From: Raillietiella orientalis
Lineage: Eukaryota
Assembly: GCA_036172245.1 (NCBI GenBank)
Contig: JAYWIR010000002.1
Span: 3,906,001-3,970,000, forward strand
Direction: 5' to 3'
DNA: 64,000 nt
In this document: in pieces, positions 1 to 64,000 of the stretch
Position numbering within the stretch: the first letter of the stretch is position 1
Layout of the letters: every line of letters starts with the position of its first letter
The notes under the pieces: model-generated
What the model saw: the letters and a program-made list of their open reading frames with translations, nothing else
Database searches by the model: none
What the model was told of the DNA's origin: nothing
Translations under genes and position numbers: made by a program

Positions 1-413
1 ATGGCAAAGAAATCACAAATGAAGAAAGGCATTCAGAAGATTTAAGTACAACAACGCTATGTAGATGTACGCAAAGCTACAAAAGTAAATGTATTTTGTG
101 TGCGTGTGTGTGTTTTTTTTTTTTTTTTTTTTTTTACAAATGTAGATGTTTTGTCGAGTCTTTTTTATCGAGTTACTTATGAAAAGATGCAAAGGGCTGT
201 TTTCCTAAATGCCATTGCGTTTTTTTTGTTGTTTTCTTCGTATTTCTGTAATTTTATTAAGGGTGTATTATGGATTGCTGTTTAAATCATCGTTTTGTAG
301 TTATTATGTATAGTTGATTTAAATTTCAATGCTTTTCAAGCATGGGCATCATATGGAATTAGTTAACATTTTTCACCTTTACTAATATCAAGAAAGATTT
401 TTTTCCTTTGTAG

Positions 414-3400
414 TTATTGAAGAGGCAAACTGGTTAACTTTGTGTGATGATATAGAAAAACCCGGTGATGGGTTTGATGCCGTGTTGTGTTTAGGAAATT
501 CATTTGCTCATTTGCCAGATGAAAATTTGGATAGTAAGAAACAAAGGTAAGCATCATGTGGTTATGTGCGAATTTGATTTTTTAAAGCATATTTTGAATT
601 TCAGACTTGCACTTCAGAATTTTAAGGACTTTGTTCGACCTGGAGGTATTTTTATGATCGATCATAGGAATTATGATGAAACATTATGTACAGGAGTTAC
701 TCCTCCTACAAGTCTATATTACAATGTAAGGCTTCACTTATTTAATTTCATTTTATTATCAGACGATACATTCTTCATAATTTAGATTTATCTTTCATAC
801 AATCAAAAGAAATAGCTCTTTCAGTCTTTCTTTGACTCTTAACATTTAATTTGCTCCCCAATTTCAACACTCACACTGAATTTGAAATACATGCTAAGAA
901 AGATGTTAAGCCTTTAGGTAATTTATATTCCTAAGAGGTTTCTGCTAATAGAAGACAAAAGAGTTTGCAAATTTCTCGGTGGAATTTGGAATTAGCATAA
1001 GATTTAAATATAATAAAATCTTCCTTTATATTGTCATTTCGATACGATTGTATATTCTTTACATATTGGAACAGATGGATTAATAAATAGTAGTTAAACA
1101 AAATGATTGTTGTACTTTGTGATGAAATACGAATCGGTGTTTCATTATTCCTGATTTTTTCCATTGTGCTTGCATAGATAAAACCCGGAAATGTAAATAA
1201 GATTCAGTTCCAAGATTTAATTTTCACTTGTGTGAATTTTAATGATACCTTTCAAAGAATAATGATTCAGGATTTAAAAGCGTACTGTTTGTGATTGAGA
1301 AGTCCAAGATTTCTGATAGGAAAAATGACACAAAGCGATAACTGTGTTCATTTTTTCAATAAACAGTGAAAATCATTTGCATATCCTTAGGGTGCTAAAG
1401 AGTTCTTGCTATTATTTTCGGTCAGGATACTTTTCTTTCTTTCTTTCTTTTTTTTGCAATTTTCCTTATTGACTGTGTGTTAATTAACTTCCGTTCAGTC
1501 CAGCAAATAAGTCCCTCTGATTTGGCTTCGGTCTTCGTCTCTTCATCCACTTGGTGACGATGAAAGTGTCCGTTTGCCCGTCGACTTTTGGCTCATTCGA
1601 ATCGAGTCCGAAAATGTCAACCGTTTGCGACGCGTGAAAGTATCTCGCTAATGAAATCTTGTAATTAAAAAAATAGGTTCCTATGTGCTCTTGTGGTGCC
1701 ACCTGAGGTAAGCTCACGGGTCATTCAGTATCTTGCGAAAGTACGAAACCACGCGTCGTGTTTTCTGAAACAGTAAGTTGCAGCGTGGATCTTTTTGCTT
1801 CCTTGGACGTACGGTGCTCCCTTTGCTGACAGGCGTTTCCCGGAACCCAGGTCGAGTTTTTCCTTCTTCGTACTTGGCATGCCTGCACGAGTTTTATTTT
1901 CGGTTTCGCGCTCTTGCCCCCCCCCCCCCCCCCCTCCCTCGGTGCATGTGGTCCTTGACGCTGCGCAAAAGAACGGGGAGTGCATTCGTTCTTTCGACGG
2001 AACCTCCATTTCCAACCTTCCATTCACTGACGCGAGTACGAGTGCTGCTGAATTACCTGAGGGCGTATAAAATATGATGGTTTTGAATCGTTTCCTGCCA
2101 GTCGGAAAAAATCTGCTTCTCCCACATGCATGGTTTTGCTGCATTTTTAACATGCCGCCCCTTTATGTTCTCGAGGTCTTCGAGCGTCTTGTAGTTTGTT
2201 GATTCCTCCGAGAATAGCGTAGATCGTTTTTGGATCGTAGCGAGACCACTGCTATTCTTTGTGTGTGTGTTAGAAATCACATCCGACATCGATTTGTAAT
2301 TAGAACCGAACCATTTCCCGAGTGCGTCTGTTGGTTTCGTGGGCAGTCAGCGATAAGTTGTTCGAGGCAGGGCTCTCTCTCAGCAGTGTTGTTTTCTTAA
2401 AGGTGCAGCTGAAAATCACGGATCGGTAAGAAACTGCTTCGTGCGCTGCCAGGGAACCGAGAGCGTGGGGGGCACGATTTTTTGTGGATGACCGTGAAAG
2501 TCTCGCCTCCCCTCTTTCATCTGAAACGACAAGGCATGGGATAGTGAATTCGTGCTCCACATTGCTGCCCTTGCTATTGGCATGCCCCGTCGACAGGTGT
2601 GTGCGTGTGCGTGTGTGGATTGCGGCAGCTCCACTTGGAAATTTCAGCTCCCCATTTGCAAGTTATCGATGATTTGGTTGTGGCATTGGTCGTTCTTGTG
2701 TCGAGCAAAATTCGTTTTTGCGTGCGAGCACGAGTAACAGCCCCGCTTCGTCTGGTGCGTGGCATTCACCTGCATCCGCAGAGGGCGGAATCCGTAAAGT
2801 GCGAAACTCGATGACCGGAGCGCCGATCTTCGGACTTTTGGACTTGGAAGTTTGTGTGGTCATGAGGAACGTGGGATCGAGAACGATGGAGCGCCCTGAT
2901 CTCGTGGGTTAACCAGTGGTTCGACAGGGCTTCATCTAATGGAGCCCATAACGTGATCGCGGGACACTGGGGAGTAGTGCTACGGAACGTCCGAGCGATG
3001 AAACCGCAGAGACCAACTTGCGTTCCTTGCGTCCCTGAAAGTGTATGGAGAGCGTGAAATTTGCCTTCGAGCCTCTCCAGAAACGCGCACGAAGGACGGA
3101 GACTCCCACGGAAGACATGGAGTAGTCGTAGCATTCGTGCGGGAAGCTCTCGATTCCGAATCGTTTTCCTGACTCATATACTAAATGTTGTGTCATTGCG
3201 AAATCCTTTTGTGTTCTAGTAATGATAAAAATAAAAAGTAAAATAAATTGAAAAAAATAAAAATAAAAAACGGGGAGGGGGGGCGTCTCTTCTGTGTGTT
3301 GCACGCATATGCTTCAAAAGTCATTCAAAGGGTGTCTGCGTCGTGCCGCGCCCTTTCCTCCAAATGAAACTGTTCAACCGAGGTAAGACCACTATTTTTA

Positions 3401-3421
3401 GAAAATTGCGGCAAAGACATT

Positions 3422-3455
<34 letters not shown>

Positions 3456-4936
3456 AGGATAGCCACTGCCTTTCGTTCTTGATAGGTGAGTACCGAGGAA
3501 TGGGGACTGGAGGTAAAAGGATTACTGTATAGTTGCTTTCCGCAAAGTGGTACATTCGCTCGTGTGAAAGAGAGTAACTTGTAGACACCGAACAGGTCAG
3601 GATCGTGTGCTGACGATGAACTCTAGATGTTACCACTGCGAACGTAGGCGGTATTGAACCGTGCTTGAGCTGCTGCTGACTGCCCGGGTTCAACCGATGT
3701 CTCGGCAGTCACTGCACTTTGGACCATTTGAGTCGGCCGCCTTCAGTGGGAGACGGACCAAAGGAGGACCTTCAGGAGTCTGCGCACTTGAACGGATTTC
3801 CGCGATGGCCACTTCGCTCGCATTCATTCGTGGAGAGAAAACTCTTGCGTTTGCTCCCACTGATTCTGAGCATGTCGAGTGCTGTCTCCGTGAACTCGGT
3901 AAACGAATGGCGGCAGAGAGTGCGAGGGAGCAAGTTGAGTGCCGGACGAAACTGCTTTCAGTGCGTTCCTGTGGAGATCACTGAACCGGCTCCGGAGATC
4001 AGGAGCTAAAATCTTTCTCCCGATCCCTTTGGAAGTTTGTGCATCGTCAGGCAAGCATCATGACTTCGAATTTTCGGGAAGCAAGGATCCCGGAGGATCC
4101 AGCTGTAGGAGAGGGACGTTGAGTTGGTGTGTGTGGCAAGGCTCCTTTTCTGTTGTCTGGGAAACAAAGGCTTGCACCATTCCTTCAGTTGGATGGCTTT
4201 AAATTGAAAGCAAGAGTTGGAGCAAGAGTCGGCTGACTCACCGTTTGTCTGCTTTCGTGCTGAGCCCAAACGATAGCCTTCCTTGTATGGGTGTGCCCCC
4301 CTCCTCCCCCCCACCCCCACCCCTCAGACTGTGCCGATAGTTGCGGCGCGGGTAGTTCCAACGGGATGTTTTGCCAGGACCGCAACTCGCGTTCGAGTAT
4401 GGCCAGCCGAAAGGGGGTGAAGCTCTTTTGAGGGCCTCGAACAACCGAGCCTACCTACTGATGGCACTTTGCGCGGCGATCGTTAGAAATGCAATTGCAG
4501 TTCCGATCCGTGGTTCTCCCTGCCTCCTCAAAAGTCTATTTCCGAATGTTGTTTCGAAGAGCAAGCACATCAAAGACATCAAGACAACCGTTATACTCAT
4601 AAACGGGCAACCCAATCTCATCGTCCTGGACTATAACATGGATATCTCCTTCCTCGGTAACAAAGATCCCAAGAGCCCAGCATGCCTGCCGAAGAACTGG
4701 CTCACAGCTTTCGATTCCAGGTAGTCTTTGCGCTCTCGATGTCTCGAGTGTTCCACTACTCGGCATGCAGTCATTTCAGGTTGTCATACTACCCTCATCG
4801 CTTGGAAGGCTTTCGTAAGCTGCTTCAGCAGACGTTTGGACCCGAAGCTAAGTATTCCGTGTTCGGCGACTTCAAGCCTTACGATGAAAGAAGCAGTCCT
4901 GGCTTCTACATCCACATTGTCCAAAAGGCGAAATAA
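414..4936 (+). CDS. GNMT: Glycine N-methyltransferase, 3' part (5' exons outside window). Exons 414-546, 605-725, 4560-4720, 4771-4936
   Basis: The spliced translation is (V)IEEANWLTLCDDIEKPGDGFDAVLCLGNSFAHLPD...RLALQNFKDFVRPGGIFMIDHRNYD...SLYYN|SKHIKDIKTTVILINGQPNLIVLDY...SHFRLSYYPHRLEGF...FGDFKPY...FYIHIVQKAK*. It carries GNMT signature motifs (EEANWL, CLGNSFAHLPD, IDHRNYD, FRLSYYPH). GT-AG introns at 547-604 (58 nt), 726-4559 (3834 nt) and 4721-4770 (50 nt) all preserve frame. Confidence 0.95.
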
Positions 4937-4937
4937 A
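4932..4937 (+). promoter_or_regulatory. AATAAA polyadenylation signal overlapping the GNMT stop codon
   Basis: In gcg aaa TAA a, the stop codon (4934-4936) lies inside AATAAA. Confidence 0.4.
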
Positions 4938-5199
4938 GTTTGCGTTCCAGTTTCTCCTCCGGGCTGCTGGACCTTTCAGATGAGTGCGACGCACCCTACC
5001 CTTGCAGCATGCGAGCATCCGGCAACCACGTGAAGTTCTTTCCATGCCCAGGAGTCCTCCCGGACCCGAACGTTGGGGGCATTGCAACTGGAAGAGCTGC
5101 AGGGTCGCGACATTTGCGCTCCTCGCCCCGAGTTGTCGGACTTGCGTTCTCTTTTGCTTTGTAACGAACGGATGCTCTCTTCGCCCGATGCACTCCCGG

Positions 5200-5860
5200 T
5201 TCGTCCTTGTCTCGGCTGACGACGAAGCGAGAGGACGCTGGCGTTTCTCCTGCTTAATCTTTTTTTCGCATCCAGTCTCTCCGGCACACGAGGAAACCCA
5301 TCATGAATATCACCTTTTTCATGAGTCGGAAGTCTGGTCGCAGGTTTTTTGCTCACGGCCTCCGCTACTTGGCACGCGTCCCGCGCAGACCAGTTGGATA
5401 GGGGGGGGAGGGGGGGCTCTCACCTCATTTTGCTGTTCGAAGGAATTCTGTCCTTCCGGATGGCTCTGCAATCAGCCTGTGGTGTTCAGGTCGAGAAGTG
5501 TCGCTGCGTTCCCTCATTGCGCGTTTTGCAGGCTCATGTTAACCGGTAGACCACTACTTTCCAGCCGGCGTCCCGACTGCAGCACTACTGACATTTCTGC
5601 AACGTCAGTCCAACAGTCTTCTAACACTGCTGGAGACGTAGGCGTGGCGGATGCTGGGTGTTCCGGTCCCAAAGGTTTTCCGCCTGCACCCTGGGACTTT
5701 CGCCACTTCCGTCGAATGACGACTATGTGCCACTCCTGCCAAGAAGAGCCATTGCTGGGTAGCAAGGGGCCTGTTTTGACCAGTCGGAAAGTTGCGTCCT
5801 CTGTTGTCTTAGGAGGATGGGCGCGTGCTTCACTTGTTCTGCAATCGTCGGACAAAATGC
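5200..5860 (-). mobile_element. Possible very degenerate LINE reverse transcriptase fragment
   Basis: Minus-strand peptides GSSWQEWHIVVIRRK (like P..W....V..I.K), LQSGRR (like Q.GFR) and PRQG occur in RT order. The similarity is weak. Confidence 0.25.
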
Positions 5861-6699
5861 GCTTCCTGTGCGTTTTTTTCCTTTAGTACAGATCATTTGA
5901 TAATGTGCCGCCAGCTGATGATCATGTCGTGATTCATCGACGAGTCTCTTCTTTCACTCCATTTCGATACGCAGGTTTCGTGTCCAAGTGCCCTCCTTGA
6001 GCTGATCCACACGTGAGGTGCTCCCGTTCGAGGACCCAGTCTCCCTTCAGGAGGCGAAACAGTTTTGCCACGCAGGTTCCCATGTGGTGCAGGACTTTGC
6101 AAGACGCATGTGCCTTTTTGCTTTCTGCTTTCTTAGCTTTTAGATGCTTATATATATATATATATATATAACGCATTTGCGCGGAGGAGGGTTCCCACAC
6201 ACCGCCCGTACAGCTGCGCCGAGGAAACCGCGAACGTGCCCGCCGACCGTGCTCCTCACACCGGAGGGAAGGCGCCAGAGAGGCTCCAGGAGCGTATCCG
6301 GAGTAGTGAGGAGGGGTGGACCTCCGGATCCACCACCACCATCGCCTCCTCGTCGCCTCCTGGCGAGTGCCATCAACGGCAACCCCTCCTCCCGTCTTCT
6401 CCGACGCTGCTCCGAGAACGGCTCGGTCTTCGAAAAGAAGGGGAGGAAGCGGCAAAAAACAAAAGAAAAGAAAAAGAAAAAAGAGAGAGAGTAAAGAATT
6501 TCATGCGCTGTCCACCCTGGGGTCTCCTCCGCGCCGCCGCGCGGGCCCCCACGTCTTGCAGGAAGAAGAGGCAGGGCAGCGAGTTCGGGCACCCAGATCC
6601 GCGAATCCAGAAATGCACCGGGTCACTCTCTTCAGACCAGGACGCAGGTCGATTTCTACTCCCAAGGCGGTCCAGTCAAATGGGGAAGGATCGAGCGTG

Positions 6700-8850
6700 G
6701 ATGAAGGCCAGGATGGAGTGGCGGCTTAGTCAGCGGGAGACAAAAAAAAAAATCCCTTTCCCTTCAGTCGGGAACGGGGAGCTCAGCCATCCGGAGAGTC
6801 GCATCACCTGGCCGCCGAAGTGGCCAGTCCAGGCTGGAGACTATCGCTTGTGGAGAGCGCGTGGGCGCCTCCACCCTGAGATCGCTCTGCGCCGCAACCA
6901 AGGACCGATCGATCGGCAGTCTCCGGTGTGTGGGATCTCTCCCTCTCCAGCTGCCCGCTTTACGAGAAAGGGGTCGGGGTGGGGGTCGGGACGCGCTCCA
7001 TCCTCCAGGGAGGGTTCCTGACAAGTCATGGGTCGGTAGCGTGGCCCCTCGCCAAAGGGGGACGACAGCCCTTGCGGAACGGACGATCACTGTAACTCTA
7101 GGCTGAGTTCGGCGGTTCCACTGCGCCCGATCAGGGAAAGGGCGGCCCGGGTGGGGCAGTGCACCGCACTTCGAGCCGCTCCTTGCACTCAAGAAAACAT
7201 GGCGGAGCTCCTCCGGCCGTCGCTTCGATTGCACACATCACCCCACAAGAGAGCGCAGGTCCGGAAGACTCCTGGCTCGGGACGAGACGCAGGAGCATCC
7301 GCTCAAGCCATCGCGTGCGGGATGCTGGCCTCGTTCGTCCGCACGAGCGTGCAGGGGAGCCTAGTCCCGGGGAGGAAGTAGGAGCGCCGGGAGGAACCAG
7401 CCAATCACCGGTAGCCTATCCGAAACTCCGGTCGGGAGTCCGGCGGATCAAAGCAGCGCCGTCTTCTATGCCCCCACCCTTTCCCCTCCCCGGGTGGATC
7501 GGCTACGTCTTTGCGAAGAAGAGGGTGGGCGGAGGCCTCTTTCCATCCAGAGTGGCGCACGAATTCCTTCGGGGACCCGAGATGCCACCCGGCACTCTGG
7601 AAAGCGCGCGATGGCGCATCCGAACGCACGGCTGCGGCGTTCGGATACTCCATCTCTCGCTTTCCGCGCGTGCCCATCGGACAGATGAGGCACGGCTGCT
7701 CTTCTGGGGAGTCGGGTATGGTTTGGAGCGGTCCTTCCCGTACTATCTCCGGGAGCCCAGTCGTCACAGGACGCTGACCCCCTGATGGAACGGGTAGCGA
7801 AGATGGTGGGAGAGGAACCCGCAGAGGTTTCAGGCGAACCGGAGTTCCCGCAGGATGCCGAGCCCGTTGCGGTCGGTGATTGCGAAACAATTGCTTCCTG
7901 CTCTCACCGGAAGCGAGACCACCCCTTTGGATGGAGCGGCGCAGCAGGAAACTCAGACGAAAAATCTGCTCCTCGAAAGTTTGGAGGGGAGAGGAGGAGA
8001 CGAAGGCAGAGGAAGAAAGCCGCCGCCGCTGCTTGCGGTAGCCGAGACATCCTGAGCCGTTCCGCATCCTCGAGGATTGTCCATGCCTGCGTCGCTTCTC
8101 CGCGCGCTCCAAGGTCATGCCCGACAGCGGGATGGAGTTTCTACTTCTCGCTTTCCCTTCGTTACTCCTGCGAACTCCCCCTTGCTCCTGAGCCTCGTCC
8201 ATTCTGTCGATCACCCACGGTTTTTTTCCTCTTCGCGGGTGATCAGCTGGTTGCCTCTGCGATGACCGGGGGCAGAACCGTCCGACGGAGACTCCGGAGA
8301 CCCACGGCCCCTTCTCGCGTCTCCCGACGAGGAAAGATGACACTTTCCTCCCGGTTTCTGTTACCCGTAGGAGAGAGCGGGAACCGATGCTGGTCCAACC
8401 TTCGGGGAACTTTTCCAGGTGGACTTTCGATGGAGGGACTGCGCCGCGTCGCCGGCAGAGGGATGCCGAGAGATCGGCAGAGAAAGCGGAGGTCCCCTCC
8501 CCTCCAAGAGATGCTTCCCTTCTTCGCCGCGAGAGCTTCGCGTGCACGTCAGGGAGGTCAGCCCAGGGCGCATCGGCGGGATCTGATGGAAGCTCCTTGG
8601 CTTGCCATCCTGATCACGTTGACCGAGCGCCAAGCATCGCCAGCCTCGGGAGCGCAGAGACTCCTGCGAATGTCCGGGTCCCCTGATTCGGTCGCTCCAC
8701 ACGAGGCGTTGTCCACGAGGGGCACCTCGTCATCGAAGCCAGCAGAGGCCCTCCGCGGAAGGCCTTTTCCTCGTTCCCCTCTTCCACGTGCCACCTCCAG
8801 GCGGCATTCCACGGCACCCTGCTCGTGTGAGATGGCGAAAGGCTGGTGAC
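6700..8850 (+). mobile_element. Degenerate LINE fossil (APE endonuclease, possibly RT N-terminus)
   Basis: Frameshifted plus-strand traces: ELSHPESRITW...GDYRLWRARG...IALRR (endonuclease N-terminal like), GWIGYVFAKK near 7495 (like RIDYVF), then MTGGRT, WRDCAA and LTERQAS (RT domain 0-2 like). Judged by eye. Confidence 0.35.
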
Positions 8851-9479
8851 GGTGAGGTTCCTGCTGGAACCGTGGTGGCGGCGGGTCTCTGTGATAAAGG
8901 TCGGAGGTGGGCAAGGCAAGCGTGAGGAAGCGGGTTCGCCGCCTTCCGGGAGAAAATTCGGTGCGAGGAGGGCAGCGCATTCCTTCGCCTCCGGGTGAAA
9001 AAATTGGTTCACGTCCTTGCCCTAGAGAGGGTTCCGGGAACAGAAGGCGCGCCGATAAGCTGGCTGGCTCTCGAGCTCGCGGTCATCATGAAAAGTGGGT
9101 AGCCACCCCGCCCACTTATCGCACGAAGGGGCTCTCTTTCGTAGGAAGGCTCCGACAGTGGCTCCCCCTTCGTGCGCAGATCTGGATGAAAGGGAGGACC
9201 CCCGGGGAGTCATTATCCCTCCCCCCTTCCCCCCCCCCCAACCGCCACTGCCGTCCATTTTCCTGAGAGCGCGCTTCCTGTCCCCGCCTTCTTTCGTGAA
9301 TCCTCCGTGAGCGCGCCAGCGCGGCTGATCGCTTGCGTGCCTCTTCGGTGCCTCTTACCTGCCGCGTTCGTGACGCCGTCGCCAGCCTCCCTGATGCACG
9401 GAGCCTGCGCTCTCCTCATTGCAGCGACTCTTCAGGTGGGCAAGAGGGGTGAGTCCTCTCCTGCACCAGCCAGGCTCTC

Positions 9480-9990
9480 CAGACCACGGCTCGGGACTGA
9501 TCTCCAACGCGTCTCCTGCTTCGCCGCTGCCGCTCTATGATGGCACCCGAGATTTCGTATCCCCTCTCGGACGCTGTCCCGGACGGTTCTGAGCGGGCAT
9601 GGCGGCGGCACAGATGTCCTCAGCTGCATTTCCAGATCGAGAGCTTGCCAGCGGCCCGGCATGCGTCCTTTGCTGTTGAAGTGCGCGAGCCACGCCGGCC
9701 ATGAGGAGCAAGCAGAAGAGACATGTGACCCCTGCATTGCTGTGTTCCAGCGGCCTGCTATTGGGAGCCTCCATCGGGACCGGAAGTACCACCAGTCGGT
9801 GGGCGTCTTAAGAAACACCTCCGTCTCTCTCCGGTGATGCCCTCGAGGGGAGCTGCTGAGGCTTGCCAAAAGGGAAAAAATGATGAGAATGAGGCAAGCG
9901 TGAGACGGGGGTAAGACGGGAGTTCGAATGATTTGGACGCAAGGAAGTAAGGAAGAGTAGGGGTTGCAGTGGGATCCCGACGGGAACACG
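9480..9990 (-). mobile_element. Possible LINE RT fragment
   Basis: ORF 9432-9989 contains MQGSHVSS (like QGS.LSP) and IRNLGC (like V.NLG/KYLG). Their spacing is shorter than canonical. Confidence 0.25.
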
Positions 9991-12251
9991 GATAATCCGG
10001 CCCCTAGGGCAAACCATGGTCTGCTGTTCGTGCTACTTCAAGCGCCGCTTCTGCAGCCTTGCTCTTTTAATCCTTTGTTGCTTTCGTGGGCCAACTCGAT
10101 CCGTTTCCGGTCTTGGTCTTTCCTCCGCACCGGGGGCACACATTCCACCCGGTCCGGTTCAACGGGAGCCATTGCAGAACTCAAATCATGCCGCAACCCA
10201 TGAAGGCTTCTAGAAGGTGGGAGGAGATGGCTCTGCTCAGATGTTCACCAAGAGAGCGGTGAGCGTGCTCACTGTTTCGTGCACTGCATCCAGAGCTCGA
10301 GAGCGCAAGAAGAATCTCCTCCCGTTTCAACCGGGAGCGTGAGCGATGGGGTCGCGAGCTGTGAGTGAAACTAGGCAGGATGGGGGGGAGGGGGGAGGAC
10401 GTTACATTTTCGGGACGTTCCGCTCTTTCTGAAGTCGACGGGTGCGGTTCAGCAAGCGATCCGGAGCTGCAGTCAAGATGGGGAAACTCCCTGAGAATGT
10501 GCGTGTTTCTCGCGTACTAGGCCTGGGAAGTGGGGAAAGTGCCAGCCGAGGGAATCCTCGCGCCTCCGTTCCATTCTGCTGCGCGCTTCCTCCATTCCCC
10601 TCATTTGCGGCTTTGGTCGTATGTCGTCCGATGGTTTCATCTCTCTCCGTCCCCCTTCCTCTGCAAACGCGGTGCCTTCTCTCAAAGGCGGATTCTGTGA
10701 AATGCCTCTCAGAGAGCGCGTGCATGGAGCCGCCCTCAGGCGGAATCGTAAGCGGTTGTTCCTCTAAAAGTGTGCGCACCATTGGGAATGTTCCTCGTCG
10801 TCAGGAGCCTTCGCTTTCTTCTTCACGATTCGTTGTCTACTAGAGAGGAAGGAATGCCGTTTGGGAACCATTCCGGAATTCTATTACGGTCGCCGGCGTT
10901 CACCTGAAGAGAAAAGCAGTACCGTGCTCCAAGGGGGCGAGTCTGCGAAGCGCATCGATCACCGATTGGCACTCTCTGCAGCACGCATGGAAAAGTCAGA
11001 GCAGAGTGAGGATCAGTTTGGGAGAATGGGAGGGCACGGGGTCGGACTCTGCTTTTAGCCTCAGGTGCCAGCCAGCTTCCCGATCAAGTTCTGGGACTTT
11101 GTGGACGCCTATTGAGAGAATCTGCCTCGGAAACGAGGAACACACGTGCTGATCCTCAACGCCGCTGCTGAGACGAGGACTGGGCAGTCGTATGACGATT
11201 GTTCGACCACCACTGCTTCGCAAACAGTCGCCATCCGCCACCTCCAAAGACCCGCGCGAACCGGAACCGGCAGTCTCCCTAGAGGGTACTGGGGCTCCGC
11301 ACGAACGTGGTCTGCAACTGCTGCTCTCCAGAAAGATCGCGTCGAATGCTCGAATCAAACTGCAAGCTCGACTCGGGGCGGTCTTCTCACGCCTAGTGGT
11401 CCGCGAAAAGCAGGCACTGGGGATCACTTCCTGAGATCAGTGACTTTACCACTTTGCACTCGCTGCTCTTCAGATCTCGGTTTGCTTTATACATGAGCCT
11501 GAAAGAATGCCTGGAGCACCCACTAGCGCAGAATTCAGCAGCGTGCGAACGAGTCAGCGTTCCTAGGATCGCTTTTTTCTTTTTCTTTTTTTGCTCCGGT
11601 AATCTGTGCTCTCTCAAGCTGGGACGGTCCGATCCATTCCTTTCTCGAAAGATTTTTGCTATCACACAGTCTCGTTGACCTAAAACGCCAGACTTGAATT
11701 TCGAACCTCCCTCTTTTAGCAACCAACGGTGACCTTCTGAATTCAGCGGCAAGCATCTGCTTTTTTTTTTTTCATTGGAGGCGGGAACACACCCAATTTC
11801 GTCCATGGATGCCCCTGTCGTTAAAGATCGCTCCCTCTTTGGTTAAATAGGGTCAACCTCACCCACGATGAGTTCCTTGAAAAACTCATTTTTCTCGTTT
11901 TATTACTGCCACTGTTTCAATTTTCAGTCGACAAAAATGCTATTTCTGGTGTCCTCACCAGGAAACAGGGGTACCTCTTACCGATGCCGCGAAGAAACCA
12001 ATTTCTGTTGCTCATACACTTATCATTTGACTACTACGTTCACCTTTCTAATCATTTGATGCTAGACGAAACGCCGGAAGGTGCACACATCAATTTCAGT
12101 GTTCAGCGGAGCGAGAGACCGACATCGCTACAGTCTGCCATCAGAAAGGAAGAAACGGAAACAGCAGACATGGAGACGAATCAATACAGTGAAAGTTAAC
12201 GTTGTCCCGTTGACCATCAGCGTGAGTTGCCTTGGAAACTCTGCAGATTTC

Positions 12252-15200
12252 TTACTCGTCTGTAGTGAAGTGAGAATTTTTCTTCCAGATCTGAGTAACT
12301 ATCTCTAAGCTGGAATGGTGAGTATCAGTTCGGGAGTCCAGCTTCAAGGAAACACTGTTTTCTTCTTGCTGGTGGCCATTTTCGGTTTGGCAGCTGAATG
12401 CTATGTTCTTGGAAGAGGACAACGAGGCGAAATCGTTGGGAGCTTCCGGTGACCTGGACTCCTTCCGTATCACGGGTGATTTCTCACGAGTGTTTTTTGG
12501 ATCGTCTTTCCGGAGGTTGGTTGTTTTTTCGATCCACTCTTTGGCTTTCAGGGAGCTTTTGCCTTTGGGATGGCTGGGCGCAACTTCACGCGTATCGGGA
12601 TGAGTGTTTAACTGATTCTGTAGCATAACCAACGCTTCGAACGCGGATTTCCAAATTTCGTTGTTGCCACTTCCGGTGCACTGCAACGGTTGCTCTGATA
12701 CAGTCGCCTGAGAAGACGACGACGTTGTTTCTGGATGCTTGTTTTGGGGCTCTTTGGCAGGGATGTCCGCTGCCTTGGCAGACGCAAGGCAGCTGCTGGA
12801 GAACTCTTCCCCAAGAGTTAGCTTGGAATTCAACGAGTCCAAAGTCTGCAGCACCACATCCAGTTTGCAGAATTCTTTAGATTTTTGACTAGAAGCTATA
12901 GGAACATCGTAATGACCGGGCTGCATGTATTCGGAGACCAGAGGAGGATATCCATGGGGTTTGGTATCTATGTAGTTTTTGCCTACGTAGTTTTCGTCAT
13001 AAAAAGAGATGAGTGCAGAATCGTTGTCTGAATAGATCTCCTTCTGAGAAACCTCTTGATAATCCTTTTCTGCACAGTGTTCCACAGAGTGCCTGCTGCT
13101 TTTTCTCTGGTACCTCTGTTTCTTTCCGGAAGAACTGTACTTGTGAATGCAGTGGACGCATTTTTCATACTCTGCAGACCCTCCGTGGACATCGCTCGTG
13201 CTGCGGTCCATCGAGCCTTCTGATCTGTTGTAAAGGTAGGACTGATAGTTGCGATGCCTGTTCCCGTATCTGGATGCGTCTTCGGGATTGGCGAAATTGC
13301 TCTTACACCTTTCGTAATTCGTATTCCTTTTCGTTCGGTACGCTTGCTTCACGTCTTTTGCGGTGTTCTTGTGCCTAAAATTGCTCGAGTAGCATTCGTG
13401 GAATGTGTCGCAGGAGTTATGGGAGGACAGAGACCGATCGTATTTGAATTGTTCTTTTAGGTAAATAAAGCAGTTCTGAGTCACTTCGGGAAAAGACTCC
13501 ATCTTGGAGTTTGCGTTCGTGCTGCTCGGAAACAGGCTCTTGTTTTGCTCGTATTCATTCTTCGTGGCATCTTTGTGGCTTAGGGGCTTGTCAGACGCAA
13601 GAAAACCGTGCTGAAGCTGACTTTCTGAACAGTTTTTACTGTTGTCTGCATTCTGAGAGAACACGCACGAGGAATGGATATTGCATTTATAATATTCGCT
13701 GTTACTTGCAGGAAGTTCTTTCACATAGTCGATCAAGATTTCCTTTCCTTTGCTCATATTCGCTTGTTCCTCAAAAAGGTTCGGGGAGACATATTTGCTG
13801 CCCACGTTGCAGCATTCGTAATCGAAATTATCGAAATGAATTTGATCATCGCACAAGAAACTGTTCAGAGGGTGGAAGCCGTTCTGGGAATGATAATTTG
13901 GTTTTGGTACGCTCTGTATCCTGGAACTCACTTTCTGATGAAATGAGAGGCACGGTTTTTCGTAGCTCATGAACTTGTTGAAACTGTTACACCTATCCTT
14001 GATTAGGCTGGTGAGCGGTTTCAGGCGTTCCGGGACGAAATTCTCTTCATAAAGAACCTCCGGAGTCGGAGGAGAATTCGGAATTGCTTGAACGTTTTCC
14101 AATTCCTTCAGCTGCTCTTTGAAAACTTGGATGCATTCCTTTAATAAGTTCCGAGAATCTTCGCTGTTCGTCGCTTCGTATGTGGCTTTCGTCTGGATGA
14201 AGATGGAAAACGTGTCGAGTAGTCGTTTCGCCAGAGAAATAATGTACTCTTTGCGCTGAGAACCACTTTCCAGCAAAGAATCTCTTCCAGAAGATTGCGT
14301 ACGAACAATTACAGACAAAAGATTTTCAATGAAGCCAGACATGTTGAAACATTTACTCTCGGCACAGCCTTCTTTGGGCACCAGAAGTGCACTGCATGGT
14401 TTGCTCCCGTCTACTTTGCTCTCTTGAACTTCGCTGATGATGCTCTCTTTCTCAATGAGGGCTTCATTCTTGGATTGATCAAATGCTGATGCGATGTTGG
14501 TGCAAATGCCGTTTCCTGTTTGGGAGGAACTCAGTACTTGCAAATTTTCTGTAGGAATGCACATTTTCGTTAGTCCTGGAGGATTATTGTTGTGGTGAGC
14601 GAGATCAGTCTCATCTGAAGATTCCTGGCTTTGGCTGTACAATTTGGTCTGCTTCGATTCTTCTTCTGTGTATCGAAGATTGTCTGGCTGCTGAGAATCA
14701 CAGAACACGCTTAGGTGAGGACAAAAGTCTGCATTCGTAAAGCTGTGTCTATTGGAATGTGCTTTCTCTTTCAGTTGAGAGTACACGTCGGACGTGCTGC
14801 TGCAGATCTTCGGGATAGTGGATGACTCGGCAGAAATGACGCAGTGATCGGCGGATAAATCCGTGGGAATGTTTTCCGATTCGTATGACGTGCATGAATT
14901 TGCAGATAATTTCAGGTTTGTATCATTCCCGCTTGAGTCGTCTCCCTTTCTCACAGAGAATATTTCATCCACAGAGATAACAGAATGATGCTGGGAAAAG
15001 TTCCCCCTTTTATTCTTCTGTCTAAAGCTCTTCTGGGAGTAGTGTTCTTTCGTCTTTTTAGGGTGATTCTTCTCATTTTGCAGAGTCCTATCCAAGGACC
15101 GAAAGACGCCTGTTCTGTGCTGACACTTTTCCCGATTATCTCCAAGATTTTGATTGCTGCCTTCACATGAGGACGCCTGCTTATGGAAAGACATGGTCAT

Positions 15201-15578
15201 TTTGCTGCGTTTCTTTCGACTAGTGAGCAGATCTGCTGCAACTGATTTGGCCTTCAAGCACAGACTATCGTTCGGAAAATTCTGAAGGTCATTAGGAATG
15301 ATATTTTTGGAAGACGAGCCAGCAGAAAGGGTTAATGACTGAGGAAAAATATTCGCAATCTTCAGAACTGCATTCTCGATAGTATCTTGACTCACAGCAA
15401 TCGTTCGAGTAATTACATCTCCAGTTTCCACATTAATGGGACCCAAGAGAGATGGACTGCAATTGCTTGAATGTACATCTCTGCTGTTGAAGAGTTCCTT
15501 TTCATGAATGAGTGGGACAGATGGTTGAAGGAACATAGAACCATATCTAAAAAGCGACTGCTGTTTTTCAAAATGCAA
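12252..15578 (-). CDS. Long Ser/Glu/Lys/Asn-rich ORF (about 1100 aa); probably a giant exon or intronless orphan gene, no recognisable domain
   Basis: The frame is stop-free for 3.3 kb and stays open to about 15689; the first ATG is at 15536. At moderate GC this length is far beyond chance. The composition is biased toward predicted disorder, with a helical block (IENLLSVIVR...LLKECIQVFKEQLKELEN). The terminal TAA lies inside a possible donor, GA|GTAAGA, at 12256/12255. Confidence 0.8.
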   Translation of the reverse strand: MHFEKQQSLFRYGSMFLQPSVPLIHEKELFNSRDVHSSNCSPSLLGPINVETGDVITRTIAVSQDTIENAVLKIANIFPQSLTLSAGSSSKNIIPNDLQNFPNDSLCLKAKSVAADLLTSRKKRSKMTMSFHKQASSCEGSNQNLGDNREKCQHRTGVFRSLDRTLQNEKNHPKKTKEHYSQKSFRQKNKRGNFSQHHSVISVDEIFSVRKGDDSSGNDTNLKLSANSCTSYESENIPTDLSADHCVISAESSTIPKICSSTSDVYSQLKEKAHSNRHSFTNADFCPHLSVFCDSQQPDNLRYTEEESKQTKLYSQSQESSDETDLAHHNNNPPGLTKMCIPTENLQVLSSSQTGNGICTNIASAFDQSKNEALIEKESIISEVQESKVDGSKPCSALLVPKEGCAESKCFNMSGFIENLLSVIVRTQSSGRDSLLESGSQRKEYIISLAKRLLDTFSIFIQTKATYEATNSEDSRNLLKECIQVFKEQLKELENVQAIPNSPPTPEVLYEENFVPERLKPLTSLIKDRCNSFNKFMSYEKPCLSFHQKVSSRIQSVPKPNYHSQNGFHPLNSFLCDDQIHFDNFDYECCNVGSKYVSPNLFEEQANMSKGKEILIDYVKELPASNSEYYKCNIHSSCVFSQNADNSKNCSESQLQHGFLASDKPLSHKDATKNEYEQNKSLFPSSTNANSKMESFPEVTQNCFIYLKEQFKYDRSLSSHNSCDTFHECYSSNFRHKNTAKDVKQAYRTKRNTNYERCKSNFANPEDASRYGNRHRNYQSYLYNRSEGSMDRSTSDVHGGSAEYEKCVHCIHKYSSSGKKQRYQRKSSRHSVEHCAEKDYQEVSQKEIYSDNDSALISFYDENYVGKNYIDTKPHGYPPLVSEYMQPGHYDVPIASSQKSKEFCKLDVVLQTLDSLNSKLTLGEEFSSSCLASAKAADIPAKEPQNKHPETTSSSSQATVSEQPLQCTGSGNNEIWKSAFEALVMLQNQLNTHPDTREVAPSHPKGKSSLKAKEWIEKTTNLRKDDPKNTREKSPVIRKESRSPEAPNDFASLSSSKNIAFSCQTENGHQQEENSVSLKLDSRTDTHHSSLEIVTQIWKKNSHFTTDE

Positions 15579-15719
15579 CTGGGAACATTCTATATCAAAG
15601 TTTTTTTTTCTTTTTTCTTTTGAATAGACTGCACAGCTTTCGACAAGGCAAGCACTAACAGTACAAAAAATCGAATCTCTAAATGCATTTTAGATTCAAA
15701 TACCATTTTTTCCATATAA

Positions 15720-17460
15720 ACCTAAAATTAAACTTGAAAACATTTCCGTATTTGTTAGCATTTCGCTCGAGTTTAATCTGCTCTGTGTTTTCTAAGACAT
15801 TGCCGTACTGCTCACTCGATATACTACAACCGATCTACAACTATTTATTCTTCTGACTTTCTCTACGACTGTTCAAATAGCCCGCATCAAAGTTCACGCT
15901 CTTAGATTAGACAGTTGGCAATGTTTCGAATGCGTTCCCCCGCCAACCCTTTTTTCTCTTGAAGAAGAAATTTACGCTGGTTGAACAGTGAGCTCCTCTC
16001 GATGTTCTAGAAGGCTTGCAATCGTGTGTTTTCCCTTTCTTGATCAATTTCATCATTTGCCCTGGAACCTTTTCTAGGAGGCTGTGCTGGCGAGTGCTGC
16101 TTCAAATTTTCCCTCCCTTGCTATAAAACACCGTTACACGTGGAAGAAACATCGAACGAAGATCACGCCAACCATTCCTGCCAGCGGGAGCGAAACCGGG
16201 ATTTCCACAGGAGCAACGCTACTGGAGTTGGATGTATGCTGGCCAGTTAGAATGTGATATCGGCTCGATGGAAATGGAAAAAGGCTAGTTTCTTGGAACA
16301 GCAGCCTGTTGAAAGGCATCATTTGCGACGATGGTCGAGTAGGCTGTTTGTAGATAGGATAATGATGGACCACGTGAGTATTACTGGTGATAGTAACAGT
16401 GGACAGTGTTGCTGGAGATCAAAAACCCCTGTCTTGGTTTTACGGTTGTGCTGTATAGATCCCTAACTGGACGCAGGTATTTCAGCATCTACTTAACCTA
16501 AAGGCAATGTTCAAGGTCAACCACGCATTCTTTAAATAGAAGGAAATAAGCGCCACATTCCCACCAGTGGGATGAACAATCTCATCGTTTGAAGAAATGT
16601 GAATCGCAGCTGTGAATACCGTAGAAAGATAAAAAAATACACTCCATAATTTGCAATTATTGGTCTCTACTTTGAGATTCTCAACATTTTTGCACGACAA
16701 CTACAAGGATGGTGTAATGGATTCGTCACACTGACATCAGTGTGTCTTTCACATATGTATGTGGATATGTGTATTTCGGGAAAGTAAAAGACAAGAATTC
16801 TCAGCAGACCTTCATCTCAATAAAATACTAAAAGAATTTTTGGAGTGCCATTTTATTTTCTAAAGTATAACCAGAGAAAGACAACCAGCACACCAAGACT
16901 CATTTGTCAGTTACTGCCCTTATCTAAAAATAATTCTCGTAAAAACGGGACACATAACATCTGACACTTGATAGTATTCATTTGTTTATGACCTTTAAGC
17001 AACCTATTAGCAAGACTAATGACCTTGAAGATGACCTTGCCTGGTGATCGTTTGGATGGTAGGGGGAGAAATGAGCTAGAATTTTGAAACTGAAACTTGG
17101 TTGCAAATCTGTTACAAGAGCAGATGAACTAAATCTTGGATATCTCAAGTTATCGATACAAATTATTTGTAAAGACAATACAATAAAAAATCCTTAATAT
17201 GGATATGAAACTCTGGGTTCCTATGATTCCTACTTTGGTACATTGCTGGGAACTCGTTACAAACAAAGTTCCTTGTCTTTCTGTACAATCTTGTGAACCA
17301 ACTTGAATGCGAATAGACCAAATGCACAGCATTGAAAATCAGGAAGCGAAAAGTTTCGGAACCATCCTCTGCCCGAAAGCAGCAGCATTCTCATCCAACG
17401 AATGCTATTTAACCTGAGGCATAGCGACATTCAGTAAGCTGATCTCTTTTGAATTCTTGA
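15720..17460 (-). mobile_element. Degenerate LINE ORF2 fragment (RT core and downstream region)
   Basis: Minus-strand traces LPDFQCCAFG (like LDF.KAFD), ITRQG, NLKVETNNCKL (like L..N..K), LKNAWLTLN (like VKNLGVTLD) and LLSPVILTW, with many stops and frameshifts. Confidence 0.35.
16691..16733. repeat. Short dispersed direct repeat, copy 1 (copy 2 at about 18263-18305)
   Basis: TGCACGACAACTACAAGGATGGTG is identical in both copies. It continues TAATGGATTC..CACACT in copy 1 and CGATGGATTC..CACACT in copy 2. Confidence 0.9.
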
Positions 17461-18199
17461 AGCAACAAACATACTTTGTTTATGATCAATCAACAGCGTT
17501 CTGTCAATTGAAAATGACACCAGAAAAGTCATATGGAACATCACTAGCGAAAGGTGTCGAAAAGTTCAAATTAAGCCATCACAGAGTGTGTAATATTTTA
17601 ACCACCCAAAAATGTTTATTATTATAAAATTCATAATTTTATTATTTGAAAAACTAGATTTTATTTTCATCGGATTGATGGATCGAGTGCAAAGGTTCTG
17701 AACCAATCAGTGTAATGGACTAAGGTGAGGAAATTAAAACAGAGCAAATACATCACGCAGTCGGGAAGGATATATAAGTGGTAAAATTTAAATTCATGCA
17801 TAGATACCTTAAAACTTGGTTTGAAGTCATCGCGCTTTCGTTTAATTAATTTCAAAGGTCCTAAACGATTTGTTCATCGCATTTGACCCCATAAGTTTTC
17901 CACGTTTCTTACGTTTACAGTTTCTCATGCCCCCGTGACTTCTCTTAAGCTTTTTATGTTTTAACCAGTAAACGAATCGAATCCAATTTGATAATTCAAT
18001 TAGAAACTCTAATCTCGATAGCTAGTAACTTCTTTTCGTTGCACAGACTTTTTTTATTGATATTTAGCACCCTTTCTTATCCCTCACGCTAAACGCTGAG
18101 GACATTTCAGATAGCCACCCTTCATATTCCTTAACAGACCCTCTGTGGCACTCTTAAGGAATGTAAGTATACAAGTATCTGTATAAGTATTTTGCTACA

Positions 18200-20460
18200 C
18201 TGTGTCTCCAACAAGCATCAACACATTTATACACGTATGTACGGCGCTGCTAACACATTATCTGCACGACAACTACAAGGATGGTGCGATGGATTCACGC
18301 ACACTAGCTTAAAAATGTATCATTCCCATCGATTCAGATGTGAAAAGTTTTCCAAATGGTTCGCATTGCCGGAGGGGGACCTCTGTGAAAACTGCCCATG
18401 AGAAGATTCCTCCACAGAAGAAGCTCGCCCGTTGCGGTAGTCTGCAAGCGTTTGAGCTGAGTGGTAGTGTCTGCAGCTCCCCCAGTTCGCTTCTCTTCTT
18501 AAAAGATGCCATTTGCAAAAAGTGAGCCAGAAACAGAGTTCTTGTTGGAGAGTGTTGTTCAGCCCATGGCTCATTTTTGGGCGGAAGGCTCGACATTTTC
18601 GGACGCGTCTGAAACGGTCGAAAAATCTTTCCTTCGAAAGTTGTTTACAGTGTTGTCTCCACTGTATGTCTCGCTTGCTCATCAGTAAAAAAAGAAAGAA
18701 AGAAGGAAAAGAAAAGAAAGAAGAATAAACACTGATACAAGGCGATAACGTTGAAATTCTTGTTCTTTCATTGGACTTTCCATTCGGTGATCCCAATTTT
18801 TGTTCTACAGTCTCGATACGAGGAGTCTTCAGAGTAGTGGGTAAAGCGGGTGAAAGGTGGGAGTATCTTCGATATTTTTGGTCACAATCTAAGATATCTT
18901 TAGCAAACGTGCCTTGGGCTTACTAAAGAATCACCTCAGAAACTACTGCCGTTGCCCTTAGATAAGGCACAACTTTGTGTAAGAGTACATGAGCAAGTAT
19001 GCGGTTATCTGCCAGACGAAACGGATGAGATTCAAAGCACTGCTCCAACTGCATCTGCACATCGTTTCTTCATGAAACAATTCTTCATTTGAAACTAGAG
19101 TACTCGTCGATTTCTTCCTCATCGCGTTTCAGTTTACCATCCTTGTCTGTTCATTCGAGTTCAAATAAAATGCGAATTAGGTGAGTAAAAACTCACATCT
19201 TTCTTGAAGAGATGGTCCGTGGCTGGGCATCACTTTTTTTCATACTTTCGTCGAATGAGTCGTCGAATACTCTTTTGCGACTTTCCTTGTCTTAGGTGTC
19301 AATGCATCCTTTCAGTTTCTCTGTTTTCTTGGTTTACCTTGATGGATTTTCTAACGAATGATTGCCAATGAGATGAGAGACTCATAGGAACACCTTCTCA
19401 TTCGATGCCAACTTGCTTTGTAGTAGTCAATGTGTTACTGGATAGTTAAATCTTTAAAATCATTGCACTGAATTTTTACTTGAGAGTGATGAATCTGCTG
19501 AGTATTGACCTTTAAATCTAAAATCTATCTAATTGTAAGGCGAACTTTTCTAATTGCTCCGAAATATTTTTTCCAAGATTTCAGAAAAGTATTTAGATAG
19601 TTGTGATGCACTCGTTCACATCTACCTACTCATAAACGTTGATCAGAATGTTGCGAATAATAGAGTTGGTTTTGGTATCGAACTCACAATGAAGTTCGTT
19701 TTATGATTTATAATCTTCATCGACCTTCATAAGCAATATTTAATTCTGCTTTCATTTCTTTCTTTCCTTTTCTGTTGAAGATCTCATTCTTACCTTACAA
19801 GCAAATGGTTCGTATTTATGCACTTCTTCTGACAGTCTTCATTTGATCTTCAGAATCGAAAGTTTCAAGGATCTGGTCAATTTTCCAAAAACAAGAAAAG
19901 AAAAATACTAGCTTGTAGATGAACGTGGGCTTCTGCAACTCTCAATTAGGTCATGTACGAATTTATTTCCGTATGAGCTCACTAGAAGCTCTATGAACTG
20001 CAGAAATCGGAATTCTCTGCAACTATGCTGCATCTGGTTCATGTATCCGTTATGTAAAGTGATGCAAGTTCTTCGAAACCATAGTTCATGAACCTGTTCC
20101 ATGATCCTGGACAAAGCAAACTAAATCTCAGCTTTTGCTTTGCACAATTTCCAAATGTCCGTCGAGTTCCATTCCAGTGGACAGAACTTCGAACTTATAC
20201 GAGGATATCAATGGCCTTCTTACAAGCATTCAAACGTTGGCTCACGAATTCCTGTTTTCATCATAGATCATCATCGTGCTCAAGTACTTTTAATTCCAAA
20301 ATGGTGTTTGTCACGCATGTTATGGACCTTTAGAATGTCATTTCCTTGAATAACGATAAAAATATTGAGTAAACGTTTTCAGCATCCATGAATTGAGGTT
20401 TGGTATCGTTTCTCACAGTTCTTGTTTTCTCCTGAGAACTTGAATCAAGCATACAATATT
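18200..20460 (-). mobile_element. Degenerate AT-rich LINE ORF2 fossil (linker plus RT)
   Basis: Colinear minus-strand motifs with roughly canonical spacing: IRRLIRRK (19260), LSKGNGSS (18960), LPTTLKTPRI (18840), QRYRLVSV (18745, like NYRPISL), NNFRRK (18640, like GFR), FLAHFLQMASF (18525, like FLD..KAF), QRSPSG (18385, like QGS.LG) and RADNVL (18265, like YADD). Confidence 0.55.
18263..18305. repeat. Short dispersed direct repeat, copy 2
   Basis: 24-nt exact match plus a near-match extension to the copy at 16691-16733. Confidence 0.9.
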
Positions 20461-20521
20461 TAAGAACAAATCAGAGTATCCATAGGGATCATTCCGGGCT
20501 CGTTGGAATAGTTTTCCACGC

Positions 20522-21910
20522 ATGTCGGGTATAACATACAATACGCCTTACGGTGCCACTATTGGAAGGCCATTTTCCTGGTTGAAAATTACGCAAAGAA
20601 AACCAAGAAAGCACGTGAAAAATAGCAAACCGACAAGTAAAGCAGAACGAGACAACAGGAATACCCTGGGCTGGTGCAGAAAACAAAGTGCATCATATGA
20701 AGCAGATGTTTTACTCCGACTTTTCACGGTAATCTTGCATGAAAAATTCTCAAGATTTCAAGAGAGACACTATGAGCTTCGTTTCCCTGGTTACGGCTCT
20801 CTCTACTCTAACACATCATCAATCCGTACGGGGACTATTCGAACTCTCGATCTTCCAAAAGAGCGCGGATTTAAAGGACGACGTCATTTCGGGAATTGAT
20901 TTCATTGATTGAATCCTTGAATTGGCTCACAATGATTAAATCGATTCATTTGGTTCGAGAATGCAATCACTTCCTTTTCGTGAAAGAAATCATCCCGGCT
21001 TCCAATGTCTAGTTCCAACGACTCAACGAGTACACTTGTGTCTGTTCCAGTCACACTTGGAAATAATTTTTTCCAACATCTGGAAATCCAATTATATTCT
21101 TAATTGCTGCATTCTAGTTTCCACCATATTAATAATCAACTCACAATTGCCGAAGATGCATTGGCATACACCATGGACTAGGAAGCACCCCCAAAGCTCA
21201 GAATGCATCCCGAGTGTACTCACGTACAATGCATGCACCCCTGTAGGGAAATCAAATTGCACACTGCGTGTTCATTTACTCCTTCCCCCCCCCCCCCCTC
21301 AAAGAAAACATCCACACCTTACACAGCACATTGCTTTCGTTCGACCCAAGCAAGAATCTTTCCCATTTCATGTATCGAATTGCGGTTCCATTGCAGTTTG
21401 GGTTACCCAGACAGCAACCCATCTTTCTGAAAGTGAATTACCTAAGTACCTATAGTTTTAAAGGTGCTGACAGTGCTAACACTAGTGTGTCAGGAGACAG
21501 ACACCTCGGACTTTGTGCAACGAACTCGAAGGCTGCGTGTTCATCCCACTTTTTGTATTCACTTTTCATACTCGTGCCACATCTCCAGCCTTTCGGTTTG
21601 CAAACCATTTCAAACCAAGTTATTCGCTGCCAAGTTGTGCACTGCCAAATGCCAACCCTTTCCTCGAAATTAAAATAATACAAGATAAAGTGGAAATGCA
21701 TTCGTGTCCGAGGAGGACATTTCTGTGGCTTGGAAACTGCTTGGTGTTTTCTTGGTCCTTCCTAACGGGAATCATGTTCTTCTTGAAATTTCCTGCAAAT
21801 TTCTGTTCACGGGAATGATTCGGGGTTCGACTCCATGGAAGTCCTTTTTGACCAGAAATCGAAGTTTTGCCGATTTTCGAAAGCTTCCTGTTCTTTGTGT
21901 TTTACTATGA
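20522..21910 (+). mobile_element. Degenerate AT-rich LINE ORF2 fossil (endonuclease plus RT start)
   Basis: TLGWCR...VILHE...ELRFPGY resembles LQWNCR...LQET...IPGY. PFGLQTISNQ resembles PGPDGI.N. ISVAWKLLGVFLVLPNG and FLTRNRSFADFRK resemble RT domains 1-2. Confidence 0.5.
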
Positions 21911-23822
21911 ACGTAATTTTTTTTAACCCTTTCCAAACGATCTTTTGAATCAATCAGGATAAATCACACTATCCTACGTGATTTATTCTGCGTCATACAA
22001 TAATCTTGTTTGAATTTAGAAAACATCCTCGCAAAAAAAAAGAGAAGGAAGGGAGGGGGGGGGGAGGACACTCTATGACGTATGCAGTGGGATACTTTTT
22101 GCGAATCAAACGCAAAAGGGGGAGAGAGAAGCACGGAAACAGATTACTTTTTGATTTCATCGGAAAGAGAAGCTGCATTGAAAATTCACCCGCTCACTTC
22201 GATTCATTTGAGTTAGTATTCACATTTACTCAAAAGCTGCTCATCGGGTCTGAGCAAAAATGCGACAATTCGAATAGACAGTTAAACACTTTTTCAACAA
22301 CCCCCCTGACCCCGCTCATAATTCATAATTCTTTTTCCCCTATTTTAGAACACTTCCGTGGAGGTTTGTAAAGCAGTGCAAGCAAGATGGAAAATTTATA
22401 GAACATGAACCCGTCTAAAGCACCTTATAGCTAGAGCTACACAGCAGTTGGCAAGTTTAGAACGATAGTTTTGAAGTCGTCTTACTTTTTTTTGGAACCA
22501 TAGTTTTCAGTCATATTGGAACTGTGAAACTAACTATTGCTTGATGCCGAAGACCGATAAGCATGCGTACCAGAACGTGAAACATGGGGAAACTTGGAAT
22601 TCGAGATCCACAGAATCTTGCGAAATCCTCATCTTCCAACTCGATTTCATGCTAGAATTCCGAGACAATAGCGAGCGCGTGGCCGACATTGTTGTTTTGT
22701 TTCCAAGGCAACGCGAAATGATGCAGGGGAACGAATCTTTCGATCTGATTTTCCTTCCAAAATCAAATAAAGAGATTCGAAAAGAGAAAAAATGCTGACA
22801 GCAATAAGTTGCATAGCAGAAGAAAGTCGTTCGTTTTTATCGCTGCATTCCATGCAGGGAAGAGATTCTCCCTCCACATCGCGTGGTTGCCACGACTTGC
22901 TTTTCTTAATGCTCAGTTTGATACGCCAGGTAAGCATCACCATCTTTTGTCACAGCTGCTCAGATTCCAACTCATTTGAATTCATGCTTTTTCACGTGAT
23001 ATTTGATATAGTAACAACACTGAAAATGTGGGCAGATTCAGCATGCCCTAATCCGCTGCACAATTTCACAATTCTTTTTATAGGTTTAAATCCCGTAAAC
23101 TGTAAATTTGTTTGGCTGTTCAGTATGTGGGATTTTCCAAGCTGTTGTACTGTATTTACATATCAATTATTTTGTAGGTTTCATGCATAGTATGAGAAAT
23201 TATTGCATCGATCATATTCCATTTTTCCACGCACCCCCCTTTCCCCAATTTTTTTTTTTTTTTGACAAATCATTGTTTCATGCTCCTTAATGAGTTTTTC
23301 ATTTATTCTGATAAGATCATAACATTCGAAAATACTTTTAAAAAACTGTCTACAGTGTAAGTATTTGATTTACTGGAATGAAGAATCTGTGGTATAATGT
23401 TCTAGACTATTTTGTTTTGTGGAGTATCTTAATTGCTTTAATTCCCTTAAATTTCCTGTGCTGATTGCAAAGATTCAGTTTCTTAGTGCTTATTACTTTT
23501 TTTTAGGTTTGTAGTAGATGAATAATTCACTCTGATTTCCCGTGATTGTGATTGCCCCTGTGAAACTTTGTCACCTGGAAATGGTAAAAGCGAATTACTT
23601 TGGATTAGAGTTTCAAGATACAATCTACAGATGTCTAGAGAATCTTTAGAAAGCTCATGAACTTCTACTCTTTTGATTAAACCATTGAGTTCATTATATT
23701 TGCATATCCAGTGCACCGTGTACCATTTTGCTTAAGTCAGTATATTCATTTCGAACAGGCTGTTCCTCATTTAAAAGCTTCCACAGGGTATGAACGTTTA
23801 CTGTTTGCTAATGTTTACTATC

Positions 23823-23853
23823 TTACAGGGTATTCTTTGAGAATACCCTGTAA
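23823..23853. repeat. Perfect 14-bp inverted repeat, TA-CAGGGT...ACCCTG-TA; possible collapsed Tc1/mariner-type MITE
   Basis: TTACAGGGTATTCT-TTG-AGAATACCCTGTAA. It extends to 19 bp with one mismatch. Confidence 0.6.
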
Positions 23854-24659
23854 AATAGGGGAAAAAAATATCGAACAAATTGCTTAAACAATCCAACCGT
23901 AGCACAATTGCGGCAGAGTTTTCCATTTGTGACTTAATTTTGATTTCCAATTTCCTGGATTTATGCGACACGTAAGCGAAAGTAAAAAAAAAAAAAAAAA
24001 AAAAATGGCTGAAAATCGCAGAACCTGTTGAAAGATAAGTTTATTTTGCTGAATGCAAGTTGAGTTGTCCCGTTACATTTTTGAACCTGTCAGGGTAATG
24101 CAAGAATTCGAAATTCAAACTTCAACAACTTACTGGATTGTGTGCATCAGCATTGGTGAGCATGGTCGATGAAGATGAAGATGGCACGTTGGATGATGAA
24201 GATGGAAAAAAAAAAAAATTCCAGAACCAGAAGCTTCCCTTGCAGTGACACGCACAAAGAAAAGGAGTGCCGGACCCTATAGAAAAGTTAAGTTAATCTG
24301 CAGAAAATGATTCCAAACAATATGATTAGGTCTACAGCTTACAGGGAACATTTAAGGTCTCGAACTTGTAAGTATGGACTTGGTTCGTCAACATGTGGCA
24401 AGGCCAACAGTATCAACCTGTTATGCCGTTAATGATGAAGCTAAACACAAATTGCAGAATAGATATGTGATTTCATAAGGTCCTAGAGATAGGATAATAG
24501 GATCAGAAGAAATCTGGTGTGAAGGTTCGTGATTGTATCGCAAAAAATGGACTTCCCTAAGCTCCAACATCTCAGAAGCTCGAAAACCTGAGTCGTTATA
24601 GTAAGATATGTACAAAAAGATGTAGCTTCCTCATCTTGTTACTGGACAAATCCTGGCTC

Positions 24660-25200
24660 AGTTTCTAGAGATACCAAGGAGATGAAGGAAAAAATGTATT
24701 CCAGGAAAACTCCGGAGAGCCGATCAGAAGACAAGAAGGAAAACATTAGTTATGCAGCACGCGAAACTCCACGAGAGAGGAGGAGCAAACTAAACATAGC
24801 CGATGCGGAATAGAGGAAAGAGGAAATAGAGGAAATTTTGCTGAGTGTGCTGGCTGGATTTAATCAAAGCTGTACTATTAGCGATTCGATGATAATACGC
24901 ACCCTCATATAAAAACAACTCGAACCACAAGAACTTACAAGGAAATAAGGAAAACAACTTTCCATTTAAGCTTGAGAAATATCATGGAAGTCTTGTTAAT
25001 GGCAATAAACTCTCTCCTCTCCTGTACCAGTATTGTGGAACCAACCATTGTGTGGCGAATGCTGTCAATGTAGCATCCTCAAAGAAATCACAGCTTTGCG
25101 AACTCTTGCGGAATTCTGTTCCAGGAACAGATAGAAGACTGGAAAGGGGCTGATCTGAAAGTGACCTGCTGCTCCACTAAAATCTCGAACAAAAGAAAAT
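24660..25200 (+). mobile_element. Possible decayed retrotransposon gag/ORF1-like remnant
   Basis: A purine-rich frame reads EMKEKM...EEIEEILLSVLAG...IIRTLI*KQLE with scattered stops, followed by the Cys cluster PLCGECCQC. Family not identifiable. Confidence 0.25.
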
Positions 25201-28200
25201 AAGGATCCTTTCGAATCTCAGTGAACAGTGAACTGTGGAAACAGAAGCGTTGCGGCCTCCAGCAGACAACACGGATTTGCCGGTGGCAGTCAACCCTGAG
25301 TTCTCCCTCTGAAATCTCGAATTTCTGCAAATGTTCGCAGTTGGCACTGCTTGCGACGCACCAGCGCCTTGCCTCTGGAGCCAGAAAGCAGTATAGGTTC
25401 TAGAGTGCTTTCAATCCCTATAGTTCTCCTAGCTGCCTACGGCAAAAGAGTTTCTCACTTCGCTCAGGATTTCAAAAAGGCTGATTTCTCTCTTACCAAC
25501 TCCTTCCTCCTTCCGCTTCGTTCTTCATTTCATGAAATTTCCGCCTTGCTGCTTTCTGCGGAGAGAGTACCGAAAACGTGAAGTCAATATCGCAGAACAA
25601 TCGTTTTCCCCGAACGTCCTCGCACTTCCGGTCGAATAAAGTTGATGTGAACAAAAACTCGAGAGTATTTGCTCAAGGCTTGAGCTGTTTATTTACTTGG
25701 CTACTGAATTACCGTCATCACGACGTATATTATCAGTTGATCGTAAGAAGTGGGGGACCTTCTTCGAGGAGGGAAATCGCCCCTGATGCCATTCAATTTT
25801 TAGAAATTTCCTAACAAATCTAATAGCGTCTAATATTAAATTTTTAGCCTTCCCCCTCCCCACTTACTATTCTTGCCGAGAGCATCTGACATGCAAATCG
25901 TTCCTTTACCATTCTTTCGGGTCGCTTTTTTTCTTATTCTTTTTTTTTTGCGAGGAAGTTGCTTGGTTGATATTAACGACATCCACGCTCTCTCCAGACT
26001 TGGAGCATGGAGAAAGGACATGAGGAAAGAGACAGCAATGTGCAACACGCGAGAGTAATTTTAGTATCGCAGCTTACGCCCATTTCGTTCTTTTTTGTTT
26101 CGTCCTCGCAACAAACCATGAGAAGCTTTGGCTCAAGGATATATTCGGGTTCTTTCATCCTGTGAAAGGGTAGGGTGCACCGAATTTTATTCATTCCCAT
26201 CTTTCCTTGGGTCTCGCCTGGTGCTTTTCTCTTTCCGAGAGTCTTTGTTCCTGAACAGTCAAGGTGGTTGAAGGAAGAAATGGCAATTTGGATTCCTAAA
26301 TGAGGTGATCTTCCCGCACATTCACTTTCTCCAAAGCGCACTCGCAGGCACCTTTAGTATCCACCACAGTGATTCATCACTATCAGGTTCTCTTCCATCC
26401 TTCAACAGTATTCAGGTGATGCGATTCTCTGATCCAGTGTGTTTCTTTCTTTAGTCATTATCTCCATGATGGCTGTCTCACGCTATTCCAATCACCAATT
26501 GATGTTCCCTGTGATAAATTTCCAACAGACTGAAACGCCCTTATTTGGTTGACGATCATTATGTCCATTGGAAGTCGAGTTTGCCAAGGCCCGTCGTTTC
26601 TGATCTGTCGCAGATGGGGAATTCCCGAATCCCTTCATCTCAATGCATGGCCACGTTTCTTGAGTGACACTGAACAAACGAAGGAGGAGCCCCACTGACC
26701 CATTATCCTGGCAGTTTTGCGGATTCGAGGGAGGGTTGCCATGGTGTCTTTTTCGATGCACGAGCGGAGGTACGGCCAAACGAGAAAAGGGAACTGCAAT
26801 CTTTTCGAAGGTTCCTTTTTGCCACGTGAATTCGCGTCAGCAAACCTCCCTGCTCCCTAGAGTTTTCTCATTACAGCGAGCTGCACTCTCTCTCGAGAAA
26901 GCACCGCTCGTGCTACTGACTCAACAGCACTCTCATTCGTCTGCAGCTTGCAGGGAGTTTCGTCTGTATCCAAGCACTGAGCGCGAATGTCTATCCTCCT
27001 TATCCTTCTTCCCTTCCGATTTTCTTAGTGCAGGTTCATCCAGGTGCCTTCGAGGAAAACACTTCTGCTTTCATGGTTCTCAAGGATCTGACTATCGAGA
27101 TGCTGTATGGCAGCAATTATACCATCTTACGAGCCCCCTTTGACTCCGGTCGTGCCTGGTGCCCCCTCGGAATCGGCTCCCAGTGTTCCACAAGAGTCCG
27201 GCCGCTAACAAATGAATCTTCTAATTCTTCGCTGCGGTTGCCACTGTATCTTGAGTCCAGCTCTTGTTTCCATCCACCCCCTCCGTGTTATCCTCCGTCC
27301 GTGTTATCCTATCCACTGTCCTGAGTGTGAGAAGCTTTGCCTTCTACACAGGATGGCATCCCACGACAACGCATGCCCCCTCTTCCTGGCTGCACGGTGT
27401 TCGAGAAGAGCTTCCGTGAGTTTCGCACACAGGTACTCGTTCAGAGGAACTGCAGTCCTGCATCGGTTTCTAGGGAGACAAGTTACGCATCGCCAGGCTA
27501 CTTTTATCCTGAAAGTACATCTTGCTGTCCTCTCCTTCGGCAATATGTGGTTCTCACCATTACGGAGGTATGCCAGATATCGCACCTCCTGTTTCGATGG
27601 TAAGAGACGCCTCCTAGGACCACGAGACGAAGAGCACACAGCGAGGGACCCTTTGGCTATAGCCTCGCAGCCTATTTCTATTGGTTCGTCTCTCATGCAG
27701 ATGACCATCCAAGCAGCTGGAACCCAGCAGGGGAGCGCATCACGAAGACTTTCCAGTCTTCTTGTGCAAACAGCTACACTGCCCTGAAGAGTCCCGCAAC
27801 AACATAAACTGCGCTCATGGAGACGATTCCTACTCTCTTCGCAACCTTTCGCCGTTCTGGACTCAAGACCGGGCAGTAGTGGTGCGAGGTGTGTACGGAT
27901 ACCGTTGGCGACGTTTACCAGACAGGTCTCGGGGAGACAAAAAAACAGTAACTGCACTCGCGCCCCCGTCAGTGGAGGCCCGCCGCCCAAGTGGCACCAC
28001 TTGAAGGTGGGATATCCCATGACTTTTGAGACCAAGAAAAGGAAATTCGCTTCCATGGATGTGGAAAAAACTGCGGTCAATGAAGCTATAAAGGGAGAAA
28101 AAACTTCGTTTTCCAAAGGGGGATAAAGAGGTTGAAGGGGAAAGGGGAGGAGCACTAGGGGGGATTTGTACCTGCAGCAGGCAGCGTCTCGACTCCACTT

Positions 28201-28694
28201 GTGCCATTTTTAAGATCTTTTGCTGAAGCGCAGCATTCATCATCGAAAGGGGACGCGAAAATCGTGGGCACCTGCCGCATCCACCGGGAAGTTCGCAAGG
28301 CAACCAACCACCGTTTCGATTTCGTTGTCCCCAGGAGAGCAGGTCACGGAGAGACGAACTTTCAAGTGTCCTGTTTGAAGCCAAAACTCACACGCGAAGC
28401 GGCATCTTCGCTCAACATACTCAAGATCCGATCGGCAGAGTGATTATCTGCTGCGAAAGTCGCAGGCTGTCTCTTTCGAAATCCGGATGGATGGCCGCCG
28501 TTATTTGTTTGTTTATTTTTGGTTTAAGAGAAATTCCCAAGGGCAGAAGGGGCGACGCGAGTTTCTTCAAGGAGGCACTCAGCCGTCGGTTTGATTCACA
28601 TCAAGAGCTGAAGATCGATCCGTTCCGGCAGCAGAGTGCCGCTGGCGAGCGCACATGCAGATACGGCGTTCGCTTGCTTCGAGCACATGCGAAA

Positions 28695-28745
28695 CACCAC
28701 CACCACCACCACCACCACCACCACCACCACCACCACCACCACCAT
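28695..28745. repeat. (CAC)n microsatellite, about 17 units
   Basis: Uninterrupted caccaccac... run read directly from the sequence. Confidence 0.97.
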
Positions 28746-30119
28746 GCGGTGATACGCTGCTGCTGTGATGATTTATGTGATTTTTCCCTCTTTGGAGAGG
28801 CCTGGAGAAATTGCACCGAGCAATCAAAAACACATTTGCAACCTGTTTTCCGGGAGTGTACGAACTTGATCTACCGATGATGCATCATCTTCAGGGGAAG
28901 GAAAAAGCGTGTAAACCCAAAAATGCTGTTCACGTTTTGTCTCATTTCCGCCCCGTAACTTAAAACGATGGTTCGGTTCGTGATTTTTCCCCAATAGAGG
29001 TGATATTCTTTTCTTTTTTTTTTTTAAAGTAAGTGCACTTTGGGGAAGTTATCTTTGGTTCTCCTTCATTACTCTTCAGCTCTTCGCTTCTCTCACTCCG
29101 ACGTACGACGGCGAAGCGCCGAAGTGAATGACACACACTTTTCGACGAGCAGTCGATTACATACGCTTTTGTCATGAACTGGATGTAACTGGCCAGTTTC
29201 GTCGACCACGTAGCCGCCATTTTGATTCCAAGAGCCCATGTGTCAGCACAACACGATTCTCCTGTTTAATGCCAAAGCCTATGCCTCGATGTTCCGAGCT
29301 TGAGTTCGAACATGGGGCAAAGAGGAAGTCTGGGATTCCTCTTTGACCTTTGATATACGAATGCTTCAAGTTCAACCAGTCGGACAGAGTAGAGATACCG
29401 AGCAGTATTGAGAAAAATCCTCTTCCATGGAACACACAATAAACAACGTCAAGGAATTTTTTTGCCATGAATGCGGCCCATGCCCAATACATAAAGAAGA
29501 ATGGTACTGTGGCACGTACCATGCAACTGTAACTTACCATCTGAGATCTAATTTCATTACAAGAATTCTTACCATTTTGCATCCTTATATATGAATAAGC
29601 ATATCCTATTTAATGGAAAATTAAATAGGAAAAATCAGGTCACAAAAATCTGGTGCTGGTATAAGCGTTATAGCCAATGGCTTTGAAACAGGTACGAAGA
29701 TATTATTGTCATTTATGAATATCAAAACTTTCAAAATATCAATTATTTACAAAAATTCTTCTGCCTGAATAATATCACAATGAATATTCTTATTCCTACA
29801 TAAAAGCATGTCCTGTATTTCTTTTCAAAGCTATCATTAGCATGATGATACTACGCCGATGATACTATCACCCATTTCTTTCATTAATCAGTATATAATT
29901 CGTACTATAAAAATACATGCTGTGCTCCGATAGATTTCCACATTCTATATTTCGGCAAGGATTGATACAATTTTAAAAAGTTGGTGAAAAAAAAATACCG
30001 CATTTGATATATTACGTACTATATATATAGTAGACCAACTTTTATACTTGGGACGATTCATCAGATCAATGAAAAATAATCACAATCAAACCTTACGCAA
30101 TCCCATTGATCTGAATGAT

Positions 30120-30760
30120 ATTGCATTTCAAGGATGCAGTAATTAATTCATTTACAGCATTTGCCTGCGACAAAGGGGAATGATGATTTGGTTGTCGAAT
30201 GGGAATAAATTTGAAATTAAAAGTGATGATGAACGGAATATGAAGGAAACAGGCACTGAACCCGGGATTTCATCTTGGTGGAGCTGCTAATGGGAATTTT
30301 CACATCTACTCTGACATCAGTTTGTACAGCATCATTTCTAAGAGTCTAAAAACTACCAATGAATAGTATTTTGTGTTGGATATAAATGAAGATAAGGTTA
30401 ATAAACCACCATTTGAGACGGTGGTCTATTGTGAAGCCCTGCTCAAAAGGAGAAGCGGTCGCTGTGGTTAAATAGGAAAAGTGGTTAAATAGGAAAGTCT
30501 ATAGAAACATATTTTCCACTTTGCTGGGCAGGATTTTGGACTCTACATTTGAATTTCATGTAATAACCAGCCATGAAGTAGAACTATATGAAATAGAATT
30601 GGGTTCTTCATTGCCCGAAATGGATATTTGGAAGAATGTTGGTGATTAGGAGAGAGAGGAATGCGAAGGTGAAGCGACTGATTGAGAAGCTGATATTTCT
30701 CCCAAATCGGTATCAACCATCGTAGAAGGTATTTTTGCTACGTATGAATACATAGACTTC
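30120..30760 (+). mobile_element. 3' fragment of an RNase H-containing LINE (RNase H plus C-terminal CCHC remnant), AT-rich
   Basis: HIYSD at 30301-30315 (RNase H I.SDS motif) and VLHCP at 30603-30617 (like ET.EH.L..CP), in the expected order. Confidence 0.45.
30464..30496. repeat. 17-bp tandem duplication
   Basis: GTGGTTAAATAGGAAAA followed by GTGGTTAAATAGGAAA. Confidence 0.9.
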
Positions 30761-32653
30761 GTTGATATGGAATCCTTTATAAAGGGGGTGAAGACGAGCG
30801 GAATTATTGCAACGGTGGGTGGTGAGAGATAAGCGAGAGGAGATGAGTGTCGAACGGGGAGAAATTATGGTAAATTGCAATGGGCAGGAATTTAGGATGA
30901 CGGAGGAGAAAGACGAAGGAAGAGAGAGAGAAAGGAAAGAAGCAAAGAAGACAAGAAAGGACGTCTTTCTCTTGGAAGAGAAAGACGTCCGTCCGAGAAG
31001 CACCTAGGTTGTGGATATCCTTTTGTTTTCTTCTGAATGTCGCTTCATTAGTTACTGAATCGGCAGCCGCTTACTCGTTGCTTAGCTTAGTAAGGGCGGT
31101 TTGTTTGTGATTTAGTCACGGAATTGATTGCTCGATTCCATTATGATAAATTGATCGTTGATCTTGGAGCGTGATGTCGTTTTGGAACTTTTATGCAGTT
31201 TGGAGGTGGCCCTGGTGGTCAAATAATTTGTGTCAATATCCTAGCTTGCATCGAGACATTAATATGGGGTATAAAAAGGACTGTTGACATCGACTTATAA
31301 TTTGACATTTACTTATGATGGACCATTAGAGTGACACATTCATGATCAATAATTTCTTGATAAGGAACAGATAGATGTATGAATATCCGATTTACATAAT
31401 GGAAGTTTGTTTTTCAGATTAACTACAGAAGTGATAGTGGGAGATTATGATTGGTATTCTAGAACTCTGTCCTCGTAGCAATTTGTTAAGGTATTCTTAC
31501 TTCCATGAACTATAGAAAGCAGAAATATTTCTATGCTAAGATACAGACTGTTCAAAACAGACTGTTCACACAGACTTGAGATCGAGTGGTGGCTGCAAAT
31601 AGCTTAAAACGAAACCAAGAAATCGAAAATCAAAGTATCGCGATGTGTGGAAAAATCAAGAGCATGGAATCCTTTCGGATTCGTTTGGTTGAAACTTCGG
31701 TTGCGTCGCATACCATGGATTCCTTTAATGGCCTTGAAACATAGTTACCAACTTCGAAAAGTTTGTGTCAGCAAAACTTGTGTATCAGTAACCTTCACAC
31801 AAAACCAAAGATATCTTTCCCATTTACAACAATGATAACCCATTTAATTAAACATCAGTGCACATGTCTGTGTATGCGTATTTCATTCCAATCAATGAGG
31901 TTATTTTTTCTCTAGTGTTGACTGAGTTTTGACCGGCACCATGTACCTGCTGTCTGAAGTTGCCACGCGAATACGAGCTCATGTCAGCAGCAGGAGCGAA
32001 GCCACACGCCGCAGACGTGAGACGAGTGGTTGAGTCGAAGTTTTTTTGATTTTCCCTACCGTTAAAATTCTGTGGGTTTTAATCATTAACTTACTTATTG
32101 TTACGCATAATCGAAAGGAAATAAAGTCATCTCCTCGTACCACTTTTCCTCTTGCAGGCTTGTACATTTTTGACTGATAAAGAAAATATGCGCAAGCTGT
32201 CAGCCCATTGATTTAAATGTGCGCTGCTGAAAGTTGCACGCAAAACATAAAAGGCCTACATATAGTTGCAATGATATACTGAAGCTTAGTTCTTTATCTG
32301 AATGAAATGAAACTGTAGGGGCAATACTGCATGCATTTGAAACCCAGATCCGTGTGAGAGTAATTTGCAGGTACCACACCACATCTAACACACTATATTC
32401 GACAATTTTAAAACATGGTAGTAACAATGGCAACAAATCCACTGGATGTTGAACAGATTTTATGGGACTTCACATCTTTCTGACAGATCCTTGATGACCA
32501 TTTTGCTGTATCAACCAGTCTCCTGCATTCATTCTATGCTGATCTTTCATAAGACAGGGAAAACTCATGCAAAATTCCTGTGCCTAGGATATGATTTACA
32601 CATTGCAATTTGGATCCCTAAATTATATCTTGGAGATCATATTTCTGAAAGCA

Positions 32654-33946
32654 CTAGAATGCAAGCCTTGCTTTTGTTTTGCCTTCTCTAATTTTAGCAA
32701 CAGCATTTCTGAAATCCATCATAGTAATGGGTTTCAGATGAGAGGCATCATTCTCATCATCACACAAAGAATTGCGAATGCAAGATAATGCTGCTTGGCG
32801 GCACACTTCATGTAGTTCAGCTCCTGAAAATCCATTTGTTATGCTTGCCAGCTGCTTCAGTTCAACATCATCTGCCACCGGTTCTGATTTCAAAATCAGT
32901 TCTAGGATCCCTAGTCTCTGCACCAAACCCTACCCCAGACAGTTATTCACCAAATTTCACACTGCCAACTTACTGGAAGGCCTACATACAGAGATGCTGG
33001 CATTCGGCGCAAAATGGCATTGTCCACATCTTGAGGTCGATTAGTGGCTCCCATAATGAGAACAGTACAGTCTGAATCAGTTACCAGGCCATCCCATAAA
33101 GACATAAACTGGGCCTTCATCATAGCAGTGACTTCATGGTCAGGACTGTCACGTGATCTCAAAAATGAATCTGGCAAAGCTGCTAATGTGCAACAGTCTT
33201 CTTACCAATTTCATCAATGAAAATTATAGTTGGCTGCAGCTTACAAGCCAGGCTGAAGACAGCAGCAGCCAGTTTCTGGCTTTCTCCATACCATTTATCC
33301 ATCAGTGTTGATACCTGTAAGTTTAAAAAATGTGTTCCTGCTTCTTTGGCTGTTGCTTTCGCAAGGAGTGTTTTGCCACAACCAGGAGGTCCATATAATA
33401 GCACTCCTAAGTTGCATTCATAAAACAGTTCTTTCATTGATTAGAGTTACCTTTTGGTGGCCTGATAAGTTTTGAATCCTGAAACAGCTTTTGATTTCTA
33501 ATCGGCAAAATAACTGTCTCCTTGAGCTCCACAATTACCTCATCCAGACCTGCAATGTCTGACCAGCTTATGCCCATTGAAATGGGCTCCACTAATTGAC
33601 CAGCTATGATCAGCTCATAATCCGTTAACTATAAAAAACACTTGTGATTCACTGAGTGTATTACTCACACTAAAAAGTTTCCAACCTCGATGTTTCGTTG
33701 GCGCACTCCGAGTTTTCCAAGAATTTCTTCCGCCTAAGACACGAGAAATGAAACGTGAATAGCACTCCACTTACGTACCTTTTTTTTGGCTTCCAATTTT
33801 TGTTTTCTGGTTGGATCAATAGCATTCACCATGTACTTAAACCCAAAGTACGATGTGGCGCAAATTATTGTAACTTTGATCACGAGAATTAAAATATCAT
33901 TTCTCAGGAAGTGCACTGATTTTGCAAACCTATCGTAACCTTCCAT
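32654..33946 (-). CDS. ATAD1: ATAD1/Msp1 (Thorase) AAA+ membrane protein dislocase, about 355 aa. Exons 33946-33779, 33733-33686, 33628-33451, 33406-33206, 33170-32974, 32929-32654
   Basis: N-terminal TM helix followed by [35 protein letters not shown], Walker [30 protein letters not shown], Walker [28 protein letters not shown] and [10 protein letters not shown]. Five GT-AG introns of 45, 57, 44, 35 and 44 nt keep frame. Confidence 0.97.
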
Positions 33947-36900
33947 AGTACCGAATTTCAAGTCCGCATTGTTAACTTAAAATAATTTTGTAAATACGTC
34001 TTCTGCATAAAGTGGGTGTCGGGGCACTCGTTTTCCTTTACAAAAAAACCAAAATATTACATACGGACGCTTGCAACTTCAAAAAAAAAAACTTCCAAGA
34101 TGATTAACTCAATATATCATAGATTCAGAGTTTCCTTCATCTTTTTGATGATCTCAAGAGTTTCATAAGAATTGAAGAATTCAACCAAAAGCCAATGTAC
34201 AAAACTTGTACTGCTTACATCATGAAGAAAAACTCATTCTGGTTCAATACAGAAAATTTAATTGCAAGTACGCACGTTCTGCATTTTTTACTTGTGCATG
34301 CGAATCTTTAAAGAAATGCCAAGTGCTCGTTTTCTCTTACTGTTCAATTCTACTTTTTTTGTTTGTCTGTTTTTTCTTTTCAATACTTACGTGCCTTCAT
34401 TTAAACTTCAAATGAGAACCAGGTTGCTCTACAATTAAGTTTGATAGACAAAATTGGAATACTGGGTCAAGTAGCCATATTTTAATACAGCATAGTAGTT
34501 CAATATGGCATAAATTTTAATACTTGTTGAAACAACCTATCTAAATGCTGCTTGTAGAAATCAAAAACATGGCAGGTCGTGTTTTATACGCAATAATGAG
34601 AATGCAGAAAATTTGAGTGATGGATGTCTGATGTTCGAGTGAGGGTCTTTCCAAAAGAGGAATTGCAGAAGTGTGAAAGTTGGCGGCTTCTGATGTGCAC
34701 ATTCTGTCTACAAACCTTCCGCGTTTCACTGCTGGGTAATCCAAAATGGAAATGAAAAAAAATTAGTTATGAAAAAAAATTCTGCAAATAGTTTGAAAGC
34801 GAATTTTTTTACCAGATCGTAGAAATGTTTGTTGCGTGAGCAGTTCTTAATACAATTGTCGAAGCGCTTCACTGCTGGAACATGATCATAAATTTAAAAA
34901 AGATGTAAACGTTAATTTCGTAAAAACTGAATGCTATTCAGTTCTAGTTAACTCTATTGAAAGTATAACATCTACTTCAAGTTACGAAATATGCAAATAG
35001 TAATCTAGTACATCATATCATTCAAGGAAGTTCTGCAGCTTGCTTTAACATCCTCTGAATTTTAGGGTACTGAATCTCAACGTAACAAGAAGAAACAGGC
35101 AGAGATTACGTCGATATAGATAAGGTATTTATATAGATTACAACAAATACCTATCAATGTTTCCATCAGAGTGTTTATAATTGACTGGAAAAAAATTATT
35201 TCAATCACTTTTAACAAAAATTTATATTCACTATTTCAAACTGAAAGATGTGTACTCGACGAATCTTTATCTAAATGATAATATTTTCATTCATTGAAAG
35301 GTTAGTCAAGGTTATTTCAGATATTCAGCTAATAAACCGAACTTTTTCGGCATTCCTCTGAAGATAAGATACAATGCTAAATGGTGCCTTACATTTGAAA
35401 ATTTTATGATCTGTTCCGTAATTTTTGTTTATTTATTACATGTGTAGTGGTTAATTTATTTCCGAAATGTTTCTAATGTGCGTTAGAAGAATTGAGATTT
35501 TCTTTAACAAGGATCTATGTTGTTTTTCCGTTGTGAATCCATTCTTTTTCGAAGAGCGATTTTGTGAGGATGGTACCACGTTGTGAAATGCATGAAACGA
35601 TTCACTTCCAGACGTTAAGGTTCCGTATCCCTGTCCAAAGGGAAACGAAAGGAAATGAAGGCAAAGAGTTAGTCGAAGAAAATGGTTCTAGCAGGGGAGC
35701 ACAGCTTACAGAGTTAGGATTAATCTACAGTGCCTCAGATCAACAAAATTGGGCAGGTGATGTGGGTATTTTCATAAATACAGATCAGATTAACCGGAAG
35801 AAAAATAATCACTCCAAATTGAATCTAAACCTGTAGTTTTCTCTATTATAATTCCTTTCTCGTATGTGTACACATTTTTCCGAAATTACAGTTTTACGAA
35901 AACGAAGGTCTCGTTGTTTTATCAGAAATAAAAGCAAGTAAATTTGCAGTGATTTTGTCCACTCGCTTGCTTCGTATTTTCTTGCCGAATATTAGTTCAC
36001 ATGAAACCTAGGAGCGATTGATGAACGGCATTGATTCGTAGCGGGATTCCGCTATAGCGTCCCGAGTTCGGAAGGTGTCTCTGCTCGAGAGCAGGCTGCC
36101 AAGCGAGGTCCACTCAGGGAAAACGGGGAGGCAAAGAGGGGGGGGGGGAGCAAGGAGAAGTAAACATAAAAAACTAAAAAAAGAGGAGGGGAATCAAGGG
36201 AAGAAGTGCACCAGGTGCAGACGGGCGGCCTACGAAGTTCTACCAACTCGTTGCAGCCGAACATACACCCTTAATGAGCAAACTGGCACTGCGGATCCGA
36301 GAGGCAGCACAAGTGCTTGCCTCTTTCAGGTCATCCAGGTTTCGTCCCCTTCCCCAAAGGGAGACCCGTGTGCTTCCTGAGCAACTGGTTCCCCATTACC
36401 ATCCTGAATGCGGAGTCGAGCTGCTTACCGAATACTGTGGGGCGTGCGAATAGGGCAAGTGGCTGCAATCCGTAGTCAGCCCGCAACAGACGTATACGCT
36501 CCAGAATCGAACCATGAATACTAACTTGTTCTGTGGCCACGCCTCGTTCGGACTGCACGGGGAAGGACTGCTGTGGCCGCCTTCAGAAAGAACGCAAGCT
36601 AAGCGGGAGTTTCCCGGGGGACAGCACCCGAGAAGGGAGCACCTGCAAAGGGTTTCCGGCCGAGTGCGCTATCAAGAGTTCTTTCTCCAACTACCAGGAC
36701 AGGAATTCGACAGGGGGACCGGTTGAAGACAATACGTTTCAGCCTGCTCCTTGAACTGGTGCTACCCCCCTCCCCCTTCCCTTCGAACTCGGATGACGCT
36801 CCAGGAGCGGCGGCCTGCGCCGACGACTTCCGCTGCTTGCTCAGAACTCTGAAGTCTCTCTCGAGACGTCTTTCGAGCGCTTGTGCAAGGGTGCCGACGA

Positions 36901-37799
36901 CCACGTCAGCAGTCAGACGTTGAAAATCGTGGTACACGGTTCGTCGCTGGACACGGGCTGGTCATATTCTTTGGAAATTCCCAGGGGTGCCCATACGTTC
37001 GTTCTCCCCGGTGGAGCTCTGGTCCGTCCGACTGGCGCAGCCGCGTCTTGCTCCAGCTCGCTTTCACTCGCCGGATCGTTCATCCAAAAATAAACAGACA
37101 GGTCATTGGGTGGACAGTTGCCTGAGAAAAACAAAAAGTAGTTCATCGGGAGGGCTCACCGATGCGCAGGTCGGTTTCAGCAGCAGGAGGGAAGGCGACA
37201 ATAAATAAATAAATGAAAAAGGGAAGAGACGGTACGCGAGACAGGGTCGGCAGCTCCTACCTTTTTAGTGCCAGCAAAGAATGCCGGCGATCTCCATGAC
37301 TTCTTCATAAAGGTGAGGCCACCGCCACTTCGCAGCCGTCCTCAGATAGGTCAGGTAGTGCCATGCGGGTGACCTCCCTTCTCTGTGTCCGAGATCCCAT
37401 CAAATGGTGAGCTGCCACAATAATGCGGATGCGGCATCTCGTTGCCATCTCGTGTGCACTCCTCGTCGCTACCGAGGCCTTGGAATCCTGACGCTGCAGC
37501 GCATGGAAGTTCCACTGAACTTCAGAAGACTGGCCTTCGTGGCACAGAACCGAGCCACCCATTGGTGCGCCCCTGCACGTTTGCTCTCGCGGCTGGCGGT
37601 CGGTGGCGAAGGACTCGCAACCCTGTTTGTGTGTCACCACTGCTGCCTCTCATCTTGCTGCTTCACCCTCCGGTGCGTTGCGGCTCTGGTGAGAGCAACA
37701 TGTGGATTTCCTGCAGCCCTGAGAACATTCCGGCCTAGCGGCAGGAGAAAGTGAGGACGTAGGCCCAGCTCACCCGGGATCTGTCGGAAGTTACCCGCT

Positions 37800-38400
37800 G
37801 CCGAGAGTTTCAGAAGAATAGCGGAACACTGGAGGCGGTGGGTAGTGAGCCATATTGGCCTATCCACCAGCCACCCCTTCGCCGCAGCGGTGTCCTTCGC
37901 TATCGAGGTACATGGCACCTGCCTACCGGCGAAGTGGGAGGTTTCCTGCGAGTTCTCGGCCCACAGAAAGCCTGTTGATGTCTGGGATACACGTCAGCAG
38001 GCTGACACGGCAACAGCAAGAACCGGCTCCAAAGGACTGGCACGTTGAGGCGAACTCTTCTCCATTCAGCCCGAAGAGTTGGAAGTGCCCTCCGTGTTTA
38101 CGGACAGTAAACTGCCTTTCCTCAACTAAGTCGTCCTCCGGGGCTTGTGGGAATGTCTCTCCGCGTCCCGTCCTCACCCCGCAGTCGCCATCGCAGCGCT
38201 GTGCTGCTGCGTGCGCGATGTCCTCTCGGCGAAGTGCGATGCCGAGAGAGGTCGCAGCGATGGGAGGGTTGCCTTGCACGCCATCCGCTTCCTGCGGATA
38301 GCTTCGAGATGGCTCCACCTGGAAAAGAAGAGCCCGCCGGCATCCTTCAACGGATGCAGAGACCCTACCCTCCACGAATGTGATCCCTTCCCTTCCCCTC
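37800..38400 (+). mobile_element. Possible GC-rich RNase H remnant of a LINE
   Basis: VFTDS at 38094-38108. The surrounding frames are disrupted. Confidence 0.25.
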
Positions 38401-40694
38401 CAGTTAATTTTGTTAGTTTTTATTGTTTATTATAGTTAGTTTCCTCTTTTTTTTTTCCTCTATTTTTGTTTCATCTCCCTTCTCCTTCGTGGACGTCATG
38501 GACCTCGCTGCCCCTCCCCCCGTTTTTTAGTGTAACAATCGGTGGGCCTTTGGGCTCCATTGATTCCTGTACATGTTGTTTTTCTTAAGACAAATAAACT
38601 TCCCGGAGCACCACAGTGTGAAACCAAGGCGCCGCCGCGCGCGAAGAGTCGAAGTCCTTGGAGGCATCCTCCGGAGACAGGAGCGTTGATCCCAGCCTCT
38701 GCCACATATCACGATTCGATCGTCGCGCACCCCTTAGGCAGTTCGAGGCTGCAGCTCCTCCAGAGACCAGGCGCTGGTTACGCTGGAAGCTCCGGTGCAC
38801 AGATGGCACCACTGCGTCCGTCCGCCGCAAGGAGAAACGCAAGTTCTTCGGGGGGCCGCACTCAACAGTTGTTGCCGCCGGAGGCGCCCCGACAACAAGG
38901 GCTGTGGCTGCGCTCACCAGCTGGCCCGTCTTCCATCCCCCTTCCGCGACCGGCGAACTTCTTCCCGAGAAAGCAGCGGTGTGGAGCATCCATGTCGCGA
39001 CGCTTATCCGGTCCTCCTTTTTCTTCGGCCCCACAGACTGCTGGGTGCGCCGTCAGGTCTGGTCTGACGAGGCGAGTTCTGAGGTCTGACGGGGGCTTTT
39101 CCAGATCGAAGGTGTAACTGAAGGTTCCTCTCGCCAGGATGCACATGCGAGCATCCCTCCCGAGGTTGACCTTTCATGGGGAAGCCGCGATGTCTTCCTT
39201 CGCGCCTTCTCACGAGGAATGCAGTGAACTGCAAAGGTCTTCCATCCATCCTTTCATGAAGCCTCAGGCGAACTCGAGGTCCGTGTCGCCCTCTGCTTCA
39301 AAACCCGACTGCAAAGCTCGTGAAGGATCACGACTTGACATCCTGCTGCCCACTTCACATGAACACCTGGATGATGGAAATCACTGGAAACGCGGGGCCT
39401 GGAAAATCGGCAGCAGCGGCGCCAACACCACCGCTCGGGGCAACTTCCCCAGCGAGATACTCGACGATGCCTTCCCGCGTTCCAACATCGCAAGAGCATT
39501 GGGGACGCTATGTGTCGTCTCCCATTCCATCAGTGGGAGGAGGAGGAGGAGGTGGATACGCCTGCGGCATGAGAGGTGGCCTGCCGGCCCGCGAGGTCCC
39601 CACGACCATCTCGACTGGCAAGCGCCGAAACTGTTGCTCCTGTTTACTCCTCTGAAGAGAACCCCGAAGGGACACTTCCGGATTTTCTCAGAAGGACGCT
39701 GCTTCCCCGAAGGGAGCGGCACGCTACTCTGCACTCTCTGGAGAGGTGGCTACACACCTACTCCATCAGTACGACGCGGAGAATCCCACCGGAATGGGGG
39801 GTCCACTCCTTTGCAACATTAGGAACAACAACTCCTTTGAAAATTAGGAACAGCAACGAGCGGGCATCGTGGGAAGTGTCCTACCTCATCCGAGGCAGGA
39901 GAAAACCAGTAAAGGCGTGGACGACTCGGGAGCTAGCGGACGCTGCCACCCCGAGCGTCCCGCCTCACGGACTTGCGCGCTGGGGAGAGCTGCTCGCAAT
40001 ACCTCCGGAGGAGGTGAAGTGGCTCCCAGCGTGTTGAGATAGCAGCACCCTTCCGTTGAAGTGGCAGGAGACGGCATTGCTCTTTCTGGATTGGAGAATT
40101 TTAAGCAGAGCACGCCTGTCTCACTGGACACTGGGGAACCTGGATGCCCATTGTATCGAGTGAGTTGAAAGGGAAACCTTCCCGCATCTTACATTCGAGT
40201 GTGTGGTCCTGGTTGGACTTTGGAGTCGACTTTCCCCAATCCTCCATATTCCAGTAGGCGCCCCTAAGGTCATTTACCGACGCCTCTTTCTGCGTAGACA
40301 GCCTAGACCCTGCTGAGTCTCTAGAAGTCCTCTGCTGCGTGTGTGGCATCGTGGAAAAGTGGAACGCTAGAAGAGGCCAAAGATGCAGGGACACCATCCA
40401 CTGGACGACGATCTCTTTGGAGACGGCGACAAGGTGACACCCAGCATCAAAGCAGAACTTGTCAGGATCCTGGATAGGATGCAGAGGACCGATCCAGGAG
40501 CCCAGTGATCCCCTTCCTGCCCTCCACTCCCCCATATAACTATTCCCCTCCCCGTTATTTCTCTTTTTGTTTCAGTTTCCCCTTCCCTTGAGCCTCGGGA
40601 GAGGACCTCGCCGGTCACAGCACCGGCTCCACGACAAGTCCTCAAGCGTGGGAGAACCAAGTGCTCCTCCACGAAAAACAATATTGATATTGAC

Positions 40695-40731
40695 TTTATT
40701 ATCTAATTTTGTATAAAATTAGAATAATAAA
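40695..40731. other. AT-rich palindrome carrying AATAAA on both strands
   Basis: TTTATTA-TCTAATTTT-GTAT-AAAATTAGA-A-TAATAAA forms a 16-bp stem with one bulge, embedded in GC-rich DNA. Confidence 0.7.
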
Positions 40732-42949
40732 TGCCCCGCCATATCCGGGTGATAAACTTCTTTGCACAGCCGGAGGGGAACTTCCATTCCTTGATTCCTG
40801 GAAGGACCCGAAGGTCGACTTCCATTTGTCCCGGCCCTCATCGGGGGCATCCGGTTTGAACCACTACCAGTGCCACACCCGAATGAATGGTGGCCAACCA
40901 GCGTCATCTTGCGAGAGAAACTCGAACTCACGACGCACTGCGCTGATTCATTTCGGAGTATTCGCACCCACGACTGTTGGTGACGCCACCCTCGGAGACC
41001 GTCACCATGTGGCCTCAGACGCTGGCCTGCAAAGGTGGCGGGGTTCCTCGGGTTTCTCATGCAAACTCCAGGATCCTGGCCTTCCTGGAGAACGTCCCTT
41101 CCTCCCTCTTCGTGGCCAGCAAACTTCCACAGCTTGCTGGTGCACTGCCACCCCTCCTCCTCTCCCTCCTCAAACCCGGGCCGTCACCACGCTTCGGCAG
41201 CGCCCAAAGAGTGCGTCCACTGCGGGGCAGACTTCCGCGCGCTCTTCCCGCGAAGAGGAAGGCGGCGGCGGGGACGGGGGCGTTGCATCGCGACGGCACT
41301 TCCGCTACCCACGCTGCACCGGAGATCCCGTTCCGGCGCTGTTTCTCTTCTCCAGGGAGACCAGCTACCTCTTCCTCGCCTCTGCGGAAGAACGTGGTCG
41401 TCATCCCGGGGAGGGGCAGCCTCCACCTACTACACGCGAAGGGATGTGAAATGGCTCGACCTGCAGCCTGTGGCACGAGGGAACCCTCGGGCGATTGCGG
41501 ACAGATGAAGCCGGTGCCGGTGCACGCCACCCCCTAGCAGCCGCTTCCCTATCCGGCGTGAGACCTCGAAGATAGCGGCCATTCCATTCCCTACGTATTT
41601 CTTTATCTGTCGTCCCTCCCTCCCTCCTCCTCCTCCTTCCCTTCCCCACTTCCCTATTTCTGTCCCCAGTGGGGGTAGTCCTGGCTACAAACCCGTCCGC
41701 GGAGAAGATGCCTGCAGCTTGAACGACAAAAGCAGCCCGTCTTCGAGAGGAGCCGAGCCTGTGATTCTCCTGCAGCTGCCCCAACTTCAACGCTCGTCAC
41801 CTGGGCCAGTGCCCAGAAGCTCCGAGCCCCCCACATCGCGGCTGGAGGTAGTTCCTTCCGGGTTGACCCGAGTGGCCCGCCACGCGTCTTGTCACGGCCC
41901 CTTCCTCATGTGGGGAAGGAGTGATGGGAGGGACAGGCTGTCACCTACCGGAGGGGAGGGGTCGGGGTTCTTCGTACATTCGGAAGCGACGAAACTCCAG
42001 GGTAAATGGTCGCCGCCGTCGCCACCAGCCAGCTGGCTTGGCGGCCCTATGTGTTAGGGCCGAGCGGAGACTGCATCGAGCTGCCCCCCGGAACCCCCTT
42101 CCTGTCCCCTTGGGGTAGCAGCACACGGAGGCGCTCCACTTGCATCGAGCAGCTCCGTGCAGGGAGCACCCTCCCTGCGGACGGGGATGCGAGAGGGCGA
42201 GCGAGACGAACCCTCCCCTCCGATTTGGGAGGTTCCCGCTCCCAGAGCGAATGTCGCCTCTCCCTCCCCCCTCCCCCTGCTCTCCCAATCGCAGTCTTCC
42301 TGTGCATCACTCCACGGGCGGCGGGACAGTAAGGGTCACTGACCTAGCGGCCTCCCTGCCAGGAGGAGAGGGGAGACGGAGTTTCTTACGTACAGGACGG
42401 ACTCTCGAGGGAGTGGTCGGAGATCTGTGACCTTTCCCAACCGCCCAATGTTTGCTCTATTTATAACGTCGATTTTGCATTTATTGCTTCCTCCCCTACA
42501 GCCCTCCCTGGTGAACGCATCATTGCGCTGCAGGGAGTTCTGGTCTGGACTTAGCAGGAAGGTAGCCTCCCACCCGCACGCCTATTCCTATGTGTATGTA
42601 TTTAATTATCTCCTTCCCCTCCTCTACTCATGTAATTTGAACGACCTGGCGTGCGCGAACGACAGGAGCGACGATCGCGCATGCGCAACCGGACTAGTGC
42701 GGTGGCGGTGGCCTTCGCAATGGAGCCTGGGAAGTGGAGGGAGAGTTGCGAGCGGGCGACGGCAAGGGCAGCTGCAGAGCGGGGACGAGCACCTCCCTCC
42801 TGAGGAACAGGAGGGAGGTGGGAAGAAAGGAGCAAAGACAGGCACGGTACGGGCGGGGACATCAACGACGCCGCAAACCCCGGGAAGACGGATGGGAAAC
42901 TGGACGGCATCCGCGCGACCGGTCATGCGTGCGCGAGAGACGCCGCCTC

Positions 42950-43206
42950 TCGGGAATCGAGGCGCGTGCGCGTTCTCACCGCCATTGCCCATCCCCATCC
43001 CCACCAAGTGCGCGCGCGCGCTCTCGGCGCTCGCGAGTTCCGCGTGGCGCGCAGGCCTTTCGCAGCTGCCAGCTATCAGGCGCCTCGCAAGCGAAGTGCG
43101 TGGGCGTCTTCCTGTTCGAGCGGTGCTTCCCCTCGGTGTGCACGCGTGAGAGACGCCGCAATCGGCGAGGGTGGGACAGGACCGCAGCGTGTGACCCTAG
43201 GTGAGT
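42950..43206 (+). promoter_or_regulatory. CpG-dense putative promoter and non-coding first exon of the METTL7-like gene
   Basis: A CGCG-rich tract ends in a consensus donor, TAG|GTGAGT, at 43201. A candidate acceptor, CCTCCAG, ends at 43999 just before the ATG at 44014. Confidence 0.4.
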
Positions 43207-44013
43207 ATGGGCAGCAACAACCCTGCACCCCTTCCGGGAAGAGCGAAGGCAAGGGGAGGGGTGGCGCTGGCAACTGCCAGGCAATGGAGCGTGGCTTCGC
43301 GCACGCGCGCAGCCGCTGCAGTCGCGTGCCCGTGGGCGGATGGTGCGCGTCAGAGCGAGTGCGCGCTCGCTCGCGTCGTCTGCTCTCTCCGATGAATTTC
43401 TGGTGTGCATGTGGTGGTGATGTATGGAAGGAGGGGGTCCTGGTCTGTTGCGTGGGTGACGGGAGAAGTGCGGGCTGAGGAGAAGCCACGGTGGACACTT
43501 CGCGGTAGGGGTTGCCCACGAAGCTGCCGCAGGCGATGGACAGAGCTGACGCGCGCGTGATGCCAGAGGTTGGCGGAGGAAGGAGGAGGGGAAGGATGAC
43601 GCTAAGGAGGGATTCCAGCCGGGCCGCTGCATGTTCACCCGCGCGCGCGCGCGTCTTGCATCGCTTGCCGAGCTTTTCGCCGCGGGCGAGGCGCGGACTC
43701 CGCCAGGCTGCGTTGTCCCTGCTGCCGTGGCGCGCCTTCTCGGTGTCGACGCCCGATTGGGGCGGCCGCCTCTCCGGCAGCAGCCCGTCACGGGCTCTCC
43801 GCTCGTCCCCCAAGCCATCCCAGACGCAACCCGGACGATTTGTCTGGCTGACGGGGCAAAAAACCAGGCGCGTGCCGGTGGCAGTGCGGCCACGCGCCGC
43901 AGCCGGCCTCCCGCCTTCCCGCCGCTCCGGCAAGCAGCAGCAGCAGCACCGGGCGCCCTTCTTCCAGAGAGCTTCCAGGAGAACCGGGTTATCCTCCAGC
44001 CTTCCCTGCGAAG

Positions 44014-44968
44014 ATGCTGCCCTTCTATTTGTTCGTGACCATCTGGATCCTGTCCATGCTGCTGAGCAGGAAGAGGAGGGAGCGGTGAGCCGCGCTCCGC
44101 GCCTCCCCGCTCTTCTACTCCTTCTCCAGGCTGTTCGCCCGCTTCCTCGATAAGTTCGGGCGGTGGTACGACCAGGCCGCCCGCGGCATCAAGGAAGAGC
44201 ACTTCCGGGAGCTCAAGGAAGCCGGCGAGGGCGGAAAGAGTTTCGTGCTGATGGACCTGGGCGTGGGGGCGGGTGAGGTCGCGCTCCTGCGTTTCTCTCT
44301 ACCTACTCCCTCAGGGCCCAACATGGACCTGTACCCGACCAACTGCACCCTGGTCGCTGTCGACATCAACGGAGGAGTTCGCGACTACTTCGACCGCTAC
44401 AGTCCGCGCTTCCGCGGGGGCGACGACGCGCCCTTCCTGGGTTCTTCTGAGCCCCGGTTCATGAATCTGTCCGGGGAGGACCTGAAGGAGGTGCCCGACG
44501 CCAGCGTAGACGTGGTGACCACCACCCTCGTGCTCTGCAGCGTCTCCGATACGCGCAAGGTCTTGCAGGAGGTGCTGCGCGTGCTGCGACCGGTGAGCGA
44601 GCGAAGGGAGCTCTCGACCCCCTTCACCCCTGCTTCGGCTTCCCACCCTCATTCGTTTGTTCGCCCTTTTTTCTTTTTCTTTTTTTCTAACTCCCCCTCC
44701 CCTACCCACCCAGGGCGGCAAGTACTTCTTCATGGAACACGTCGCTGCCAAGAAAGGTTCGTTTCTGTATGTGGTGCAGTGGCTGCTGATGCAGCTGGAG
44801 ATCTGGCCGTTCTTCTTTCTGGGGTGCTCCCTCACCCGGGACATCGCCGCCGACCTGGAGAGCGCGGGTTTCCGGCACATCAAGCTGACCCGCTACGAGC
44901 TGCGCCACCCCCGAAATGCGCTCTTCTGGTTCATCAGGCCCCACATCCGGGGCGTCGCTGTGAAGTGA
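44014..44968 (+). CDS. METTL7/TMT1-like SAM-dependent (thiol) methyltransferase. Exons 44014-44084, 44130-44272, 44315-44592, 44714-44968
   Basis: Hydrophobic N-terminus MLPFYLFVTIWILSMLL, motif I LMDLGVGAGPNMDLYP, GEDLKEVPDASVDVVTTTLVLCSV, VLQEVLRVLRPGGKYFFMEHV, GCSLTRDI and RPHIRGVAVK*. GT-AG introns of 45, 42 and 121 nt. AATAAA at 45060-45065. Confidence 0.93.
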
Positions 44969-47799
44969 TCCGGGTCGGGAGGCCCCTCCCCCCGCAGCCA
45001 GCACTCCCGGAACCAGGTCCTCCTCTAGGAGGCGGCGCGGCCCGTATCGGGGACGGGGCAATAAAAAGTTGCCTCGCATGCTCTCCTCCGAAGCTGCCGG
45101 GGCCGGGCGTACTGCTCGGAGACTGCCCCGGGAGGAGAGAAGGGCCGAAAAGGAGGGGAGGTGAGAAGACGGGGACTTCCAGGGGCACCGTCTTCCTCCT
45201 CCGACCGACGCTCGGCGATGACTTCGGCGCATCGCGACTCGCAGCCCCTGCGGACCCCGCTTTACTCGGTCTCTGCTGCAGATCATCGCGTTCCTAGGTA
45301 TCTCCGTCTCCTGCAGGTGTTGGCGGAGCCCTCTTCCAGGGCGATCGGTGCGGGAAAAGGTGGCGAGGGGAAGGGAGCACAGTCTCCGGCCTGTGGTCCT
45401 TGAACCTTCCTCGAGCCCCGACGGGACGTTACCTGCCCTTCATAGAGAGACGGGATGACCGCGGAGGAAGTCTCTGCGAGGGGTGTCTTGCAGTGGGCAG
45501 TCCGCCGAGCCCCGACCTTTCTGCCGAGCCACGAGGTGTCCTCCCTTGCCGCTCTCCCTCTTTTCCCCCGCGGTGCTTTCGCCTGCTCGGAACTGCACGC
45601 GCCAGGTGAAAGGTCCACCAACTGCAGTCTGGGAGTGAACCCATTAGAAGAGGGTCCGGTCAGCAGGTGCTTTTGCCCACTCTCCGCTGCTGCTACCGGA
45701 ACCCCTCTCCAGAATTTCTGATACGGCTGACGGAGACTGGAAACGGCTATCTTCGTGACCTCGACCCTACGCAGCGTCCATCCCTGAAGCAGGCGCTCGA
45801 AACGCGCCTCAGGGAAGGGAGCCGTCGGAGCACCCACGGGCAGTACAAGAAATGGATCCCCGGGTCCACTCGTTTCACCTTCCGCTCTCCCCTCCCCTTG
45901 GCTCGCCCTCCCGGTACATGTGGTCCCCACGGCAGCTTCCAAGTTTCTCCATGGAAACGCGCGGTAGGAATCTCCGTCCTCAAAGGCTGTCTGTCCGACT
46001 ATCCACGAGCACACTGCTCGTGCTCCCCTGGTACAACTACCCCCACACGGCACACTCCCAGAGCCGCTGAGATCGGAGGCCTCGAGCATCTGAAGCTCGG
46101 CGGGCCGGGGAGCCGCGCTCCAGACGAGCGAAGAGGGACCTTGCTCCCCACCTCACACCATCATCCTACATGAGGTGACTGCTGCTGTCGAGGCAGCTGC
46201 CACTTCGAGGGAGGCTCCCACCTGGTGGTGTTCCCACCCCGATCTGGCAGGGGATCAGGAGCGGAGGAGAGGGAAGAAGGGAAGGAGGGGACGCCGGAGA
46301 CAGAGGAGGAGACCGACGGCAACTTTTTTCCGCCTCGCCACCCTCTCCCCATCTTGCCTGGAATCCAGGACGCGGCCGCCAGGGAAGGGTCCGGGACCGG
46401 CCACGTGCTCGCTCCTTCCTCGCGGGAGTGCAGCGAACGCCTCGGGCGAGGGTAGGCAGGAGGGCCGCGCGCGCGGCCTTCGTCGTGCGGAGGACACACC
46501 GGCGCTGAGCTCCGGAAGCGCATCCTTCCCGCGAAGGGTCTCCCCCGGGGACTCCCTTCACCAAGAGGCGGAGCTCCGTGAGCGACGGGAGACGGACCGA
46601 AGGATGATGCGAGAAGGAACCGTCCGCCGGCAGGGGTCCACCGGCCGGAGATGCGGCCCTACCCTCGACCAGCTGCACTAGCTGGCTCCTCTGCCGGGCC
46701 TCGCTCCGTCCTTCCCCGCGGGTCTCTCGCCTCCCCGCGTTGCCAAGGGCAGCGAGACTATTTCCTCCCTTCCTTGAGGTGAACAAAGGATCGATCTCCT
46801 CCTCTGATCGGGAAGAGCCGCGTCCCAGAAACCAGTGGGCTGCTGCCCCTTCTTCCAGTTGTTGGCCTGGTCGCGGCGATCTCCCTGCGGCGCTTCTCAT
46901 CGCAAGGATCAACTCCGACGAGGGTCGAGGCAGACTCCTACTCCCCCCCCCCTCGGGTGCCTTCCTGGAGGATGGTGGTCGGTGCTGCGCCATGCAGAAG
47001 CAGAGGCGGGAGGAGAGCAAGTGGAGCTCTCCCCCTAGAAGGGGAGAAGTGACTGAAGGGGAAGGACGAGAGTATGCCAAGAGGACCTAGGAGGCCCGTG
47101 TCGAGCGCGAGCCTCAGTGCTTCCCACTGCAAGGGCGCCGTTACCTGGAGACGACCTTGGCCAAGGAAGTTGGCCGGAGGGAGCCCTACCCGAGCACGAC
47201 GAAGAATGCGAAGACGAGAGAGACAGAGGCTACGGTGACCGCCTTGTGGTGGTGAAGGGATTTCCCTCTTCCCCCGTTTCCCGAGACGACGGCGAAGGTC
47301 ACGCGCTGCCAATCCTGCCTCGGAGCTGGGGACAGACAGTCTCAAAATCTTCCGGAGCACCGTAACCACTGCGACTTCCCCCCCTCCTTCCCCGACTTTT
47401 CCGCCGCTTGCACTGCCACCAGCCAGGAAGCAACAAAGGGATGCGCGTGCCCTCGGGCTGGCTGCCGCGCTTAAGCGAACTGAATGCTCCCCGGAGGGGG
47501 AAATGCGCCTCCTCCTCTTCCTTCTGTATTTATGGCTCTGGAGACCCGCCGCAGCCTTCGGTCCGATGCCCCCGAGTGCTCCCGCCTTATCTCATCCGCC
47601 CTACCCCCTCCCTCCTTCCAGTTCGAGGAAGGTGGCGTCGGGGAGGAACGCGTCATCTGGGCGGGCCCTGTCCGTGGGTCACCTAGGCCCCTGGAGGCTG
47701 GCGGCCTTCTCATCCCCGCCCTTCTCCTAGGTGGCTCCCTCCAGAGCCTGCAGTCAGTCTTTCAGACCTGTAATCCTACCCTCTTATCGGAGGCGTCGC

Positions 47800-50700
47800 C
47801 TCCGTTCCCGAGGAGTAGGAAGGATCGACCTCTCCCATTCCTCAGCCTCCCATTCCTGAGCTCCTGCCAACGTCAGGCCTCCTGGACCGGCTGGTGCCGG
47901 CAATCCGGGAACGCAGGGGAGAGGCGCCGTGCCGCGAAAGAGGAGGAAGAGAGTCTGGATGTCTTGCACGGTTTCCCCCGTCTTTTCCCATCGGAAACGC
48001 GTGGTGACCATGTTGTGAGCCACGACACGCAGCACCCCACTGGACAGGAAGGCACAACGTGCAAGGACGACCCTCTGCAGGAACTACGTGTGCCGCTCCG
48101 TTCCCGAAGAGGTTGTCCCTCCGGGAACTGTGGATGAGCACTGTTCGCAGCTGTTTCTGTTGCAGGAGCCCCGCCCGTCCGAGGTACCGCATGTGCGGGG
48201 TGGGGGAGATCTGGGAGCGGCTTCTCGGTCCATCTGGATGGCCTCGGGACTCCGGGAGTCTCCCTGTTGCCGGCCAGGTGCATGGCGGGAAAACTTGCCT
48301 TCTCGTCTTTTGTGGCTTCTAAGGTTCTCCCTCGCCACCACGGGTTTTGACAGCCGCCTCAGATGTTCCGGAATCCCTCAACTTCCAGAACCGCCGCTGA
48401 GTGAAACCAAGGAGCGTCCGTCCACTCTGCCGACCTTATGCATCCGGGTGGCTCCATGGCTGAGAGCTCTCCTGCACAGAAACGTGCCAGAAATCTTCAA
48501 CGCCGTCTGGAACCAGCTGCCAACCTAACCGGTCTAGGGGCGGGATCGGGTCGCGTCGAACCTGGGTGATCATGAGCGGAAGCGCAATGCCAACCTTCAT
48601 GCCACCTGCTCATGAGGAAAGGAAGAGGAAGGGAAGGAAGAGAACGCAGTCTGGAGGGGAGTCCATCTGTCGAATCCAGAGATCGTGAAAGATCGTCGTT
48701 GTTAATGGCAGGGGACGAGATCACCCTTGTATGACCTCGGAAAGTCATTGCACGGAGCATCGCCATCCGGATGATTCGCCATCCTCAGGAGACTGGGAGT
48801 CAGACTCTCCGGAGGTTCCCTGAAGAGATGCTGCTCCCCGAGGATCGAGGAAAGGGGAGGGAAGTCTCGAGCCCTGAGGCGGTTTAGGCCCACGCCACCA
48901 GTTGCAAAGCTGACGCTTTGGCATTCTTCACACTTTGGGGAGCCCCGCCTCGTCGCTTCCGAGGTCCTCCGGGCACTTGGAGGCACCCCCATACCCGTCA
49001 GTTGCCTGGAGGTCGGGATACCGGACCGAACGGGGAGGAGCAGGTAGGAGCTCCCCTTCCCAAGAGCGCCCACCGACGAGAGACCTCGACGCATCCTCGC
49101 ACGACCTTGTCGCAGCAGAAGCTCTACGCTCCTGCAGCTTATCGCTTCTTCTCCTTGCACGTGCGTTTAGTCAGGGTCGCGCATCGGCGGCTTCAGGTCT
49201 CGCGTACCCATGCTACTCCACTCTCTTCTTCCTCCTCCCTTCCTCCTCCAATCTTCCTGGATTGGATGGTAATGTGATCGGCGACATGGGCACTGCCACC
49301 ACCGTGATCTCCTCACCGTTGCAGGAGCCGCAGGGATCCTAAAGATGTCCCCGAGACGCAGGCACGAAGGAGCCGTCCCCTTCTTGTGGGTGGCTGGGTG
49401 AGGAAGTTCCAGTGCGTTGCCGACCAGGCTGTGATGAGATTCCCGAGGTCTATCCCAAGGATCGCAGGATGGCTGGCGTGACCTCGAACGCAATGCAGTG
49501 CGTTCGATCCATTCGATCGGCAAATTCTCCGCGCCGGAAGCCAGAATCTGCTCCATATCTTTTTCGGAAACCCGGGAACAGCGAAGCCAGGAGACAAGGT
49601 GAGTTACGTTTCTCTTTTTCGAGGGGCAGGTTTCCCGCCTCCATCGAGTAGCCTTCCTCGGGGAGGAGATCGTTTGGGGATCACCTCTCCCTCAACCTTG
49701 CAGAAGGAGGACCTCCACAGGGAGCTCCTGCTCCAAGGGGCACACCTATCCACCCTCCTCTTCCGAGATCAGGGCCATCTGCGGGGGTTGTCCAAGGCAG
49801 CGTCCGACTGCCTGGTTGGACCTCGCGCAGATGAGGTCCACTGGATGGGTCGCCGTTCTCGCCCGAAGAGCGCACCACCGAAAGCAGCTTTCCCCTGCAC
49901 CTCGAAAAAGAGAGACTTCAGGGGAGTAATGTGACCTCAGAGGAGGTCTCCGGGAAAGAGGAAGGGCGCACCTGCTTCTCGTGGTTCCCTGGGACTCCTT
50001 CTCCCTTGCCTTCTTGACCATCCCGTGGCTGGAAGCATCCTCAAGGTGGGGTCAGCGATGGCTACCACACCAGGGCGTGAACTGCAATCGCAGCACTGCA
50101 GAAGAATATCACTGCAGATGGAGCGTTTCTGCGATGCGCGCAGGGAAGCTGGAACCGAAGGGGAGAGATCTGGAATCCACTGCAGAGATCACTGGTGAGT
50201 TCTGGCGTGCTTGGGGAGGGAGGATGAAGGGAGGGGGAGTCCCCCTTTCTCCAGAGAAGAGAGAGAAAAAGGAGAGAAAGAGGGAATGCCTCCGACTGAC
50301 CTCGAACAATCCTTCTGATGGGGGTCAACATCCCTAGAACCCGGGGAATCGACATCGGTCCACTTGACAGTGGCAACCTTGGGCCCCTTCCTGTGTTCCT
50401 GCCGTCGTCCCTGGTCCCGACTTGCTTCCAAGATTGCCGTCACAGGACACAGGGTTGATGTTGCCGCCGCCTTTGGGTAGGTCTTCGGCGCCTTAGGTCT
50501 ATCCATCTCCGGGCACCACAAGATAGGCTGCCCGCACTAGTCTCCATTCCAAGCTTTAGGGTCGGCCACTCCATCAAGCGGCGAAGGATGACCTCTGTTA
50601 TCCCACACCTGCTGCCTGCGACTCAGGAGCTTCCCCCATTCCCCGTTGCGCGGCAGGGGACTCCCGCCATGTTTACTTTTGAATTTGCTTGCACCCTGCA

Positions 50701-51300
50701 AGCGGAAGGAGGGAGAAAGGGAAGGGTTGTTGGCTAAAGAGGTTTTCCACCATCCCCTCATAATGACCATCTCATCACTTCAGAATGCTTTCACGAGACG
50801 CCTCCCTCACGTCCTCCGACGCGGTCTCATACGACTTGAGCGGCCGGTGACCGAAACCGTCGCTCCGAGCAGGTACCCCGCGAAGGTTGGATGGCAGGAC
50901 ACTCATCCCAAAGTCTCTTCTACGGGATATCTTTGGCATCCCGAAGAACACAACATCGTTTGTGGGATCCCACATCCCAGGTCACGGTAGCTCCTGCGGT
51001 CTCCCGGGACGGCGACCTTTGATGCGGAGTTGAGCGCCGGTTTGTGATGCATCCTGGGTCTACCAGCGCAGAGACAGGCTGTTCTCACGGGCACCTCGCA
51101 TCCACGATGACCGCCATACCTGTCCCCGCACAGAACCAGGTCTCGAGGTCCGGGATGGTCCGCTGCTGTGTGCCGCAACCTCCACTGTGCTGCCCTCCAC
51201 GGTGCAGAGGTCGCTGATCCGCTGAGAGCGTCCTTCCACCTAACCTCCGAGCCTCCTACACATCTGTTCAGCCTTCTTTTCCGGAGGACGGTGCGAAGGA
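47800..51300 (-). mobile_element. Degenerate GC-rich LINE fossil (ORF1 zinc knuckles through RT)
   Basis: Minus strand, in order: HTAADH..LCGD..GH.GC..ACLCAG..H (51170-51050, gag-like knuckles), ADGPDLG (49780), SGFRRG (49540), FGPVSRP..QLTGMGVPP (49000), VIQG..SP (48730) and IQMDRE...MRYLG (48190). Spacing is expanded by insertions. Confidence 0.55.
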
Positions 51301-52943
51301 TTCATTCGCTCGGACGCAGTGCGCAGGATGGGCCCCGATGCGCGGCCCTCGCTCACGGTGGGAGATGGTAGTCCCTCCTCGATCCAGACTCTTCCCAGTC
51401 AGCAACCGTGGCGATCCCTTGCGTGGGATCGTGAGCAACCCGGCGGTGACCTTTCTGCTGTGAGCGCCAGTGGCAGGGTTCCCGGACGTGGGTTTTGGCG
51501 TTGCCTGTCTACCACCATTTCCTCTCACCTGTCCACACATGCCCTGCTTCGCCCTCCCTTGATGGGGCCAACCTTCCCCCCTCCCAGGTTTTCTTCTGCT
51601 CGCAATGCCTACAAGCGTCCTCAGGGTGGTCGTCCTCCTTTTCTCTTCCCCCTCAAACGAGGAGCACTGACCACTGCCGATCAGTAGGATCTCATTGGAT
51701 GATTTTGCGCGCGCAGCTGGATCGGGGGAAGGTTGCAGCAGGCTCCTCCCCGTCTCAGAGGCGGCCATTTCCTTCGGAGAATTCGGCAGGGACACCAGAC
51801 ATCCCGGCACTCGAGTGTCCCCGGCTCAGCTGGTGGACGCGTCCCCGATTGGCAGCAAAATCGGAACTCGCATACTTCAGGAAAGTTCCATTGATTTTCC
51901 TGAACATCCCCCCGGGTCGCTTAAAGTCTGCGCAAAAGAACGACCCTACGGCACGTGTTCTTTTCCGGCTCGTCATGGAGACCGCCTCCGCTCACATCGC
52001 GTCTTTTGTGGGTTCTGAAGGGCTATACGAGCCCCGTGGGTAATGCACGAATAACACGGGCATTTGTAAAAGATGGAAAAAATGTCTCCATGACAGCGAA
52101 ATATTTGAATGTTTATTTTAATTGAAACCAAAAAGAAAAGTAAAAAAAGGTTCTGTCTATTTGCCATTCAGCTTGAAGTGCAAAAAGATTCTAAAGTCTC
52201 GTTCAGTTTGATCCTTCTGTGGTTGAGCACATCCTCGTTGCTAAAAGATGCTGCTTCACCCCCGTTGCGCTGTTTTATCCAATCCGGATGGAATGGAACT
52301 CGATCTATTTAAGCCGCGTGCACGTACTCTTTTCGGGAAAAAATTTCGAACTGACCCTGTGCCGCCACGACTGAAATTGATCCACGGCGCCGTGCCACTC
52401 GAGGCTGACTTGCCGTATTGCACGAAGGCTACCGCCGCGACTTTTTGTTTCGTCCCGCCGCTGCACGCGAATCCGCGTCCACGTGGAGGATCTCCTGCGC
52501 TCCATGTGCCAGGTCGCGATGCAAGGTCTGGGGGTCACCTTCGCCGGACCCAAATACGGCTTCCCTTGCTGCTCCCGTTGTCACCCCTCCGAAACGAAGC
52601 GACACGCCAGCTTCCCGGGTCGATGGCTGCCGCTGCCTTTTGACGTAGACCACGGCGCGACTGGAGGCGCTGACCACTCTCCCTGAGTACGAAATGAAGG
52701 GTCTGCGGAGGACAGCATCGGTCCCTTCCTAAGGACACTCGCCTTGGGCTCGGATGCCCAAGTCGAGCAGGGGGCAGCTGAGCTCCCCTCCTCTACACGT
52801 TCGGCATTCCTGCTGGCGCGAACGCGTCTGCGTCGCAGACTCCGTTCCTTCGAAGATGCCTCTTCCTCTGGCACCGACCCGCAGGCACCTGCATATCCAC
52901 TTGCAATGGAACCGAACAGATGGGCAAAGTCCAAGGACGCAAG

Positions 52944-53022
52944 CGTGGCCTGCGTCGGCGGCTGTGTGGCTGCGGCCTCCGTGAGTGGAGCCAAGAGTTG
53001 CGGATTCGAATCCCACCCGGGG
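52944..53022 (+). pseudogene. tRNA-Arg-like decayed sequence or tRNA-derived SINE head
   Basis: GGCCTCCG[TGAGTG]GAGCCAAGAGTTGCGGATTCGAATCCCACCCGGGG resembles the 3' half of metazoan tRNA-Arg(CCN) and includes a B box. The T-stem is mismatched and the D arm and acceptor stem are not intact. Confidence 0.35.
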
Positions 53023-54199
53023 GAAGGAACAAAGCTGAGAAATGGATGCGGTTTTCGTGGGTTTCGAGTTCCTTCCCCCCTCCCTTGCAGGATGACACTG
53101 GTTGGCTTCTAGACTTTGGGTGCCGTGGCACCGGTGGAAGCCTGATGGCGCCGTTGAATGGTCGAGATTGGAAGTTAACCCTCCAGGGTCCTTCCAAGAA
53201 TTCAGGAGTCTTTCGCCCCCTCCCTGTTGTGAAAAGGGAGCCGTACCATGGAGAGAGTTTCCTTCCCCTGGGGGTCTCCCCTCTACAGTGTCAGAAGCGT
53301 ACTGGTCCCTTCGGAGAGAAAATGGGAAGCGTCCCTTCCGGGTTCTCTTAAGAGGAGCAAAGCAAGGAACGGTTCCTTTGAGGGTTCCCTCCGGAGAAAA
53401 TACAATGGAGCGACCCTCTGTCCTGGTGGTCCCCCCGGAGAGAATGACGAAGATGAGATTTCCTTCGGGGTCCCTCTCTCAAGCGTAAGAGAGTGACGGA
53501 CTCCTTCCTCCTCCGGAGACCTTCCTGGATATATAAAGCGGTTCCTACGGGGTTGCCTTTTGACTTCAAGAGTCACGCGCGCACCCTCGGGTGACGTGGA
53601 CGGTGCCAAAGAGCTTCGTGAGGTCCCCCCCAAAGTGGCGGACGGTTCTTCAGCGCTCCTTGAGGACCAAGAAAAGAAAAGGAAAACAGGAGGATAGGCA
53701 GCGAAAGCACAGGAGCTCCAAAGTGTTTCCACCGCCATGCACAAAGCGACGCCATCCAGCTGACGAGTCCGACAGCTTCAACGCAGACAGCCGCCTCCGA
53801 TTCCTCGCCTCCCGGGGCAGCGCCGCCAAGGAACTGGCTCGGGAAACCCTCTCCGGGAAGAAGATCCTCGCGCCGTCATCATATGACGATCCCGGAAAGT
53901 CCCTGCGTCTGGCAGTTCGTCTGGGAAGCTTTCAAGGATTCCCAGGGGGCCAACAGGATGGAACCAAGGGGAGGACCAAGGAGAGGCGAGCTTCCTTCGG
54001 ATCGGGACCTGCTGGAAGATTTTCCTGACGGAAGCCCCAAAATACTCGTGAGCGGAGTGACGTTCAGTGAGGGCACCAGGGCCAAAAAGTCTGCCTCCCC
54101 GATGAGAGCTGTCCGGAGAGGGCGCGCATGGAGACCCCCTTTGCAGGAATACACCGAGACCAAGGGAGGGCTATGCAGCACATAGGGGTGCGCCGTTCG

Positions 54200-56300
54200 C
54201 CCTTCTACTTTGTGATCCCAGGAGGACTTCCTCCGAACCGCTGGTCACGCGACTCGGCTGACCTTGCTTTTTAGTGGAGAGGTATTGCTACAAGCAGGGA
54301 AGGAGATGATGGCTCGTGGCGGCGTTGTGAAATCTGGGATGAGGTGTTGCCCCACATGACAAGCCACCGATTTCGTGAGGGCTCTCTGGTCTCCATACGA
54401 CGCGATGCTGCGTTGGGGAAAAATCAAGAACGCCGCGTGCGTCCTTGGACGCAGCAGAGCGAAAGTTGATGCCCAGCAACGGAAGAGAGGCCCCGGGGGA
54501 GTTGATTCCATCCGCGACCAGATTTGGCTTTGCGGAAGAGCGGTAGTATGGCGGTGCTGGGCGCATGTGCTGTCCACGGGAAATGGAGAGGTTTTCAGCA
54601 TAGCCCTCAAAAGAAAAGGTCAGCAAGCATCAGGTTGCCCGCTGACAGCTTGCAGCGGGAGGGAATCAGCGCAGAGCGCACGTTTCCATCATCGAACCAC
54701 TTGGAACCTGGAACCCTGTGATTGTTGCCTTGCTGCGTGACTGGGGAGTCCCAGAAAAGTGTTTAGTGGAAAACTCTGTGGGGAAAAAAAAAAGAAAAAA
54801 AGTGGCACACGTATCCGGCACACCCGAGGCATCTGCTGGCATCTGCCCCGGGTGTGCTCGGGAATGCCTCGCCGACGACGCGGAAACCACTCCCCGGTCG
54901 AACGGTGGAGCCCGACCGAGACAGCTCCTCAACGAATGGACGTCCTGCAAGGAGGAACAGCAGGGCATCCAGAAGAATAAAATCCACAGACTTCATGTTG
55001 AAGGCTTCCATTCCTACCAGAGATAGAAGAGAACGCATAGACGATGAGGGGCCCTTCCGTATCCGTTATCTACTGTGTACCCCAATCTCTCTAAACACAA
55101 CTCTGTTCTCATTGTCTTAATGTCTGAGACACCATCCATCTCTGGCTTCGTTTTGGCGATTGTCGACTCTGTCAGCCTTCTTGCTGAGCGGCGGGATGAA
55201 ATCGCCTAGCGATAGGGACCTTCAATCCGCCAATCCCTCCCTGCGTCTTCGAAGATTCCGAATGCGGGATCATTTAGGAATGTATTTTCATTAGATCGGG
55301 ATCCTCTGCTATCTGAGACATGTCGAACACTTCTGTGCAGTTCATCCTCGGGATCCAACGAGCCAGCATCAGCGATCCAACTCCCATCCTTAGCACGCGA
55401 TGCCATCCAGGTCCGGGAAGGGATTTTCGGTTTCGTGGAGTTTCGCCGCAATCCCCTCCATCTTAAGGGACGTGAGGTCACTTGGAAAGGTTGGGTCTTT
55501 CCCTTACGATCTGGGTGTTTTCCTCCCTGATGACATGTTTTCTTCCGATGGCGTTTCGAATGATACAGCGAGGTTGTTCTGTCGCTTCGCCAGCGGGTGC
55601 CTTGCAGTGCCCGACCTCTTGTTCTTGTCGCTCGCTCCCATCTGACTCCAGCTTGCAGTTTCCGGACGTCGCTTCTCTTCATGAGGCCTGCCGGCTTCCT
55701 CTGCGACCATCGTCCCAGCTGGCAGCACTCGCGCACGTTTCGCGCCAGTCCTGAAACGGCACACTTTCAGAGCAGTCCCGGTGCAGGTCGTCTCCAGCTG
55801 TTTGGTTCTGGCAATCCTGCCGTTACCACTCGCAAGGTCCATCCGATGAGTCCTCTTCTCGAATGTTCCTTCTTTGCCTTCGGTCGCGTCCCTCCTGTGT
55901 CGCTCGGTTTCGTCATGGGAGTCGCTTTCGAGTCCTAGTCTAACCTCCTCTAAATCCGGGAAGCCAACGGCCATTGGTTTCTCTCCATCCTCAGCAGTGA
56001 CCCATCCTTTACCGCTGCACTGACTTCCCCCATGCCCTTTGCACTGAGTCCTCGAGGGCAGAGTGAGCCGCAGTGGGGAACCGCTGCTTCTCCCTTCTCC
56101 CAGTCCTGGGGACTCGCACACCTTGGAAGCCCTTCTGCCTCTGTGCGAAGACCAACCCTGCTGGCCGCTTATCCGCGGATCAGATTCTTCCCACCCCGTT
56201 TCTCTGGATGTCCACTCTCGGTCCTGACATCTTGGTAGCGGAATCTTCCGGATGGAGTCTCGGTCTCCGTCCGAAGCCGCGTCCTCGGAGGACGTTGGCA
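54200..56300 (-). mobile_element. Possible second degenerate LINE ORF2 fossil
   Basis: Minus-strand traces EMDGVSD (like GPDG), IRKGPSSSMRSLLSL (like IPK..YRPISL), GSGFR and ENLSISRG, in RT order. The similarity is weak. Confidence 0.3.
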
Positions 56301-57499
56301 TGCCGGCAGGGTAACCCACTGACGGATCGTGAGGCGGCAGCTTTGCCATCTGCCTCAGGGGAAGACCCAGGGCACTGGGTCTTCCCCTGAGGCGGCCCCC
56401 CCATGCGATTTGCAGTTAGGGAAAGAGGCCAGGCATTCTCATGCCGGAGGTTCTCCTGAACCTGCCCTGCGGGAGGCAGTAACTCCCGGTACAATTCTTT
56501 GGCTACCTTCGGAGCAGAAGCTGCGCCACGCCAACCCATCTCTCGGATGACGTGGCCGCGACCGCCCCTGGAATCCCGGCGAGCAGCAGCCGCGCCTTTC
56601 AGGTAGGCATGTCCGCAGAAAGTGGTTGGTTGATCCGCCACTGTGCTGCAGCGGCTGAGGGGGAGGGGGAGGAAGATGGATGAACGGAGAAGGTGCAGAT
56701 GCTACAAACCCCGGTTTGCTCCTCCTGGCAACGGGACCGGCACCCGCTCGATCCTCTGAGAGGAAGTCGAGGATCGCTCCTCCGCAGCCCAGAGATATTG
56801 CCCATGGATACACAGAGATACTGGAAAGTACAGCGCGTGGAAGATCAAGCAGATCCGGTCCGGATGGAGAGAACGCGACGAGCTATGACCCGAGTTCCAG
56901 GGAGCAGCTCCTCCGGGATTCGTCCTGCGAGCGAGACGAAAGGAAGGAAGAGGAACGGCAAGGACTTCTTCAAGGGCTCGCGACAGGAAACACCGCTTCC
57001 GCAGACGCGGACAATCCTTTCACCCCCTCCTCCCCTTGAGCGCGCTCTCCCTGGTCCAGATTTTCCCGGAACCCTGCGTCCTTGCATCCGCTTTCTCCAT
57101 TCCCCTCTCCCGCCATCTTTCCCGAGGTCTCACTGCTCCGAGCGTCCCTCCGGGTCTTTTGCGTCGGGACGGGAGAAAGGGAGCAGCAGCATACACTTCC
57201 CGTCTCCTGGGTAACCCCGCTGATCCCCCAGCAACTTCCCGGCCGCCTTAGGGAAAGGATCGGCAGGAAGGAAGGGCGTCTCTCCGGTGTAGGACCAGGG
57301 GAGGGAGGAGGAAGGCGAGGAGGATCCCTCGATCCCCACGCGAGCTCGAGAGAAGCCACCCACAGAAGGCACGCGCTGGCTTGGATGGAAAGCCTTTCGG
57401 GGCCGTTGGCTCCCTCGAGACGCGCTCCACCTTCGAAGAGGTTCCAGGCCGTCCTCACGACGGACAGATGAGACGGCGGGGTTTGCAGTCTCCGGAAAA

Positions 57500-60400
57500 T
57501 CCAGCGCTCAAACGATTTTTTCCCCCTCCCCACCCCTTCCTCCAAAGGGAACTCCTAGCAGCAGCAGCGCCCTCTTCGTTGTCAACACTGGGCAGATACA
57601 CCCCTCGCGCGATCCGCCCCCGAGGGAGGTGCGTAGCCAGGAGCCGCGCAGAGTCGAGGCGGGCCGGACCGGTTCCCAGGGAAACGAGCCGAAGACAATG
57701 GTTTCCACTCCCCCCTTCTTCCCTCCTTGCCCCAGGGCTGCGAAAGGAAGCCATCATCCTCGTTTCGGAGCCGCCATTATCGTCTTCTAATTGCTTTCGT
57801 GTGGGGTTGACGCGGACGATTTCTTTAATGGCACCCGCAGGAAGTGGACACCTCGGGTCGACTCCCGTGCGAACGACCGCATAATGCGAACCCGCGCACC
57901 GCAATCCCATCCGCGGTGTTCTCCCCTCCCCTCCCCTCCCCTTCCCACCTTCCCTTTTCTCCCCCGCAGGATCGCAGTGGCCAGCACGGGACGCGCGGAA
58001 GCAGTCACCCCCTCCCCTTCGCCTCGTTCCCCCGCTGTTCGCCTTGTCCACCGCTCGTCTTCTCGCGCTCTCGGCTGCGCCCCGTCCTCCTCCATGGAAC
58101 CGCGCGCGCACCTCGGAAGCGAAATCCACGAGGGAGAGAAAAAGGGGAGCAGGTGGCAGGGAAGCGGCGAGGAACCGAACGAGCGCTTTCTCCTCGCTCT
58201 TCCCCCGGAAGCGGGAAGCAGGCTCGGCTGCCCTTTGGAAGAAGTAGGGGAGCAAGGGAGGGGGGGAGGAGGAATGGGAAGGACGGCGAAAGGGCGGCGT
58301 TGCCTTTTACCGTTTGGTTGCTGCTGCCCCTTCCCCCGAGACCGAGGTGTCCGGCCGCTGCTCGTCCTTGTCCTCCCGTCGTCGGCTACTGCACCGCGAG
58401 TCGCATCTCAGTCAACGGAGTGCGCACGCACCCCCTCTCCCTCCCTACCGAGCGCAAGACCCGGCCGCGAGAGCGCGGGCAGGACGGACGGACGGTCCGC
58501 GGGATTCCGGAGCAGCAACATCCTGCACGACTCTACGCAAGTAAGGCGTCCGCCCGCGAGGGGCAGCACTTGGAGGGCACTCGAGGGCGTGCACGGCGTC
58601 GGCTCGAGGGGGCACTGCCGCGAGGCATCTTTCTCTGCGAGGGGAAAAAAATCCTCCACCGCTTCCAGGTCACTCCGTCGCCGCTCTCCATTGTGTTTTT
58701 TGTTTTTTTTGTCCCCTGTCTCCATGGAGCTTTTCCCTGGTCCGCGATCTTCGGGGACGGATGGAAGAAGAATCCGCGCAACGATCTGCAGATCCTCCTG
58801 CTCTCCACGCTCACCCCTTCCCCCCCCCCTCCCTGCCGAGGAGGCGGCGGTAGCAGCAGCTTTTCGGGACTCCTTGCTATCCCGGAAAGGGAGAGGACCA
58901 AAAAGGTCCCGCCGTCGGGTCTCAGGTCAGCGCGTCGGCTGGTCTGGAAGGGCGGCCGCGCGTTTCCAAGGGCGCGAGAGTCGGCGGCCCGGGGACGGGA
59001 GCGTCCCTCCGGGAGTCACCGCCCCTGCGCCTGAGGGCGGGTTCCCATTCCCTCTTCCACCCTCCCGCTCGCCGTCTGGGACGACGATGCCACCGAGCAC
59101 GGGATGAGGAGGAAGGGCGAGAGCGGAAGGCGCGTGGTCCAGAGGAAGTCGGAGGTGGGTCGGGACCGGAAGAACTGCCCTCACCTCTCCCGTCCTTGCG
59201 AATGGGGGCCGCAGCGCCTGTTCCGGGAGAGGGTGAGGCTGAAGGCGCGGGTAACACTTCCTAGGGAGCCCTTCGCCGCCGCCCCTGCCGCGACGGCGGG
59301 GTCAGGCCGCAGCCATGCTTCCGCTCGACCGCTGTACGGGGCGAGCCTCGCCGCGAGGGTGCCAACCCATCCCCACTCCCCGCCCCTCTTCCGAGGACCA
59401 TGTGGCCGCCTTCCGTCGGAAGCATTAGCGGGTCCGCCTCAAGCGCGAGCGAGCGAGCAGGTCGCGGGAGGCCCACAGGGGAGAGGGGGGAAGAAGCTGA
59501 GACCGCCGTGCCTCCCGTCGAGGTCCGCCGGGAAGGTCGCCCTCCGGGCAGAGCGGGACGCGGCGGCGGGCGATCCGGGAAGATGATTGCTCCGGAGGAA
59601 CCCATCGCGGAAAGAAAGGAGAAGGAGGGGGGAATGTCCTTAAATAAAGGGACCTCCTCCGAGAAAGGAATCCCCCACCTTCTCTCTCATAGGAAAAAAA
59701 AAAAAAGGGGGTGCCCCCCTCCTAATCCCCTCCGTGAGCCGCAAGCGGCGAGGATGGAGTGGCAGAGGGCCCTGGAGAGACCCCCTCGTCTATCCCTCCC
59801 GGATGCAGGGCAGCAGCGGGGACTCAGCACCTACTCCCCTGATTTCTCCCCACATCCCGCCACTTCGTCGCGTGGACGTACCTAACGGAGTTACGGGGCA
59901 CGGAAGCCAGGGGAGGGCTCGGGATCGCCTCTGACCCTACGGAAAGTGGTGGTGGTTGTGTGAGAGGGGGGGAAATCTCCCTGAAGCGCGAGCCCCGGAG
60001 CGCCGCTTGCTCCGGCTGCCTCTCCTGCCCCTTGGCGAGTCCTGGAAGTCGAGGGCCCTCCCCCGCTTCCCGTCGAGCGCCCTCTTGCGCCTGCGCGGAG
60101 ACTCCCCTCACGCTCCCCTGCGTCCCCACGTCACCCGGAGACGGGGAAGGAAGGCGGGCGGCGGCCCTGCTGCGAGCCGGCCCGCAATGCGAGGGACGTG
60201 CTCCCTCCCCCCTCCGGCCCGCTGAGCTCCCCTCGATCCTCCGAAGATAAGCCGCTGCCGGGACAGGATCGCCGATCCTCCCCCCCCCCCTTCCTCAATC
60301 CTGTTTTTCCCCTTGATCCCTTGTGCCAACCGTCAGGATGGGAAGCGTCGCAAGACAGCGTGAGAGGAGGAGCTCCGGGCGCTCCCCTCCGAGCCCTCGC

Positions 60401-63400
60401 GTGCGCACGCGCGGAGGGAGGGGCGGCGCCAGGCGTGACCCGCGCAGCTGCCGCGTCCAGCCGAATGCCGGCTCGCGCGGCGACCGAGTCGCAGTGCGCC
60501 GTCGGAGGGCGACTGAGGCGCGCGCGCGTGTCGCGGATGCTGTGCTGCTGCGCCCGTGTATCGCCGCCCGTCTCGGCACGGGGTGAGTCCCGGGTTTCTT
60601 TTTCTTCCCTTCCTTTCGACGGGGAGTGGGTGGGCGGGAGAGGGATGTGGTAGCGGGGAAAAGAGCTGCCTGGTCTCGCCCGCCACCGCCTCCTGGGCAA
60701 TGCGGGGGAGCGGCACCCACGGCGAGAGTGCCAGGAGGAAGGATGGGACGTCGTCTCCTGTCGCCTTCTCCATCGCCGCTCGGATGGGAGGAGGGTGGGG
60801 GTGAACGGAGGGTGGGGCGTCGTGTATGCGCGCGCGGAATAGGGCAGCGGGCGCCGAGGCTCCCTTTGCCGCAGTAACTCGCAAGGAAGAAGGAGGGCGT
60901 TCTTATTCACCTCCGCTCCACCCGTACCAGAAACCCATGCTTCATCCGCACTCCTTTCCCCCTCCCCATACTCTGGACCTCCTCCACGACTCCTTGAAGG
61001 AGGACTCCGACGTGCGTCCCTCGGGGCCGCCCGAGACCGACTTTGCTTCCGGGAAGGACCAGGTCGGGATGCCTCCCACGACCGTCTCCCCCCTCCCAAA
61101 GGAGGGGCGGGCAGTCCCTTCTCTCCCTCCCCACAGGTGCAAAGGTAGACTGCCTGTTGTCCCTCTCCTCTCCTTCGCCGCAAGGGAAATCCTCAGCCGC
61201 TCTGCTGGCGCCGGCCGGGGGGACGCGGCACTCCCTGCTGAGTGGGGTAAAAAATGGGACTCGAGGGAGGGACATGTGCTCCCGGCTTCTGCGGTCGTTC
61301 TTCTGCTGCTCACGCGTGTGCCCTGTTCTGCCACCGTCTCCCTCCTAGACGTTCCCCCGGGGGACGCTGCACTCCTGCTTGCCGGTCTCCGTCCGCAGCT
61401 TCTGCTCCTTCCCCTCCCCTTTCCCTTACCACTTACCCCTGGGAAGTCCCGAATCCGGAACGGCCGAGCCTCCGGGAGATGGCCCTTCCCGGTGTTTTCT
61501 CCGGACCTCGGAGACTCGCTCCGGTTCACCTTAGAGAGTCCCCGGACGACCGCTTGCGCCTCCTCCCTCCGCTACCCCTTTTCCACAAATTTTTTTTCCT
61601 GCCCTGCTTCCTCCGCTGGAGATGCTCCTCGAAGCTCCGATACGGGACCCCGGGGGTCGTCTTGGAACACGCACAGGGTTCTCGCCACTCCTTCCTCCCT
61701 AGAGGCCCCCGCGCTCGCGGAAGGGCTCATTCGGGGCGGGAGTTCTCCGGATTCGTGCGAGCTGTCCGGCAGTTTTCCAAGGGCGCGCTCTTGACGCAGG
61801 AATGCTCCCCGAGTCGTCGTCACGGCAACGAGAGCCTCCCCTCTATGCTCGCCTCGGCGTGCACACGGCGACACCGCAACAATGCTGCGCGAGTCGCGCA
61901 GACGACGGCGACCCCGTCCTGCGCAACCGCGACCGCAGCGACAATGGATGTGCTCCTCTTGTTGTCGCTGCGGCAACGGAACCTCTGCGCTTCGTCACTC
62001 ACTGCGCCCCGCTGCCGCTGACAGAAATCTCCGTCCGGAGCGCGCAACTCGCGTCACCCAGAGGGGGTTGCATGAGCCCCTTCGCTGCTGCCGCCGCCAC
62101 CATCTCCGGGGCTCGCCCACCCCGACCCAAGCACCCTCCGCAACTCGAACCGGCGCGCGGGGATGCTGCATGATCGAGGGGGCCGCATCACACATAAGCG
62201 CCCCCTGCAATTCCGAGCCGGAGAGGGGAATCCTTCCTTCCTAGGGCCGCTCCGCATTCCATCTCTGCTCCGGGGTGCAGAGCCGCAGGGCAGATTCCTC
62301 AGATTCGCCGGCAACGGGCGTGTCCACTCTCTTCCCCTCCCTCTCCCCGCCGGCCCCTCGCTTCCCCGGGCCACTCGGGAAAGCCTCAGACGAACCTTTC
62401 GAGGCGCTTCCACCAGCACCCTGTGTGGCGGACACTGTTGTTGTTGTTGCCTGTTGCTGCTGACGTGTTCCTGGCCGTTGCTCCATCGCCGTCCCGGGCT
62501 GCTCCCCTTCTGTGTTTTTTTTTTTACTTCCCCCCCCCCTTCATCTTCTCATTTTTGTGTTTGCTTTTATTGCTGTCGGGGGAGGCAGCGGAATGCTTTC
62601 CCTTCCCACGAAGACCGAGAGGGGTCAGGAGCACCCTGCCGGGTCAACCCCGCCGCCGGCTCCGCCTCCGACGCGTCGCACGCGAGAAGTACGCAGGTGG
62701 GGAGCGAGAATAGGGGGAGAGAGCATGTCGCGACGGACGGACGCCCCTCTTCCCTGACGCCACCGCACACCCCACCCTCTGGAGGGAGGAGGGACATGAG
62801 CGCAGGGACCCCGATCGGTAGCGCTGATGACCTGTTGTACGGGTCGGGTTGCTCAAGGAGGAGGAGGGAAGGAGCGGATTCAAGGAGCGTCGCCACTCCC
62901 CCTTCCATCCCCCACCCCTTCTCCCGTTCCCGGTGGGGGCGGTGGGACAGCTATCCCGAAGAGCTTGGGATCGTCGTTATCTGGGGACAAGGACTTCGAG
63001 AGGCGACTCCGCTGCCGTCCCTCCGCCGGACTTCGCTGCTGCAACCCCACGACCTCGTCTCCCACGTGGGCTCCCGTTCGATGACTGTCTCTGCCGACGG
63101 GAGGGGACACGCTATCCGACGTGCCCGCCCCCGATTCCCTCCTCCTCCTCCCGTGGGGACGACGGCGCGCTTGAGAATGCTCTGAGCGGAGCAACTTCAG
63201 CGGAGCGTGCAGAATCGCCCCTTCCTGTCCCCCTCCTTCCCGCCCCCCCGTTGTCGTCCCTCGGAGTTGCCGCCAGGCAGCAGCCACGCCGCCAAGGTCG
63301 CGCGGCCGGCCAGGGAGCGCCCTGCGCATTCCTGGCTCGTCCGTTCTCGCGGACTCATGGAGCGGACCAACCTCCTGCTAATCCCCTCGAGAAGATCGCC

Positions 63401-64000
63401 GTGGTGCGGCCATCGGCACGCGTCCCCCTCCCCCTTTCCCCTCCCTGCTTCTCGTTTCCCCGGCAACGGCCCGAGTTAATTGTACCCCGCCACCGCCACC
63501 CTCACCCCGTCTATCTGGAGCGCTCAGGAATGCGTGACGGCGGGCTCCTCCGCCCCAGTTTTTCTCTCCCCCCCCCCTTCCCCTTCCCCCTCGGCTCCGT
63601 TTTCGATCGGTGCGGGTGGGCGGAGGCTTGGCGCAATCGAAGCGGCCTTGAGCAGGGTGGAAGGGACAGGGGGATGCCTCACACTCTCGCCCCCACGCAC
63701 CGTCCCCTCCAAGACCGTTCAGAGGCTCCCAAGACTCCTTAGGACCCTTCGCATCCGGAGAGGAACACGCGCGCAGCTGGCCCTGTCTTGGCGCCAGCGA
63801 GCGGTTGCTGCCTGCCCCCTTCCCCCGAGAAGTTCCGAAGAGAAGGCAGGAGAAGAGGGGGGACGCAGGAGGGTAGGGAGAAAAAGGGACTCCTCCCTTG
63901 GCCGGGTTGCCCTTCGGAAGCGAAGCCTCTGACTTTATCCCTCCTTCCGTGAGAGAACTTCCCGCAGAAGGATTCAGGGCGGAGATCGCGTTCCCCTCTC
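57500..64000. other. Extended CpG-island-like, G/C-run-rich region with no recognisable coding exon
   Basis: Very high GC, abundant CpG and many poly-G/poly-C runs. ORFs in all six frames are R/P/G/S-rich and lack known motifs. Confidence 0.7.

Follow-up and report, generated by a model that had tools for sequence, protein, structure and literature searches.

The GNMT gene at the start of the window

The window analysed here, a stretch of 64,000 nucleotides taken at its full length, opens within a gene for glycine N-methyltransferase (GNMT). Four exons, the last ones of the gene, are in view; the N-terminal exons, which encode approximately 110 residues, precede the window start. The locus comprises, in order:

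1..413, + strand: 3' portion of the intron that precedes the first GNMT exon in view, AT-rich
414..546, + strand: GNMT exon 1 (IEEANWLTL...DSKKQ), GC3 12/44; located by phmmer against PDB GNMTs and by tblastn with 26 homologues
547..604, + strand: GT-AG intron, 58 nt
605..725, + strand: GNMT exon 2 (LALQNF...SLYYN), GC3 7/41; located by tblastn with homologues
726..4559, + strand: GT-AG intron, 3,834 nt, containing the compositional boundary
1430..1455, + strand: pyrimidine tract, (TTTC)n followed by a T run, read from the sequence directly 5' of the GC change point
1450..1600, no strand: transition zone, GC rising from 31% to 49%, change point at 1490
4560..4720, + strand: GNMT exon 3 (SKHIKDIKTT...AFDS), phase-0 start, GC3 36/53
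4721..4779, + strand: GT-AG intron, 59 nt
4780..4936, + strand: GNMT exon 4, the last (R-LSYYPHRL...HIVQKAK-stop), GC3 31/53; TAA stop at 4934-4936

In phmmer searches against the GNMTs of the PDB, exon 1 corresponds to residues 112-150 (E 6e-14) and exon 4 to residues 240-290 (E 1.2e-9), exon 3 gives a weak match to residues 199-231 of a solved GNMT (E 0.15), and exon 2 is covered by tblastn with GNMT homologues. By sequence comparison, the four exons are collinear with solved GNMTs. The first two nucleotides of the exon at 414 complete a codon (phase-1 intron), at a site where homologues read ...W/F-V-IEEANW. The 725^4560 junction is in phase 0 and yields a joined product ...LYYN|SKHIKDIKT..., in which the stretch YYN|SKHIK is uninterrupted in the homologues P0053 YYNSKHIKGIQT, P0055 YYNSNHIKDIQT and P0089 YYNSKHIVDIKT. 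Because the exons map in order and the phase-0 junction restores a motif that is uninterrupted in homologues, the gene can be read as continuous across the compositional boundary, with a single predicted spliced mRNA. An AATAAA motif at 4932-4937 overlaps the stop codon.

Both halves of the gene resemble the same 'SKHI-type' homologues, with 62% identity to P0053 in the 5' half and 43% in the 3' half (72% and 43%, respectively, for P0055); the rankings of homologues by identity differ slightly between the halves, the numbers being small. In the protein atlas, P0053 falls in a general GNMT cluster only, the commonest phylum of which is Chordata. Searches of exons 3 and 4 against longer proteins found no homologues, and a metagenome scan found no relatives of exon 4. 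When the window was searched by tblastn with 26 homologues of at least 190 aa, chosen among the 150 listed, the matches at E<0.01 were the four exons only, so that no other GNMT-like piece was detected in the 64 kb.

The locus is atypical because its 3,834-nt intron is 30-110 times as long as the six other introns in the window, which are GT-AG introns of 35, 44, 44 and 58 nt in AT-rich domains and of 59 and 121 nt in GC-rich domains. No repeat, Pfam match or GNMT-like piece was found inside the long intron.

The compositional boundary and the silent sites of GNMT

The maximum-likelihood GC change point lies at position 1490, with a log-likelihood gain of 89 over positions 1-5000 and of 170 in recursive segmentation of the whole window. 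GC content is 31% in the 100-bp interval 1401-1500 and 49% in 1501-1600, an edge approximately 100 bp wide. In a metagenome scan, a 40-mer spanning this edge had no exact match. Non-coding DNA on the AT-rich side has a GC content of 29.1% (1-413), 29.3% (547-604) and 28.9% (726-1490), and that on the GC-rich side 50.3% (1491-4559), 50.8% (4721-4779) and 55.0% (4937-6000). The segments on either side of this boundary between compositional domains differ significantly (30.0% versus 50.3-51.1% GC). The original prediction had placed the shift of the flanking non-coding DNA at 1.5-1.8 kb within the intron; its onset is at about 1.49 kb, the 50% level being passed by 1.8-2.0 kb.

The third codon positions of GNMT change along with the flanks. 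The original hand count of about 19 G or C among 85 third positions in the two 5' exons was reproduced exactly (19/85, 22%), as was the count of about 36 among 53 in exon 3 (68%); the last exon has 31/53 (58%). The contrast between the 5' and 3' halves, 19/85 versus 67/106, is highly significant (Fisher exact p = 1.7e-8) and is also seen in the GC of four-fold sites (4/28 versus 25/40). Counted base by base, third positions comprise T41/A24/G11/C6 in the 5' half and C44/G21/A17/T21 in the 3' half. From 5' to 3' the codon shift is general, for example from TTT to TTC, AAT to AAC, and TTA/TTG to CTC/CTG, and is not restricted to CpG contexts. The compositional effect is confined to silent sites and the composition of the protein is unchanged: GC at codon position 1 (0.47-0.48 in the 5' half, 0.43-0.50 in the 3' half) and position 2 (0.33-0.38 and 0.33-0.35) is similar in the two halves, and the GARP amino-acid fraction is 0.21 in each.

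The compositional mosaic of the 64-kb window

The boundary at 1490 is one of several. Recursive segmentation divides the window into nine segments of 1.4-21.8 kb with 30 to 67% GC, among them two features of particular relevance here:

1491..11425, no strand: GC-rich block, 51% and then 61% GC, which includes the two 3' GNMT exons and is otherwise unique DNA without coding signal
35950..36150, no strand: second boundary, equally sharp (36.8% to 59.8% GC at 36040), from the segmentation

No sequence element common to the boundaries at 1490 and 36040 was found. Eight segments form a continuum of GC content (0.30, 0.37, 0.41, 0.50, 0.51, 0.60, 0.61 and 0.67), and the dinucleotide signature shifts monotonically with GC, all eight being depleted in TpA and having AA/TT in excess; the signatures of the two AT-rich segments are almost the same (delta* 36). 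The CpG observed/expected ratio is 0.69 and 0.73 in the AT-rich segments and 0.83-1.00 in the GC-rich ones, CA/TG is 1.21-1.22 versus 0.80-1.07, and the TpA ratio in the AT-rich segments is 0.67-0.70. The lowest CpG ratios (0.43-0.56) are found over the body of an AAA-ATPase gene at 32-34 kb.

Eukaryotic genes are present in both types of domain. Four genes were found in the window, and in each of them GC3 follows the GC content of the surrounding non-coding DNA. Across 11 coding pieces of these four genes, in one 64-kb window and with pieces of the same gene not independent of each other, GC3 and the GC of non-coding DNA within 1 kb are correlated with a Spearman coefficient of 0.97 and a slope of 1.8. 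Even within one uninterrupted ORF of 1145 codons, GC3 rises from 36% to 57% on the approach to the GC-rich block; a protein atlas search with this ORF gave no usable match.

We scanned 364 ORFs against Pfam, namely 137 of at least 130 aa from the whole window and, in the 60-129 aa range, 136 from 1-1.6 and 11.4-36.1 kb and 91 from 1.4-11.6 kb, the 36-64 kb stretch being represented by the longer ORFs only. Matches were limited to the ORF of a methyltransferase at 44 kb and, at 32.6-33.4 kb, to three exons of an AAA-ATPase; a Pfam family was present in 1 of the 137 longer ORFs window-wide and in none of the 91 short ORFs of 1.4-11.6 kb, and the GC-rich block 1491..11425 contains no ORF with a Pfam family in either size range. 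Codon periodicity in the GC-rich stretch at 36-64 kb is confined to the methyltransferase gene at 44-45 kb. Scans of the whole window for Rfam families and tRNAs found nothing. Direct or inverted repeats of at least 40 nt were not detected, and a blastn self-comparison of the window returned four matches of 41-42 nt, which are one pair listed twice and two self-complementary stretches.

Origin of the boundary

Because the contrast within GNMT is purely synonymous, mirrors the non-coding flanks and recurs in the other genes of the window, it points to a regional force and not to translational selection, as the original prediction had argued. Translational selection is rejected: both codon usages lie on one mRNA and the flanks shift in parallel. 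The boundary itself exists, and we consider it probable that it is a natural, fine-scale edge between compositional domains, on either side of which synonymous sites have been equilibrated by a regional neutral bias. In the scenario that we envisage, an animal-type eukaryotic genome would be a fine-grained mosaic of domains of 1.4 to 22 kb with 30 to 67% GC, one edge of which, at about 1490, would fall inside the unusually long GNMT intron. A regional, selectively neutral substitution bias would then drive non-coding DNA and synonymous positions to the equilibrium of each domain, leaving the 5' exons with T/A-ending and the 3' exons with C/G-ending codons while the protein would be unaffected. 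The edge would need to have persisted for the time that equilibration of synonymous sites takes.

Concerning the bias itself, we tentatively favour recombination-linked GC-biased gene conversion (gBGC) in the GC-rich domains. Silent sites and non-coding DNA have shifted together at constant protein composition, as gBGC predicts, and a regional mutation bias predicts the same. Gene-conversion tracts are expected to smear compositional edges across hundreds of bases, and the edge width of only about 100 bp therefore counts against gBGC. A regional mutation or repair bias linked to chromatin or replication is the less likely candidate in our judgement. Two of the three mechanisms that had originally been put forward, gBGC and a chromatin-domain repair bias, are thus retained; methylation-driven loss of C, considered below, did not stand as the main cause.

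One alternative is an assembly artefact: the 'gene' would be a chimera, created near 1430-1455 by the joining of two pieces that do not belong together, whether they stem from different organisms or from loci far apart. Pyrimidine microsatellites are the kind of sequence where assemblies can misjoin; the change point at 1490 adjoins such a low-complexity tract, and the resulting intron is the one that exceeds the other six 30-110-fold. A random join would, however, have to unite two complementary halves of one gene, correctly ordered and oriented and in phase, and recreate the exact YYN|SKHI motif at the junction. Furthermore, the window contains several additional transitions, one of them, at 36040, equally sharp, and the GC3 gradient within the intact 1145-codon ORF runs through a single reading frame. 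Composition and dinucleotide signature form a continuum and not the two classes expected of a two-part chimera. The GC-rich DNA does not have the coding density of bacterial DNA (Pfam families in 1 of 137 and 0 of 91 ORFs, periodicity only in the gene at 44-45 kb), and a search of a plasmid collection in distant mode with positions 1491-9400 gave no match. We therefore regard a misjoin as unlikely. Bacterial contamination is rejected, the GC-rich DNA being non-coding and lacking the corresponding coding density. The earlier argument that the frame-preserving splice speaks against a host/contaminant chimera is strengthened by the phase-0 motif, the compositional continuum and the non-bacterial character of the GC-rich DNA.

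Another possibility is that the two halves of GNMT have different histories, the 3' exons having arrived by rearrangement, fusion of GNMT paralogues or ectopic conversion from a GC-rich paralogue, in which case the contrast would record past locations. The abnormal length of the intron, an edge sharper than conversion tracts predict and the slightly different rankings of homologues for each half, small as the numbers are, would fit such an origin. Neither the intron nor the rest of the 64 kb contains a second set of GNMT exons, however, which within the window answers the original concern about two paralogues, and both halves resemble the same SKHI-type homologues. Moreover, the halves match their present flanks, as do the three other genes, so that an in-place bias would be needed anyway. 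This history seems to us quite improbable.

Under methylation-driven decay, the AT-rich domain would be methylated and would have lost C by CpG deamination, the GC-rich domain remaining unmethylated. The lower CpG and higher CA/TG ratios of the AT-rich segments, and the CpG minimum at the AAA-ATPase gene, are in the expected direction, but the effect is too small: a rise in the CpG ratio from 0.69 to 1.0, with C and G at about 0.15 each, contributes about 0.007 CpG per site, which amounts to about 1.4 GC points, against a gap of 20-37 points. The generality of the codon shift, beyond CpG contexts, also disagrees with it. CpG decay is accordingly rejected as the main cause, and the explanation as a whole is very improbable.

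Finally, the AT-rich blocks could be derived from transposons or from a process like repeat-induced point mutation (RIP), or a GC-rich mobile element could have inserted into the intron. AT-rich isochores produced by RIP in fungi consist of mutated repeats with an excess of TpA and a deficit of CpA/TpG and alternate sharply with GC-equilibrated blocks, and the sharp edges and the alternation of AT-rich and GC-richer blocks are common to both systems. In the window, in contrast, the DNA is unique, with no repeats beyond the short self-matches described above; the AT-rich segments, in which conserved animal-type genes reside, show the opposite footprint of TpA depletion (0.67-0.70) and CA/TG enrichment (1.21-1.22). 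The 364 scanned ORFs contain neither a transposase nor a reverse-transcriptase domain, and the gene's own 3' exons lie within the GC-rich block as its 5' exons lie within the AT-rich one. RIP is rejected on its dinucleotide footprint and insertion of a transposable element for lack of repeats and of transposon domains, and this group of explanations as a whole appears barely credible.

Under the natural-edge reading, the phenomenon at this locus is of a kind already known, although its sharpness and size are unusual. Classical isochores extend over hundreds of kilobases in CpG-depleted vertebrate genomes, whereas the domains described here measure 1.4-22 kb and range from 30 to 67% GC, with CpG ratios of 0.7-1.0 and most introns of 35-121 nt; segments of 1.4-21.8 kb do not reach the homogeneous hundreds of kilobases usually required of isochores in the sense of Bernardi. 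Abrupt changes of GC through or beside genes, as in GNMT, occur in the human NF1 region and at the MHC class II/III border. According to a review (PMC10295253), such isochore borders coincide with places where replication timing (MHC; Tenzen 1997) or the rate of recombination (NF1; Eisenbarth 2000) switches. Another description is the compositional-domain model of Elhaik and Graur (IsoPlotter; PMC4393066), in which animal genomes are mosaics of discrete regions of variable length with a GC content significantly unlike that of their neighbours. The window, once segmented, fits this description exactly; the model is descriptive and carries no mechanism, and the amplitude, the sharpness and the cutting of a gene by the border are particulars of the GNMT locus.

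Within-gene steps of nucleotide and codon composition associated with introns, like that of GNMT, are described for plant genes by Ressayre et al. (2015; PMC4684703), who propose gBGC for the outer gene regions. In plants the 5' end is the GC-rich one, and the gradient is found genome-wide and depends on gene structure. In GNMT the GC-rich end is the 3' end, the non-coding flanks shift together with the exons, and the step falls inside an intron and not at its edges. In Oikopleura longicauda, two GC peaks at approximately 30% and 52% are reported, with secondary peaks in three other tunicates, the cause being left unsettled by the authors (PMC13746493). The short introns of the window (35-59 nt) would fit a tunicate; nothing else links the window to that group.

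Taken jointly, the tiny introns (35-121 nt), the low CpG depletion and the kilobase-scale, knife-edged domains of unique non-coding DNA with 30-67% GC might represent an extreme architecture undescribed for an animal-type genome. Under this speculative and rather doubtful reading, the edges would be fixed limits of chromatin domains that are either active in recombination (gBGC) or repaired in a different way, stable enough for separate synonymous equilibria, and the GNMT intron would have grown approximately 70-fold around one such border.

Gene finders, and screens for contamination or horizontal transfer, would break up or misassign genes in a genome of this kind if they rely on GC content or on the choice of codons. 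Should the boundary be real, GNMT would constitute a natural experiment in which one transcript, with one expression level and one protein, carries two opposite synonymous usages separated by a border of about 100 bp. Regional neutral forces could then be separated from translational selection without the confounding that comes with comparing different genes, and the locus would offer a precise site at which to compare crossover rate, AT-to-GC fixation bias, methylation and replication timing across the border.

Codon usage along the GNMT gene

The last four exons of the glycine N-methyltransferase (GNMT) gene, all GT-AG-bounded, were delineated by sequence reading and translation of candidate exons.

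Exons of the GNMT gene
414-546, + strand: exon 1
605-725, + strand: exon 2, ending in LYYN
4560-4720, + strand: exon 3, starting with SKHIKDIKT
4780-4936, + strand: exon 4, with a TAA stop at 4934-4936 overlapped by AATAAA (4932-4937)

The intervening introns are 58, 3,834 and 59 nt long. When searched alone against sequences of solved structures, exon 1 aligned with GNMT residues 112-150 (E 6e-14), exon 3 with residues 199-231 (E 0.15, weak by itself) and exon 4 with residues 240-290 (E 1.2e-9); exon 2 was matched through tblastn with homologues. Because these matches follow one another in order, the four pieces are collinear with GNMT, covering approximately its last 190 residues, and the N-terminal third is encoded by exons located before the window start. 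The alignment of one library protein, P0036 (240 aa), runs past the exon into the window intron at 290-413 (54% identity over 81 aa, through window stop codons), probably because the protein is an ORF prediction that reads across an intron in a related genome, or because the match is a chance one of low complexity.

The hand counts of the original prediction, with G or C at 19 of 85 third codon positions (GC3, 22%) in exons 1 and 2 and at 36 of 53 (68%) in exon 3, are exact; the individual values for exons 1, 2 and 4 are 12/44, 7/41 and 31/53 (58%). The contrast between the 5' half of the gene (exons 1 and 2) and the 3' half (exons 3 and 4) is correct and significant (Fisher p = 1.7e-8), with GC at 4/28 versus 25/40 four-fold sites. 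The third-position bases, T41/A24/G11/C6 in the 5' half, are C44/G21/A17/T21 in the 3' half, with codon shifts such as TTT to TTC, AAT to AAC and TTA/TTG to CTC/CTG. Codon positions 1 and 2 do not differ between the halves, and amino acids with GC-rich codons (G, A, R, P) make up a fraction of 0.21 of each, so the contrast is purely synonymous.

The parallel shift of the flanking DNA that had been predicted was borne out, non-coding GC being 28.9-29.3% up to position 1490 and 50.3-55.0% beyond it.

GC content of non-coding DNA around the GNMT exons
1-413, upstream: 29.1%
547-604, intron: 29.3%
726-1490, long intron, AT-rich part: 28.9%
1491-4559, long intron, GC-rich part: 50.3%
4721-4779, intron: 50.8%
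4937-6000, downstream: 55.0%

The maximum-likelihood change point is 1490, adjoined by a pyrimidine tract (1430-1455), and GC steps from 31% in the 100-bp interval on one side to 49% in that on the other.

Compositional domains of the window

Recursive segmentation of the whole window yielded nine segments.

Compositional segments, GC content
1-1490: 30.0%
1491-6180: 51.1%
6181-11425: 61.0%
11426-12870: 47.3%
12871-26575: 40.6%
26576-29545: 50.4%
29546-36040: 36.8%
36041-57830: 59.8%
57831-64000: 66.5%

The border at 36040 (36.8% to 59.8% GC) equals the one at 1490 in sharpness; the two share no common sequence element or similarity, and no gene spanning 36040 was recognised. Three further coding regions lie in the window.

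Other coding regions
12255-15689, - strand: ORF of 1145 codons without interruption, with a high content of Ser, Asn and Lys
32657-33800 (~32.66-33.8 kb), - strand: AAA ATPase gene (Pfam AAA and AAA_lid_3)
44089-44965 (~44.1-44.97 kb), + strand: class I methyltransferase gene (Pfam Methyltransf_11)

The long ORF has neither a Pfam family nor a protein atlas match, and its GC3 rises from 36% (5' end) to 57% (3' end), toward the GC-rich block. The top single-stretch PDB matches of the AAA ATPase, whose introns measure 44, 35 and 44 nt, are outer mitochondrial transmembrane helix translocases (8vxt, 7upr) of the ATAD1/Msp1 type; the lowest CpG o/e of the window (0.43-0.56) falls over this gene. 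In the methyltransferase gene, presumably METTL7-like, GC3 is 84-87% and a GT-AG intron of 121 nt spans 44593-44713. A perfect (CAC)16.7 microsatellite (28695-28744) would encode a run of 18 histidines in a putatively coding ORF (28227-28880, + strand).

For 11 coding pieces of four genes, GC3 was compared with the GC content of the non-coding surroundings up to 1 kb away.

GC3 and flanking GC
GNMT exon 1: 0.28, 0.30
GNMT exon 2: 0.17, 0.32
AAA exons (three): 0.32-0.39, 0.37-0.39
Long ORF, 5' third: 0.43, 0.42
Long ORF, 3' third: 0.56, 0.48
GNMT exon 4: 0.59, 0.54
GNMT exon 3: 0.68, 0.55
Methyltransferase exons (two): 0.84-0.87, 0.65-0.66

The two quantities are closely correlated (Spearman 0.97, slope 1.8, pieces of the same gene being non-independent), and the GNMT split follows this window-wide rule rather than being an exception.

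The GC-rich DNA is unique and, outside the recognised genes, apparently non-coding, with no repeat of 40 nt or longer, no plasmid match (query 1491-9400) and no RNA family or tRNA found; self-blastn of the window gave only four matches of 41-42 nt (one pair listed twice and two short self-complementary stretches). Pfam families are absent from all 91 ORFs of 60-129 aa lying at 1.4-11.6 kb, in a scan of this size class that covered the window up to 36.1 kb, and present in one of the 137 ORFs that reach 130 aa in the whole window; a three-base periodicity scan of 36-64 kb flagged the methyltransferase gene alone. Dinucleotide odds ratios vary smoothly with GC, all eight segments compared having TpA of 0.33-0.70 and AA/TT of 1.13-1.34, and the two AT-rich segments have near-identical signatures (delta* 36). 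These shared traits, together with GT-AG introns in both domain types, argue for a single eukaryotic genome over a host and a contaminant.

The ~28 kb at 36041-64000 (60-67% GC, CpG o/e 0.84-0.90) are unique and apparently non-coding, with numerous runs of G or C and of purines or pyrimidines, the methyltransferase gene being the sole coding signal; such a stretch is unusual beside genes with 35-121-nt introns. G/C homopolymer runs and G-run clusters occur in GC-rich blocks at 1920-1936, 3275-3287, 4296-4323, 5401-5417 and 36139-36149, and A/T runs of 22-28 nt elsewhere at 113-135, 3425-3452 and 23984-24005.

Origin of the border

The synonymous-only contrast, the parallel flanks and the tracking of flanking GC by GC3 in four genes make a sharply bounded regional force, as originally proposed, the best and a reasonably probable reading of the assembled sequence. 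A neutral regional bias would act in place on all unconstrained sites. Its favoured form would be GC-biased gene conversion in recombination-active domains. CpG and purine/pyrimidine tracts are plentiful in the GC-rich domains, and the overall pattern matches the one described for isochore borders (PMC10295253) and plant genes (PMC4684703). The available data are explained just as well by a bias of mutation or repair that differs between regions and depends on chromatin or replication.

Two features are so far unexplained, namely the sharpness of the edge (~100 bp) and the length of the border-holding intron (3,834 nt, where the window's other six have 35-121 nt), and they keep two less likely rivals in play. 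The first is a rearrangement or paralogue-fusion history of GNMT. HMMER with exon 1 against 1.84 billion representatives returned at least 150 GNMT relatives; the 26 among those listed that reach 190 aa, used as tblastn queries (E<0.01), hit the four exons only. The suspicion that the two gene halves belong to different paralogues thus found no second exon set in the long intron or the rest of the 64 kb, the range covered by this check. Every homologue resembles the 5' half more closely (52-72% identity) than the 3' half (17-51%), owing to the family's own conservation profile; this weak test gave no clear discordance.

The second rival, an assembly misjoin beside the pyrimidine tract, has lower odds. 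The 725^4560 junction of exons 2 and 3 lies between codons, and in the alignment the library proteins P0053 (YYNSKHIKGIQT), P0055 (YYNSNHIKDIQT) and P0089 (YYNSKHIVDIKT) are uninterrupted exactly where the window has LYYN/SKHIKDIKT, a stretch that unrelated DNA joined by chance would not be expected to rebuild.

Methylation-driven C>T loss, one of the causes originally suggested, fails as the main one: CpG o/e is 0.69-0.73 in AT-rich versus 0.83-1.00 in GC-rich segments, and filling this deficit would by our arithmetic add ~1.4 GC points against a gap of 20-37, leaving CpG decay a minor contributor, with codon changes reaching beyond CpG contexts. Translational selection is rejected, since one mRNA cannot take two usages that copy the flanks, and TpA depletion, CA/TG enrichment and the absence of repeats all contradict a process like repeat-induced point mutation.

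Relation to known compositional borders

In the human NF1 and MHC regions, genes are crossed or adjoined by abrupt changes in base composition (PMC10295253), animal genomes have been depicted as patchworks of short domains that differ in composition (PMC4393066), and codon composition in plants steps along genes, structured by introns (PMC4684703). A 2026 survey reports bimodal GC, with peaks of ~30% and 52%, for an assembly of one larvacean and for a few other tunicates, its cause unexplained (PMC13746493). Keyword searches of open-access text found no account of one animal gene divided in the way that GNMT is, though such an account may exist. The GNMT border is an unusually clear new case of an already known phenomenon.
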